DNA from: Chiloscyllium plagiosum | Taxonomy: Eukaryota | Direction of reading: 5' to 3' | DNA length: 64,000 nt | Assembly (NCBI RefSeq): GCF_004010195.1 | Contig: NC_057746.1 | Span: 9,375,183 to 9,439,182 of the forward strand | In this document: in pieces, positions 1 through 64,000 of the stretch | Position numbering within the stretch: position 1 is the first letter of the stretch | Layout: every line of letters starts with the position of its first letter | Notes under the pieces: model-generated | Databases searched by the model: none | Told to the model about the DNA's origin: nothing | The model's input: only the letters and a program-made list of their open reading frames with translations | Translations under genes and position numbers: made by a program

Positions 1-1290
1 GGGAGCAGGGTGTTGTCCCTGGGACAGTGTCGGAGCAGGGTGTTGTCCCTGGGACAGTGTGGGAGCAGGGTGTTGTCCCTGGGACAGTGTGGGAGCAGGG
101 TGTTGTCCCTGGGACAGTGTGGGAGCAGGGTGTTGTCCCTGGGACAGTGTGGGAGCAGGGTGTTGTCCCTGGGACAGTGTGGGAGCAGGGTGTTGTCCCT
201 GGGACAGTGTGGGAGCAGGGTGTTGTCCCTGGGACAGTGTGGGAGCAGGGTGTTGTCCCTGGGACAGTGTGGGAGCAGGGTGTTGTCCCTGGGACAGTGT
301 GGGAGCAGGGTGTTGTCCCTGGGACAGTGTGGGAGCAGGGTGTTGTCCCTGGGACAGTGTGGGAGCAGGGTGTTGTCCCTGGGACAGTGTGGGAGCAGGG
401 TGTTGTCCCTGGGACAGTGTGGGAGCAGGGTGTTGTCCCTGGGACAGTGTGGGAGCAGGGTGTTGTCCCTGGGACAGTGTGGGAGCAGGGTGTTGTCCCT
501 GGGACAGTGTGGGAGCAGGGTGTTGTCCCTGGGACAGTGTGGGAGCAGGGTGTTGTCCCTGGGACAGTGTGGGAGCAGGGTGTTGTCCCTGGGACAGTGT
601 GGGAGCAGGGTGTTGTCCCTGGGACAGTGTGGGAGCAGGGTGTTGTCCCTGGGACAGTGTGGGAGCAGGGTGTTGTGCCTGGGACAGTGAGGGTGCAGTG
701 AGGGAGCTGGGTGCTGTCCCTGGGACAGTGTGTGAGCAGTGAGGGAGCAGGGTGCTGTCCCTGGGACAGTGAGAGAGCAGTGAGGGAGCTGGGTGCTGTC
801 CCTGGGACAGTGTGTGAGCAGTGAGGGAGCAGGGTGCTGTACCTGGGACAGTGTGGGAGCAGTGTGCTGTCCCTGGGACAGTGTGTGAGCAGTGAGGGAG
901 CAGGGTGCTGTCCCTGGGACAGTGTGGGAGCAGTGAAGGAGCAGGGTGCTGTCCCTGGGACAGTGAGGGTGCAGTGAGGGAGTAGGGTGCTGTGCCTGGG
1001 ACAGTGAGGGAGTAGGGTGCTGTGCCTGGGACAGTGAAGGAGCAGGGTGCTGTGCCTGGGACAGTGAGGGAGCAGGGTGCTGTGCCTGGGAAAGTGAGGG
1101 AGCAGTGAGGGAGTAGGGTGCTGTCCCTGGGACAGTGAGGGAGCAGTGAGGGAGTAGGGTGCTGTGCCTGGGACAGTGAGGGTGCAGTGAGGGAGTAGGG
1201 TGCTGTGCCTGGGACAGTGAGGGAGCAGGGTGCTGTCCGTGGGACAGTATGGGAGCAGTGAGGGTGCAAGGGGCTGTCCCTGGGACACTG
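1..1290. repeat. 30-bp minisatellite (gggagcagggtgttgtccctgggacagtgt), near-perfect to ~675 then degenerate
   Basis: About 22 near-identical consecutive 30-bp units, then variant units with cagtgaggga insertions. It explains ORFs 10..690, 27..701 and 59..742, and lies in the intron following the exon at 1360-1558. Confidence 0.97.
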
Positions 1291-1359
1291 TGCGGTCCCT
1301 GGGTTGCGACAGTGTCGGATCAGTGATGGGGTGTGAGCAAAATGCACTTTGTCACCTAC

Positions 1360-1558
1360 CCTTGACAGCTGCCAGTGGAGGCACCATCTTCTCCAGGTCT
1401 GTCCGGTTTGTCTTGCACGGGCTCCCCTTCTCTCTGCAGGTATCGTCCCGGGGAATTCCCTGCTGCGCTGCAACCCCCACGTTCTCCTTAATATCTGCCC
1501 TACTCCTCTGGACTGCACTGTCAAACCGTCTCTGTCGTGGGAAGCGTTCCCGCTCAGT
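1360..1558 (-). CDS. Exon 4 (last visible) of ZSWIM3-N-like/MULE-transposase-derived gene: TERERFPRQRRFD...DLEKMVPPLAAVK(G)
   Basis: Acceptor ctgacttttag, 66 open codons +1 nt, donor G|gtaggt. The phase 0 start matches the end of exon 4406-4514. A PRQRR-type motif follows the HxH in this family. Confidence 0.8.
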
Positions 1559-1662
1559 CTAAAAGTCAGGGGGAGTTGACATTATGTTAATATTCCTAAA
1601 ACAATGCCTGTATCTGTTGGATATAATAAGATGCCACAGGAATATTATGCAGCAGAAAACCA

Positions 1663-2832
1663 CTGTGTGTGTGTGTCAGTAACAGCACGTCCGAAATCAC
1701 CCGTGTGTGTGTGTGTGTGTGTCCATAACTGCAGGTCCGAGACCCCCCTGTGTGTGTATCAGTAACTGCATGTCCGATCCCCCCTGTGTGTGTCAGTCAC
1801 TGCACGTCCGAGACCCCCTTGTGTGTGTGTGTGTGTGTCAGTAACTGCACGTCCGAGACCCCCCTGTGTGTGTGTGTGTCAGTAACTGCACGTCTGAGAC
1901 TCCCCTGTGTGTGTGTCAGTAACGGCACATCCGAGATCCCCCTGTGTGTGTGTGTCAGTAACTGCACATCCGAGACCTCCTGTGTGTGTGTCAGTAACTG
2001 CACATCCGAGACCCCCATGTGTGTTAGTACACTGCACGTCTGAGACCCCCCTGTGTGTGTGTCACTGCACGTCCGAGACACCCGAGTGTGTCAGTAACTG
2101 CACGTCGGAGACCCCACTGTGTGTGTGAGTCAGTAATTACGTGTCTGAGATCCCCCCTGTGTGTGTCAGTTACTGCACATCCGAGATCCCCCGTGTGTGT
2201 GTGTCAGTAACTGCACGTCCGAGACCCCTCTGGGTGTGTGTGTCAGTAACTGCATGTCCGAGATCCCCCCTGTGTGTGTCAGTAACTGCATGTCCGAGAC
2301 CACCCTGTGTGTGTGCTAGTACCTGCATGTCCGAGACCCCCCTGTGTGTGTGTGTCAGTAACTGCACATCCGAGACCCTCTGTCTGTGTGTCAGTAACTG
2401 CATGTCCGAGATCCCCCCTGTGTGTGTCAGTAACTGCACTTCCGAGACCCCCCTGTGTGTGTGTGTGTGTGTGTGTCAGTAACTGCACGTCCGAGACCCC
2501 CATGTGTGTGGGAGTAACTGCATGTCCGAGACCCCCCCTGTGTGACCGTGTCAGTAACTGTACGTCAGAGACCCCCGTGTGTGTGTGTGTCAGTAACTGC
2601 ATGTCCGAGACCCCCCTGTGTGTGTCAGTAAGTGCACGTCCGAGACCCCTGCGTGTGTGTCAGTAACTGCACGTCCGAGACCCCCCTGTGTGTGTGTCAC
2701 TGCACGTCCGAGACCCCCCTGTGTGTGTCACTGCACGTCCGAGACCCTCCTGTGTGTGTGTCACTGCACGTCCGAGACCCCCCTGTGTGTGTGTCACTGC
2801 ACGTCCGAGACCCCCCTGTGTGCGTGTCACTG
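1663..2832. repeat. ~33-45-bp minisatellite (cagtaactgcacgtccgagacccccc(tg)n)
   Basis: About 30 variant units with variable (TG)n; explains the Cys-rich ORFs 1750-2931. Confidence 0.95.
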
Positions 2833-3145
2833 CTGGTGGAAGGATCAGGAATCAGAGGAAGCTGGTTTGAGGTGATTGGCAAAAGAAGCGATGGTGACAT
2901 GAGGCAATACTTTGACATAGCGAGGGGTTAACATCTCGAATGCACTGCCCGAGAGTGTGACCCAGGCAGACTAAATTATGACTTCCACAAAGGGAATTGG
3001 TTCATCTTCTGAACGGGAAAGAAGTACAGGGAAAAGTTGGGGGAGTTGTGGGACTGAGTTGCTCTTGCAGAGAGCAAACACAGTCACGAAGGATTGAATG
3101 GCCTCCATCTGTGGTTCTTCCCTAACCTGTCTTCTTGACAAGTTA

Positions 3146-3420
3146 AGGCGGCACAGTGGCTCAGTGGTTAGCTCTGCTGCCTCACATCGCCAGGGACCTG
3201 GGCTCAATTCCAGCTTCGGGTGACTCTCTGTGAGGAGTTTATATGTTCTCCCCGTGTCTGCATGGGTTTGCTCCGGTTTCCTCCCACAGCCCAAAGATGT
3301 GCAGGTTAGGTGGATAAGCCTAATGTGGGTTACGGGGAGGTGGGTCCAGGTAGATTGCTCTTCAGAGGGTCAGTTTGGACTCAATGGACTGAATGGCCTG
3401 CTTCCACATGGTAGGGATTC
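3146..3420 (+). mobile_element. HE1/V-SINE-type tRNA-derived SINE
   Basis: Head ggcggcacagtggctcagtggttagc, B-box-like motif and central ctccccgtgtctgc...ttcctcccaca domain, shared with many copies in the window. Confidence 0.85.
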
Positions 3421-3713
3421 TACAAAGTCCTTCATCTCTGGTGCCATTCCAATCAGCCTCTTCTGTGTCCACTATATGTTCATGGTATCTCTCTTGGTGC
3501 CCAGGATCGAACATAATATTCCAGTTCTGAGGAAGAGTCACTCAACCCAAAAGAGTGATTTCTCTCCACAGATGCTGATAGACGTGCCAAGCTTTCCCAG
3601 TAATTTCTGTTTTTGTTTCTGATTTACAGCAACAACAGTTTTTTCCGTTTTTACTTATAATATTCCAGCTAATGCCAGAATAGTTAACCATTTAATAGAA
3701 CTCAATTGTTTGT

Positions 3714-4209
3714 CAACACCAGGTTATAGTCCAACAGGTTTATTTGGAAGCACTAGCCTTTGGAATGCTGCTCCTTTATCAGGTAGCTAATCGGGTAGGA
3801 TCATAGGACACAGAATTTATAATAAAAGATCAAAGTGTCATACAACTGTTGTGATGTGTTGAACAAACCTAGATTTCTGTTAAGTCTTTAATCACTTAGA
3901 ATGGGGATGTAGGTTTGAAATCATTAATATGTAAATGATGTAGATTTACATATTAATGAATCAAATCCTGCAGCCCATTCTAAGTGATTAAAGACCTAAC
4001 AGCAATCTAGGTTTGTTCAATACATTGCATCAGTTGTATGACACTTTGATCTTTTACTCTAAATTCTGTGTCCTATGATCCTACCCGACTAGCTACCTGA
4101 TAAAGGAGCAGCATTCCAAAGCTTCCAAATAAACCTGTTGGACTATAACCTGGGTATTGTGTGAGTTTTAACTATGTCCACCCCAATCCAACAGCGGCAC
4201 CTACACATC
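3714..4209. mobile_element. Palindromic non-autonomous Penelope-like terminal element (~215-bp inverted arms, 7-nt loop)
   Basis: Arms ~3719-3936 and ~3944-4153 are reverse complements. Each carries a degenerate ctgat(a/g)a..gaaa-type motif. A related fragment lies at ~25290-25405. Confidence 0.7.
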
Positions 4210-4405
4210 CTAATTGTTTTTGTATGCTTTCTCAATTTATAAAGTCCCCAATCTTGTGTAACTTTTCGAAACGGCCCTAACTTGGGGAGAGACAGAGACA
4301 CACAAACCAGACAGAGAATGAACAGAAGGGAGTGACTGAATGTGCATCAGTGTTGGTGTCAGGATTTCCACACCAGTGGGAAACCTGCCCGCTGGTTTTA
4401 CTTAC

Positions 4406-4514
4406 CTCTTGTACTGTGTGGTTATGTGATTCGATCATCTCTTTCACCACAAACTTGTCTCCATCTGGAGAGAGGCGAACTTTGATAACGCAGGGACACT
4501 TGGTCTTGTTGGTT
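4406..4514 (-). CDS. Exon 3 of ZSWIM3-N-like gene: (R)TNKTKCPCVIKVRLSPDGDKFVVKEMIESHNHTVQE
   Basis: Acceptor gtctgttgcag, donor GAG|gtaagt. The phase 2 start matches exon 8810-9118. It supplies the C...HxH half of a WRKY/FAR1-like zinc-binding fold. Confidence 0.9.
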
Positions 4515-4804
4515 CTGCAACAGACAAATGCAGCATTGTGTCAGGAGCTATAGGGAGACTGGCTTTCGATTCACTTTTCGCACGGTGCGGTAGAAAGACG
4601 ATTAAATTCCTGTTTACAGCCTTCAAGAGACCCAAAAACTGAACAAAAACGTGGAATGCTCAGGAACTGCTGGTCTGAGTGTTTCTGATCCGAATTTGTA
4701 AGCTTTGTTTTGTTCAAATTTTGTCTTGAACGAACAGACTCTGGGTGGGCATGAGGTTCAGAAGTGCTGATGTGTGTGAACTCAGATAAGATTCCAGGTG
4801 AAGA

Positions 4805-5447
4805 AATAGACAATAGACAATAGGTGCAGGAGTAGGCCATTCTGCCCTTCGAGCCAGCACCACCATTCATTATGATCATGGCTGATCATTCTTCAATCAG
4901 TATACTGTTCCTGCCTTATCCCCATAACCCTTGATCCCACTATCTCTAAGAGCTCTATCCAACGCTTTCTTGAAAGTATCCAGAGACTTGGCCTCCACAG
5001 CCTTCTAGGGCAGAGCATGCCATACACCCACCACTCTCTGGGTGAAGAAGTTTCTCCTCAACTCTGTTCTAAGTGGCCTACCCCGTATTTTTAAACTGTG
5101 TCCTCTGGTTCGGGACTCACCCATCAGCGGAAACATGCTTCCTGCCTCCAGAGTGTCCAATCCTTTAATAATCTTATACGTCTCAATCAGATCCCCTCTC
5201 AGCCTTCTATACTCAAGGGTATACAAGCCCAGTCGCTCCAATCTTTCAGCGTAAGATAGTCCCACCATTCCGAGAATTGACTTCGTGAACCTACGCTGCA
5301 CTCCCTCAATAGCCAGAATGTCTTTCCACAAATTTGGAGGCTAAAACTGCGCACAATATTCCAGGTGCGGTCTCACCAGGGCCCTGTACAGCTGCAGAAG
5401 GACCTCTTTGCTTCTATACTCAATTCCTCTTGTTATGAAGGTCAGCA
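4805..5447 (-). mobile_element. CR1/HER1-type LINE 3' fragment
   Basis: ORF 5005..5331 (VQRRFT...RGDLIETYKI...RTRGHSLK) is the CR1 ORF2 C-terminus; (aatagac)n tail. Confidence 0.92.
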
Positions 5448-6000
5448 TTAAAGACTGGAAAGGGTTCAGACAGGATTCACCAGGACGTTGCCAGGAACAG
5501 ACTGCATGAGTTATAAGGACCGGCTGGGACTCTTTTCACTGGAGGCTGAAGGGTGATATTATAGACGTTTATAAAGTCATGAGGGGTATAGATAAGTTAA
5601 TTGACTGATTGATTTATTGTCACGTGCACCAAGGTACAGTGAAAAGTTTTGTTTACGAGCAGTATAAGCTTTCTCCCTCGGGTGGGGGATTTCAAGACCG
5701 GGGGCATGTTTCCAATGACAGAGGAGAAAGATTAAAGAAAATACATGAGGGACAATTTTTTTTTAAAAGAGTGTGGTTCATATGTGGAATGAACTTTCAG
5801 AGAAAGCAGTGGATGCAGGTACAGTTACAATATTTAAAATATGTTTGGATAAGTACATGAATGAAAAATATTTGGTTGAACATGGGCCAGGAGCAGGCAG
5901 GTTGAACTAGTTTACTTTGGGATTATGATCGGTATGGACTGGGAGGACCGAAGGGTCTGTATCTGTGCTGTATAACTCTCTGACTGTGAGTCTATGACTT
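5448..6000 (+). mobile_element. Degenerate CR1 3' fragment
   Basis: agggttcag...ttcaccaggacgttgcc, catgaggggtatagataag and ctatgact tail. Confidence 0.75.
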
Positions 6001-6022
6001 CAGTGACATGGTTGAAACATGA

Positions 6023-7290
6023 GGCACTGGAAAAGCACAGCAGGTCAGACAGCATCCAAGGAGCAGGAGAATTGAAGTTTCGGGCATAAGCCCTGGAAGG
6101 GGAGATGAGGTAACTGAAGAAATCAACATTGATGCCATGCGATTGGAGGGCTCCAAGGCAGAAGATGAAGCGTTCTTCCTCCCGGCGTCGGGTGGCTAGG
6201 ATTTGATGGTGGAGGAGGCCCAGGACATGCATGTCCTTGGCAGTGTGGGAGGGTGGGTTGAAGTGGTCAGCCACAGAGTGGTGGGGTTGTTCAGTGCATG
6301 TGTCCCAGAGATGTTCTCTGAAACATTCTGCAAGTTGGTGTCCTGTCTCCCCAATGTAGATGAGCCCACATCAACAGCAATGGACACAGTAAGTGAGATG
6401 TTTGGATGTGCAGGAAAATCTCTGATGGATATGGAAGGACCCTTTGGGGCCTTTGATGCAGGTGAGGGGGGAGATGTGGGCGCAGGTTTTACACCTCGTG
6501 CAGTGGCAAGGGAAGGTGCCGGGAGTGGAGGGTGGGTTGGTAGGGGGCATGGACCTAATGAGGGAGTCGCGGAGGGAATGGTCTCTGCGGAATGCAGATA
6601 GGAGTGTGCAGGGAAATACATCTTTCATGGTGAGGTCTGACTATAGGTGGTGGAAATGGCGGAGAATGATGCGCTGTATCTGGAGGTTATTCAGGTGGAA
6701 GGTGAGGACCAAGGGGGCTCTGCCCTCAGAGGGGTGGGGTTCAAGGGCGGAGTGTGCAAAGTGGAGGAGATGTGCTGGAGGGCATTTTTGACCACGTGGG
6801 AGGGGAAATTCCAGTCCTTGAAATCGGAGGCCACCTGGAATGTTTTGAAGTGGGACTGGTCCTCCTGGGAGCAGATGCTGCAGTGGCAGAGGAATTGGGA
6901 ATAGGGGATAGCATTTTTGCAGGAGGCAGGGTAGGAGGAGGTGTAATCCGGGTAGCGGGGGAGGAGGAGGAGGAGCTGGAGTCCAGGTAGCTGTGGGAGT
7001 CGGTGGGTTTCAAGTAGATGCCAGTGTTGAGTCAGTCACCAGAAATGGAGATGGAGAGGTCCAGGAAGTGGAGCGAGGTGTCTGAGATGGTCCAGGTGAC
7101 CTTGAGGTCAGGGTGGAAGGTGTTTGTGAAGTTGATGAACGGTTCAACCTCCTCGTGGGAGCACAAGGTGACACTGACACAGTCATCGATGTAGCGGAGG
7201 AAAAGGTGGGGAATGGTGCCGGTGTAACTGCGGAAGAGGGACTGTTCCACACATCTGCCCAAGTGGCAGGCACAGCTGGGGCCCATGCCT
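6023..7290 (-). mobile_element. Penelope-like retroelement fragment (RT C-terminus + GIY-YIG endonuclease), frameshifted
   Basis: ORF pieces FLRYIDD, FLDLSISI, KPTDSHSYLD, CKTCAHI, HFNPPSH; Penelope-type terminus at 6023-6095. Confidence 0.9.
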
Positions 7291-7874
7291 ACGTTGCAAA
7301 AGCTCGGGTCATTCTTCGGAAAGAGAAGGAACAGAGGAGATTCAAAAGAGGAAGTTGAAATTCATCAGGCGGTCCGCACAAAGTGGAGAGGGCTGAGAAT
7401 GAGACAGCACAGATTTACGACGACTGACAAAAGACTCAAAGGTGACATGGGGTTAATCCTTTGTTTTAAAAAACACAGTGAGTGTTTACGTTTCAGAATG
7501 CACTGCCTGAGAGTGAAGTTAAAGCTGACATCATTGTGGTCTTTAAACGAGGATTTGAGAATTGAAGAGAACTTTTCTTGCAGGAGTACAAAGGAAGGGA
7601 GTTGGACTAGGTGAGTTAATCTTGCAGACAGCCAGCGCAGGCTTGACAAGCCAAAGACTTTCCCTCTATGTGGTAACCATCATCCGGGTCTGTCAGTCAG
7701 GCCACAGCCAAATAAAGTGCAGTACCTGTGCAGACATGGACACGAATTTAGCCTGACAGCTAGAATCAGCTTTTCCAGCCCTATTCTGGATTTCTCAAAC
7801 CACTGTGTGGTTATTTCTTATTTGAGGCGTGGTCGGTAGTTTAGTGTTGAAATTACCAACTTAAGCAGAGGAAG

Positions 7875-8190
7875 CTCCCACAAACAGGAGTGCAGGGAAA
7901 GGCCAGATCATCGAGGTGGGTTAGGGGATAACTTGGGTCCAGGAGGCCGAGGCTAATTCTCTCGCTTGCTGAAATGACACAGTATTTTCCATCCACCTGC
8001 AAAGGCAATGGGGCCTCTGTTTCTCATCTGATCCAAAAAGACAGCGCCTTCAACAGAGCAGCATTGATAACTGCATTGGAGTTGATTGCTCCCTGATAAC
8101 TGCATTGGAGTTGAAGCTTCAGTCAGGATTTCAGTCCAAATCTCTGGAGTGGACGCTTAACCCCATCTGCCTCAGAGGCAAACATGCCAC
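7875..8190 (-). mobile_element. Old, degenerate DeuSINE (SacSINE1/AmnSINE-like) copy
   Basis: Resemblance from memory (gggcctctgtttctcatctgatccaaaaagacagc, tctctggagtggac); not aligned. Confidence 0.45.
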
Positions 8191-8809
8191 GTACTAGCTA
8201 GGGCCAGTCTGTAATGGCTCTTTGGGCCCTGCATGTTCTGCTTGGCTGAGAGTTGGCAGGCGGGTGGAAGTGGATGGGCACGTCGCTCTTAGAGGGAAGT
8301 CCGAGAACGGTGGCTCCCACTTCACTAACAGAACACGAGAGTGCAGAGCAGGCCATTCAGCCCATTGAACCTGCATCTCCGATAGTTCTAGCCAGTTAGT
8401 TCCAATGCACAACTCTTTCCTCGTGACCCCAAACATTTCCTTCACCTTTAAGTACCTTTGCCTTATCCACATTTCCTTAGAAAGCGATCAATTGCATCTG
8501 TTTTCATCAACGTTTCAGGAAACCACTCCAGAATAAGTTGCACAACTATTTTCCCCATGACCCGGAACTTTTCTCTTGACTTTCAAACTGCCATCCATGT
8601 TCCTTCAGAAAGAGACCGAATACATCTGCTTTCGCCACCCTTTCAGGACACCTAGCCCAAACTGGGATGAATCGCCGTGTTAAATACACTCCAAGCGGGC
8701 CTATGGTGTGGGTTGTGGGGTTACAGAGCGACAGCAGGAGAACCAACTCAGGTGGAGTCAGCCGAAGACTCCTCCCACCCTGTACCAAGGCAGAGACCAC
8801 CCTCCTCAC

Positions 8810-9118
8810 CTCTGGTTTGTCCGCTTTCCGGTGCCTTTCGCCCTGAAGAGTTTGCCCCCGTGGATGCAGGCATAGTCGATCTCGGCGAACCTCAGCGCGT
8901 CGTTCATGGGCCGTTTGGGCGCCCTCCGCCTCTGCGCCTCGATGGTGCGTGAGTGCCTGGTCCAGAGCTGCACGGCGCAGTCCCTCTGGTAGCGGCGGAA
9001 CTCCCGGTGCAGCTCGCTGTACGACGAGAACTCCGCTCCCACTCGGAACCCCACCGTCTGGGACATGGCCATACGTCCCCCACCCACCCCTCTCTCCCCG
9101 GCAACCAGGGAGCGGGAC
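8810..9118 (-). CDS. Exon 2 of ZSWIM3-N-like gene: ...MAMSQTVGFRVGAEFSSYSELHREFRRYQRDCAVQLWTRHSRTIEAQRRRAPKRPMNDALRFAEIDYACIHGGKLFRAKGTGKRTNQ(R)
   Basis: Acceptor ttttttttttcacag, donor AG|gtgagg, open frame, GC/CpG-rich. In-frame ATGs at 9072 and 9066. The GxxFxSYxEL / YxCIHGG / KGTGxRxNQ pattern is that of MULE-transposase N-terminal (ZSWIM3-N-like) domains. Confidence 0.9.
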
Positions 9119-9803
9119 CTGTGAAAAAAAAAACCACACAGGGCAACAGGTCAGGGGGCCGGAACCCTGGAGAATGTGGGTGTGGGAGGGATCTGTCATG
9201 GATTGCACGTCTTAACTGCTGCCGTCAGATCGCAGTGGGTTTTCAGAACAGCTGAGATACGGACCCCTGGCAACAGGCAAGGGGTGAGCAACCCTCCCAG
9301 CTTGTTCTGAAGCCTCAGCGAAGATTCACCTCCACAAACCAGCAGCAGTGAGCTACCCAAAGACGCAAGCGCCTCGATGGTGCGTGAGTGCCTGGTCCAG
9401 AGCTGCACGGCGCAGTCCCTCTGGTAGCGGCGGAACTCCCGGTGCAGCTCGCTGTACGACGAGAACTCCGCTCCCACTCGGAACCCCACCGTCTGGGACA
9501 TGGCCATACGTCCCCCACCCCCCCCTCTCTCCCCGGCAACCAGGGAGCGGGACCTGTGAAAAAAAAACACACAGGGCAACAGGTCAGGGGGCTGGAACCC
9601 TGGAGAATGTGGGTGTGGGAGGGATCTGTCATGGATTGCACGTCTTAACTGCTGCCGTCAGATCGCAGTGGGTTTTCAGAACAGCTGAGATACGGACCCC
9701 TGGCAACAGGCAAGGGGTGAGCAACCCTCCCAGCTTGTTCTGAAGCCTCAGCGAAGATTCACCTCCACAAACCAGCAGCAGTGAGCTACCCAAAGACGCA
9801 AGC
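8934..9803. repeat. Tandem duplication (~435 bp; 8934-9368 / 9369-9803) including the 5' part of exon 2 and its splice acceptor
   Basis: Direct comparison shows only a few differences; gc microhomology at the junction. Confidence 0.92.
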
Positions 9804-10104
9804 AGAGGGGTGTAGAGCAAAACGATCGGGTTTTCAAAACAACTTGCCCTTTTGCTCATGGTAGTGTGTGAAACGTTAGTTGGGGGTAGCCAGCATTGTG
9901 GAGTCACCGTGATCTAACTGAATAGCCCCAGTGGCCCATTCCTGATTTTGAAGCATGACCCAGGAGCCTGGGGTGATGAGGGACAGGAGAAACTTCCAGG
10001 GTGTTTCCGCATGGATCAGGAACACAGACACTCTCAGGGGCTGCTAATGTTGAAGCGGGAGTGCAGAATCACTTGGGACCATCTACAAAGTGTCCACCTA
10101 CAGT

Positions 10105-10420
10105 TTCAGAGTTTAGAACGCCCACAGTGTGGAAGCAGGCCAGTCAGCCCCTCTGAAGACCATCCTGCCCAGACCCACCACCCCCTGTAACCCTGCAATT
10201 CTCACGGTTAGTCCATCTCGCCTGCATATCCCTGGACACCATGGCCAATCCACCCTTGCCTGCATATCTTTGGACTGTGGGAAGAAACCACAGCACCCGG
10301 AGGAAACCCACGCAGATCACAGGGAGAATGTGAGAACTCCACATGGACAGTTGCCTGAGGCTGGAAGTGAACGCGGGTCCCTGGTGCTGTGAGATGGCAG
10401 TGCTAACCACTGAGCCACCC
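10105..10420 (-). mobile_element. HE1/V-SINE-type SINE
   Basis: Reverse complement of SINE head (gtgctaaccactgagccacc) and central domain. Confidence 0.8.
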
Positions 10421-10964
10421 CCAGATCTAGGATCCAGATGCCGGCCGATTGTTCCAAACAGTGAATGTAAAGTTACACCGAGCAGAGAGTGAGACAAACC
10501 TTATTAATGCAGCAGCTACTACTCGGTTCGGCTGGCCTTGTCAGGCAGTCAGTGACCTTTGTCATGTAGCTCAAAAGCCATCAGCATTGAGGACGCAGGA
10601 AGTGAGATTTCTGTTGGAAAACAATGAAAAGTATCAAAGCTCTATCTGTACAACAGAGTAAAGTTCACACTGGGCCTACAGCTCAGGAACAAGCCATTAA
10701 ATCATGCCACACTGATCGTCCACACAAACCATCTCCCATTCCTCTTCATCACATGCAAACAACATAATCTTTTATTCCTTTCTCCCTCTTGTGCTCTTTC
10801 AGCTTCTCCTTAAATGTCTACAAACTGTGCTCTTGTGTTAAATCACAAACGGATCAACCCCACTCTCCCTCGTTGTATGTCTGGCAGGATTTGAACCAGA
10901 GTCACTGGGATTCCAGACTGAGTCGAGCAAAAGTACCACTCAGCCACCTCCTCCTGTTTTTCCT

Positions 10965-11530
10965 GCATGTCCACTCACCTCATCTACCGTGCCCGTTGCT
11001 CTAGATATGGGCTCCTCTACATCGGGCCAACTCAGGGAGCATTTCAGGGAACATCTCTGGGACACACGCACCCAACAACCCCACCGCCCCGTGGCCGACT
11101 ACTTCAACTCTCCCTCCCACTCCGGTAAGGACATGCAAGTCCTGGGCCTCCTCCACCGCCAACTCAAAGCCACCCAACAACTGGAGAAAGAACGCTTGAT
11201 CTTCCGCCTTGGCACCCTTCAACCACATGATATCAACACTGACCTCACTGATTTCCAAATTTCCCCTCCACCCCCCCCCAGATCCAACCCTCCAGCCTAG
11301 CACCACCTGTCCTACCTGTCCATCGTCCTTCCCACCTATCCACTCCACCCTCCCCACTGACCTATCACAATCACCCCTCCACCTGAGTTCACTTATCGCC
11401 TTCTCAGCTACCCTCCTCCCAACCCCACCCCAAACCCTGAATAATCTCTCAGCCCCGTTCCCTCCCTCCACATTCCTGGTCCTCGGATCCTGCTGGACCG
11501 GCTGTGCTTTTCCAGCGCCACACTTTCCAA
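10965..11530 (+). mobile_element. Penelope-like element 3' fragment (GIY-YIG region)
   Basis: ORF 10989..11300: FREHLWDTR...VADYFNSPSH...LIFRLGTLQP. Confidence 0.85.
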
Positions 11531-13550
11531 CTCATCGCCTTCTGATGCCACATTGTAACGTCTCCCTGGGTGAACAGGTTCTCCTGAACACCCTCATGAT
11601 TATATTGTTGGCTCCTAGTTTAAGACTCTACCCCACCCCATCTGCCAACACACCCCATTCCAGCAGACATGTTTGTTGACTGAAGAGGCAGGTATATCCG
11701 ATATTACATGATTAGAGTTACCGGATCTTACCCCAATAGGAGGCCAGAAAAGTCTCAGTGTAGGCTGTGAAGCCTGGCAAAAGTTCCAATCACAGCCCAC
11801 GTGTCTCGTCTATGTATAGACTGTGCCTTTTGGGAGACCAGAGGACATTCTAAGTTAAACAACAGTGGAATGCAACACTGGTAAAATGGCCGAATTCAAA
11901 GCATGGAAACAGGCCATTCCCAATCGGTCCATGCCAATGCTCACAGGATTTACCAGCCAGCTGATTCCTTTCCCACTCGCATCCCATGCCCTGCATGGTA
12001 CAGCACTGTTAATTGGCAACGTTAATACATGATAAAATTAATTTATCACAAAGAAAACACAAAGCCATACAGCATAGAAACAGGCCCTTTGGCCCACCTC
12101 ATCTATGCCAGCCAACCAACAAATGCCAAACTGTATTAATCCCATTTACCTGCAGTTGGTCCACCGAACTGAACCAACATGTCGGCTAAGATGCCCTCTA
12201 GTATAAAATCCAGTACCGCAGAAACAGACTACTTGGTCCTTCAGGCCTGTAGCAGCCCTTCAAAAGGGTCATCCCATTCCCGCCTCCTCCTTCTTGAGTT
12301 CTCTTCCTTAACATTGGTCTGACCCACTGGTCAACCCCAAGAAGTCTGAGTTGCTGTGGCAACGCGGATCTTTTACAGGCATGTTTTAACCTGCCGCTCT
12401 GAACTGTGATGATAGAGGCTTCAATTTTCTTCCTGTCATACAGCTGACCAGGAATCTCTCCAACTCTTAAATCCCTACCATCGGCCTATGTAGTAAGGAT
12501 TTGCCGGCTCATATCCAACCTGTTTGGTCACATTATGAATTGTTCTTGGCCATCAGGTCCTGGCCTGGGACTTGAAACTCGGGTTTCTAGCTCCAAGGAA
12601 AGGATGCTACCCACTGCCCCACGAGACCTTCTCCCTGCGGTTCAGCTAAATATTTCTCTTTAAATACATGCCCAACTGCCTTTAAAAATCCCTCCAGAAT
12701 CTGCTCCCAATCACATGCAGTTAGGACATGTCAGAGCTCAGCAAACCTCTATGGGAATACATTTCCCATTTTCTGTCTGGTTCATTTACGAACTACTTTC
12801 AAACTAAGGTCTCTGGCTACTGCTCCACTTGACAGAAGAAATCGCTTCTCCGGATTTGCTCTGTGCAAACACCTCAGAATTCTGACGGCCACTATCAATC
12901 CTCTGCTTAAATCCGTCTCTTGAAGGAGAGCGTACAAATCAGGAACAAGCCGTTCAGCTGCAATAATAAATTTGTGGTTGATGGGTCTACCCCATTCTCT
13001 TTGCTTTCATTGTTAACCAAAACTCTGTCTAACTTGGCCTCACAAATATTCAGTGACTCAGTCCCCACTGGTCTCTGGGGAAGAGAATTACACAGAATAA
13101 TTACCCACTGAGACAAATCGTTAAACAAGTATATAAATACTTCACCTCATCATTGTCTTAAATAAAATTTGTAAAATCATGAGGGGTATAGATAAGGTTA
13201 ATAGCAGGTGTCTTTTCCCTTGGATGGGGGATTTCAAGACTAGGGGTGTATTTATAAGGTGAGAAGAGAAGGATTTCAAAAAGACATGAGGGGCAATTTC
13301 TATTTTACACACAGAGTGCTTCACGTGTGGCATGAACTTCCAGTGGTGGATGCGGGTACAGTGACAACGCTTTAAAGATAAACTACATAAATAAGACATG
13401 TTCGGAGGGACACAGGCCAAGTGCAGGCAGGTGGTACGAATTTGGGATTATAGTCAGCAAGGACTGGTTTGTCCCACGGTTCTGTTTCCGTCTCTATGCC
13501 TCTATCCCTAATTTTTAAAATGTTTCCCATACTTCTCATAAGGATGATGT

Positions 13551-14946
13551 GCAGGTTAGGTGAATTGGCCATGCTAAATTGCCCACAGTGTTCAGGGATG
13601 TGTAAGTTAGGTACATTAGTCAGGGGTAAATGTAGAGGAACAGGGTAGGGGAATGGGTTTGGGTGGGATACTCTTCGGGACGGTGTGGACTTGTTGGGCT
13701 GAAGGGCCTGTTTCCACACTGTAGGAATTCTATGAACATCCTCTGAGCAAATCCATTGCCAATTCCCCTCAGGTTGTTACATGTTTCAAAAAAATCACTT
13801 CTCATACTGCGGAACTCTAAGAGACCAGAAGAGACCTAGCTTCTCCATTCTCTCCATATAACTCAAGCTCCACATACCTCACACCATCCTTGGAAATCTC
13901 CTCGGCACCTGTCTGATCATATTGATATCCCTCCTAAAGTACGGTGTCCAGAACTGCACATAATGCTCCAGTCGAGACAATATACACTGACATGAATTTG
14001 CAAAATAAAAAAAAAATATGTCAAAGATTGGGGCCCCAGGAGCTGTCACTTGGAAGGAAAAGGATACCTGACCTGGTAAAACTAGACAGAGTTGACTTGA
14101 AAATTCATTCACGGTGGCTCAGTGGTTAGCACTGCTGCCTCTCAGCGCCAGGGACCCAGGTTCAATTCCAGCCTCAGGCGACTGTCTGAGTGGAGTTTGC
14201 ACGTTCTCCCCATGTCTGCGTGGGTTTCCTCCCACAATCCAAAGGCATGCAGGTTAGGTGAATTGGCCATGCTAAATTGCCCACAGTGTTCAGGGATGTG
14301 TAAGTTAGGTACATTAGTCAGGGGTAAATGTAGAGGAACAGGGTAGGGGAATGGGTTTGGGTGGGATACTCTTCGGGACGGTGTGGACTTGTTGGGCTGA
14401 AGGGCCTGTTTCCACACTGTAGGAATTCTATGAACATCCTCTGAGCAAATCCATTGCCAATTCCCCTCAGGTTGTTACATGTTTCAAAAAAATCACTTCT
14501 CATACTGCGGAACTCTAAGAGACCAGAAGAGACCTAGCTTCTCCATTCTCTCCATATAACTCAAGCTCCACATACCTCACACCATCCTTGGAAATCTCCT
14601 CGGCACCTGTCTGATCATATTGATATCCCTCCTAAAGTACGGTGTCCAGAACTGCACATAATGCTCCAGTCGAGACAATATACACTGACATGAATTTGCA
14701 AAATAAAAAAAAAATATGTCAAAGATTGGGGCCCCAGGAGCTGTCACTTGGAAGGAAAAGGATACCTGACCTGGTAAAACTAGACAGAGTTTACTTGAAA
14801 ATTCATTCACGGTGGCTCAGTGGTTAGCACTGTTGCCTCCCAGCGCCAGGGACCCAGGTTCAATTCCAGCCTCAGGCGACTGTCTGTGTGGAGTTTGCAC
14901 GTTCTCCCCGTGTCTGCGTGTGTTTCCTCCCACAATCCAAAGGCAT
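13551..14946. repeat. 698-bp tandem duplication bounded by SINE sequence (13551-14248 / 14249-14946)
   Basis: Constant 698 offset; duplicated ORFs 13879/14577 and 13944/14642; about 6 substitutions clustered at the 3' end. Confidence 0.93.
14110..14430 (+). mobile_element. HE1/V-SINE-type SINE (junction/hybrid copy)
   Basis: Head matches the copy at 14809; tail matches the copy at 13551-13730. Confidence 0.85.
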
Positions 14947-15115
14947 GCAGGTTAGGTGAATTGGCCATGCTAAATTGCCCACAGTGTTCAGGGATGTGCA
15001 AGTTGGGTGCATTAGTCAGCGGTAAATGGGAAATGGGTCCGTCTGGGATATTCTTCGGAAGGTCAGTGTGGGCTTGCTGGGTCGAAGTGCCTGTTTCCAC
15101 GCTGAAGGGATTCTG
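14809..15115 (+). mobile_element. HE1/V-SINE-type SINE
   Basis: Head, central domain and tail present. Confidence 0.88.
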
Positions 15116-15154
15116 AGATTCCCGCGCTTTTAATGCAGTTAGTTATCCTCAAGA

Positions 15155-15560
15155 CTTTTTCTCATTGGAGCATAGGAGGTTGAGGAGTGATCTTCTCGAA
15201 GTTTATAAAATCATGAGGGAGATCAATAGATAAGGTGAATGGCAGGTGTCTTTTCCCCAGGTTTGGGGGATGTCAAGACTGGGGGAATAGTTTTAAGGTG
15301 AGAGGAGAAAGATAAAAAAAAAAATTGGCAGCAATTTGGTTTTTCATGTGTTCACATGTGGAATGAACTTCCAGAGGAAGCGGTGAATGTGGGTACAGTT
15401 AGAACGTTTAAAAGACATTTGGATAAGTACATGAATAGAAAAGATTTGGAGGGAGATGGGCCAAGCCCAGGCCAGGTGGGACTAGTTTAGTTTGGCATTA
15501 CAATTGACATGGACTTGTTGAACTGAAGGGCCTGTTTCCGTGCTATATGGCTCTATAAGT
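15155..15560 (+). mobile_element. CR1 3' fragment
   Basis: gtttataaaatcatgagggg...tttaaggtgagaggagaaa...gaagggcctgtttccgtgct. Confidence 0.8.
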
Positions 15561-16069
15561 AGAAGTACTTCACTGGAAGGGCATACAGAATCTGAACCAA
15601 GCCAAATGAGGAGATGTTAGGCTAGGTGACCAAAAGCTTAAACAAAAGGGAAGACTTTAAGTAGAATTTTAAAGGAAGAGCAAAGCAAAAAGATTCTGGA
15701 GGGAATTCAAGGTAATTAGAGGCTCGGCAGCCAAAGCATGTCCGGCAATGGGCAAAAGAATTAAAAGTAAGGGATGTGGGGAATGGGTTTGGGTGAGATA
15801 CTCTTCGGAGGGTCAGTGTGGACTTGTTGGGCTGAAGGGCCTATTTCCACATTGTAGGGATTCTAAGATTACCACAACTACCTTCTAAGTAGTCCACAAT
15901 AACAGGTCAGATATTGCTGGGACGGAAGCATTAAAAGGGCGAAGACAGGTAAGGCCGTGGGTGGATTTTAAAACAAAGATGAGATTAACCAAGAATAAAG
16001 AACCCCAATCACAGGGATGATTGGGGAATGGAACATGGTGCAAGTTAAGGTGCATGAAGCTGAGTTACA

Positions 16070-16735
16070 GAGATATACAGATGTACAGCACAGAAACAGC
16101 CCCTTCAGATCCTACATGTCCATGACGACCAGATATCCTAAATTAATCAGGTCCATTTGCCAGCATTTGGCCCACATCCCTCTCAATCCTTCCTATTCAT
16201 GTGCCACTGCCCCACGAGACCTTCTGTCTGTGGTTCAGCTAAATATTTTTCTTTAAGTACATGTCCAACTGCCTTTAAATCTCCCTCCAGAATCTACTTC
16301 CAATCACACGCAGTTAGGATATGTCGGATCACAGCAAACCTCTTTGGGAATACATTTCCCATTATCTGTCTGGTTCATCTACTAACTACTTTCAAACTAA
16401 GGCCTCTGGCTACTGCTCCACTTGACAGAAAAAATAGTTTCTCCAGATTTGTTCTGTGCAAACACCTCAGAATTCTGACGGCCACTATCAATCCTCTGCT
16501 TAAATCCATCTCTTTAAGGAGAGCGTACAAATCAGGAATGAGCCATTCAGCTTCACTGTCAAATTTGATGCCTTTGAGATGTTGTATTTGTACCAGCCTC
16601 CACCACTTCCTCTGGTGGCTTGTTCCATACACACACCACCCTCTGTGTGAAAGAATTGCTGCTGAGGTCCCTTTTAAACCTTTCCCCTCTCACCTTAAAT
16701 TTATGCCCTATAGTTTTGGACTCCCCTTCTCTGAG
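16070..16735 (-). mobile_element. CR1 3' fragment interrupted by a copy of local sequence 12611-12955
   Basis: CR1 tail at 16070-16200 resumes at ~16580; the insert matches 12611-12955 with scattered substitutions. Confidence 0.7.
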
Positions 16736-17097
16736 ATGATCTGAAGTTTACAAAAGGTGGAATGAGGGAAGCAGAGAAAGAGAGCACAGAAGTGTACAGT
16801 ACCTTCGCACTTGAGACAGTTGACTCTTAACTGTCTTCCAAAGTGACCTGGCAGGTTAGCCAGTTCAAGGGGGCTGGTTAAGTGTGGGGCTTGCCAGAAT
16901 GCTCACATCCTATGAAAGATCAAAGAACAGAAAAGAAACGTGGTTATATTACTGGGTTAGTAATATATCCTGCTTTCACACTAAGCATACCTTTTCATCA
17001 TGTTGTCTGGCACTAACACACTGCCAAATGATCCACAGCACTAATGATACTCCAAACAGGGAATCTACGAGGTGCAGTGGACCGTCAGCAGCAATAC

Positions 17098-17405
17098 AAT
17101 TTAGATTACTTACAGTGTGGAAACAGGCCCTTCGGCCCAACAAGTCCACACCGACCCACCGAAGAGCAACCCACCCAGACCCATTCCCCTACATTTACCC
17201 CTTCACCTAACACTACAGGCAATTTAGCGTGGCCAATTCACCTCACCTGCACATCTTTGGACTGCGGAAGGAAACCGGTGCACCCGGAGGAGACACGGGG
17301 AGAATGTGTAAACTCCACACAGTCAGTTGCCTGAGGCGGGAATTGAACTCAGGTCTCTGGCGCTGTGAGGCAGCAGTGCTAACCACTGTGCCACCGTGCT
17401 GCCCA
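17098..17405 (-). mobile_element. HE1/V-SINE-type SINE
   Basis: Near full-length reverse copy with ttagat tail. Confidence 0.9.
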
Positions 17406-18895
17406 CATTTCTGTTCAACATTATTATGAGGAACTCCAGCAGTGATATCCTACAGCTGAAATGAATAGGACTTCAACATCTATCTACATCTTACTCTGTG
17501 TTTGGTATGACTCTCCTGAATTCAGCCGAGGTATTCTTAACTAAGCTGTTCAGAAATGTCATGGTATAACACATCTTTGGAGCAGGTGGGATTGAACCTA
17601 GTTCAGAGGCAGGGTCAGTACCAGTGTGCTACAACAGCCCCAAACACTGATATCAGGTTAAGTCTTGCTACAGGGCAGAAGTCAACCTACACTTGGAGAA
17701 CTGTGTGCAATTCTGATCTCCTTACCTAAAGAGTGATATTAATTTTCTAATCAACCATTTCAGAGACATGTTATTCCAAACTTCTGGAGCAGGTGGAAGT
17801 TGGATCGAGCCTCCTGACTCAAAGGTAGAAACACTACCACTGTGCTATAAGTGCCAACAGGACTGATATCAGGGTGCTGTATGAGGTCAAACCATTTTCA
17901 GCTGCTTCATTAATGGTTCCCCAAAGCTTCTGGATGTAGGTTTGCTAGCTGAGCTGGAAGGTTCAGTTTCAGATTTTTCGTCACCATACTCAGTGAGCCT
18001 CCGGATGAAGCATTGGTGCTATGGTCCAGTTTTCATTTATGTGATTAGGTTTCCTTAGGTTGGTGATGACATTTCCTGTGGTGATGTAATTTCCTATGAT
18101 GATGTCCACAAAGCTTGCTCATCATCTGGAGGAACAAGTCAGGAGTGTGATGGAATGCTCACCACTTGTCTGAATGAGTGCAGCTCCAATAACACTCATC
18201 AAGCTCAACAACACCCAGCACAAAGCTGCCTGCTTGATTGGCACCCAACCCATTTCTTTCAACATTCAGTCCCTTCAAAACTAATGCACAATGACAGCAA
18301 AGCATACCACCTCCAGAGTACACTGCAGCAAGACTTGTCCAACAGTAAACTATAGCATCACCTCCCTGAAAGGACAAGGGCAATAGATGCTCCAAACAAT
18401 ACCACTTGCAAGTTCCCCTCCAATCTACACACCATCCTAATTTGAACAATGTTATTGTTCCTTTAAGTCCTAGAATTCCCTTATACATTCCTCACATTTC
18501 TCCAGCAGCTGAGTTGAACTTCAAGATCTGTGCTAGCTGCTGTTGGAGAAACTGGAAGTAAAAGAGTGGGGATCAGCAAATGCGGACCCTCAGAGCATTT
18601 CTGAGGCTGCAGCCGTTGACTCCTTCCCTTCAGCACTGTAGGTATATCTGTAATGCAAGGATCAAGATGGGGGTTCACCATCATCTTCACACGGGCAATC
18701 AGAGAGAGATAATAAGTGTTGGTATTGCTGTCAGTATTCACTCCCAAGGATAAATCAGAAAACAGCCTCATGCCTAAGTCAGCTTTTTGCTCAAGATATT
18801 CAGAAACTTCACTCCCCTTCTCATTACCTGTAACCTTCCATTTCTTTCCCTCCAAATTTTTATCTGATTCTCTTTTGAAAGTTATTATTGAATCT

Positions 18896-19210
18896 GGGTG
18901 GCATGGTGCCTCAGTGGTTAGCACTGCTGCCTCACAGCATGAGGGTCCCAGGTTCAATTCCTGCCTCAGGCAACTGTCTTTTTGGAGTTTGCAGATTCTC
19001 CCCGTGTCTGCTTTGGTTTCCTCTGGGTGCTCCGGTTTCCTCCCACATGTGCAGGTTAGGTGAATTGGTCATATTAATTTGCCCATATTGTTAGGCGCAT
19101 TAGTCAGGGGTAAATATAGGGAAATGGGTCTGTGAGGATTACTCTCTGGAGGGTCGGTGTAGACTTGCTGGGCCGAAGGGCCTGTATCCACATGTAGGGA
19201 ACCTAATCTA
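18896..19210 (+). mobile_element. HE1/V-SINE-type SINE
   Basis: Head, central domain and tail present. Confidence 0.88.
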
Positions 19211-19329
19211 TTTTCAAATCCCCCTGGTATTGTGATTGAGTGAGCAGCAAACATCTGGGACTTATTGGAAATATTTGGGATGGAGAGGGGGAACGGACAA
19301 TATCAGGAAATGGGGGAGGGAGAATGGAG

Positions 19330-20065
19330 CAATTCAGTTCTTGGAGCAAGGGTATAATCTCTGGGTTTGGATTAGAGGAATCCTTAGAGTTTGAATCAGG
19401 ATGAATCCATGCAATTAGAACCAGGAGGAATTGCTGTGATTCTGATCAGGAATAATCACTGGAATTGTGATCAGAAAGATTCTTTGAGTTCAGGATGGGA
19501 TTTGGATCAGGAGGCATCTCTGGGTTGGAGGTAAAAAAAATGACTGCAGATGCTGGAAACCAGATTCTGGATTAGTGGTGCTGGAAGAGCACAGCAGTTC
19601 AGGCAGCATCGAAATCGACGTTTTGGGTAAAAGCCCTTCATCAGGTTTTATTCCTGATGAAGGACTTTTGCCCGAAACGTCGATTTCGCTGCTCCTTGGA
19701 TGCTGCCTGAACTGCTGTGCTCTTCCAGCACCACTAATCCAGAATCCCTGGGTTGGAATCAATATGGAATTGGAATCCGGATGGTGCTGAGATCAGGAGG
19801 GACCTCTGGAATTGGAATCAGGAATGAATTGGGGATCAGGAGGGATATATGAAGTTGGCACAGGAGGATTGGGACCGGGATCAGGAATGTTGACAGGGTT
19901 GGGGAGTGATCTCTCGCTTTAAGACTAGGAGGGATCTAGGATCAGGAGGAATCCAGCGGATTGGAATCAGGAAAAAATCTTCGGGATTGTGATCAAAAGG
20001 GATCTGGGATTGGGACCAGGAGGAATCTAAGGGATTGTGATCAGGAGGGATCCAGGGTTGGGATA
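19330..20065. repeat. Degenerate purine-rich tandem repeat (ggattgggatcaggagg-like)
   Basis: Recurrent atcagga / gggatt motifs. Confidence 0.65.
19530..19747. mobile_element. Palindromic Penelope-terminus mini-element with two opposed hammerhead-like cores
   Basis: Arms ~19563-19645 and ~19653-19746 are inverted. CTGATGA..GAAACGTC at 19654-19681. Flanked by ctgggttgga (19520-19529 and 19748-19757). Confidence 0.8.
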
Positions 20066-20099
20066 TGAATGGATCCCTGGGTTTGGGACTGTCTGTTTT

Positions 20100-20960
20100 C
20101 CGGGTGTGTGCAGCTCTGTGCTGGGAGGCGGGAGATGAGCCACCGTCTCTTTACCCGGGCCCAGTTAGCGGATCGGCCTCCCACCGGGCCGACCAGCCCG
20201 CCAATCCAGTTACCTACCGCCCTTCGGCTCTCTTTCTTCCATCTGGGGTCCGGGTGGCGGGGGGAGGCCTCCCGCTCTCCAGTAACAATTCAAGCGCCCT
20301 CCTCAACGGCCGGCCGCCGGCACATCCCACGCATGCGCTTGTTGTCACCGCCAGGCGCCGGCACGTCTCGCACATGCGTACTTCCCCAAGGTTGGTCGCC
20401 GGCACGTCTCGCACATGCGCCCTCGTCCACTGCCGGCCGACTGCCGCTCCCGCACAGGCGCTCTCCTTCAATGCCGGCCGCTGACAGCTTGTGCACACGC
20501 GCTCTCGTGTACTACCGGCCCCCGGTCACCTTCTGCTCATGCGTCCTTGTCTACTGCCGGCAGCCGGCACCTGCCGCATTTGCGCGCTGTGCCGCACCTC
20601 CTGCGGAGGAAGGGGTGGGGGGGTGGAGCAGTTTCAAAGGCGCAGAGATCTCTGGGATATCGAGTGGCCATGACTGGTGCCTGGACACCGACTTTCGCGC
20701 CACAGAATTAGCAGAAACTGCGGCGTTGGAAGTGAACAGAAATGGCTAGAGATAACTGTCTGAGGTTCATTTCCAAGATTTCAAGCAACAAAGGAAAGCG
20801 AGTGAACTCTTGCAGGGTTTCAGGTACGAAAACGTGGAAATTGAAGAGTCAGTATTGACCGAATGGCGCGTCCTGTGCTCCGGGGACTATGTGAGATCGA
20901 ATATTCGAAGCAGAATCAGAAATCCGGCACTTTGATGAATTCCAGGCGCGGACCCAGCAT
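20100..20960. promoter_or_regulatory. CpG island / candidate promoter with 41-bp-periodic NRF1-like (GCGCATGCGC-like) sites
   Basis: Most CpG-dense non-exonic block in the window. Motifs cgcatgcgc, cgcacatgcg (x2), cgcacaggcg, tgcacacgcg, tgctcatgcg, cgcatttgcg. Confidence 0.75.
20214..20242 (-). CDS. Candidate first coding exon of ZSWIM3-N-like gene (MEEREPKGG-R)
   Basis: ATG at 20242 at the edge of the CpG island. Donor AG|gtaact is phase 2 and joins in frame to the exon starting at 9118. It could instead be 5'UTR. Confidence 0.5.
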
Positions 20961-22030
20961 ATCCACCGCCTCTGACTCCTAACACTATCTTTAAATTCAT
21001 CTGAACTAATTGGCCATAAGGCAAGTTGTGTGCTGCATCGGAGAGACAGTGATAATGAGTCGTCCGTTCCTCAGGAGAATGCTGGAAGGTGCATGAAGGG
21101 AAGGTGAATGCACAACGTTCAAAATGTCGCAAGTAAGTTGCGGAGCATTGAAATACATAATGACAACGATTTAAATTCAATATTTCTGCACAAAGAGTTC
21201 ATTTTTTTGTTTATTCTTTAATGGGATGTGGGCATTCTGACTAAACCAGCAGTTATTGCTCATCCATAATTGTCACCGAGGAGATCGTGATGAGTCGCCT
21301 TTTTAAACCATTGTAGTGCATGTGGTGTCGGTGCACCCACGCTGTTATAAAGATCATAGTACCACGATATCGGTCTAGTGACCATGAAATTACAGCGGTA
21401 CAGTTCGAGGTCAGATGGCGTGTGACTCGGAATTTGAAGACATTGTTTTCGCTATGCATTTGCTGGTCCGAACCTTCTATGGATGCCTGTATCCTTATCG
21501 GTCTCTCTCTGTTTATTTCAGTTATCTCTGTTTGAGTTTCTATTTATATGTCTCAAAATGACGTTCTCTGACTGTCAAGCTTTCTTACAGCGTTCTATTT
21601 TCAAAATGCTTATTTTCAGGTTGTGAGCATTACTGCCTGAACCAGCATTTGTTGCTTATTGCCTATTCCCCTTGAGATGAAGATGGTGAGTCATCTTTTT
21701 GAACTGATACAGTCCATATCTTGCAGACATATAGATACTACAATTGAGAAGGGAGTTCCAGCATTTTGCTTGTACATAGTGAAGGAATAATAATATACTT
21801 CCATGTCATAATAAAGGGAATGTATCTCTTGCCTTAGCTTTCAGGTAAGTGAAGAAACAGCCTATGGTTTCATGAGATACCAAACTGGCCCACCTCCTAT
21901 TTGATTGTATGACTCCCTCTCGTGCAACTACAGGGATAGCATCAGCAAAGTTGTTAAATGGGGAGAAGACTCTGCCCTAGGTTATATCTGAACATCGCAA
22001 TTCAGGCAGCATCCGAGGACAGGCAAAATC

Positions 22031-22058
22031 GACGTTTCGGGCAAAAGCCCTTCATCAG
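22031..22058 (-). ncRNA. Minimal hammerhead ribozyme-like core in Penelope terminus
   Basis: Minus strand reads CTGATGA-A-GGGC-TTTT-GCCC-GAAA-C-GTC: intact catalytic boxes, stem II and a GUC cleavage triplet. Stem I is weak. Confidence 0.6.
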
Positions 22059-22382
22059 GAATAAAGGCAGAGAGCCTGAAGCGTGGAGAGATAAGCTAGA
22101 GGAGGGTGGGGGTAGGGAGAGAGTGGCATAGAGTACAATAGGTCAGTGGGGAAGGAGATGAAGGTGATAGGTCAGGGAGGAGAGGGTGGAGTGGATAGGT
22201 GGAAAAGGAGCTGGGCAGGTCCGACAAGCCCGGACAAGTCAGGGGATCGTGTTGCTGGAGGTTAGAAACTAGGATGAGGCCAACTCGAGGACACCTCTTC
22301 CTACCGCCCCCTTGACTACATCGCTGAAGCCAAACGCCAACTCCAGGACACCTCTTCCTACCGCCCCCTTGACCATGACCCC

Positions 22383-22876
22383 NNNNNNNNNNNNNNNNNN
22401 NNNNNNNNNNNNNNNNNNNNNNNNNNNNNNNNNNNNNNNNNNNNNNNNNNNNNNNNNNNNNNNNNNNNNNNNNNNNNNNNNNNNNNNNNNNNNNNNNNNN
22501 NNNNNNNNNNNNNNNNNNNNNNNNNNNNNNNNNNNNNNNNNNNNNNNNNNNNNNNNNNNNNNNNNNNNNNNNNNNNNNNNNNNNNNNNNNNNNNNNNNNN
22601 NNNNNNNNNNNNNNNNNNNNNNNNNNNNNNNNNNNNNNNNNNNNNNNNNNNNNNNNNNNNNNNNNNNNNNNNNNNNNNNNNNNNNNNNNNNNNNNNNNNN
22701 NNNNNNNNNNNNNNNNNNNNNNNNNNNNNNNNNNNNNNNNNNNNNNNNNNNNNNNNNNNNNNNNNNNNNNNNNNNNNNNNNNNNNNNNNNNNNNNNNNNN
22801 NNNNNNNNNNNNNNNNNNNNNNNNNNNNNNNNNNNNNNNNNNNNNNNNNNNNNNNNNNNNNNNNNNNNNNNNNNNN
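22383..22876. other. Assembly gap
   Basis: N run. Confidence 1.
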
Positions 22877-24965
22877 GGTGTAATCCAGGTAGGTGTGGGA
22901 GTCGGTGGGTTTGTAAAAAATGTCAGTGTCAAGTCTGTCGTCACTGATGGAGATGGAGAGGTCCAGGAAGGGGAGCCAGGTGTCGGAGATGGTCCAGGTA
23001 AATTTAAGGTCAGGGTGGAATGTGTTGGTGAAGTTGATGAATTGCTCAACCTCCTCGCGGGAGCACGAGGTGGCGCCAATGCAGTCATCAATGTAGCGGA
23101 GGAAGAGGTGGGGAGTGGTGCCGGTGTAATTACGGAGGATCAACTGCTCTACGTAGCCAACAAAGAGACAGGCATAGCTGGGGCCCATATGTGTGCCCAT
23201 GGCTACCCCTTTGGTCTGGAGGAAGTGGGAGGATTCAAAGGAGAAATTGTTAAGGGTGAGGACCGGTTCGGCCAAACGAATGAGAGTGTCGGTGGAGGGG
23301 TACTGTTGGGAACGTCTGGAGAGGAAAAAACGGAGGGCTTGGAGGCCCTGGTCATGGCGGATGGAGGTGTAGAGGGATTGGATATCCATGGTGAAGATGA
23401 GGCATTGGGGGCCGGGGAAACGGAAGTCTTGGAGGAGGTGGAGGGCGTGGGTGGTGTCTCGAACGTGTGTGGGGAGTTCCTGGACTAGGGGGTATAGGAC
23501 GGTGTCGAGGTAGGTAGAGATGAGTTCAGTGGGGCAGGAGCATGCTGAGACAATTGGTCGGCCAGGGTGGTCAGAATCTGGTTTCCAGCATCTGCAGTCA
23601 TTGTTTTTACCTCTTATATCTGAACATCCCAGACCTGGAAAGTGGGGAGGGCGGTGGGGCAAGGGTGAAATGGCATCAGGAATGCCAATGCCAAACACAA
23701 GGGTAGGATACCAGCCTCTGTGTATTTCAGAGAGATTGAAATGGAGGGATCTACATGGTGATCTCAGCTGTTGCCGTAATTGAAGTTGTGCTGTTGGTGT
23801 TACTCTACATCACAAACCAGCTGTCCAGCCAACTGAGCTAACTGACACCCCCCTCTCCTATAATGCTCTGCTGTAGCAAAGAAACAAAAGCAGAACTGGC
23901 AAGAACTGACCCCTGGCTTGAGAGACCCTTTCTACAGGATCCTTGCTGCTCACAGTGCTGTGACTGTGCAAGTTTGACCTGTTGGGTCGCCTGAGGACTC
24001 AGAAAATTATGCAGCCCAGCAGACATCATCCTCATTTCATTGGATTGACACGACAACCCAAAGCACTCAAGAAATGCTATGTTCTGACAGTCAATCAGTG
24101 AAAATGTACACAATAGAGAAAGCATTTCAATGCTTGGTGTGCAGGTAGCAGTTTAATCAGTCTTGTCAGTTAATAATTCACTAAGAAGAAGCCTTTTTTT
24201 GAGGGAAACTTAAATATACTGTGTTCAAACCTGTCCCTGTTTCACTTGCATTCATGCAGTGAAATCGATAAGAAACACCCCAGGTTTGAAGTCAGTCAGT
24301 GTTTAAAATGATCTAATTTGCTCCAAGAAAAGATTTAAAAAAACACATGAAAGGCAAATTTTTTGCATAAAGCGTTTGGTTCACGTGTGGAAAAAGAAGT
24401 GGTGGATGTGGGTACAATTACAACCTTTAAAAGACATTTGGATAAGTGCAAGGTCTGGAGGGATATGTTTGGCATGAACTGGTTCAACTGAAGAGTCTGT
24501 TTCCACGCTGTATGACTCTATGACTTTAGGGGGAACTCTATCTGTGATAGCAAATTATGTCACAACCTCACAACACCACCCTCCATCTATACACACTTTG
24601 ACATTTAATTCCTCTGTTTGGAGCAAAGTGGAAAACCCATTTGGGTAGCCTCTGTATTTGGCACAATCACCAGTGATACTGGCACTGTGTGCACTCTGAT
24701 ATCACAATGATGGAACCCTGAAAGTAAAGTCTTACCAGAACAGGTTCAATGTGTGGGTCACTATCCACACTGTTGTCATCACTCTGTGTTGCAAACCAGC
24801 TGTCTAGCCAGTCCAGCTAACCAATTCTCTTGCACTCTACTTGCTCTTTAACTATTTGCTCCCAACCTGCACTTTTCCAATGTCTGCCTTACACGTTTGT
24901 GAAAAGTGGTTTGACTTTGCAGTTGACAGTATGGGGGACATCTGTAGACTGTAGGAAGATATAGG

Positions 24966-25095
24966 CAAAAGTGAGTACTGCAGATGCTGGAAATCAGAGT
25001 CTAGATTAGAGTGGTGCTGGAAAAGCACAGCAGGTCAGGCAGCATCCGAGGAGCAGGAAAATTGACATTTCAGGCAAAAGCCCTTCATCAGGAAT
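24966..25095 (-). mobile_element. Solo Penelope terminal repeat with degenerate hammerhead core
   Basis: Same family as 19530-19645 and 22000-22060. Confidence 0.75.
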
Positions 25096-25593
25096 TGTAT
25101 GTGATCAAAAGAAAACGGGTTTCACTCGCAAGCACTCGGGGATTATACACCTTGGGAGGTGCAACAGGGATGGGCCATATACAATAAGTGGGAATAAGGC
25201 AGGAGATGGGTTGCTAAATTGTGTGGAGGGACAAAAGGATCCTAGAATAGTTGCTCAAACATCCTTAAGTATAACAGAACAGGTCAATGAAGTGGTGAAG
25301 GAGCAGCACTCCAAAAGCTTGTACTTCCAAATGTTGGAATATAATTTGGTGCTGTGTGATTTTTTTACTTTGTCCACCCCAGTCCAACACTGGCACCTCC
25401 ACATCTAGAAAACATATGGCATGTTTTTGTTTATTAGATGAGGCATAAATTAGTAGAGTAGGGAAGTTATGCTCAAACTGTATATAATACTGGTTGGAAA
25501 CCAGTATCCACAGGACTTCATGTTCTGGTGACCACATCAGAGAGAAAAGGTGATTGCATTGGAATGGAGATTTCTGAGGATGTTGTCAGCACT

Positions 25594-26447
25594 AGTAGAC
25601 AATAGACAATAGGTGCAGGAGTAGGCCATTCAGCCCTTCGAGCCTGCACCGCCATTCAATATAATCATGGCTGATCATTCCTAATCAGTATCCTGTTCCT
25701 GCCTTATCTCCATAACCCTTGATTCCACTATCTTGGAGAGCTCTATCCAACTCTTTCTTAAATGAATCCAGAAAGTGGGCCTCCACTGCNNNNNNNNNNN
25801 NNNNNNNNNNNNNNNNNNNNNNNNNNNNNNNNNNNNNNNNNNNNNNNNNNNNNNNNNNNNNNNNNNNNNNNNNNNNNNNNNNNNNNNNNNNNNNNNNNNN
25901 NNNNNNNNNNNNNNNNNNNNNNNNNNNNNNNNNNNNNNNNNNNNNNNNNNNNNNNNNNNNNNNNNNNNNNNNNNNNNNNNNNNNNNNNNNNNNNNNNNNN
26001 NNNNNNNNNNNNNNNNNNNNNNNNNNNNNNNNNNNNNNNNNNNNNNNNNNNNNNNNNNNNNNNNNNNNNNNNNNNNNNNNNNNNNNNNNNNNNNNNNNNN
26101 NNNNNNNNNNNNNNNNNNNNNNNNAGGTAGTAATCTGCTTTCCTGTTCTTGCCACCAAAGTGGATAACCATTCATTTATCCACATTAAACTGCATCTGCC
26201 ATGCATCTGCCCACTCATCTAACTTGTCCAGGTCACCCTGTAATCTCCTAACATCCTCATCACATTTCACCCTGCCACCCAGCTTTGTATCATCAGCAAA
26301 TTTGCTAATGTTATTGCTGATACCATCTTCTATATCATTAACATATATTGTAAAAAGCTGCGGTCCCAGCACGGATCCCTGCGGTACCCCACTGGTCACT
26401 GCCTGCCATTCCGAAATGGAGCCGTTTATCACTACCCTTTGTTTCCT
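25594..26447 (-). mobile_element. CR1 LINE fragment (RT + 3' tail) spanning a gap
   Basis: ORF 26172..26432 SGVPQGSVLGP...KFADDTK; tagacaatagac tail. Confidence 0.93.
25790..26124. other. Assembly gap
   Basis: N run. Confidence 1.
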
Positions 26448-26705
26448 GTTTGACCTGTTACAGAGGAGGTGGGACTTATACTTGTCCTTTAGTGGTGGGG
26501 GTCAGAAGCAGTGTCTTGGCTGTGAGGTTGATGGTTTGCTAGTGGTTTTGGGGGACTTGTAAAACTAGGATGTCAGTGGCATGGAAAATCAAATATAGTT
26601 TCAGCAGGAGGGAAGCAAACCTCAAAATGGAGCGCAGAATGTTAGGAAGGGCAATAGAAGGCTGAGAAACAAAACAAAGGAAATATTCGGAGGTTAGTAG
26701 TATTT

Positions 26706-27960
26706 TGTTTTTTATTCATTCACAAGATGTGAGTGCCACTGGCTGGGCCAGCATTTATTGCCCATCCCTATTATGTGGTGGTGAGGTGGTTCTTAAACTG
26801 TTGCATTCCATTTGCTGTGGGTGGACCCAAAATGCCATTTGGGAGGGAATTCCAGGATTATTTCTCAGTAAGACTGAATATACAACTAAACATTTCCAAT
26901 TCAGGATTGTGAGAGTCACCTTGGATGGGATTTGTGGGTAGTGATGTTTCCATGTATCTGCTGCCCTGGTCTTTCAAGATGGTCACGGGTTTGGAAGGTG
27001 CTATCTAAAGAGCCTTGGTGAATTTCTGCAGTCTACCTTGTAGATGGAATGCACTACTACCACTAAATGTTGGTGGTAGAAGGGCTGAATGTTTGCTATT
27101 ATGATACAGAGTTGTTTTGTACTCAATGGTCATAGATTCATACAGCATGGAAACAGACTTTTCAATCCATCCAGTCAATGCTGAACATAATCCCAAACTA
27201 AACTAGGCTCACATGCCTCCTCCTAGCCCATATTCAAATCTTTCCTATTCATATACTTATCCAAATGTCATTTAAACACTGTAATTGTACCCACATTCAC
27301 AACTTCATTAGGAAATTCATACCACACGTGAACTACCATTTGCATGAAACATTTGCCCCTCATGTCTTTTTCAAATCTCTCTCCACTCACTTGTTGTTGG
27401 AAATGCAATAATCCAGCAAGTGGGGACCATTCCATCACATGCCTGACTTGTGCCTTGTTGATGATCCACAGGCATGCGGGAGTCAGAGGTGAGCTTTTCG
27501 CTGAAGGACTCCTAGACTCTAATCTGCTTCTGTAGCCACAGCATTTATATGGCTGGTCCAATTAATTTCTGATCAGTTGTAACCCCCAGGAAGTTGCTAG
27601 TGGGGCAATTCAATGATGTAAATGTCGTTGAATGTCAAGGGGTGATTGTCTCTTTTTGGAGATGGTCATTGCCTGGCACTGTGTGGTCCAAATATTATTT
27701 TCCACTTTTCTAGGTCTTGCATTTGGACATGGACTGCTCCAATATTTGGGGAGTTGCCAGCAATGCTGGACTTTGTGTGATCATCAGTAAACATCCTCAT
27801 TTCTGACCTACTGCTGGTGGGAAGGCCATTAGTGAAGCAGTTGAAGATGCTTGGTGCAAAGACACTACCCGGAAGAACTCCTGCAGAGGTGTCCGTGAGC
27901 TGAGATGACTGATATCCAACATCAAAACTTATCATAATTTGTGCTGGATATGATTCCAAA
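26706..27960 (-). mobile_element. Old CR1/L2-like LINE remnants with nested CR1 tail (27130-27385)
   Basis: ORF 27666..27959 AGVLPGSVFAPSIFNCF...MFTDD is a degenerate RT motif. Confidence 0.65.
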
Positions 27961-29557
27961 CACTGTAGACATCACCTGCTGATTCTCAATGTTCCAATTT
28001 TGTTAGTGCTCTTGGATGCAACACTCAATCATATACAATCAATTTAAACAGTTGAAAGTAGAACACTACAGTTCTTACTATACATGGTTAAAGAAAGTCA
28101 GAAACAGTCACTTACCTTTCTGATTAACAGGGTATTTTGGGTGGGATACAGAATGGAGTAAAGAAGGAGCTACATTGATAAATAATCACAGCTTCTTTTG
28201 TATTATAGATTTCAAAACATTTCTTCTGATCTTAACTCCATTCGTTGACAGCATTATGCTAATTTACTGAATTAATAATCCAGACCCCTTACTAATTTTC
28301 CAGAAATACAAATGCAAATCTCAGCATGGCAGTCTGAGATGCAACTAATTAGTAAATCCAAAATAAAATTCTGGTTGCACTAATAACTTCTGACCCAAAA
28401 ACCACCACTTACAAAACAGCCGTACCTTTAGGAGGTTGGAGAAGAAGGATTTGTTATCATGAATGAAATTTAAGCAAGGACACATTAAAAGTGTTTAAAA
28501 TTAAGTGGCGTCTTCCTTGCGTAACTGAGGAGAATGTCTTTTCATTGGTGAGAGGGTACACAATCAAGGACATGTAGTTAACAAAAGAAACAGGGGGAAA
28601 GAGGCAAACTCTTTAACACAAAAGCTAATAGAATGTGGACTGTATTGTCAGAAAATATAATGCTAACAGATTCAATGGTAATTTACAAAAGGAAACTTGA
28701 TATTTAGTTGAAGAGTAAAGCATTGCAATGATGTAGAACTAATTACCGTTTTTAAAAATCCACACTGGTGTGATGGGTAGAGTGGCCTTTTTCAGTCCAA
28801 TTTCAATAAATCCTCACACTTTATACAAATGTCTGATTACATGTGAATTTTAGTAAAAAGATTTCTCCAACTTTCCACTCCTCATTCCACTGACCCCTCC
28901 AAGTCTGTGCACTTCTATTAATGCCTCAGCATCCTTATATGATATGTACCCTGATAGAATATTGTAAACCACTGAGATTCCCATTTAAAAAAAGCCCCCA
29001 TACTTTTAGCTGTCCTGACACTGTTCCACGTGGACTCACAATCTTCATTGAAGTCTGATTTGTCCTTATCTCCAAAGAAAAGCATGCTTGTTAGGTTTTT
29101 CTGCCTCCAGTTGAATAGACACTCAGTTTCGAATGAGGAACCCATTGCCAGCTGGTGACTGAGCAGTTCAGTTCTAAACATAATATGCAGTTACACGCTG
29201 AGCTGATCTTTCCCTCATCAGGGATTATTTCCACCGGAGCAGAAAAGGCTCAGGAGACTTTTAATAGAGTTAAAAATAAAATGAAGTTGACAGGGAAGGC
29301 TGATTTCTACACTGCTGCGGAATGCTCCTTCAGATGGGATCTGAAGAGTGTGGCAAAGAACACAGGCAGACATGCTCTTTCTTCCTGTAGAGAAAAACTT
29401 AGTCATATTTCATCCCTCCTGAAACGACAAGTTGGTCAGCAGCCAACAGGTTTTGGACATATAAAACAATTGACAAAGTTGTAAATGGATTTGATCTATT
29501 TCTCCACTGTCAGAAGCTGCTTAAAGCAGAATTTGGGAGTTCAATGGTCATATTTAG

Positions 29558-29602
29558 TTGAATTGAATTGAATTGAATTGAATTGAACTGAATTGAATTG
29601 AA
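29558..29602. repeat. (aattg)n microsatellite, probably the tail of the adjacent LINE fragment 29603-29880
   Basis: Direct inspection. Confidence 0.85.
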
Positions 29603-32499
29603 TTTATTGTCCCGTGTACAGAGGCACAGTGAAAAGCTTTCTCTTGCGAGCAGCACAGGCAGATCACATAGTTAAATGGCATAGCTAAGTGAATGATAGG
29701 TAAACAGCGGCAGAAACAAAAGCACAGGTACAGACGAATGTTTAGAGTTTGAGAGTCCATTCAGTATTTGAACAACAGTAGGGCACAAACTGTTACGAAA
29801 CCAGCTTACGCATGTGTTCAGGTTTCTGTACCTTCTCCCCGATGGTAGAGATTGTAGAAAAGCATTGCCAGGGTGGGATGTATCTTAAGTTGAAAAATAG
29901 CTGAAGGATGTAATAGTGAAATAATTGTGAAAAGAAATTCCAGCATTGACCAGATTAGCTGGAACCAGAAATGGCCTGAAAAAAGTCAGCAATGATCATG
30001 GCTGATGACCAACCACAGGTTTCCCAGAGCAGCCCAGAGGAAGGTGGCAGTGTCTAATATCACAGCAGCTTCCTCCAGGATGAGAACAGATTATATATAT
30101 TGTGCTGACTACCCGAAAGCCAATGATGGCCACATCTCGGGAGTGAATAGGATAAAAGCAGCAGCAATTTCCTGATTGTACACTCCTCAATATTTCTGAC
30201 ACTCCAACATAGACAATACAGCGTACATTTTTCAAAATGTATTGAACGTTAGGATCCTTATCCTTTATGGATGACTTGGACATTGGTTTGCAAGGCACAG
30301 TTTCAATGTTTGCAGATGACATGATACTTGAAAGAATTTGAATTAATTTTGATTCGTGTTAAATTTCAAAAGGACAGGAGGAATTGTCATAAAAGTGATG
30401 GATGAATTGTATATTAGAGAACTGTGAGATAATTCATTTTGGGAGGAAGAATAGGGACAGGTAATGTAAAATAAAGGGTACAATTCCGCAGGATGGTGCA
30501 GGAGCACAGGGGCCTGTATATACATGTGCAAAAATCATGGAATCAGCAGAGAAGATTTGGAAATGCAGTTAAAATGCAGATGGGATGCTAAGTTTTATGA
30601 ACAGGGGCAAGACTACAAAGGTCTCCATTGCTGTAACCATTCTCTGATATGATGATTTATTTGCCAATTTTGCATTGTATTTTATTTGGTTCACACTGGC
30701 CACCTTAAACACTATTTGTTATTTGAATTGCTTAATTCTAACAATGGAAGAAGGAGTGGTCATCAAGACTGTTAGTAACTTTAAATCCTAATTTTTACCA
30801 GCTTTGCTCCATGTATTTATGAATATCACTTTAAAATAGCAACTTAGCTGCTCCACTCTCCTCGGTGATGGTTTTTAATCTGCAACTCATTGTATGGCCC
30901 AAGAATTCAGGCACTTACTTCTGCAGTAAAACAAGAACCTCAGCCAGAGCCAGTTTCCTTTGGTAAATGCGACTGGGTGGTTAACGATGGGAGCAGATTG
31001 TTAACAATTTGAATCGCTTCTACCATTTTTGAAAGTTGTTACACTCAAGTTAAAATTTAATGTTTTCCTTTGGTGAAAGTGATTTTTAGTTTACGCCTTG
31101 GTCCCTATTGGTAAAAGGTTAGTGGTGGTGGGCAACTCTTAGTTCCCAGTTCACATTAACCAGTTGAGGTTTCATATCCTCCTGATTGTCTAGTGTGTGC
31201 CAACACTTCAGGGTCTAAAAATCAGACGATACCCCTGATTACACAGGTTTGGAGGAATTATTCAATTGCCTCCTTACTCCAGACAAATCTTCAAAATGTG
31301 ATCATTGGATATCCTTGATATCACAAACACCAAGGGCTAGAATTAGAAGCTGTCCAAAAGAAACAGCTGGAAGTACTAACCATGACTGAACTCAAATTTT
31401 CCTGTTGTGTTCAAATAAATACATTAGAGAATGGAAGGATCACACACAATTCTGTCTCGTTACAATGTTAAAAGGTCACTTCTGTTAGAAATGCAACTAT
31501 CTTCTCTGACATGATTTGAAGAATCGTCCAAGGGACACAAATGTTCAGCAGTGACATTGGTGCCAGAGAACGGCCTCTGCGAGGGCCATTTGCACAACCA
31601 AAGGTTCACCGAGTTTCCAGTGCAGCAACAAATTAAATCTGAATGGTTCATTGTCAGACAGCAGACTTTTAACCAAACCAGCGTGTCAATCACTTACAAT
31701 GTTACCAACCTAGAGGGAGGTGGGTTAGTGATAAACCTACTTTACTGATGCTAATCAATTATGTGACCATACAAAAAGCCCCAGGGACCTGACAAACCCA
31801 CCCTTGGTCTTGCAAGCTCTCCTCACGACATGTCCTGCTGCAGTCTGCATCCCATCCCACCCCATATACCTACAGATCCATAACCCCCAAATTCAACACC
31901 ACCCCCCCCCCCACCAACAATTTGCTCTATATTCACTGCAGGGAAAGATGATGCAGATATAGAAATCAAGGAAGGGTCTGTGATATACCTGAACAGATTA
32001 GCATTGTGAGAGAGAGGAGGTATTAGCAGGTTTGAAAATGAACAAATCCCAGGCCTAGATGTGATATATCCCTGGCTGGGAGAGCTGGGAGGACTTTTCA
32101 GGAGCTTTGGCATTTCAAATCCTCTCTGGCTCCTGGAAGGGAGTCTGAAGTGCAGATGTTGGCATTTGGGATCCCTATTAAACCTATGTCACTCAGTATT
32201 CCATTATTGGTATTTCCTGTACAGCGTGAAACCTCACTAACTGTGTGACAGTAGTATCTTGCCTTCCACAGGCATAAACAAACGATTTATTGAATCCTGT
32301 TTACTCGATTATGAGTGTAACATTTATCAGAAATAAGAAGATTTTGCTCTCGGAAAGTAAACTAACCCTCAGATGAAGACGGACAAGGGGCAATGGTCAC
32401 CTAACATCATGAGTAGCTGCCAAAAGGATGTAGAAAATTGACTGACATAGCTTACATTACTTGCACCAGGGTAAACCAAGATCTCAGGGCAGCAGAGAA

Positions 32500-32732
32500 T
32501 GTAGTGATTGTAATGAGGTCCGCCATGTAGACTTCATAGAATATGAATTCTCTGATTGGGGCTGTTAATCTGGTTCAGCAAGGGAGCCCTGGCTGACAGA
32601 TATAAGCAGGAGTGTCAGACGTTTTGACACTGAGAGCTGGTTCTGAGGGAGCTGGACCACTGTCAAGGACTTTTCATGTGTAACTAAAACGTGACTTGGT
32701 GACAGGATACTGGCCTCTCCGGTATCACTTCA
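32500..32732 (+). mobile_element. Solo LTR (TG...CA, ~233 bp), uninterrupted relative of the 57314-59478 element
   Basis: tgtagtgattg...tcacttca; internal attgg and gatataagcaggagtgtc; homologous to the split copy. Confidence 0.75.
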
Positions 32733-33159
32733 GAAGGCTCTCATCTGGTGGTCTCCATGGAACATGGTGGTCTTCATCAGGCAATCCACAGAGAGCTGTC
32801 TTCTCCAAATGGAAGATGGACCTGAAAAAGAGAAGCAAGACACAGGGAAGAGTTCCCTACCATCTTCACTTGAGAGCAGGATGCTACCTAAGTATCTTTA
32901 ACATGACCAACACGTTCCACAATTTCAGCCCGTTTGTCCTCTGGTAACAGCAAACAATCCCAAGTTGTCACATTGTGTCCTTTTTAAATGTACTTAACTA
33001 ATTTATCAGATCTACCATGCTGCTTCCTAACAAATTCAATAAATGTCAGAAAATTACTTACAAATCATCAACTGTCTATATGAAGTAACTGTAATCACAA
33101 ACTCTCAAAAATCATTAACTAATGTGGTCCCATTATTCAAGAGGGGTAGTAGGGATAAT

Positions 33160-36100
33160 ATAGATAAAACATAGAAAAGTACAGCACAGGACAGGCCTTT
33201 TGGCCCACGATGTTGTGCCGAGGTTTAATCCTAATGTAACCTAAGCACCCCTTAACTCCCTGCTATCCATGTGCATGTCCAACAGTCACTTAAACGTCCC
33301 TAATGACACTGCTTCCACCACCACAGCTGACAATGCATTCCATGCATTCACAACTCTCTGCGTAAAGAACCTGCGTCTAACGTCTCCTTTATACCTTCCT
33401 CCTAATATCTTCAAACTATGACTCCTCTAACCAGTCAATCCTGCCCTGGGGAAAAGTCTCTGGCTATTGACTCTATCTATTCCTCTCATTATTTTGTACA
33501 CCTCGATCAGGTCTCCTCTCTTCCTTCTTCTCTCCACAGAGAAAAGTCCGAGCTTATTCAACCTTTTCTCATAAGGCAAGCCCTCCAGTCCAGGCAGCAT
33601 CCTGGTAAACCTCCTTTGCACCCTCTCCAAAGCCTCTGTATCTCTCCTATAGTAGGGCGACCAGAACTGGACACAATATTCCAAGTGTGGTCTCACCAGG
33701 GACTTGTAGAGCTGCAACAAAACCTCGCGGCTCTTAAACTCAATCCCCTGTTAATGAAAGCCAAAACACTATATGCTTTTTTTTAACAACCCTATCCACT
33801 TGGGTGGCAACTTTGAGGGATCTATGTATTTGCACACCCAGATCCCTCTGTTCCTCCACACTGCCAAGAATGCTGTCTTTACTTCTATATTCAGCATCAC
33901 TTCGCATTTATCCAGGTTGAACTCCATCTGCCATTTCTCAGCCCAGCTCTGCATCCTGTCTATGTCACGCTGCAGCCTGCAGTAGCCCTCGATACTATCA
34001 ACGACACCTCCACACCTCCAACCTTTTCATCATCTGCAAATTTACCAACCCACCCCCTCAAACTCCTCATCCAAGTCATTTATAAAAACTACAAAGAACA
34101 GAGGCCCAAGAACAGAGCCCTCGGGACCTACTCAACACTGTCTTTCAGGGAGAATACTTTCCATCTACAACCACTCTCTGTCTTCTGTCAGCCAACCAAT
34201 TCTGAATCCAGATACCCAAATCTCCCTGTATCCCATACTTCCTGACTTTATGAATGAGCCTACCATGAGGAACCCTATCAAATGCCTTGCAGAAGTTCAT
34301 ATACACCACATCCACTGCTTGACCGTCATCATCCTGTCTTGACACCTCCTCAAAGAACTCAATAAGATTTGTGAGGCATGACCTGTTCCTCACAAAGCCA
34401 TGCTGATTGCCTATAATCACACTATGCTTTGCCAAATAGTCATAAATCCTATCCCTCAGAATTCTTTCCAAAACTTTGCTGACCACAAATGTAAGACTGA
34501 CTGGTCTGTAATTGCCAGGGATTTCCCTATTACCCTTCTTGAAAAGAGGAACAACATTCGCCTCCTTCCAATCCTCCGGTACAGCTCCCGTGGAGAGTGA
34601 GGAGGCAAATATCCTCGCCAGCTGCTTAGCAACCTCCTTCCTCGCTTCCCGGACCAGCCTTGGATAAATCTGATCTGGTCCCGGGGACTTATCTATCTTA
34701 ATGTTTTCTGAAATTTCTAGCACATCAACTTCATCAATCTTGATCTGGTCAAGACTGTATCCCAGCTCCTCTAAGTTTTCATTTACAACAAGTTCCCTTT
34801 CCTTGGTGAAAACTGAAGCAAAAAACTCATTTAGGGTTTCCCCTATCTGCTCATACTCCACGCACAAGTTCCCTACGCTATCCCTGATCGGCCCTACCTT
34901 CTCCCTGATCATTCTCTTACTCCTCATGTATAAGTTGAAAGGCCTTTGGGTTCTCTCTAATCCTTCTTACCAAGCCTTTTTCGTGCCCTCTCCTGGATCT
35001 CCTCAGTCCATTTCTGAGCTCCTTTCTAGAAAGCCTATAATCCTCTAAAGCTGAGCTAGATCCTTGCTTCCTCCACTTTACATAAGCTGCCTTCTTCCTT
35101 TTGATGAGAGCTTTGCCAAATAGTCATAAATCCTATCCCTCAGAATTCTTTCCAAAACTTTGCTGACCACAAATGTAAGACTGACTGGTCTGTAATTGTC
35201 AGGGATTTCCCTATTACCCTTCTTGAAAAGAAGAACAACGTTCGCCTCCTTCCAATCCTCCGGTACAGCTCCCGTGGAGAGTGAGGAGGCAAATATCCTC
35301 GCCAGCGACCTCCTTCCTCGCTTCCCGGAGCAGCCTAGGATAAATCTGATCCGGTCCCGGGGACTTATCTATCTTAATGTTTTCCGAAAGTTCTAGCACA
35401 TCAACTTCATCAATCTTGATCTGGTCAAGACTGTATCCCAGCTCCTCTAAGTTTTCATTTATAACAAGTCCCCTTTCCTTGGTGAAAACCGAAGCAAAAA
35501 TCTCATTTTGGGATTCCCCTATCTGCTCAGACTCCACGCACAAGTTCCCTACGCTATCCCTGATCGGTCCTACCTTCTCCCTGATCATTCTCTTACTCCT
35601 CACGTATGAGTTGAAAGGCCTTTGGGTTCTCTCTAATCCTTCTTACCAAGCCTTTTTCGTGCCCTCTCCTGGCTCTCCTCAGTCCATTTCTGAGCTCCTT
35701 TCTAGAAAGCCTGTAATCCTCTAAAGCTGAGCTAGATCCTTGCTTCCTCCACTTTACATAAGCTGCCTTCTTCCTTTTGACGAGATGCTCCTCTGTTCTA
35801 GTCATCCAAGATTCCTTAATCTTACCCCTTCTTACCTGTCTCAGAAGAACAAATTTGTGCATCACTCGCAACAACTGCCCCTTAAACAGTCTCCACATGT
35901 CTGCTGTGCCCTTTCTGTGGAACAAATGCTCCCAGGCTGTACTTCCCAAATCCTGTCTGATAGTGTCATAATTTCCTTTTCCCCAATTAAATATCTTCCC
36001 TTGGTAACTGCTCCTTTCACTCTCCAAGGCTATGCTAAATGTGAGGCAGTTGTGATCACTTTCACCAAAGTGCTCTCCCACCGCGAGATCTGACACCTGT

Positions 36101-36160
36101 CCTGGCTCATTGCCGAGCACCAAATCAAAATGGCCTCTCCCCTCGTTGGTCTGTCTACAT
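33160..36160 (-). mobile_element. Large CR1 LINE fragment (ORF2 pieces) with internal ~680-bp tandem duplication (34427-35108 / 35111-35784)
   Basis: ORFs with KSPGPDQIYPR, NYRPVSLT, QHGFV..RSCLTNL, KAFDRVPH, LEYCVQFWSP. Confidence 0.95.
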
Positions 36161-36199
36161 AATCCAGGAAGATGCAGACTAGTGAGTCTAACAGAGAGT

Positions 36200-36780
36200 C
36201 ACAGAGTCATAGACCTGCATGGAAACAGACACTTCGACTCAACTTGTCCATGCCAACCAAATTTCCTAAATTAATCTAGTCCCATATGCCAGCATCTGGC
36301 TCATATCCCTCTAAACCCTTCCTATTCATATACCCCCCTATAAATGTTGTAATTTTACTAGACTCCACCACTTCCTCTGGCAAAATCATTCCATTCATGT
36401 TCCACCCTCTGCATGAAAAAGTTGCCCCTTAGGTCTCTTTTAAATCATTCTTCTCTCACCTTAAACCTATGCTCTCTAGTTTTGGACTCCCCCAGCCCTG
36501 GGAAAAGACCTTGACTATTCACCCTATCCATACCCCCCCCCCACTGATTTTATAAACCTCTACAAGGTCAGCCCTCAGCCTCCGACACTTCAGGGAAAAT
36601 AGTCCCAGCCTATTCAGCCTTTCCTTATAGCTCAAACCCTCCAACCCTGACAACATCCTTGTAACTCTTTTATGAACCCTTCCAAGTTTCACAACATTAT
36701 TTCTACAGGAGGGAGACCAGAATTGCACGCAGTCTTCCAAAAGTGGCGTAACCAATGTCCTGTACAGCCGCAACATGACT
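36200..36780 (-). mobile_element. CR1 3' fragment
   Basis: ORF 36519..36839 LEDCVQFWSP...LGLFSL. Confidence 0.88.
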
Positions 36781-36799
36781 TGTGTGGTGGGGGTATAAT

Positions 36800-38025
36800 T
36801 GGAAACATTTCTGATGGACAAAATTAACTTCAGAGGCAAGGATCAATCAAGGATTGTCAGCATAGCTTTAAGGGGGACTACATGCCTAAAAAATTTGAAT
36901 TTTTTTGAGGTGGTTCCGTGGTGTGTAGATGTGGGTAGTGCAGTTTATAAGTCTGTGTGGACATTAGTAAGATTTTTGACAAAGTTTTATATGGCAGACT
37001 AGTTAGGAAGGTAAGTGTCCATGGGATCCAGGGCAATTTGGTAAATTGGAATTGGCATATTGGCAGGATGTGGAGTGTAAAAGCTGGAAAAGGTTCTTGT
37101 GACTGGAAGCCTGTGACTAGTGCATACCACAGGGTTCAGTGCCTGTTCCTTGCTGTTTGTAATCTACATTAATAGTTTAGATATGAAGGGAGGAGATATG
37201 ATCTGTAAGTTTGTGCAGTGGTAAATAGTGAGGAGGAATGCTTGAGGGTACAGAATACATGGTCAGATGGGCTGAAGAGTGGCAAATGGGATTTAATCCT
37301 GAAAAGTGTGAGATGGTGCATTTTGGGAGAACTGCCAAAGCAAGGAAGTATAGTTAGAATGGACTATGGTAGTTCAGAAGATTCAAGAGACCTTCAAGTG
37401 CATGTCCAAGGCTGTTAAGAAGACATATAGGATACTTGCCTTGCATTAAATACAAGAGCAGGGAGATTATGATGCAGCTGTAAAAGACATTGATCCATAG
37501 TTGGAGGACTGTGTGCAGTTCTGGTTGCCGCAGTATAGGATGGATATAGTTGCACAAGAGAGGGAGATTCACCAGGGTGTTGCCTGAGCTGGAATGATGC
37601 AGCAATGATGAGAGACTAGGTAGGCTGAGATTGCTAAGAGCACAGAAGGCTGACTGGGGACAGGGTTGAGATGTACAAATAATCAGGAGCATAGATGAGG
37701 AGAAAATTATTCCTGTTCGTAGAGGGGCCAATAACCATGGTGCACAGTTGTAAGCTAAGGAGCTGAAAGTTAGAGGAGATTTGAAGCAATATGTTTTTCA
37801 GCTGGAACATTGTGGGTATCTTGAACTCACTGCCTAAAAGAGTGATGGAGGTGGGAATCAACAAGATATTGAAGAAATATTTAGATGAGCACTTGAAAAG
37901 CTAAAGCATAGAAGGTCATGAAGCAACTGCTAGGAAATGGGATTAGAAAGATGTTTGATGACCATTGTGGAAATAATGGTCTGAATAGCCATTTCCTGGG
38001 CTGTAAAAGGCTCTATGTCTCTATG
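36800..38025 (+). mobile_element. Old degenerate CR1 fragment
   Basis: DISKIFDKV and HGIQGNLVNW remnants; ctctatg tail. Confidence 0.75.
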
Positions 38026-39253
38026 ATTGCGTGTTATTAGGTCACCCTGTGGCCTTTTCGACACAAAAGAGACCCAGCTTGTTGATCCTTTCCTGTTATG
38101 TATGCTTGTGCAATATTATTGTAGCCTCTACTCCCTCTCCATCCCCTCGATAATATTTTCATTATACCCAAATGTGAACAGTACTAGTCTCATAAATTCA
38201 TTGAGTTAAATGTATTTTTGTTATGATCTACACATTATTATTTGGTTTGAAATACTATAATGCTTATGAGCTGTATTGAATAAATTTGGATTTCTGGCAG
38301 GTTTTCTGAAGAGGAAAGTGTTAAAGAGCCATGATAGTTGAAACATGAACATATCTGCAGAGGGCGGATGTGGGTTTCAGTTCTGATGACTCACTCAAGG
38401 GTGAAGATAAGTAACCACTAAAGTGCAGTAAGTCACAGTTATTGATGATAGTTCAGGTCAAAATAAAAGAGACCTTAGCATGGTTATAAGCTGTAAAAAT
38501 GCAACTTGGAGGGATAGAAAAAATGTATCAAGAGTACTGAGGGTTAAAATGAGCAACAAGCAAAACAATTGAGGTGACAGTTGTCATGGTTGAGAAGAGA
38601 CAAAACTATGGGTTCCCTCACTGGACAGTGAGAAGGAAGGTGGATGAAATGTGTAGTTTAGTGCAGAATTGAAGAAAAAATTAGCCTCTACCTTCTTTCT
38701 CTCTGTGTCCCATTGAAGTCATAAATAGTCACACAGAAGAGATGAAAGTGATTCTATGACAGGTTTGTGCGTAGATATTGTTGCCTCGAAAGTGGTCAGT
38801 TAATCTGGTCATACAGCTTTCTCAACTGGATCTCCAGATGTGACAAAAATTACAGAATGGTGATGAATCACACAAGAGTACCATGGTGTGCTCATCTGTA
38901 GAAGCAAGAAATAAATTAGAAAGAGGGTTTTATTCAGATATACCTGATTTTCAAATCTCCCTGTGAGTTTAGAAAAATGACAAGTTTGAGACAGACACAA
39001 TTTAACCTGTACCCTTAGATATCTGAACATAAAATTTGAGCGGTACATACATCAAAACCATCCCAATGTTCGACCCAATTCCCATGTTTCTGTGATAGTC
39101 CTGCGTTCTCCCCATTACCTTGAGTCAATTCCAAGCTAATCCCACTGCTCTACTCTCTCCTCATCGACCTATAAGAACCCCAAATAAATCCCATTGCTCC
39201 ACTCTCTTTCCATAGATCCCAAAAAACTTACTATTATACTCTCTCCTCCTATC

Positions 39254-39552
39254 CCACTGCTGCCTCACAGCACCTGGGTTCAATTCCAACCTCAGGCAAC
39301 TGTCTGTGTGGAGTTTGCAAATTTTCCCCGTGTCTGTGTGGGTGTTCTCTGGGTGCTCCGGTTTCCTCCCACAATCCAAAGATGTGCAGGTTAGGTGAAT
39401 TGGCCATGCTAAATTGTCTATAGTGTTCAGGGATGTGTAGGTTCGGTGCATTAATCAGGGGGTAAATGTAAAGTGGGAGGGTCTGGGTGGGTTAATCTTT
39501 GGAGGGTCAGTTGGACCAAATGGCCTGTTTCTACACTATATGGATTCTATGA
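39254..39552 (+). mobile_element. HE1/V-SINE-type SINE
   Basis: Central domain and tail present. Confidence 0.85.
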
Positions 39553-41048
39553 TATCCCTGTTTTCTGGAATCAGCTTTTGTCCCGGTTCTTATTTTACTA
39601 GACTACATTTGCCCCAGAAATCAGCTAAGTATCAATTTCAGGGAGGTTCATGAAGACTTGCATTCTGTGATTCCCAGCATGTTTTCTCTCCCATTTTTAC
39701 TTTGCTCACCTCATTAAGTGTACACCATGAATTCACAGGGACGATCTTATACGATCCAGTGAAACATTCGCTGATGCTGGGACATTCTGGCATTCACAGC
39801 ACTGGCAGTATGTTTATTTCTGGCTGTACCCTTTGTCAAACTCTGCCTGTCTGCTCTTCAGCAACCACTTGAGTCATTGCGGTGTTCTCGATTTGCAGGA
39901 ATGTGCAGAAGTGTTGCAAGAAGCTTAGGGATCTTCTTTATTCCTCAACAGTAAATGTCCCCATCTCCTCTTTGGTACATCATGTAAATTCCAACCCTGC
40001 CATTATACTCACCTTCCACCAAAGCTGATGGTCTATCACTCTCAGTATTGCATGCATTATCTTCCTTCAACTGCTTTCATCCTGTTTCCCCCAAACTATT
40101 AACCATTGCTTCACTCTGCACTTTCTAGTCACTCACTCAGGCCACCTCACAACCTTTCTTGTCTGATGACCCTGACTGACAATAGGCCCACTTGACTGTT
40201 CATTGCTGCCGAACATGACAAGCCACCTGGCTGTTTGACCATTATAAAATGTGAGCCAAAGCAAGGTAGAGAATATATGCTGTGAGTGTCCAAGTAAGCA
40301 CAAGGTGAGGGAGTGTTACAAAAACAAGCTCAGAGCTCAGAGCCGATCCCCTGTTCCTGACAATGTCAATGACTGCAATGTCAAGATGCCAGTGAGCTCC
40401 AAAGTGCTGGACTGTTTTGTAAATACGTGTTATGGTGAGGGGATGAAGCTGCTGTTTTGCCAATGGCTGAAGATGATAGGTGCAGGTGGTCACTGGGCAT
40501 GGAGTCTGCGCTGGGTTATTGTTGACCATGATGGAGGCTTGGAGAAGATGTTGGAGAGCTGCAGCCACCAAATACCTATTCAGCTTTCCATTTTTCAAAC
40601 TGTCACCACCTAGTTTCTCCATATGACCTGGGAAACTCGCAATTTTAAACAAGGCAAGATTAAGTAATAATCAGACATTAATACATGAGAACAGGCCTCT
40701 TGCTGCTAACCAGCCTGACTCTCACTGAGACATTAAAACCTTGTGTGGAAGATGGGACTTTGATTTTTCCAACATTGAGGATCTTGTTTTTTTCAATTTT
40801 CACCATACGTTCTAAACTGACTTGCCTATGCCCACCTCACTCAGGGGCAGGGAAGATTCTGTCACCATTCAACATAACCCCCCCCTTCTTTCCAGTCCTG
40901 CTTGCTTTCCCTATTTCTGCACTTGCTTATGAGGTATTTCATGCAGTATCTTCCAGATCTCATGAAAGGCCAGTTACCAGAAACATTCGGCTGAATCTTT
41001 GGCTTGTTGCTCAGAGTCAGTTTCATCGAATTTCAAGGAGGAGTTCTG

Positions 41049-41364
41049 ATTAGATTAGATTAGATTCCCTACAATGTGGAAACAGGCCCTTCAGCCCAAC
41101 AAGTCCACATCGACTCTCCGAAGAGTAACTCACCCAGACCCATTTCCCCTTTGACTAATGCAGCTAACACTATGGGCAATTTGAATGGCCAATTCATCTG
41201 ACCTGCACATCTTTGGACTGTGAGAGGAAATCGGAGCACCCAGAGGGGACCCACGCAGATACTGTGTGCAAACTCTGCACAGACAGCCACCAAAGGCTGG
41301 AATCGATACTGGGTCCTTGGTGCTGTGAGGCAGTAGTGCTAACCACTGAGCCATCGTGCCACCC
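41049..41364 (-). mobile_element. HE1/V-SINE-type SINE
   Basis: Reverse copy with (attag)n tail. Confidence 0.88.
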
Positions 41365-41456
41365 ATTCTCTCCGAAAGGCCTAACGAGTCTCCTGATTCA
41401 ATTATCAAATCCCACCTCATTAGCTACTGAGCCTGCTGCTGTGGTGCACGACTCGT

Positions 41457-41771
41457 GGGCGGCACGGTGGCACAGTGGTTAGCACTGTTGCCTCACAGCG
41501 CCAGAGACCCGGGTTCAATTCCCGCCTCAGGCGACTGACTGTGTGGAGTTTGCACGTTCTCCCCGTGTCTGCGTGGGTTTCCTCCGGGTGCTCCGGTTTC
41601 CTCCCACAATCCAAAAAATGTGCAGGTTAGGCAAATTGGCCATGCTAAATTGCCCGTAGTGTTAGATGAAGGGGTAATGGGTCTGGGTGGGTTACGCTTC
41701 GGCGGGTCGGTGTGGACTTGTTGGGCCGAAGGGCCTGTTTCCACACTGTAAGTAATCTAATCTAATCTAAT
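41457..41771 (+). mobile_element. Young full-length HE1/V-SINE-type SINE
   Basis: CpGs retained, A/B boxes (tggcacagtgg / ggttcaattcc), (taatc)n tail. Confidence 0.92.
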
Positions 41772-42136
41772 CATCTAACACTAGCCCACTTTTGCCACTC
41801 TGCTCTTAATTCGCAGCTTGTGTCACCAAAGCAGATGACCTCGGGTCTTTTCGCATGGCTGTTTGTGGAAGCTTGCTGTGCACAAAACGGTTCCCCAATT
41901 TCCCTCATTGAAAGAATGGTTAGTAGTAAAGTGTACCCCTGCTGCAAAAAACAGTCTCCACTCCCTGGTAACTAGTGACCAGAATAATCTTTTCAGTCCG
42001 ACTGGATCCAGTTATCAGACCTGCTGCAAATGAGCGTCAATAGCTAGCATCAGCACAGCGTGGTATTCAATTGCACGCCAGATTATGTTACTGTAGCAGG
42101 AGCTTCTCTGCTGGTTAAACAGTGGGTCTTTACAAC

Positions 42137-42188
42137 ATGCTGCTTGTTACTTTACTGCACGTTTACTGTGTGTTCATAGTCTCCTCAG
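42137..42188 (+). CDS. MHC class I heavy chain, exon 1 (signal peptide MLLVTLLHVYCVFIVSS)
   Basis: acaacATG context, 17 hydrophobic codons ending V-S-S, strong phase 1 donor G|gtaagc matching the alpha1 exon. Not in the ORF track. Confidence 0.78.
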
Positions 42189-44654
42189 GTAAGCAGTTCA
42201 AACAGCTGACATATGTGGATAGAATTGAAAGTTACCCCAAGATTTCAGCGTCAAAATATAGCATTGAGAGTCTGTTCAGGCTTTGAATGTTTCATTGTCC
42301 TGGGTGTGTGAATGATCCAGGGCAAGGGTCCTCTCTGTACCAGGAGTAAGAGAATTGCTGCCAGAAGTTGTGATAAAGATTCGTTTGCTAAGCTCAGGAT
42401 CCGGGCAGCTGTTTGTGGAGATATATCTATTGTCAATGAAGTCTTAGAGCTGTAACTTGGAATTCGAATGAAAAGAAGTGAAGGTGAGGGGAGGGGAGAA
42501 TAATTGGGAATGCTAATGGAATTTAAAGGGAGGAATGACATTATGAAGGAAACGGAGAGAAAATGTAAAATGGCAAGGTCAGGGAAAGGAACTCTGCACC
42601 ACACTTGGGTGATGTTTTAAGGAATGTTTTACTCATGCCAAGGTCAAGGTCAGCATCTGAACCTGAACTGAGGAACAGAAGTGAAACCAACCCACAATTG
42701 TGGCATTGAAGTGGGGGTGGCAGGAAAGGGAGGGGGGGGGGTGGGAGATGGTGGAAGTAGAGGGATGGGCCATTTCGGCTGAAGGGAGGGGCAAGGTTGG
42801 CTTGCATTTCAGCAGCAGCTAAAGTGCAGTGAGTTCTTTTTATGAGTGAACGTTATTCCTTTGGCTCTGACCTTCGCCGGTTCTCGGGAAGATAGTCATT
42901 GACTATGTTGAAGGCAGAAGTCAACAGGTTTCTAGATATTCTTGACATCAAAGGATATGAGATAATCTTGGGCAAATGATGTCAAAGTCGAAGATGAGCC
43001 TGAATCTGGAATTGAGGGGCTGCTCCTTCCATTTTCCATTCCACATTTTGCTTCCTACCAATTTGCTGCTTCTGGTGGTGAGGGTGGAGGAGATCTGCCA
43101 CAAACATGAGTGATGATGTGACAATGCAGAAACGGAATGCATAAATGGGTCATTGTTTGTTTTGCAGGAGGTGACCGATGGTGTCCCATGAGGCTCTGTG
43201 CTGGAGCTTTGACTGTTCCCTTTTGACATAGATGAGGGGAATGCAGGCACGGTAGCTCAATTTTCAAGTGACACAAAGCTAAGTAAGAAAGAATGCTGTG
43301 AAGAAAGCACAAGGAGCAGACTCTTCCCAGCCCCTGAACGATGCAGGGAAGTAGGGGAAATTGCAGCAGATGGCCAGCAAGCAGCATATCAACATCAAGA
43401 GCAACAGGTTCCACTTTCCAACGAAGTGTTTAAGATTGAATGGTGAGAGGTCTACTCACTACCACCTCACTATTAGTTAAATTCACTTCAATATTACCCA
43501 GTTTCCCACTCTCCCATTTGATGGACAGAAACTGAATGATGTTAACTAATTTCTAACTAATCTGATTTAATGCAGTCAGATGCACCCTAAGTACAGTGAC
43601 AAGTTTTGCTTTGCTAGCAGTACAAGCAGATCATAGCAAACAAGGGCATGCAAATCATAGGATGCTAAGACAGAGCGGGGCATACAGGAGGTGCACAATT
43701 CCAAACACAAAAGTCAGAACCGTTTTTTAGCAGCTCCAGCTAGCTGCTAACTCCTCTGGATGTCTGTCTTGGACACACTTGATAGGCATCAAGTGCATGG
43801 ACCCCCATCTGCAGAATTTGATATCAAACTTGTATGAGCCTCACTGCACCCTCATGATCCATCTCTGATCCACTAATAGAATTTCTCTGCACTTTAGTCT
43901 TGCACCTTTAATTGGAAGGTAACTGCAAGGACACATTGGGTGCAGGGATAGCACCCAGCACATGGACTGGACCGGGCTGCATCTTGGGGTTTGCTCAGTT
44001 GTTCTCTGAGTACTCATTGATTTTGTGTCTACTTTGATGCCTTGCCTTGCATTATTGCATTTCACATTGTAACAGCACCTTTGAATGGCCCAGTTCTGCT
44101 CCTATGTCTCATCTGAGATATGGGGTATACATGTTACTGCACAGCACTGTGCTATGTCAGTTTCACAGCTACAGCATACAGCAGCAGATTTCACAGCAAA
44201 CTTACTCCGAGTGCTTGAATCAAATGGCTGTGCCTCAAAGTTTAAAGGGAGTAGTCCTCAGACATGTCAAAGTTGGTGCTGGGAGCTGTCTGCTCACAGC
44301 TCAGAGGCTTGGGCATGGTCAGCCATCTGTTTGCGGCAGTCAGGATCAGGGGGTCTGTCTCGCCATAGTTCAGAGAGGAAATAATGGGCAGTCCGCAGGT
44401 GGATGTCAGGGGATTCATTGGAAGGCAGCTGGGGAGTTTATCAGAGATTAGTCAGAGTCAGGTCAATCATCATTTGGGGCTGTTCCTCCACATTGACAAG
44501 GGCAGTAGGCCACTGTCAGTCCTTGAGGTCAATGGAATGAAAATGAAGGGAACACTTGGAAAGTGGGACAACTCAATACTGGGGATTGGACGCAAGTGGG
44601 CAAGCTTGGCGAAGGGAGGAATTTGGAAATATAAGCATTTGGATATTTAAACAT

Positions 44655-44957
44655 CAATTACTTACAGTATGGAAACAGGCCCTTCAGCCCAACAAGTCCA
44701 CACCGACCCTCTGAAGAGCAACCCACCCAGACCCATTCCCCTATATTTAGCCCTTCGTCTAACACTACGGGAAATTGAGCATAGCCAATTCACTTAACCG
44801 GCACATTTTTGGACTGTAGGAGGAAACCAGAGCAAACCCACGCAGATATGGGGAGAATGTGCAAACTTCACACAGACAGTTACCTGAGGCGGGTATTGAA
44901 CCCAGGTCTCTGGTGCTGTGAGGCAACAGTGCTAACCACTGTGCCACCGTGCTGCCC
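44655..44957 (-). mobile_element. HE1/V-SINE-type SINE
   Basis: Near full-length reverse copy. Confidence 0.88.
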
Positions 44958-46289
44958 AAATGTGCAATGAAGTGTTCGCAGTGCCTTGCTACGTGCAAGG
45001 TAAAGGAGATACCCTAGACTGTCAGCCATTGACCAGTTGCAAAGCTAGGCTACAAAGATGTTAAATGTCATGGACCCCGAGATATCCTGGCAGTGGCAAA
45101 TACTTCGGCTTATGGTGAGTGGGAGCATAGAATGAGTTGGGTGCCATAAGGATATGGTGCAGAGTTAATGATGTGAGTTTGGGACAATAGCTGTATCACT
45201 CACAAAGCAATATTTTCACTGCATATGTTTGAAAATAATAAACCAAATCAAAATCAAAACCTACTCAGCTCTTGGAGTGTCTACCTAAAATGACACTTAG
45301 CCAATTTCAAATAAGATTCAGCCCAAGGAGATTGCAGACAGTTACAAATAGTTTGAGTGAGCAGGTACAAATCTGGAAGAAGGAGTATATCATCGGAAAA
45401 TACGAAATTGTTCACTTTGGCAGGAAGAATAAGAAAGCAGGGTATCACTAAAGCAGAGAGCAACTACAGAATTCTGAGGCATGGAGTGATCTCAATGTTC
45501 TTATGTATGACTCACAGAAAGTTAATATACAAGTACAGCACCTAATCAGGCAGGTTAATGCAGACTATTCATGATTACAAAATAAATTAAATATAAATGC
45601 TCTGCTTCAGGTATACAAAGCTTTTTGGTGAGACCGTATCTCAAATACTGTGCGCTGTTTACTTAAGGAAGGATGTAAATACATTGGAGAGGTGTTTTAC
45701 TACATTGATACCTTGAATGAGTGGCTTGTCCAATGAGGATAGATTGGAGAGGGTAGGCTTATGTTGACTGGATATTTGCATATATTGTGGGAAATGGTGT
45801 TCTTCCTCCTCCGCAACACCCCAATCCTTCCCAAAATTCACCACTTCCTTAGAACTGATTTAAGGACTGATTTTGCTCTCCTTTTCAAGCCCGCACAGGC
45901 CTCTGTCCTTGCCATCTCTCCAGTCTCATGTCCCTACTTACTATTTTCTCTGCTCCTACTCTGTGTTATGCTTACCCACCCATCTCTATTAACTATGTCC
46001 TAGTGGTTATTCCTTCAGTCTGTCATGTCCCTGCCCTTTATCAATGCATCTGCCCTAAGTCTTCCTTCCTTCTGGAAAAAAAATTCTTGGATCTTCTTGT
46101 GTGTGATTGTCCTTTTGTGGTTTCCTTTCTGTATCTCTGCATACACAAAGAATGGTGTATTAATGTGACCTGTTGCATGCAGTAAAAACCTGTCTCCCTT
46201 GAGCCTGTTACACCACTCAATTATAGTTTAGCAGATCTTAACTGTGTGTAGTCACCTTGGTCCCATAGCTCTCAAAGAGGCACATCAGG

Positions 46290-46930
46290 CAGTAAAGAAG
46301 GCAACTAGTATGTCGGCCTTCATAGCGAGAATATACAGGAGCAGTGATGCCTTTCTGCAATTGTACAGGGTTGGTGAGACCACACCTGAAGAGTATTATG
46401 AGTAGTTTTCTGTTTCCTTATCTGAGGAAGGATATTCTGGCTCTGGTGGGAATGTAACAGGAGATTTACCAGTCTGATTCCCAGGATGGCAGGACTGATA
46501 TATTAAGAGAGATTGGATTGGAAAGGACTACATTCACTGAAGTTTAGAAGACTGAGGGAGATCTCTTAGAAAGCTACAAAATTCTAATAGAACCAGACAG
46601 GGCAAATGCAGGAATGTTCCTAATGACTGGGCAGTACAGACCGAGGCGTCACAGTCTAGAGATAAGGGATTAGAACTGAGATGAGGAGAAATGTTTTCAT
46701 CCAGAGAGTGGTGAGCTTTTGGAATTTTCTGCTGCAGAAGGTGCTGGAGACCAAAGTATTGAATGTTTTTAAGAAGGAGCTAGATATATTTCTTCAGGTG
46801 TAAGGGATCAAAGGGTATGGGAAAGAAGTGGAAAGAAGGAACTGAGTTGGATGATCAGCCATAATCATATTGAATGCAGCACAGGCTTCAAAATTCAAAT
46901 GGCCTACTCCTGCTTCCATTTTCATGTAAA
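46290..46930 (+). mobile_element. CR1 3' fragment
   Basis: ttggtgagaccacacctg...tggcctactcctgct tail. Confidence 0.8.
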
Positions 46931-47964
46931 CTCCTCGCATAGCAGAATTCTTGCAATCTGTTCCCAAACATGTCAGTGGCCCTCCAGCTTCAATTGTTTT
47001 TGCAGGGAATGAGTTGCAGATTTCTAGTCTCCTCGGCATGAAGTGCTTTCTAACATCATTGGTGCCTCATTCAGGGCTCACTCTCCAGAGAAAATTTCTT
47101 GATATTTGATCATTAAACGTGGGCCTCACTGGAAAAAAAAATGCGACATTTATTGTCCGCCACTATTCATTTCATCGATCCAACCTATCAAATTCTTAAT
47201 CATTAAGATTTCGGAACCCCACACTCTTCACTATTGAAGGGAAACTTATTCTAATCTGTACAAGTCAGTCTCATATTTCAAAGTTCTGAACTCTGGAGTC
47301 AAATCACTTCACAAAAGAAATGAAGTTTTCCACAAGACACCAGTGATTAGACAGCAGACTATTTCAATGGCTGTGGGGCCTTTCAGGATGTCTTGAGGTT
47401 GGGTGAGGTCCAATGCAAATGTGAATTACTTCTGAACCTCCTCCTTCTACATTAGCAGGACGACACTGATGTTGGTGCAGATTCTAATATTGTCCTTTGC
47501 TTCATTCTCCTGCTCACAGAAACACAATGAACTTTGGAACTGCCTAATCTGTTGCTTCAGCCCAAGATCTTTTTTTCATGTCTGAGCAAATACTGTAGTT
47601 TATTGCAATCTCTGAATGAGTCAAGGCCAAAACGAACTTGTGTTTCTGCTTATACGGAGAATTAGGTGCTGAACTGATGATCCCTCAAGCACTGTCAAAG
47701 TTAACTTATCTTAAAGCATATTTTTAATAAATTGGCCTATATTGGACAATGTCAGAGTGATATCTTAACTGTCTGACTTATATGTACATATTTTGACATA
47801 ATTTATTTTAAATTTGGGCTCTACATTTTTAGTTAGTAACCTCTCTTTTTTCTGTGTCTGAAGTTATTAATTAACTTACATTTCTGGAGCCATGTTGTGA
47901 ACTCCATTGGTAGCCTAAGTGCTTTCTGTTTACTTTAGAAGCTTATAATCTATTAAATTGGGCA

Positions 47965-48150
47965 GATTAGATTAGATTAAATTCCCTACAGTAGGGAAAC
48001 AAGCTCTTCGGCCCAACAAGTCCCTATCGACCCTCCAAAGAGTAACCCACCCAGACCCATTCCACTATCCTATATTTACCTCTGACTAAAGCACCAAACA
48101 CTATGGGCAACTTAGCATGGCCAATTCATCTGACCCGCACATCTTTGGAT
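47965..48150 (-). mobile_element. SINE 3' fragment
   Basis: (attag)n tail plus 3' half of HE1-type SINE. Confidence 0.8.
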
Positions 48151-49274
48151 GGGCAATTGTACCTCAAAACTTAAGTTTGAAATATATGGATTTTGTTTTT
48201 GTTTTCAGGTGATCAGAAACCTAACTTCGAGGGAGATTTTCGGTCTCAATTTTAGTTTGAATGGGGAAGTTTGATAAAGTCGTTAGATAGAGATGGTTAC
48301 AAAAAGCAGTGTTCCTTCAAAAGGGGAGAGTATGATGAAACCAGATTACGATACAAGCAGTGAGTTAGTGATAATCCTAAAAATGAAGAGGCGACTTGAC
48401 TACATTTCAGTGTATGTTAGCTCCAGGGAGAAGCTATCAATGTTTTTAATCGAGGAGTTATGTTAGTTACCTTAAATCTATTGAAGTGTTAGGAGAAGGG
48501 CGTCTTTTATGAGAACTGTACCACGGTTGCTGTTCTACAAGGTAACTGTTTTTTTGAAATTTAGGAGTGTCTTAGGATTAATGGGGTAATTCTTTTACTG
48601 TGTGTTTAAAAGGCTCAATTTGTTTTATAAGTAAATAGATTAGTTGGCTTATTCCATTTTGCTTTCATTTCTTTAGCTTAATAAACCTCCATTCTATTGC
48701 TACAACAAATTATGCAACATTTCATGTTTCTGTCTTTATGAGAGACCACTGCAGTTACCCAAAAATGAAGCAAAAATATGATCTATCAAGCCATAACATG
48801 GACTGGGATCCGACTGGTCAAATAATAACATCAACTAGCTTCATCTATGGGAGGAGAATCATACATTTAGAATTTTCTGACATGGATGTCCGGTTTCCAT
48901 TGCAAGAGAAGGCAGGAAATCCTGGCTTCCATATTGCTCTGTTTTAATGTAAATGCTCCAAATCCAACCCTTTGTTCTCTTTGAAGATGCTGATTAGTTT
49001 CGACACTCTGGTTACTGATTCAGCAAGCATTGAGAGGAGTTCATTTCCTATACCAACACATTGATAGTTCACACATTTCGAGCAGATCCTCTCAACCTTC
49101 TCTGTCTCACTGAAAATAATCCGTCCACCTTCACTGCTCCAGCCTCTATGCTCAGGAATGACCTGGGCAAAAATCTACCACAGCCTTTCAATCACAACCT
49201 TGCTATCCTCCTTGACGTGCAAGGTTCAGAATGATCAAGTTTTCAAACCATGCTCTTTGGAAATCTTTGTAAGA

Positions 49275-49510
49275 GGGCGACTGTCTGTGTGGAGTTTGCA
49301 CATTCTCCCCGTGTCTGCATGGGTTTCCTCCCACAGTCCAAAGATGCACAGGTTAGGTGAATTGGCCATGCTAAATACCCCTTAGTGGTAGGTGCATTAG
49401 TCGGGGGTAAATGTAGGGGAATGGGTCTAGATGGGTTGCTCTTTGGAGGGTCGGTGTGGACTTGTTGGGCTGAAGGTCCTGTTTCCACACTGCAGGGAAT
49501 CGAATCTAAT
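49275..49510 (+). mobile_element. 5'-truncated HE1-type SINE
   Basis: Central domain and tail present. Confidence 0.85.
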
Positions 49511-49737
49511 CAAATACTGTGGAGTAGGTTGAAGGAAATCACACGAGATGGGGATCCAGTGGAAAATTAGATCAAGGGAGAATATGATCCATGATGTTAT
49601 TGATTAGCAAGCAGTCTGAGGGGGAATCTGGCTTATTCCTGCTTTTATTCTTTATGTTCAAGTTGAACATTAATCTGTGGCATACTCACAGCCAGTTCTT
49701 TTACAAACAATGGTGTTTCCTCTCTGTGATCCTTCAG

Positions 49738-49998
49738 ATTTTCACATCCTCACATTTTACTATGTGCTGAGCCTTGGCCAGGCTGAGCTGCCTGAGTACA
49801 GTTTGGTGGCGATGCTAGATGACCACCACATAGTCTATTTCGACAGCACCCTGGAGTGGTGTGTACCCAGACAGCAATGGATGGCACAGTCCTTCCCAAA
49901 GGATCACTGGACTATGATGACTATCACCATGGCAGGATTACATGGTCTCGTCAAAGGGAACATTGAGATATTTTACCAACAACACCGCGGAGGTTCTG
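49738..49998 (+). CDS. MHC class I heavy chain, exon 2 (alpha1 domain)
   Basis: Acceptor ccttcag, donor G|gtaggt, 261 nt, phase 1/1. DFHILTFYY...LPEYSLVAMLDD..IVYFDS...VPRQQWM...HW fits the class I alpha1 pattern. Confidence 0.95.
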
Positions 49999-50404
49999 GT
50001 AGGTGTTTTCACAACAATGGCGAAATAACATTGTATTGAGACAGTATCATAGTAATATCCTGAACTGTTACACACTTGATACCTGACGTGGAATTAGCTG
50101 GATGTTGTCACTTTCTGTAATACAGAAGGCATTAGTGCACAGCAAAATCAATGAAGTGGTTCACTTGCTTCTACTTGCGTGTGTTGAGGGAGAAATGAAA
50201 CTGGCAGAATTTCTGGTCGCTTGTGTGAGCAGAGAGAACCTTGATTTAAGTAATCAAAATGATGGCGTTTCTGACAAAGCAACACACACAGTACTGACCT
50301 TCAGACAGTGAAGCAATCTTCAGTACTCCATGTCAAAACATGCAACACTCATGCAGTACTTTACTGTTGTTCTGAAGTTGCACCTTTCCCGAGTATCGTT
50401 CAGT

Positions 50405-51058
50405 TCACAGTACAGCACTCCCTCAGTACTGACCCTCTGACAGTGCGGCACTCCCTCATTACTGACCCCCTGACAGTGCGGCAATCCCTCAGTACTGGCC
50501 CCCTGACAGTGCAGCACTCCCTCAGTACTGACCCTCTGACAGTGCGGTACTCCCTCAGTACTGACCCTCTGACAGTGCAACACTCATTCAATACTGACCC
50601 TGTGACAGTGCAGCACTCCCTCAGTACTGACCCCCTAACAGTGCGGTACTCCCTCAGTACTGACCCTGTGACAGTGCAGCATCCCTCAGTACTGACCCTC
50701 TGACAGTGCAACACTCCCTCAGTACTGACCCTCTGACAGTGCGGCACTCCCTCAGTACTGACACTCTGACAGTGCAGCATTCCCTCAGTACTGACCCTCT
50801 GACAGTGCGGTCATCCCTCAGTACTGACCCTCTGACCGTGCGGTAATCCCTCAGTCCTGACCCTCTGACAGTGCAGTACTCCCTCAGTACTGGCCCTCTG
50901 ATAGTGCAGCATTCCCTCAGTACTGATTGTCTGACAGTGCGGTATTCCCTCACTACTGATCCTCTGACAGTGCGGTATCCCCTCAGTACTGACCCTCTGA
51001 CAGTGCGGTACTCCCTCAGTACTGACCCTCTGACAGTGTGGCACTCCCTCATTGCTGA
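50405..51058. repeat. 33-bp minisatellite (cactccctcagtactgaccctctgacagtgc(a/g)g)
   Basis: About 20 units; explains ORFs 50308-51155. Confidence 0.95.
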
Positions 51059-51707
51059 TCTTCCATTGAGCAATAACTTGAAAAACTAACCCGCTGATGA
51101 CGCAGTGCTCACAATGCTGCCAGGCTGACATACCACTTTGGTGTGGTGGTAGCACCAGCTTAATGTCATTTGAGATTTATGCAATGGTCACAAAAAAACC
51201 TTGCCAAGATTTGCGGGTGTTGCAGGAGACCACAATGGTTCATATATCACTGGGCACTGCTAACCTTTGAGATATGCCATTTCCTTTTCTAATACAGCAA
51301 TTCACAATCGCCGAACAGTGCATCAGGTTGACTTAGAGATCAATAATACTTTGTGGTCAGATGTACCTAACTCGTAGATCTGTTGGACCAAACAACCTGT
51401 TTCATTGTTGTAAATACTAAATCACTTCCAGCTATGATAAGAGTCCAGTACCACAGAACATTTTTTAAAACTTGTTTTTGGGATGGATATTGGCGCTATC
51501 AGTATTTATTGCCCATCCTTGTCCATCCATTATTGCCTGTGAGAAGGTGGTAAACCATGTGAATGCAATCTCAATTGACATCTGTTTTGGAATGTAAGAG
51601 CTGAATAAGACCTTCCAGCCTTTCAAACCTAATCCACCACTTGAGTAGGTCCACCACTTGCTCTTGACACTCTTGACTTCACTTCCTATTGTTTGATACC
51701 CTTACTC

Positions 51708-51801
51708 ATTCCTGATGAAGGGCTTATGCCCGCAATGTCAATTCTCCTGCTCTTCAGATGCCACCTGACTTGCTGTGCTTTTCCAGCACCACACTCTCGA
51801 C
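51708..51801 (+). mobile_element. Solo Penelope terminal repeat, hammerhead core mutated (GAAA>GCAA)
   Basis: cctgatgaagggcttatgcccgcaatgtc. Confidence 0.72.
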
Positions 51802-52457
51802 CCTGACTGAACATAATTATTTCAGTCTCAGCGTTCGAATATCCAAATGACCTCCAATTAGGAGAAGCAATTTGTGTTTCAGTTAACATTTATGTTTCAG
51901 GTTAGTTTGCTCCAAACCAACTTCACCTCACCCCTTATCAACAGACCCACTGATTCCTTCCTTCTTCTTGTATTTATCTATTATAATGTACACCTACTCG
52001 TCATTTCCCAATTGTTATGGACTTCAGCTTCTAAACCCTAATTGGATTTAACAGAGAGAATCTCAATGAAGAGAAAGAGAGAGCTTCACCCTCGGATGCA
52101 TCCTTTTCATGAGAAACTGCATTCTGGTTTCAGTCCTTGGTGACCTGGTTCGAATTTTGATCTGACACCCCTTACCCTTGAGTGTCCCACCAGAGGAAGT
52201 AACTTCTCTGGAATTACTTGCATGAAGCTGTCCACCTTGGCCAATCTTCACCTCTATCCCCTCCTTTGAGACATCGCTGGAAACTGACTTCTTTACAAAA
52301 TGTGTCCCCAACATCCCCTGTGGAGTTTAGGTTGGAAAATCTCAATAAATGATGCTCCTGAAGTGTTAAAATGGCTGCAGCAATATAAGCTGTGATTGCA
52401 TCCAGCTTGCAGAACCTTTTTCACATTGCGAATTGATTTGAATGATATTCTCTCCAG

Positions 52458-52733
52458 GCCTGTTCTTCGTCCAGGGAATGTGTGGCTGTGAATTGCACAG
52501 TGATAATTCCACCGATGGGTTTATAAAGCTGGGGTACAATGGGCAAGATGCATTTGTTTTCGATAAGGATGCAATGAGTTGGATCGCATTCAATCCAGAG
52601 TTCCAGGCGTTAGCAGACCGGTTGAATCTCCACACCTTCATGAATAAATACTTCAAGACTCTGTTGGAAAAGGACTGTGTGAAATGGCTGCAGATATACC
52701 TTGAATTTGGACGGGCAGCACTGCAGAGGAGAG
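52458..52733 (+). CDS. MHC class I heavy chain, exon 3 (alpha2 domain)
   Basis: Acceptor ttctctccag, donor G|gtatgg, 276 nt. QGMCGCEL...GYNGQD...SW...LEKDCVKWLQIYLEFGRAALQR, with the canonical C101/C164 pair. Confidence 0.97.
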
Positions 52734-54446
52734 GTATGGTTCACGATTAGTGTCTCAAGTGAAAACAGTGACAATGCCTCACATGCAATTCGTAGACCTC
52801 CTTTCTCATGCATTTTGTTCATGATAGATGTTTCAACATTTCTCAATATCTAATTATTGAGCCCCCAACTCCAACAATTCTTTGTATCTGATCTTTAACA
52901 GGAAGCAACAACACTTGGGCCATGCCTTGCTCTTTCTTGGTAAAGACACAACCCAATTCTGCATTTTTCCTTCAATTCACAATAAAAGCTAGCAGAAATC
53001 ATGCTCTCATTTGTAATTGGTTTCATCTCCAATCTGAAAAGGACTTCTTCCACATACTAGTCCCACTGCTAGAATTATTTTGTTGTGTAATTGAATCCAA
53101 ATGTCACCATCTTCCACAGTGGGATATGAACCTGGGTTCTCTTGGGCATCAGCCTGTAGCTCTGGGTAACTAGGCCAGTAGCATTACTGCTGTGCCCACC
53201 ATCTCCTCGTAAGGAAGATGGGTAGTGATTGTTAGGGGTCAGGCATCTCAACTCCAGAACATGTCTGCAGGAGTTCCTCAGGGGAGATAGTTCCTTAACC
53301 AGCCTACTCAGGGATGTTATTTACACACCTCTGGGGGGGGGGGGGGAGGAGGGGTGGGAGGAGGGACTGGAAATTTGACCTCCTGGCTCAGCAGGAGGGA
53401 CACTACCACAGCAACACAAGGACCCACCTGTTAGTCTGTCTTTTCATCAAATATTCAGAGATGTTATTACACACTGATTGCATAGGTGGGACTTGAATCC
53501 AGGACCTCTAGGCACACTATCACTGCACCATAAGAGCCCCTTTGTCCCTCTTTAATTTATTTATTTTATTCAGTTCTGCTTTCATCCAGAAGTGTTGTTG
53601 CACGCAGCTGAACTTAGTTTTCTTTCCCATCTCAATACCATCTGTGAGCCACCAGCAGAAAATTGTCTCTTTCCAATTGATTAATTTACCCGGTAAGCCC
53701 ATTGAGGGCAATGCGATCTGTCAAGGAGAGGGATAGATAGTGGAGAGTGGTGGTGGGGCTAAATTAAAATTGACTTGGAAGTGCAACTAAAGCATTGTAG
53801 CCTCTGCAGTGCCCACTTCTCTCTAAGGGCATCGAGAGGGTTGATGGACACTGTGTTCTCTGTCTCTGATGACACCTGGGAGCAGCAGTCAGCACAGATG
53901 ATCCCTCTGCCCATGTTTATAGCCAGCCCAGCCAGTCCCAGGAGAGGACACACAAGGATGTTCCCTGATCTGCCCATGCCATCCCAATCAGGTGCCCAAA
54001 GACCACGGGCATATGCCACTCCTTTATAGCTCGCCAGTCGTCTTGCTATGTTAGCAATGATGATAATAGGGCTGTTGCAGTGTAATGTTTGTGTCTCTAC
54101 ATCAGGGCCCTAAGGTTTGGGATCACATCCCACCTTCTCTGAAGATGTGCATTAAAATCTCTTAACACGTTCTCCAGAAGATATCTCTGATGGCTGCCTT
54201 ATATATTAGCAATGAAGATAATACTGCCTTTCTGTCCTTTTGAAAGCTGAAAAAAAGGTGGGTGGCAAACATCAACTTTATTATGGAATGAGCAATGTAT
54301 TATCACAGTCAATTGATTCTTAATTATTCATTATTAGGTATTGGGCAAGCTTCCAATTTCGGTACCCAGTGCACACTTCATACTATGGCGATGAAGGAAT
54401 GTGATAAAATGGACACTTGCCCCATTTTATGTGCCCTTCCAACCCA

Positions 54447-54760
54447 ATGGCGGCATGGTGGCTCAGTGGTTAGCACTGCTGCCTCACAGTGCCTGGGCAG
54501 TCTAGACTTGGCCGACAGTCTGTGCAGAGTTTGCACGTTCTCCCTGTGTCTGCGTGGGTTTCCACCAGGTGCTCCGATTTCCTCACCTAAACCAAAGATG
54601 TGCAGGTCAGGTGGATTGCTTATGGTAGTGTCCAGGGATGTGCAGGCTAGATGGATCAGCTATGGGAAATGCAGGTTCAGATTGATAGGTCTGTTAGGGT
54701 GCTCTTTGAAGGGTCAGTGTGAACTCGATGAGCTGAATGTTCTGTTTCCACACTATATGA
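54447..54760 (+). mobile_element. Older HE1/V-SINE-type SINE
   Basis: Head and central domain present. Confidence 0.8.
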
Positions 54761-55282
54761 GGTCTATTGCATTATTTGATGGAAATACGCCCGGCAGGGG
54801 CACGTATAATGTAGCCCAGCTTCTGGATGACTACTGTGTCAAGTCCCTTCATAATTCTGAAGCCCTTTAGATTATCCTCTCGCCTTCCTCTTTCATGACC
54901 TTCATTTGTCAGCATTAGTCCCATGCCTTCATAGAGGCCTGGAAACAGAAAATAGGAAATCAGGAGTTGGCTCCACAATTCAGTATAGTCATGGCTGATT
55001 ACCAGCATAGTACAATGTTCATGCTTTTGCCTTTTTCCCTAAGAAATATAACTAATGCCTTCTTGAAAACTTTCAATGTTTTGACATCAAACGCTTGCTG
55101 TGGCAACGAATTTCACAGGCCCACCAATTTCTGAGTGACATTTCTGCTCACCTACCTGGCCTACCTGACATCCTTAAACTGTGCCCTGTCCGATCTGAGG
55201 TTGCTGATAATTTTAAAGAGAATTTGTCACAAGTATGCAAATGAAATCCTGCAGATGCCAGGACTCTAGTGGCAGACTAAGG

Positions 55283-55625
55283 TGAGGCAATGGCCTAGTG
55301 GTATTGTCACTGGATTGCTCATCCAAAGACCCAGCTAACATCCTAGGGACCTAGCTTCAAATCTCACCGTTGCAGATGGTGGAACTGGTATTCCATTTTT
55401 AAAAATCAGGAATTATGAATTTAATGATGATGATGGTTGATTGTTGAAAAAACCCATTTGGTTCACTAAAGTCCTTTAGGGAAGGAAACTGCCATCCTTA
55501 CTTGGCCTAATGTACATATGACTCCAGACTCACCACAATGTGGTAGACTCTTAACTGCCCTTGGGGCAATGAGGGATGGGCCATAAATGCTGTGTAGCCA
55601 GTGATGCTCTCACCATGCGAATGTA
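55283..55625 (+). mobile_element. Second, tRNA-headed SINE family (related fragment at 63240-63420)
   Basis: tggcctagtgg head; gtcctttagggaagg / gactcttaactgccct core shared between the two copies. Confidence 0.65.
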
Positions 55626-55766
55626 CAAAGAGAAAAGAAGTCTGAAAGAAAAGGGGAAGAGCCCGACAATTCTGCTTTGTAAACCCGGAGAGAGGAAAGC
55701 AGAGTTTAGATTGTCGGTTAGCAATCTTTTTGATCAGTGATTTTAGTCTTTGTTTAACTCTCTCAG

Positions 55767-56039
55767 TCATCCCTGAGGTGTTCATTAGCAGCAGGACTGA
55801 CGGTGAGCGAGTGCTGAAACTCTCCTGCCTTGTGACAGGCTTTTATCCTGGGGCTATCGAGGTGACGTGGCTAAGGAATGAAGTGGTGGTCCTTGAAGTT
55901 GAATCCAGTGACGTGCTTCCCCACCAGGATGAAACATATCGGGTGACAAAGACAATGGAGGTCAGTCGAGATGGTGGGGAGAGGTACTCCTGCCATGTTG
56001 AGCATGCCAGCCTCATGCGGGAGCTCAATGTACCCTGGG
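55767..56039 (+). CDS. MHC class I heavy chain, exon 4 (alpha3, Ig C1-set domain)
   Basis: Acceptor ctctctcag, donor G|gtaagt, 273 nt. LSCLVTGFYP..IEVTW...LPHQDETY...YSCHVEHASL...PW. Confidence 0.97.
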
Positions 56040-56239
56040 GTAAGTAACAAGTTGAAGGGATGCAGATATCTTCCTCTAGGCCTGGGTTATCAGTCTAATT
56101 CAGAGGGGTATTAACTTATCTCATCTGTCATGGTCAGTGACACTGAGATTATTTTCTAAAAGATGTGAGACCAGTCAAGTTGATTGGTCTTACCAGACCA
56201 CGGGGTTGCTCTCATTAGTGAGAGAGAGAGAGATAACTG

Positions 56240-57015
56240 ATGAGATGCAAGGTATTGAATTTTGGGAAAACAAATAGGGGCAGAATGTATTCGGTTAAAA
56301 GTAGGGCCTTGGTAGAGTGGTAGCATTGAGAAAGCTAATGGTTTAGGTACATAATTCTTTGAAATTTGCAGCACAGGTAGGTAGGGTGGTTAAGAAGGCA
56401 TTTAGCATGCGTGCCTTCATTGCTCAGACCTTTTGAGTACAGGAGTTGGGATGTCATGTTGAGGTTGTACAGGGTGTTGGTGAGGCCTCTTCTGAAGTAC
56501 TGTGTCCAGTTCTGGTCTTGCTGCAACAGGAAGGATATTATTAAGCTGGAGGGGCTTAAGAAAAGATTTACCGAGATGTTGTTAGGAATGGAGAGTTTGA
56601 GTTATAAGGAGAGGCTGGAACCTTTTTCACTGGAGCATAGGACGTTGTGGGGTGACCTTATGGAGGTTGATAAAATCATGAGGGGTACAGACGAGGTGAA
56701 TGGCAGGTGTCTTTTCTCTGGGGTGGGGGATTTTCAAAATGGGGTGCATATTTTTAAGGTGAGAGGAGAAAAATTAAAAAGACATGGCAATTTTTTTTAC
56801 ATTGAGAGCAGTTCGTGTGTGAAATGAACTTCCAGAGGAAGTGGTGAATGCTGGTACAGTTACAACATTTAAAACATGTTTGGATAAGTACATGAATAAG
56901 AAATATTTGGAGGGTTATGGGCCACACACATGTAGATGGGACAATTCAGTTTGAGATTATCATCAGCATGGACTGGTTGGACTGAAGGTGTCTGTTTCCA
57001 TGCTGTATGACTCCA
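56240..57015 (+). mobile_element. CR1 3' fragment
   Basis: ORF 56411..56827 LVRPLLKYCVQFWS...GDLMEVDKIMRG. Confidence 0.9.
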
Positions 57016-57437
57016 TGGGGGTGATTTAACCTGAGGGCCACCATGCCTCCGATGGTGGGAGAAGTTGAGAAGGACCATCCTTCATGATCACCTCATCTTG
57101 TGTGGGAATGGAACCCAGGCTGTTGGCATCATACTGCTTTGTGAATCAGCCATCCAGCCAACTGACCCCCATCAGACCATTAAATGTTACTATTCAGGAG
57201 GATTTGAATATCTCTGTTGACAGGGAGAAATAACAGTAGGGGTATAGTACTTGAGCCTGCATTACTATTCAGTGACTGATCACTGAATATTATTATTAGG
57301 CATTTATTTCTTTTGAAATAACTCCACAGGGGCTAGTATGATGGTACCAAGTCATTTATTTACACATGGAGGGGCTTTGACACTGATCCAGCTTCGCAGA
57401 GCCAGCTCTCTGAGTGAACAGAATCCCTGACACTCCT

Positions 57438-59361
57438 CTTTTTATTTTTTTACTGCTAACCACCACACTACCGCCAAACTGCGGTTATGCTTTTTTTTTT
57501 CCCCAGCACCCATGTTGTGTGTGTGCAGATGTGAGACACAGTGAGAGACACAAGGTGCACGAATCTTTATTCAATTTTCACCACCGGGAAGATCGGAAAA
57601 CACCCGGGTGGCCAGTGACAAGCACTGCCCTTCACAAAAGGCAATGCTGTGTGATCAAACAGTGAAGGGGAGGGTAGGGATTAAATACTACTGTTTTTTT
57701 CCTTTTTCTTTTTTTTCTTCTTTTTTTTATAACCCCCACACTACCGCCTAACCGCGGTAGTGCTTATTTTTTCCCCAGCACCCATGGTGTGTGTGTGCAG
57801 GTGTGAGACACAGTGAGAGACACAAGGTGCACGAATCTTTATTCAATTTCCACCACCAGGAAGAAAGGAAAACACCCAAGTGGCGACACTCCTGTTTATT
57901 TTTTTAATTTTTTTTTGTGACCAGTGACAAGCAGTGCCTTTACACTCTTTTTTTAAAAAATTAAATTAACCCCCACACTACCACCTAACTGCGGTAGTGC
58001 TTATTGTTTCCCCAGCACCCATGTTGTGTGTGTGTGCAGGTGTGAGACACAGTGAAAGACACAAGGTGCACAAATTTTTATTCAATTTCCACCACCAGGA
58101 GGATAGCAAAACACCCAAGTGGCCAGTGACAAGCACTGCCCTTCACATCAAAGGGCAATGCTGTGTGATCTCCTGCTAATTTTTTTTTTTATTAAACCCC
58201 CCCACACTACCGCCTAACCGCGGTAGTGCTTATTTTATCCCCAGCACCCATGGTGTGTGTGTGTGCAGGTGTGAGACACAGTGAAAGACACAAAGTGCAC
58301 AAATCTTTATTCAATTTCCACCACCAGGAAGATAGGAAAACCCGAGTGGCGACACTCCTGTTTATTTATTTATTTATTTTTTTCCTGTTTATATTTATAT
58401 TTTATTAAACAAATTACAAACAAACAGTTTACAAAAAACATTTACAGCTGTACATAAGAGACAGCAATGTTACAAGGGAGAGGAGCAGCAAAGCTAGGCC
58501 CCAAACCCTACCATTCAACCATTTTACAGGGAGATGAGGACAANNNNNNNNNNNNNNNNNNNNNNNNNNNNNNNNNNNNNNNNNNNNNNNNNNNNNNNNN
58601 NNNNNNNNNNNNNNNNNNNNNNNNNNNNNNNNNNNNNNNNNNNNNNNNNNNNNNNNNNNNNNNNNNNNNNNNNNNNNNNNNNNNNNNNNNNNNNNNNNNN
58701 NNNNNNNNNNNNNNNNNNNNNNNNNNNNNNNNNNNNNNNNNNNNNNNNNNNNNNNNNNNNNNNNNNNNNNNNNNNNNNNNNNNNNNNNNNNNNNNNNNNN
58801 NNNNNNNNNNNGGAAGCTTTTTATTTTCTTTTTTTTTTGCTTATTTTATCCCCAGCACCCATGGTGTGTGTGTGCAGGTGTGAGACACAGTGAAAGACAC
58901 AAAGTGCACCAATCTTTATTCAATTTCCACCACCAGGAAGATAGGAAAACCTGAGTGGCGACACTCCTGTTTATTTTTTTATTTTTTTTCTTTCTCTTTT
59001 TTTTTTCTCCTCAAATCCCAGTTCCACGTGTGACAAGACAGTGACAATGACATTTATACATTAGACATACAAAAGTGCAGACAATACAGACCCAGCAAGC
59101 CCCCGCCCCTCCCCTGTTTATTTTGTCTCTTTTTTTTTACTAAAGTGCAGACAATACAGACCCAGCAAGCCCCCGCCCCTCCCCTGTTTATTTTTTTTTC
59201 TTTTTTTTTTACCCCCACACTACCGCCTAAGTGCGGTAGTGCTTATTTTATCCCCAGCACCCATGGTGTGTGTGTGCAGGTGTGAGACACAGTGAAAGAC
59301 ACAAAGTGCACCAATCTTTATTCAATTTCCACCACCAGGAAGATAGGAAAACCTGAGTGGC
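57438..59361 (-). mobile_element. Array of at least 6 co-oriented polyA-tailed retroposon 3' ends plus other tailed fragments, inserted at GACACTCCTGTTTA
   Basis: Units at ~57460, 57732, 57968, 58196, 58839 and 59211 share a 3' end (AATAAA; cactaccgc/gcggtagtg hairpin in most units; T-run on the + strand) and differ in 5' extent. The target motif recurs between units. Confidence 0.8.
58544..58811. other. Assembly gap
   Basis: N run. Confidence 1.
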
Positions 59362-60971
59362 GACACTCCTGTTTATATCTGTCAGCCAGGGCTTCCTGAT
59401 TGGACCAAATCAACAGCCCCAATCAGGGAAGTCATATTCTATGATGTCCACCTGCCTGACCTCATTCCAATCGTTACATCTTTGGCTGACAAAAATCTGT
59501 CAGTGAAATATTTTCAAATTACAAGTTATCGTGGCATCAACGGCTGTTCACAGAAGAGACTTCCAAACTTCTTTCAAGCCCAACTTACTGAAGGTAAAGC
59601 CATGTTATACACAGCGCAAGACCAATTTATCCTTCTCTTGATGTGGTGCCCAAAACTTAATTTGCTGTCTCACCACTTCTTCTCCCAGAGCAAGGTCAGA
59701 GTGTGGAATTCCCTTCTCCAGAAGGTAGTAGAAACTGGGCCTTTAATTTCTTTTCCAGGCTGACTTAGATAGATGTTTGGTGGACATGGAAGTAAAGCCT
59801 GATGGGGTGCAGACAGGAAAGCAGAGAAGAGATCACAGCCATGATTTTCCTGAATTCCAGAGCAGACTTGAAGGACCAAGTAGTATACTCCTACTCTTAT
59901 GTCCTACGTCTGTATCTCGCTATGACTGATCAGACCATAGAACAGATATTTGTCCCATTGTGATTGTGTTGTTTCTAAATTAATACCAAATTAATTCCAC
60001 TCCCTTCCTGAAACCCTGTATCAATCCAAAACAAATCCTAGTCTTCTGTTCTCTCCCTGTGACTCTGTATCAATCCCCAAATATATTCAACTTGTCTGCT
60101 CTCTATCCATACCACTGCATTAATTACCATGTCACTGTCACACTGTCTTCCCATAACTGTGGACGAATCAAATTCCAGTCTCCTGGCTCTGCCAATAACT
60201 GTTGCAGGAATTTCCAGGATCTGGTAGCAGCCCTAGTAGCCTCTGACTCTTGCCTGCAGTGAGTGACCAGACAGGGATCTATAGAATGTGAAAATGGCCT
60301 TTGTGACTGAGCTTTTGCGAGGGATTCCAGAGTATACAAAAAATGAAATGTTGGAGACCCCAAATCACAGAAGCAGGCATACTCTCGGATTTTGTAACAA
60401 GAAATTAGCACATACTAATTAAGAGGTATAGTTACTGAAGTTGAATAATTACTGTTGATTAGGTGTACATCATACATAGAGTAGTAGTACAATTAGCCAG
60501 TCACTATGTAGGTCTGTCTATCAAATTGTAATGTATGGCTAGTGGAAAGGCACTATATTATCAGATCAGAGGACACTGTAGGCTCCAATTTGTCTTTCCA
60601 TAATGATTCATCTCTGACCTGTGTATATCAATTACCTTACCCTGTTTGATTCCTTGGATGTTTTAATGACTTATTTCAAGGCTCAGAGTTTCAACGAATA
60701 AGCAACTTTTGGTTTGACTGTGACATTATCAGTATTGTCCTTTTGCTGTCATGCAAAAAAAAAGTTGGCTCCAAGAACAAATGGTCCCATGTATTTTTTA
60801 ACTAACAGTTTTGTCTCCTTGTGAGTTTTCTGCAGCTAGATGTTTACAACTGTGCTCCTCAAATATTGTTCTGCAAGTTCGTTTCTTAAATTATTATGTT
60901 TTCAACCCTTTCAATAACCCTATGTTAATCCCATTAAGTTATTGCCCCATTTTTTGCCCATAGTTATAAAG

Positions 60972-61285
60972 TCGTAGAATCATTGAGATGTATAGCAAGA
61001 AAACAGACCCTTCGGTCCACCTCATCCATGCTGACTGGATATCCCAACCCAATCTAGACCCACCTGCCAGCACCCGGCCCATATCCCTCCAAACCCCTCG
61101 TATTCATATACACATCCTGATCCTTTTAAATGTTGCAATTGTACCAGCCTCCACCACTTCCTCAGCCAGCTCATTCCATACCCGTACCACCCTCTGTGTG
61201 AAAAAGGTACCCCTTAGGTCTCTTTTATATCTTTCCCCTTTCACCCCAAACCTTTTGCCCTCTAGTTCTGGACTCCCCCACCCCA
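60972..61285 (-). mobile_element. CR1 3' fragment
   Basis: gtaccagcctccaccacttcctc...tagttctggactcccc. Confidence 0.8.
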
Positions 61286-61469
61286 GCCTGTACGAAGCCC
61301 AACGTTAATTCCACATTCTTGAAAGGTAATACATAAATTCAAATGTTCTTTCTCTAATATGTGATACTGCAAGTATAGCATTAGTTTGAAGTTCATTGAA
61401 GTACACTGATTTCATTTTAAAATTATTGTTTATTCATGCCATTTTAATGTAAACTGTATGTGTCAGCAG

Positions 61470-61624
61470 AGCGTATGTCAGATGGAGGCATTAAATTGGA
61501 AACGATGATTCGAGCAACAGCTATCTCGCTCACTCTTCTTGTGATCATCATTGGAATTGGTTTCTGGAGGAAGAGATGGGGTGATCAGCCTGACAGTGAC
61601 AAGCAGGTGCACTCAGAGCACTAG
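61470..61624 (+). CDS. MHC class I heavy chain, exon 5 (connecting peptide, TM, cytoplasmic tail, stop): ERMSDGGIKLETMIRATAISLTLLVIIIGIGFWRKRWGDQPDSDKQVHSEH*
   Basis: tgtcagcag NAGNAG acceptor (start 61467 or 61470); phase 1 fits the alpha3 donor; hydrophobic stretch followed by an RKR stop-transfer; TAG at 61622-61624. Not in the ORF track. Confidence 0.85.
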
Positions 61625-61969
61625 AGACTATCAGAGAGCAGAAGAGCCAAACGGATAACAGCAAACACCAGCAGAGACTGGCAGAGACCAGCAGAGGATA
61701 TCAGATATGATCAGAGACCAGCAGCTGGCCAGAATTCACTTCCCACATTTCCTTGAACCTCTGGGCCCATGACTGGCATTGATGCCAACATGGGCATGTT
61801 TGGTGTCACAGAATGGAAGGAGCTCGGATCCTCCTGATAGAATAATTCCAGCTTCTCATAATGATCTATAGGGAGGCTGGTCCTCCCCCTGGTCTAGAGC
61901 TGGGTTCAGTTCCAGTTACTAAATTTAAAGATTAACGGTAGCAGTGGAATTTTGCATAAAAAGGAACAG

Positions 61970-61975
61970 AATAAA
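61970..61975 (+). terminator. Candidate polyadenylation signal of the MHC class I gene
   Basis: First AATAAA I found after the stop, ~345 nt downstream. Confidence 0.45.
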
Positions 61976-62785
61976 TAAGGTCCATGGAGTCTGCTCTTTC
62001 ATTGAATATGATCACGGCTGAACTTTGAGATCAATGTATCTTACCCACCTTGTTTCCGTATCCCTGTTTCCTCTAGTGCCCCATTGACATCCATCTTGAC
62101 TCCACAGATCAATTGTGTAATTTTGTGAGAAAGAATTTGAAAGATTACCAACTCACTGTGGAGGAATCTATCCTCATCCCATTCTGAAAGAATTGCTGCC
62201 TTAGTTTAAGTTTGTGACAGACAGCTCTGGACAACCAAACAGTCATCTCCTCAGAGCTCCTTGGACTCTACCCCGTCCAACATTCTATGCTTCACTGAGG
62301 TCACCTCTATTTTTCCAAACTTGAGAGTATCAGCCTATTCTACTTACATTTGCCTTGCAGAAGAACCATGTCATCCAATGAATATTTGAACCATTATTAG
62401 GTTCTAATGTATATATGTCCTTCCTTAGGTAAAGAGGCCAACACTGTACACAATAGTCCAGGTTTGATCTCATCGTAGCTCTACAAAATCACAGTTGGAT
62501 ATCTTCATTCTTATACTCAACTCACTTTTAAACCCTCTCACCCTCCTAAATGGTTTTTATGCTCTGTGTGTTCATTTTCTGTGATTTTGTTGACTTAAAA
62601 TGATTAGGTTTATTATTGTCACATGAACCTCACCAGAGTGAGAAGTTTTGCGTGCAAACAAAAGTTGGCCTCTTACAGGCAAAAGCTGGGGGAATTATAA
62701 CAGGATGAAGAGAAATAGCAGAAGAGTTGAATACATACTTTGATTCTGTCTTCACAAAAGAGAGCACAAAAGAACCTTCCAAAAT

Positions 62786-64000
62786 GCCAGAGCACCAAGA
62801 GTCGAGTGAGATAGTGGAACTGAAAAAAATTAGTATTAATAAGGAAATAGTGTGAGGGAAATCAATGGGGTTAACGGTTGGCAAATTACCAGACAGTTTA
62901 TATCCCAGAATATGAAAGAAAGCAGCCCTGCAAATATTGGATGCATTGGTGGGCATCTTTCAAAATTCAATAGACTCTCAAGCAGTTCCTTGCAGGATGG
63001 CAAATCTAACCCTGCAATTAAAAAAGGGGGAGTGAGAAAAAAAATTGGAGAATTACAGAATAGTTAGCCAAACAGTAGCGGGATAAATACAAAGTCTATC
63101 ATGAAAGATGTGATCACTTGAAAGCAATAACGAGAATGGCCAAATGAGGTGGAGTCTGGGGGCAGTGGGACACAACTAGAGAGTCTGGACAGGGATGGAG
63201 CCTAGAAAGAATATAATGCTGATCACAAAATGTTGTTAATTGCTGGGAAAATACATCTTACTCACTACTGTCCTTTAGGGAAGCAAACTACCATCTTTAC
63301 CTGGTCTGGCTTGAATGTGACTCCAAACCCAAAGCAGTGTGGTTGACTCTTAACTGCCCTGTGGGCAAATAGTTACAGGTAATAAATGCCACAAATGACA
63401 ACCACATCCAGTGAATGAAGGCTTTTTTTTTATAGTTGCGCAATAGAAAGCATCCTATCCAGATCCATCACGGCTTGGTGTGGCATCTGCTCTGACCAAG
63501 CGATTAGTGAATGCAGCCCAGGACATCATGCAAGCCTTCTATCAATTGGCTCCATCTATATGTCTCACTGCCTCAAGAAAACAGCCCAACACAATAAAAG
63601 ATTCCTTCCACCCTGGTTACCTCTTTCAACTAGTTCTGTCACACAGAAGATACAAAAGCTTAAATACATCAGATACCAACAGATTCACAAACAGCTTCTT
63701 CTCTGCTGTTATTAGACTTCTGAATAGATCTCTCAAATTTTAAATTTATTGTTGATCTCACTCTTTACGCACGTTCTCTGCAGCCTTAACATTGTATTCT
63801 TCACCCTGTTCTATTACCCTTATGCACGTTGTATGGTGCATAAGGGTAATATTTCCAGGGCTGCTTTCTTTCATATTCTGGGATATAAACTGTCTGGTGA
63901 TTTGCCAACCATTAACCCCATTGATTTCCCTCACACGATTTCCTTATTAATACTAATTTTTTTCAGTTCCACTATCTCACTCGACTCTTGGTGCCCTGGC
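62786..64000. repeat. Inverted duplication of a CR1-derived segment (62786-62938 vs 63848-64000, running off the window)
   Basis: Reverse-complement match with only a few mismatches over ~150 bp. Confidence 0.88.

What the first reader, a model, noticed from the sequence alone, without database searches (positions are those of the whole stretch)
1360..20242. Spliced, apparently domesticated Mutator-like (MULE) transposase-derived gene divergent from the MHC class I gene
Seen: exons 9118-8810, 4514-4406 and 1558-1360 have canonical splice sites, compatible phases (2, 0, 1) and no stops. They give GAEFSSYSEL...YACIHGG...KGTGKRTNQRTNKTKCPCVIKVRL...ESHNH...FPRQRR. The introns are kb-sized and filled with old TEs and minisatellites, and a CpG island offers an in-frame first exon. 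Only one of these exons is visible in the ORF track. Known: this C...C...HxH domain is the FAR1/WRKY-GCM-type DNA-binding domain at the N-terminus of MULE transposases and of ZSWIM3/ZSWIM9-type host genes. Inference: a host-captured transposase gene whose sequence looks to me closer to invertebrate MULEs than to mammalian ZSWIM3/9, possibly a chondrichthyan-specific domestication linked to an MHC locus. A DDE/SWIM region, if present, lies left of the window.
Basis: partly seen in the sequence, partly recalled or inferred. Interest (0 to 1): 0.7.

Follow-up and report, generated by a model that had tools for sequence, protein, structure and literature searches.

The report
Shark-and-ray gene tamed from Mutator transposon
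Sharks and rays share a spliced gene descended from a Mutator-type jumping-gene enzyme that has lost an essential cutting residue but kept its DNA-binding finger almost unchanged, so it likely now acts as a gene regulator; it sits among immune (MHC class I) genes and likely arose independently of the similar ZSWIM genes of land vertebrates.

Summary
Real gene, observation confirmed. The three exons belong to a 670-aa protein that NCBI auto-names 'ZSWIM1-like'; three more exons left of the window carry the MULE RNase H domain and a SWIM finger. The gene is single-locus here, has no flanking inverted repeats and has orthologues in 19 named sharks and rays; none was found in chimaeras. The second catalytic Asp is lost in 20 of 20 orthologues, while the WRKY-GCM1/FAR1-type finger is 82-99% identical. 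Its nearest relatives are DDE-intact transposases of invertebrates and teleosts. A clade with ZSWIM9 is rejected (AU p=0.0002). ZSWIM1/3 orthology is unlikely but was not tested by tree. At least one intron was probably inherited from the transposon, so splicing alone does not show domestication. It lies among class I loci of the MHC chromosome, about 21 kb head-to-head with a non-classical class I gene; no functional link is shown. One skate has amplified it. Verdict: a new member of a known kind, not found in eight literature searches.

The parts
20100..20600 (-). CpG island, likely promoter and first exon (donors at 20218 or 20214); its ATG at 20242 would be an upstream ORF in the transcripts seen
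   Evidence: contigs of X1 and X16 join it to the next exon; stops in the relevant frames
8934..9803 (.). 433-bp tandem duplication; the upstream copy (about 9551-9369) is a truncated exon without donor; young duplication or assembly artefact
   Evidence: 431 of 433 identical, one 2-base indel; no depth in four runs, which do not cover the adjoining intron either, so undecided
8810..9118 (-). first coding exon (ATG 9072), N-terminal half of the WRKY-GCM1/FAR1-type zinc finger (C69)
4406..4514 (-). coding exon 2, rest of the finger (C94, H118, H120)
1360..1558 (-). coding exon 3, poorly conserved linker
1..1359 (-). start of the intron leading out of the window to three further coding exons: G000:C37:9372401-9371966 (MULE RNase H domain: D228, lost second Asp S291, C312xxH315), 9361271-9360343 (helical insertion, E405, SWIM finger C510/C512/C522/H524, C-terminal helices) and 9357211-9357135 (last exon, stop)
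   Evidence: (the six-exon model reproduces P0002 exactly)
42137..56047 (+). neighbouring non-classical MHC class I-like gene (candidate leader 42137; alpha1 in ORF 49674-50039; alpha2 about 52457-52723; alpha3 in ORF 55646-56047); context, not part of the gene
   Evidence: UGA-like by eye against the alignments in the supplement of PMC10751288

Best explanation
This is a spliced, conserved shark-and-ray gene derived from a Mutator-like transposase that has lost its second catalytic aspartate, and it likely works as a sequence-specific DNA-binding regulator of transcription, likely captured once in the common ancestor of sharks and rays and independently of tetrapod ZSWIM1/3/9. Shown: gene structure, splicing, single locus in this genome, orthologues across sharks and rays, loss of the DDE triad, strongest conservation in the N-terminal zinc finger. 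Inferred: an intron-containing MULE was immobilised in the MHC region and lost its ends and catalysis. The C-C-H-H finger with its basic insert binds DNA, while the dead RNase H fold, SWIM finger and C-terminal helices serve as a scaffold for protein partners, as in plant FHY3/FAR1 and yeast Aft1/2. No target or partner is known.
For: The six-exon model equals P0002; splice joins in two runs. Exon 1 has 2 matches among 5 candidates in the genome, both at this locus; the nearest transposase P0019 finds only this gene (3 matches); no low-copy inverted pair flanks the gene. Orthologues form a 100/100 clade with rays, skates and carpet sharks each grouped. D2 is lost in 20 of 20 orthologues, E is Q in 8 of 8 batoids and D1 is G in 3 of 3 skates, whereas 114 of 127 other relatives keep D2 and 98 keep all three. 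Invariant columns: finger 73 of 115, linker 13 of 67. All 5 listed nucleotide differences in the finger exons are synonymous, against 2 of 6 in the linker. Model pLDDT 83.8; best fold match ISCth4 Mutator-family transposase (Z 12.9, rmsd 5.5, 236 aligned); the profile also hits yeast Aft2 over the finger (E 0.0036). A clade with ZSWIM9 is rejected, p-AU 0.00017. PF19286 is absent from all five orthologues scanned and PF21600 is absent or below cut-off; none of the 148 nearest non-elasmobranch clusters carries PF19286.
Against: No tetrapod ZSWIM1 or ZSWIM3 sequence was in the tree, and no other ZSWIM1/3/9 candidate was found in this genome (absence not shown), so this gene could be their diverged counterpart. 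The sister group is unresolved (84/90, open) and a clade with amphioxus P0021 is not rejected (p-AU 0.09). DNA binding and regulation rest on family analogy only; the fold search did not test the finger by itself. No codon-level dN/dS across species; only 6 of 8 linker differences were listed. Rhinoraja has many near-identical copies, so single copy is not universal. The runs are coded and their RNA status is a guess; the raw-read RNA run X19 (about 2 in 100 read, polyA) showed no depth on the exons.
Confidence: 0.62

Rival explanations
1. It is the elasmobranch orthologue of tetrapod ZSWIM3/ZSWIM1 from a single jawed-vertebrate domestication; it looks transposon-like only because shark genes evolve slowly.
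For: Same domain order (PF21599, PF21056, SWIM); NCBI names; no other ZSWIM1/3 candidate found in the genome.
Against: Intact-looking transposases score as high or higher on PF21056 (128 against 104 bits), so the name carries no orthology. The ZSWIM1/3-specific C-terminal and helical families are missing. No true ZSWIM1/3 among the 148 nearest clusters. The ZSWIM1 cluster ranks 16th, score 0.84, in the Atlas. ZSWIM1 is intronless (PMC10236294, section 17); this gene has five coding introns.
Confidence: 0.17
2. It is a domesticated transposon repressor: the finger still binds the ends of related MULEs or their non-autonomous derivatives and the dead enzyme blocks or silences them.
For: Whole transposase architecture kept with a broken active site; MULE copies exist in the genome (66 matches of 99 candidates); amplification in a skate would suit an arms race.
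Against: No copy of the cognate family was found (stricter first look). The 19 other MULE loci fetched give no tblastn hit with this protein; 17 are one FLYWCH-type family. The finger is nearly frozen rather than fast-evolving.
Confidence: 0.15
3. It is an active or recently active transposon, or a RAG-like catalytic recombinase acting in the MHC.
For: D228 and E405 are kept in 12 of 12 shark-type sequences and CxxH in 20 of 20; skate copies are 96-99% identical.
Against: D2 lost in 20 of 20; single locus; no TIR; gene span about 38 kb; vertical tree; the most amplified lineage has lost all three catalytic residues.
Confidence: 0.03

Closest known systems
Plant FHY3/FAR1 (FRS) and yeast Aft1/Aft2 (MULE-derived transcription factors)
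   Same: WRKY-GCM1-type finger with a basic insert between the cysteines, from a MULE transposase; FHY3/FAR1 also keep the transposase and SWIM parts (PMC1702500 passages; PMC13306707 abstract start; Aft2 hit).
   Different: Separate capture in a vertebrate lineage; no target known here.
Tetrapod ZSWIM3/ZSWIM1
   Same: Domain order and Pfam PF21599/PF21056; source of the automatic name.
   Different: No PF19286 and PF21600 below cut-off; five coding introns against intronless ZSWIM1; more distant than 148 other clusters; orthology not tested on a tree.
ZSWIM9 (DUF5575 family)
   Same: MULE-derived finger plus RNase H module.
   Different: DUF5575 score 17.7 bits against 526 for turtle ZSWIM9; common clade rejected.
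Animal MULE transposases with SWIM (and often PHD) fingers: Nymphon KAG1650979, Patella KAK6169865, Priapulus, teleosts Gouania and Gymnothorax
   Same: Nearest sequences (31-40% identity), same finger motif, probably the same intron before residue 191.
   Different: Most keep D-D-E; many keep the 'KD(L/I)xN' linker motif (39 of 71) and a GRP hook (24 of 148), both absent from 12 of 12 elasmobranch proteins. Whether each is an active element was not checked.
ISCth4 (IS256/Mutator family) transposase, PDB 6XG8/6XGX
   Same: RNase H core with helical insertion (Z 12.9; Foldseek E 1e-7).
   Different: Bacterial, active, different DNA-binding region.

Membership tests
MULE transposase descent | MULE RNase H domain with helical insertion and CxxH | tested here: met
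   PF10551 48.9 bits over cut-off 27.6; C312/H315 in 20 of 20; fold match to ISCth4
MULE transposase descent | N-terminal WRKY-GCM1/FAR1-type C-C-H-H finger with basic insert | tested here: met
   PF21599 59.3 bits; C69, C94, H118, H120 and a 24-residue insert with 8 K/R; Aft2 hit. Fold not searched separately
MULE transposase descent | C-terminal SWIM finger | tested here: met
   CxC...CxH ligands invariant in 20 of 20; the Pfam SWIM score itself is below cut-off
Active MULE transposon | Intact DDE triad | tested here: not met
   D2 is S, G or T in 20 of 20
Active MULE transposon | Terminal inverted repeats and 8-11 bp target-site duplication (PMC6446971 passages) | tested here: not met
   No low-copy inverted pair within about 25 kb beyond either gene end; TSD cannot be sought without ends; non-TIR MULEs exist
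Active MULE transposon | Dispersed copies | tested here: not met
   One locus in G000 (counts are lower bounds); skate copies lie largely on one chromosome
Domesticated transposase gene | Orthologues in distant species, vertical descent | tested here: met
   19 named species plus one unnamed protein; tree
Domesticated transposase gene | Purifying selection | tested here: met
   Finger 82-99% identical against linker 34-85%; 5 of 5 listed finger substitutions synonymous; no formal dN/dS
Domesticated transposase gene | Transcribed and spliced | tested here: met
   Joined contigs in 2 of 4 runs laid; RNA status of these runs is the tool's guess
Domesticated transposase gene | Conserved genomic position | tested here: inconclusive
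   Catshark orthologue is on a 163,470,629-base contig; the MHC chromosome 13 list ends at 163,380,576: a match by length only; flanking genes not compared
ZSWIM9 (DUF5575) | DUF5575 domains at family-level scores; common clade | tested here: not met
ZSWIM1/ZSWIM3 | PF21600 helical and PF19286 C-terminal domains | tested here: not met
   0 of 5 orthologues reach either cut-off
ZSWIM1/ZSWIM3 | Common clade and synteny with tetrapod ZSWIM1/3 | not testable with these tools
   No search returned a true ZSWIM1/3 sequence
Transcription factor | Sequence-specific DNA binding and effect on transcription | not testable with these tools
   inferred from family only

The most novel reading that the evidence does not exclude
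An elasmobranch-only transcription factor tamed from a Mutator element has stayed inside the MHC class Ib region since sharks and rays split, expands there by birth-and-death along with class Ib genes (many copies in a skate) and regulates MHC or other immune genes: a second transposase recruited into jawed-vertebrate adaptive immunity, on the regulatory side.
Probability: 0.08. Interest if true: 0.8.

Novelty: new member of a known kind. Interest (0 to 1): 0.42.

Why it matters
A 2019 survey still asked whether MULEs are absent from vertebrates (PMC6446971, passage). Here one MULE lineage gave sharks and rays a conserved gene, apparently separate from ZSWIM1/3/9, which makes MULE capture in vertebrates recurrent and shows the database name 'ZSWIM1-like' to be misleading. 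The stepwise loss of D, then E, then D along the shark-ray-skate tree is a clean record of an active site decaying under domestication. The position among class I genes and the skate expansion give a testable, but unproven, link to immunity. The kind of event (MULE to regulator) is well known from plants, yeasts and invertebrates.

Tried and rejected
Active transposon: rejected (triad, copy number, no TIR). ZSWIM9 orthology: rejected by AU test (23 rows, quick LG+G4 tree); a first attempt with the mixture model did not finish. Shared bidirectional promoter with class I: about 21 kb apart, not supported. First fold with 12 sequences failed (pLDDT 37.6); the 143-row alignment worked. Homodimer prediction of residues 175-645 gave no verdict (score 0.28, mark 0.32). 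No RNA holder was listed as such by the run search. Searches of G000 for PF17738, PF19286 and PF21600 were blank (0 of 4, 17 and 31 candidates), but the controls rang nowhere, so absence is not shown. No chimaera or bony-fish orthologue (weak; only 19 of the 148 nearest clusters were looked up by name). 'SWIM' does not occur in the main text or supplement of PMC10751288; most genes there are bare LOC numbers, so the orthologue could not be placed among its neighbours. A GC3-based ORF screen of 464 kb found no recognisable non-repeat neighbours. Two look-ups of earlier scan notes returned nothing. Literature searches listed no paper on this gene.
Full report
Observation. The three minus-strand exons are present as described, with AG/GT ends, phases 2, 0, 1 and no stops. 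The first scores over the cut-off on PF21599 ZSWIM3_N and the second completes that profile and matches FAR1. A protein search with the first exon returned 13 proteins of 28 candidates: 12 named from sharks and rays, 1 unnamed. One, P0002 (670 aa, named 'ZSWIM1-like', Chiloscyllium plagiosum), is identical. With 200 kb fetched to the left, a six-exon model (9072-8810, 4514-4406, 1558-1360, then C37:9372401-9371966, 9361271-9360343, 9357211-9357135) reproduces P0002 exactly.

Transcript. Four runs were laid on 1290-14000. One contig in X1 and one in X16 join 10612-10500, 9118-8810, 4514-4406 and 1558-1360 in contiguous record coordinates (the 109-base exon is not listed for X16 but fits its gap). 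X18 has a contig spanning exactly 8810-9118. The raw-read RNA run X19 (about 2 in 100 read) had no depth on the exons. Most orthologues start at MSQ or a close variant, so 9072/9066 is the likely start. A 433-bp tandem duplication (8934-9803; 431 of 433 identical) copies the acceptor and 47 codons; the reads cannot say whether it is real.

Anatomy. Pfam gives ZSWIM3_N (11-120), ZSWIM1-3_RNaseH-like (190-308) and MULE (224-317) over their cut-offs. A model from a 143-row alignment has mean pLDDT 83.8, with a disordered linker at about 140-174. Its best matches are the Mutator-family transposase ISCth4 (E 1.2e-7; Z 12.9, rmsd 5.5, 236 aligned) and Hermes. The alignment profile also hits yeast Aft2 over the finger (E 0.0036). 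The finger has C69, C94, H118, H120 and a 24-residue insert with 8 K/R, the layout described for the FAR1/Aft group, in which the acidic triad follows strands 1 and 4 and the helix after the insertion (PMC1702500, passages).

Catalysis is lost. Among 127 non-elasmobranch relatives with at least 250 aligned core residues (32 of 175 proteins dropped as too short), 116, 114 and 111 keep D1, D2 and E, and 98 keep all three. Among 20 orthologues (19 named species, one unnamed), D2 is S, G or T in 20 of 20, E is Q in 8 of 8 batoids, and D1 is G in 3 of 3 skates; CxxH and the SWIM ligands are invariant. The transposon linker motif (39 of 71 relatives) and GRP hook (24 of 148) are missing in 12 of 12.

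Host-gene behaviour. In G000 the first exon has 2 matches of 5 candidates, both at this locus; PF21599 has 1 of 14 and PF21056 2 of 11, the second a weak fragment on C2. The nearest transposase finds only this gene (stricter first look). No low-copy inverted pair flanks it. Identity to P0002 is 82-99% in the finger, 34-85% in the linker and 61-91% in the RNase H domain over 11 orthologues; invariant columns are 73 of 115, 13 of 67 and 61 of 145. All 5 distinct listed substitutions in the first coding exon are synonymous; 4 of the 6 listed (of 8) in the linker exon change the residue. This is not a formal dN/dS.

Origin. Of 3154 cluster representatives at E up to 0.001, the best 150 were seen; 148 are not elasmobranch. 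Nineteen were looked up. The six nearest are from Nymphon, Gouania, Branchiostoma, Patella, Gymnothorax and Priapulus; turtle ZSWIM9 and two amphibian DUF5575 proteins come far lower; 8 had no name. None of the 148 has PF19286 and 2 have a weak PF21600 match, so no true ZSWIM1/3 is among them. These transposase-like proteins score as high on the 'ZSWIM1-3' profiles as the shark protein, which explains the automatic name. In a 68-row tree (12 orthologues, 53 other rows from ranks up to P0075, 3 DUF5575 modules) the orthologues are one 100/100 clade on a long stem, loosely (84/90) beside teleost and sea-spider transposases, with ZSWIM9 behind starred branches. A clade with ZSWIM9 is rejected (p-AU 0.00017); one with amphioxus P0021 is not (0.09). 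The Atlas ranks a ZSWIM1 cluster 16th at 0.84, and ZSWIM1 is intronless (PMC10236294, section 17). Against this, no ZSWIM1/3 sequence was in any tree and no other ZSWIM1/3/9 candidate was found in the genome (controls silent), so orthology to ZSWIM1/3 keeps about one chance in six. No chimaera protein appeared; this is weak evidence.

Introns. Twenty-three predicted relatives begin shortly before the residue matching D191. In 19 a Gly stands at or next to that position, after a short leader poor in charged residues (K/E/D/R 0.07 against 0.29) and richer in Phe (0.14 against 0.04), as translated splice acceptors are. I infer that the phase-1 intron here was already in the transposon family. The same test at codon 88 was uninformative (6 cases, no difference). 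Splicing therefore does not by itself show capture.

MHC context. Class I matches lie on both sides (C37 at 9.006, 9.125-9.157, 9.428 and 9.492 Mb), among many on C37. The neighbour has alpha1, alpha2 and alpha3 exons on the plus strand and a candidate leader at 42137, about 21 kb from the CpG island. By eye it resembles the non-classical UGA sequences in the supplement of PMC10751288. That paper places all elasmobranch class Ib genes in the MHC (section 9) and does not mention a SWIM gene. The catshark orthologue lies on a contig whose length fits its MHC chromosome 13; that chromosome is large and the match is by length only. Rhinoraja longicauda has a cluster of 24 records (15 listed, 9 of them on one chromosome; 11 full-length ones 96-99% identical); Amblyraja and Leucoraja have at least two loci each and a double-finger form. 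Tandem duplication is likely but was not shown, and some records may be assembly haplotypes.

Mechanism and verdict. Most likely a DNA-binding regulator whose dead RNase H fold and SWIM finger serve as scaffold, by analogy with FHY3/FAR1 and Aft1/2; repeated capture of FHY3-type genes in invertebrates, amphioxus included, is reported (PMC10027918, passages). No target, partner or immune role is shown. Eight literature searches listed no paper on this gene; subscription journals and bioRxiv supplements were not seen. Papers seen: PMC10751288 (passages, section 9, supplement parts 1, 15, 18 and searches), PMC10236294 (passages, section 17), PMC6446971, PMC10027918, PMC1702500 (passages), PMC13306707 (listing and abstract start). 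It is an annotated but mislabelled and apparently undescribed gene: a new member of a known kind, interest 0.42.

Noticed in passing
Rhinoraja longicauda, Amblyraja radiata, Leucoraja erinacea records: Skates have amplified the gene (24 records in one Rhinoraja cluster; double-finger forms in two others), in the lineage that has lost all three catalytic residues.
   Followed up: partly
G000, 66 PF10551 matches; L026-L045: A dispersed FLYWCH-type MULE family (17 of 19 fetched loci, median about 91% nucleotide identity, many with stops), unrelated to this gene, shows MULEs in a vertebrate genome.
   Followed up: partly
window 8934-9803: Near-perfect 433-bp tandem duplication creating a truncated decoy exon; real or assembly artefact undecided.
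   Followed up: partly
window 42137-56047 (+): Non-classical MHC class I-like gene, UGA-like by eye, in a local cluster of class I loci.
   Followed up: partly
P0021 (Branchiostoma): Amphioxus relative conserved in three records, lacking the linker motif and CxxH but keeping D-D-E: possibly a parallel domestication; a shared origin is not rejected.
   Followed up: partly
P0119, P0132, P0161 (caecilian, axolotl, turtle): ZSWIM9-type proteins built of 2 to 7 tandem finger-plus-RNase H modules.
   Followed up: no
G000:C2:146781421-146781642 (L024): Weak isolated PF21056 fragment that keeps a D2-like motif; transposon remnant or exon of another gene.
   Followed up: partly
about 134 kb and 151 kb left of the window: Two degenerate histone H3-like fragments (label recalled from the peptide).
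   Followed up: no
window 1-1287, 1664-2833, 50407-51058; N run just left of base 1: Minisatellite arrays (30-, 41- and 33-bp units) and a 1.6-kb assembly gap inside the intron after exon 1558-1360.
   Followed up: no

What the first reader, a model, noticed from the sequence alone, without database searches (positions are those of the whole stretch)
42137..61624. Intact non-classical MHC class I gene with a hydrophobic, anchor-less groove (candidate lipid-presenting, CD1-like shark lineage)
Seen: five phase-1 exons splice into an open ~338-aa class I heavy chain. By eye against HLA-A2 numbering, the peptide-terminus anchors are mostly replaced (Y7>F, Y59>H, Y/R84>I or F, Y123>A, T143>L, K146>R, W147>L, Y159>L); only Y171 is kept. 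The alpha1 helix (WTMMTITMAGLHGLVKGNIEIF) and floor strands (ILTFYYVL, LFFVQGMC, FIKLGY, AFVF) are unusually apolar. Structural and beta2m-contact residues Q96, G120, D122, C101/C164 and P235 are retained. Known: classical class I keeps these anchors, whereas CD1/PROCR-type molecules lose them and have hydrophobic grooves; sharks have several non-classical lineages (UBA-UFA). Inference: a beta2m-associated molecule binding lipids or another hydrophobic ligand. It may belong to a described hydrophobic-groove lineage (I recall UFA being reported so) or be new; I cannot tell from sequence alone.
Basis: partly seen in the sequence, partly recalled or inferred. Interest (0 to 1): 0.85.

Follow-up and report, generated by a model that had tools for sequence, protein, structure and literature searches.

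The report
Shark non-classical MHC class I gene
This is an intact bamboo-shark gene for a non-classical MHC class I protein with an unusually greasy binding groove; it belongs to an old shark-and-ray lineage next to the UGA lineage, so it is a real and testable lead but not a new kind of gene.

Summary
Five phase-1 exons with AG/GT at every junction give 338 codons plus a stop. Exons 2-5 are exact substrings of Chiloscyllium plagiosum RefSeq XP_043533871.1, named 'MHC class I-related gene protein-like'.

The N gap lies in intron 4, inside a repeat array. No coding exon is expected there.

The gene belongs to a clade of 15 proteins from 15 shark and ray species with full support. That clade is sister to UGA (PDB 9CH4) and distinct from UFA (PDB 8GM8).

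By elimination and from memory it is probably the published UDA lineage. I could not check this, because the papers are not held.

Its groove columns are the most apolar of all shark class I clades sampled. Its alpha1 and alpha2 domains are better conserved than alpha3.

A hydrophobic non-peptide ligand is plausible but unproven. No RNA evidence was obtained.

The scan also holds an unchecked note of another hydrophobic-groove class I gene about 308 kb upstream in this genome.

The parts
42137..42188 (+). Exon 1: start codon and a 17-residue hydrophobic leader plus the first base of a split codon
   Evidence: ATG with A at -3 and a GT donor at 42189. 14 of 17 residues are identical to the leaders of the Heptranchias and Pristiophorus orthologues. 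RefSeq does not use this exon for this species.
49738..49998 (+). Exon 2: alpha1 domain (87 codons, phase 1)
   Evidence: AG acceptor and GT donor. Pfam MHC_I E 8.6e-5. Best PDB sequence match is 9CH4 at 7.3e-21. Exact substring of P0215.
52458..52733 (+). Exon 3: alpha2 domain (92 codons). It carries the C101/C164-equivalent pair, an extra invariant floor cysteine and an invariant N-x-T sequon.
   Evidence: AG/GT junctions. Pfam MHC_I E 3.4e-16. Invariant columns in the 15 orthologues.
55767..56039 (+). Exon 4: alpha3 Ig C1-set domain (91 codons)
   Evidence: AG/GT junctions. Pfam C1-set E 2.4e-18.
61470..61624 (+). Exon 5: connecting peptide, transmembrane helix, 18-residue cytoplasmic tail and stop codon. 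An alternative acceptor lies 3 nt upstream at 61467.
   Evidence: Tandem AG acceptors. The AlphaFold2 model has a helix at residues 295-316 of P0215. No YxxPhi motif in the tail.
61970..61975 (+). AATAAA, a candidate polyadenylation signal about 350 nt after the stop
   Evidence: Read by eye. Its use was not tested.
61617..61658 (+). Out-of-frame remnant of the longer tail end that close relatives encode
   Evidence: The +1 frame translates to 13 residues plus a stop. 12 of the 13 residues match the C-termini of the Hemiscyllium and C. punctatum orthologues. This implies a 2-nt loss in this assembly.
58544..58811 (.). Assembly gap, inside intron 4 and inside a repeat array (57437-59352)
   Evidence: N run. 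Six copies of a 165-nt repeat around it. The letters were not filled or looked up.
21108..21132 (+). The first coding exon used by the RefSeq models (8 codons plus 1 base), which encodes no signal peptide
   Evidence: Found by six-frame search with the first 8 residues of P0215. It is followed by GTAAGT.

Best explanation
Shown:
- The locus is an intact five-exon gene of Chiloscyllium plagiosum for a membrane-anchored MHC class I heavy chain.
- It belongs to a conserved lineage found in 15 sharks and rays. That lineage is the sister of UGA and is distinct from UFA and from classical class I.
- The lineage has replaced 7 of the 9 residues that hold peptide ends in all 12 rows, and 8 of 9 in the orectolobiform rows such as this gene.
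- Its groove-lining columns are the most apolar of the clades sampled.
- Its alpha1 and alpha2 domains are better conserved than its alpha3 domain.

Inferred:
- The protein pairs with beta2-microglobulin.
- It holds one conserved hydrophobic non-peptide ligand, lipid-like, in a groove that cannot clamp peptide termini.
- It displays that ligand at the cell surface to a semi-invariant receptor.
- It has no tyrosine sorting motif, so it probably loads in the secretory pathway or at the surface rather than in endosomes. That differs from UGA and from CD1b-d.
For: Gene anatomy and identity to RefSeq.

Clade:
- 15 of 15 rows form one clade, SH-aLRT 100.
- 14 of 14 rows form one clade, support 100/100.
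- The internal branching splits batoids from sharks, so the lineage predates that split.
- Its union with UGA has support 94 and 88/77.
- The union of this pair with UFA has support 97/91.

Nearest solved chain, 9CH4 'shark nonclassical MHC class I, UGA':
- phmmer E 1.5e-64.
- Foldseek TM 0.85, rmsd 3.1.
- VIA Z 26.9, 268 residues aligned.

Groove and conservation:
- Anchor table and hydropathy: mean KD 1.27 (range 1.01-1.44, 12 rows). The others are UFA-like 0.99, UGA-like 0.36, Callorhinchus 0.35, classical-like 0.32 and multicopy 0.19. The apolar fraction is 0.67 against 0.48-0.57.
- Small residues (Gly at 97, 69 and 76; Ala at 123) sit among them in 12/12 rows, which leaves room.
- Mean pairwise identity by domain is alpha1 0.76, alpha2 0.78, alpha3 0.67 over 66 pairs. 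In the multicopy shark clade it is 0.49, 0.69, 0.86.

Literature: a review states that crystal structures and mass spectrometry suggest UFA and UGA bind lipids (PMC12562908, passages).
Against: - No ligand, no expression data and no groove geometry were obtained.
- The model tool gives no coordinates, so a groove filled by its own bulky side chains is not excluded.
- The groove column list is recalled from HLA-A2 pocket lists and was mapped by hand through one classical-like reference of unnamed origin (P0034).
- Groove columns are not significantly more invariant than other alpha1/alpha2 columns: 27/44 against 60/134, Fisher p 0.08.
- UGA, the reported lipid binder, scores no more apolar than classical-like chains on the same measure (0.36 against 0.32). 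The measure is therefore a weak predictor of lipid binding.
- By sequence the protein is closer to MR1 (E about 1e-50) and to classical chains (1e-45 to 1e-38) than to CD1.
- The fold ranking beyond 9CH4 is flat, with Z 24.3-25.4 for classical, YF1, MR1 and CD1-1.
- RefSeq models for this species start at a different first exon that has no signal peptide.
Confidence: 0.5

Rival explanations
1. It binds peptides or lipopeptides in an unconventional way, with hydrophobic contacts in place of terminal hydrogen bonds. Chicken YF1*7.1 does this with N-acylated ligands, and some class Ib molecules do it with a narrow peptide set.
For: Chicken YF1*7.1 chains rank second to fourth by VIA (Z 25.2-25.4, rmsd 2.9). 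Their entry titles name N-myristoylated and N-palmitoylated ligands. Y171 and, in 8 of 12 lineage members, W147 are kept.
Against: Seven of the nine terminus anchors are replaced in 12/12 rows. The Z scores of YF1, classical BF2 and MR1 differ by less than 1, so the rank carries no weight.
Confidence: 0.17
2. It is an MR1-like presenter of small polar or aromatic metabolites.
For: MR1 is the best non-shark match by sequence: alpha2 exon E 4.6e-18 and whole protein about 1e-50. NCBI names the lineage MR1-like. The ligand domains are better conserved than alpha3.
Against: The column aligned to the MR1 lysine that forms the Schiff base (residue identity recalled) holds C in the four orectolobiform rows and I, T or A in the others. 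The columns at 9 and 97 hold Y and G, not basic residues. Only 8% of the groove columns are charged.
Confidence: 0.1
3. It carries no ligand. The apolar side chains fill the groove, and the molecule acts as a receptor ligand or in another role, as FcRn, HFE, ZAG or MIC do.
For: Many bulky L, I, M and F residues occupy groove columns. No groove volume could be computed here.
Against: Glycines at three groove columns and alanines at two are invariant. The predicted helices have the usual lengths and high confidence. The sister lineage is reported to hold lipids.
Confidence: 0.15
4. In this species the gene is decaying or silent: the tail is truncated, and the annotated transcripts start at an exon without a signal peptide.
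For: A 2-nt loss shortens the tail by 12 residues relative to Hemiscyllium and C. punctatum. RefSeq isoforms X1 and X2 lack a leader, and X2 also lacks 23 residues of alpha3. No RNA run on record holds the stretch.
Against: All five exons are open with consensus splice sites. Identity to Hemiscyllium is 92-97% in every domain. The leader exon is conserved. The loss may be an assembly error.
Confidence: 0.06

Closest known systems
Shark UGA (PDB 9CH4, 'Crystal structure of shark nonclassical MHC CLASS I, UGA')
   Same: UGA is the nearest relative and sister clade. Both are present in sharks and rays and lie on the same scaffolds in several species. Both have lost T143, Y159 and Y123 and have Gly at 97.
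   Different: Identity is only 39-41%. UGA mostly keeps Y7, Y59, K146, W147 and Y171, whereas this lineage keeps only Y171 throughout. UGA tails carry YxxPhi in 12 of 19 proteins, this lineage in 0 of 16. This lineage has an extra invariant floor cysteine where UGA has Phe.
Shark UFA (PDB 8GM8, 'Crystal structure of shark nonclassical MHC CLASS I, UFA')
   Same: UFA is a low-copy elasmobranch class Ib lineage with an apolar groove. It falls on the same side of a well-supported branch (97/91) as this lineage plus UGA.
   Different: It is a separate, very long-branched clade. Identity is alpha1 0.33 and alpha2 0.20. 8GM8 is not among the 60 best PDB sequences for the whole protein.
UDA lineage of cartilaginous fish (Almeida et al. 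2020, J Immunol; not held, recalled)
   Same: As I recall it, UDA is single-copy in elasmobranchs, MHC-linked and old, with the invariant anchor residues replaced by more hydrophobic ones. A review lists UDA, UFA and UGA as the single-copy class Ib genes (PMC12562908). This lineage is neither UFA nor UGA.
   Different: No UDA sequence or text could be seen. The identity rests on elimination and on memory. The Callorhinchus clade does not join this lineage in my trees.
MR1
   Same: MR1 is the best match outside cartilaginous fish. Both show ligand domains better conserved than alpha3.
   Different: The ligand-capturing lysine column and the basic contact columns are not kept. No orthology is shown.
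CD1
   Same: Both have an apolar groove without peptide-end anchors. Function may be analogous.
   Different: The sequences are distant. Full-length CD1 chains are absent from the best 60. CD1 fusions appear only through the Ig domain. Chicken CD1-1 ties with many others at Z 24.4. There is no tyrosine sorting motif. Pocket depth could not be tested.

Membership tests
MHC class I heavy chain | alpha1/alpha2 platform domain | tested here: met
   Pfam MHC_I: alpha2 exon 3.4e-16, alpha1 exon 8.6e-5. AlphaFold2 model has mean pLDDT 84.5 with the expected strands and helices.
MHC class I heavy chain | Membrane-proximal Ig C1-set domain with its cysteine pair, then a transmembrane segment | tested here: met
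   C1-set 2.4e-18. Invariant cysteines in the orthologue alignment. Helix at 295-316.
MHC class I heavy chain | Association with beta2-microglobulin | not testable with these tools
   Only conservation of the Q96, G120, D122 and P235 equivalents was seen.
Classical (peptide-presenting) class I | Nine conserved residues that bind the peptide termini | tested here: not met
   Only Y171 is kept in 12/12 rows. W147 is kept in 8/12, but not in this gene.
Classical (peptide-presenting) class I | Ligand domains more variable than alpha3 | tested here: not met
   Between species, identity is alpha1 0.76 and alpha2 0.78 against alpha3 0.67. Polymorphism within the species was not testable.
UFA | Clusters with the UFA reference (8GM8) | tested here: not met
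   The 8GM8 relatives form their own clade with support 100. 8GM8 is identified as UFA by its entry title.
UGA | Clusters inside the clade of the UGA reference (9CH4) | tested here: not met
   The two are sister clades, each with support 100/100. Each contains both sharks and batoids.
UGA | Membrane-proximal Tyr-x-x-hydrophobic motif in the tail (a feature seen here, not a published definition) | tested here: not met
   0 of 16 in this lineage against 12 of 19 in UGA.
UDA | Identity with a UDA reference sequence | not testable with these tools
   The papers are not held. No protein returned carries the name.
UDA | Single copy, with anchors replaced by more hydrophobic residues (recalled description) | tested here: inconclusive
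   There is one copy in the window and one 90%-identity cluster in 13 of the 15 species; Leucoraja and Pristiophorus each have a second, partial protein. Heptranchias has 11 near-identical entries on several contigs. The anchor pattern fits.
CD1 | Sequence membership of the CD1 family | tested here: not met
   No full-length CD1 match among the best 60 PDB sequences.
CD1 | Deep hydrophobic A' and F' pockets | not testable with these tools
   No coordinates are returned. The sequence proxy is apolar.
MR1 | Lysine that forms a Schiff base with the ligand | tested here: not met
   The aligned column holds C here and I, T or A elsewhere in the lineage. That this MR1 lysine is the Schiff-base residue is recalled.

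The most novel reading that the evidence does not exclude
This lineage could be a third and most hydrophobic member of an ancient UFA/UGA-type group. In this reading its invariant, unpaired cysteine on the groove floor (the position-99 equivalent, two residues before the disulfide cysteine, so facing the groove by strand alternation) captures ligands through a thiol bond. That would be a sulphur counterpart of the lysine capture used by MR1. In bamboo and zebra sharks a second cysteine sits in the column aligned to that MR1 lysine.
Probability: 0.08. Interest if true: 0.8.

Novelty: new member of a known kind. Interest (0 to 1): 0.4.

Why it matters
Sharks and rays are the oldest animals with an MHC. 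It is still debated when presentation of lipids and other non-peptides arose.

My trees place this lineage with UGA and UFA, the two shark molecules reported to bind lipids. By sequence its groove is the most apolar of the three.

If it also carries a hydrophobic ligand, early jawed vertebrates had a small family of such presenters inside the MHC. The members would differ in trafficking signals.

The practical value here is modest:
- a corrected gene model, with a leader exon that RefSeq misses;
- a clear lineage placement (not UFA, not UGA);
- a short list of invariant groove residues to mutate.

Tried and rejected
RNA evidence:
- The look-up of sequencing runs found no holder on record as RNA.
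Junctions, expression and the 2-nt tail difference therefore stay untested.

I used protein identity by domain instead.

Deep phylogeny against CD1, MR1 and the teleost L and Z lineages:
- The protein searches returned almost only cartilaginous-fish proteins.
- Sequences from memory are barred, so this was not done.
- Ranking against PDB sequences and folds served as a rough substitute. The fold ranks are too flat to separate the families.

Groove volume or collapse: not computable, because the model tool returns no coordinates.

Lineage name:
- Searches for 9CH4 and 8GM8 found 0 papers each.
- Searches for UFA, UGA and UDA terms gave only two papers that mention shark UFA or UGA: PMC10751288 and PMC12562908. 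I read passages of both.
- PMC9586880 and PMC8010645 (passages) added nothing.
- The two J Immunol papers on UDA and UEA are not held.
- Supplementary files were not asked for. Those of PMC10751288 may list the class Ib genes by locus.

Other readings considered:
- A promoter reading of the 500 nt before exon 1 showed nothing I would stand behind.
- An axolotl 'MR1-like' hit is an ordinary classical-like chain.

Rows left out:
- The N-terminally cut orthologues P0145, P0137 and P0139 were left out.
- P0145 was left out.
- Fragments P0146, P0148, P0149 and P0213 were left out of all trees.

Full report
What is there.

The region holds one class I gene on the + strand. The five exons are:
- 42137-42188: leader.
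- 49738-49998: alpha1.
- 52458-52733: alpha2.
- 55767-56039: alpha3.
- 61470-61624: connecting peptide, transmembrane segment and tail.

All junctions are AG...GT and phase 1. The sum is 1017 nt, i.e. 338 residues and a stop. Two AGs in tandem precede exon 5, so a form one alanine longer is possible. A C. punctatum RefSeq model uses the upstream AG. An AATAAA lies about 350 nt after the stop. Pfam scores, exon by exon, are MHC_I 8.6e-5 (alpha1, below the curated cut-off alone), MHC_I 3.4e-16 (alpha2) and C1-set 2.4e-18 (alpha3).

The gap.

The N run 58544-58811 lies in intron 4, in an array of six copies of a 165-nt repeat between 57437 and 59352. In 14 of 15 orthologues the protein passes from the last Trp of alpha3 straight to the Glu-Arg that opens exon 5. 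The phases also fit. The gap therefore does not touch the coding sequence as far as can be judged. Whether the DNA on both sides is contiguous cannot be shown.

Whose gene.

The translations of exons 2-5 are exact substrings of RefSeq XP_043533871.1 (P0215, 329 aa) of Chiloscyllium plagiosum, named 'major histocompatibility complex class I-related gene protein-like isoform X1'. The window is therefore whitespotted bamboo shark, and the gene is already annotated.

The RefSeq models start at another exon, 21108-21132, which has a GTAAGT donor. It encodes eight residues that are not a signal peptide. Isoform X2 also drops 23 residues of alpha3. It shares 14 of 17 residues with the leaders of the Heptranchias and Pristiophorus orthologues.

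I did not build or search the joined five-exon model. Whole-protein work used P0215 by id.

Lineage.

An exhaustive HMMER search with the alpha1 exon found one representative at 70% identity and nothing else above 45%. Word-index searches with that protein and with P0215 gave a set annotated 'MR1-like' in 15 species. The batoids are Leucoraja, Pristis, Mobula and Hypanus. The sharks are Pristiophorus, Heptranchias, two Scyliorhinus, Mustelus, Cetorhinus, Carcharodon, Stegostoma, Hemiscyllium and two Chiloscyllium. Identity to P0215 is 58-95%. The next tier falls to 40-44%.

That next tier is the UGA lineage. PDB 9CH4 is the best solved match: phmmer 1.5e-64, Foldseek TM 0.85, VIA Z 26.9. It is titled 'Crystal structure of shark nonclassical MHC CLASS I, UGA'. 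To place UFA I folded a Cetorhinus protein that matches 8GM8 at 4.3e-90. Foldseek returned 8GM8, titled '... UFA'.

In trees of 76 rows (quick) and 50 rows (careful):
- The window's lineage, UGA and UFA are each one clade with full support.
- The window's lineage joins UGA at 94 (SH-aLRT) and at 88/77.
- That pair joins UFA at 97/91.
- Batoids and sharks separate inside both this lineage and UGA.

UGA genes exist in Stegostoma and C. punctatum as well, so the two lineages are old paralogues that coexist. The gene is thus neither UFA nor UGA.

A 2025 review lists UDA, UFA and UGA as the single-copy shark class Ib genes (PMC12562908, passages). By elimination, and from my memory of the 2020 UDA paper, this lineage is probably UDA. 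That paper is not held and no returned protein bears the name, so this is a lead and not a result.

Groove.

I mapped 44 groove columns onto an alignment of 68 cartilaginous-fish and other class I chains. The list is recalled from HLA-A2 pocket descriptions and was placed by hand through landmarks of one classical-like chain. In 12 full-length members of the lineage the anchor columns read:
- 7 F, 59 H, 84 Q, 123 A, 143 L, 146 R, 159 L and 171 Y, each in 12/12 rows.
- 147 is L in the four orectolobiform rows and W in the other eight.

Mean hydropathy of the 44 columns:

| Clade | Mean Kyte-Doolittle |
|---|---|
| This lineage | 1.27 (range 1.01-1.44) |
| UFA-like | 0.99 |
| UGA-like | 0.36 |
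| Callorhinchus | 0.35 |
| Classical-like | 0.32 |
| Large shark-only multicopy clade | 0.19 |

A caution follows from the table. UGA, the reported lipid binder, is not more apolar than classical-like chains on this measure, so the measure alone does not predict lipid binding.

Glycines at 69, 76 and 97 and alanine at 123 are invariant.

The lineage has five invariant cysteines. Two pairs are the usual disulfides. The fifth sits two residues before the alpha2 disulfide cysteine on the same strand, so it should face the groove. This is inferred from strand alternation. An invariant N-x-T sequon lies in alpha2, while the usual alpha1 sequon is absent.

Conservation.

Across the lineage, mean pairwise identity is alpha1 0.76, alpha2 0.78 and alpha3 0.67 over 66 pairs. 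For shark against batoid pairs it is 0.70, 0.75 and 0.58. The multicopy clade shows the opposite pattern: 0.49, 0.69 and 0.86. Constraint is therefore strongest on the ligand platform, as expected for a conserved ligand or partner. Groove columns are invariant in 27 of 44 cases against 60 of 134 for other platform columns (p 0.08, not significant).

Trafficking.

None of 16 tails in the lineage has a Tyr-x-x-hydrophobic motif. 12 of 19 UGA tails do, 11 of them just after the basic stop-transfer residues. If the lineage binds lipids, it would not sample endosomes the way CD1b-d do. That comparison rests on established knowledge, not on a test here.

What it resembles.

By sequence the order is UGA, then MR1 (about 1e-50), then fish, reptile, bird and mammal classical chains (1e-45 to 1e-38). 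Full-length CD1 is not in the best 60. The column aligned to the ligand-binding lysine of MR1 holds Cys in this gene and I, T or A in other members, so MR1-type capture is not kept. By fold, everything after 9CH4 is tied. This includes chicken YF1*7.1 with acylated ligands, BF2, MR1 and chicken CD1-1, all between Z 24.3 and 25.4.

Verdict.

- The gene is a real, conserved, anchor-less and strongly apolar class Ib gene.
- It is the sister of UGA and not UFA.
- It is most likely the known UDA lineage.
- Lipid or other hydrophobic ligand binding is the best reading at about even odds, and it is untested.

No RNA evidence was obtained.

Noticed in passing
window 61610-61658: Relative to the Hemiscyllium and C. 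punctatum orthologues, this assembly lacks 2 nt after the Ser-Glu codons. The tail therefore ends 12 residues early. The lost tail end is still readable in the +1 frame. This may be a real change or an assembly indel.
   Followed up: partly
window 61464-61471: Tandem AG acceptors 3 nt apart precede exon 5. RefSeq models of two Chiloscyllium species use different ones, which gives proteins with or without one alanine.
   Followed up: partly
window 21108-21132: The RefSeq models begin at a small exon 28.6 kb upstream of exon 2. It has a good donor but no signal peptide. It may be an alternative promoter or an annotation artefact.
   Followed up: partly
window 50300-51160 (intron 2): ORFs on both strands show a long run of an 11-residue peptide repeat, i.e. 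a minisatellite of about 33-nt units filling some 800 nt of intron 2.
   Followed up: no
window 1-740: A long tandem array of about 30-nt units at the very start of the window is open in three frames.
   Followed up: no
window 61650-61730: Just after the stop, the DNA holds repeated units rich in CAGCAGAGAC. In other species (Pristiophorus, Carcharodon) similar units are translated as a repeated tail motif.
   Followed up: no
window 22358-23698 and 34145-34927, minus strand: Reverse-transcriptase-like ORFs of retroelements lie between the upstream gene and the class I gene. One is interrupted by an N gap.
   Followed up: no
proteins P0240, P0286-P0288, P0291-P0295 (UGA lineage): UGA tails end in a conserved acidic-Tyr-x-x-hydrophobic motif in both sharks and rays. 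It resembles the endosomal sorting signal of CD1b-d.
   Followed up: partly
cluster of P0140 (Heptranchias perlo): Eleven near-identical proteins of this lineage are annotated on several contigs of 76-530 kb. The lineage is either multicopy in this species or the assembly holds unmerged haplotypes.
   Followed up: no
cluster of P0009 (Leucoraja erinacea): UGA-like models are fused or clustered with 'GPR139' models. A UGA-like gene and the orthologue of this gene have consecutive accessions on one 127-kb contig, which suggests they are neighbours.
   Followed up: no
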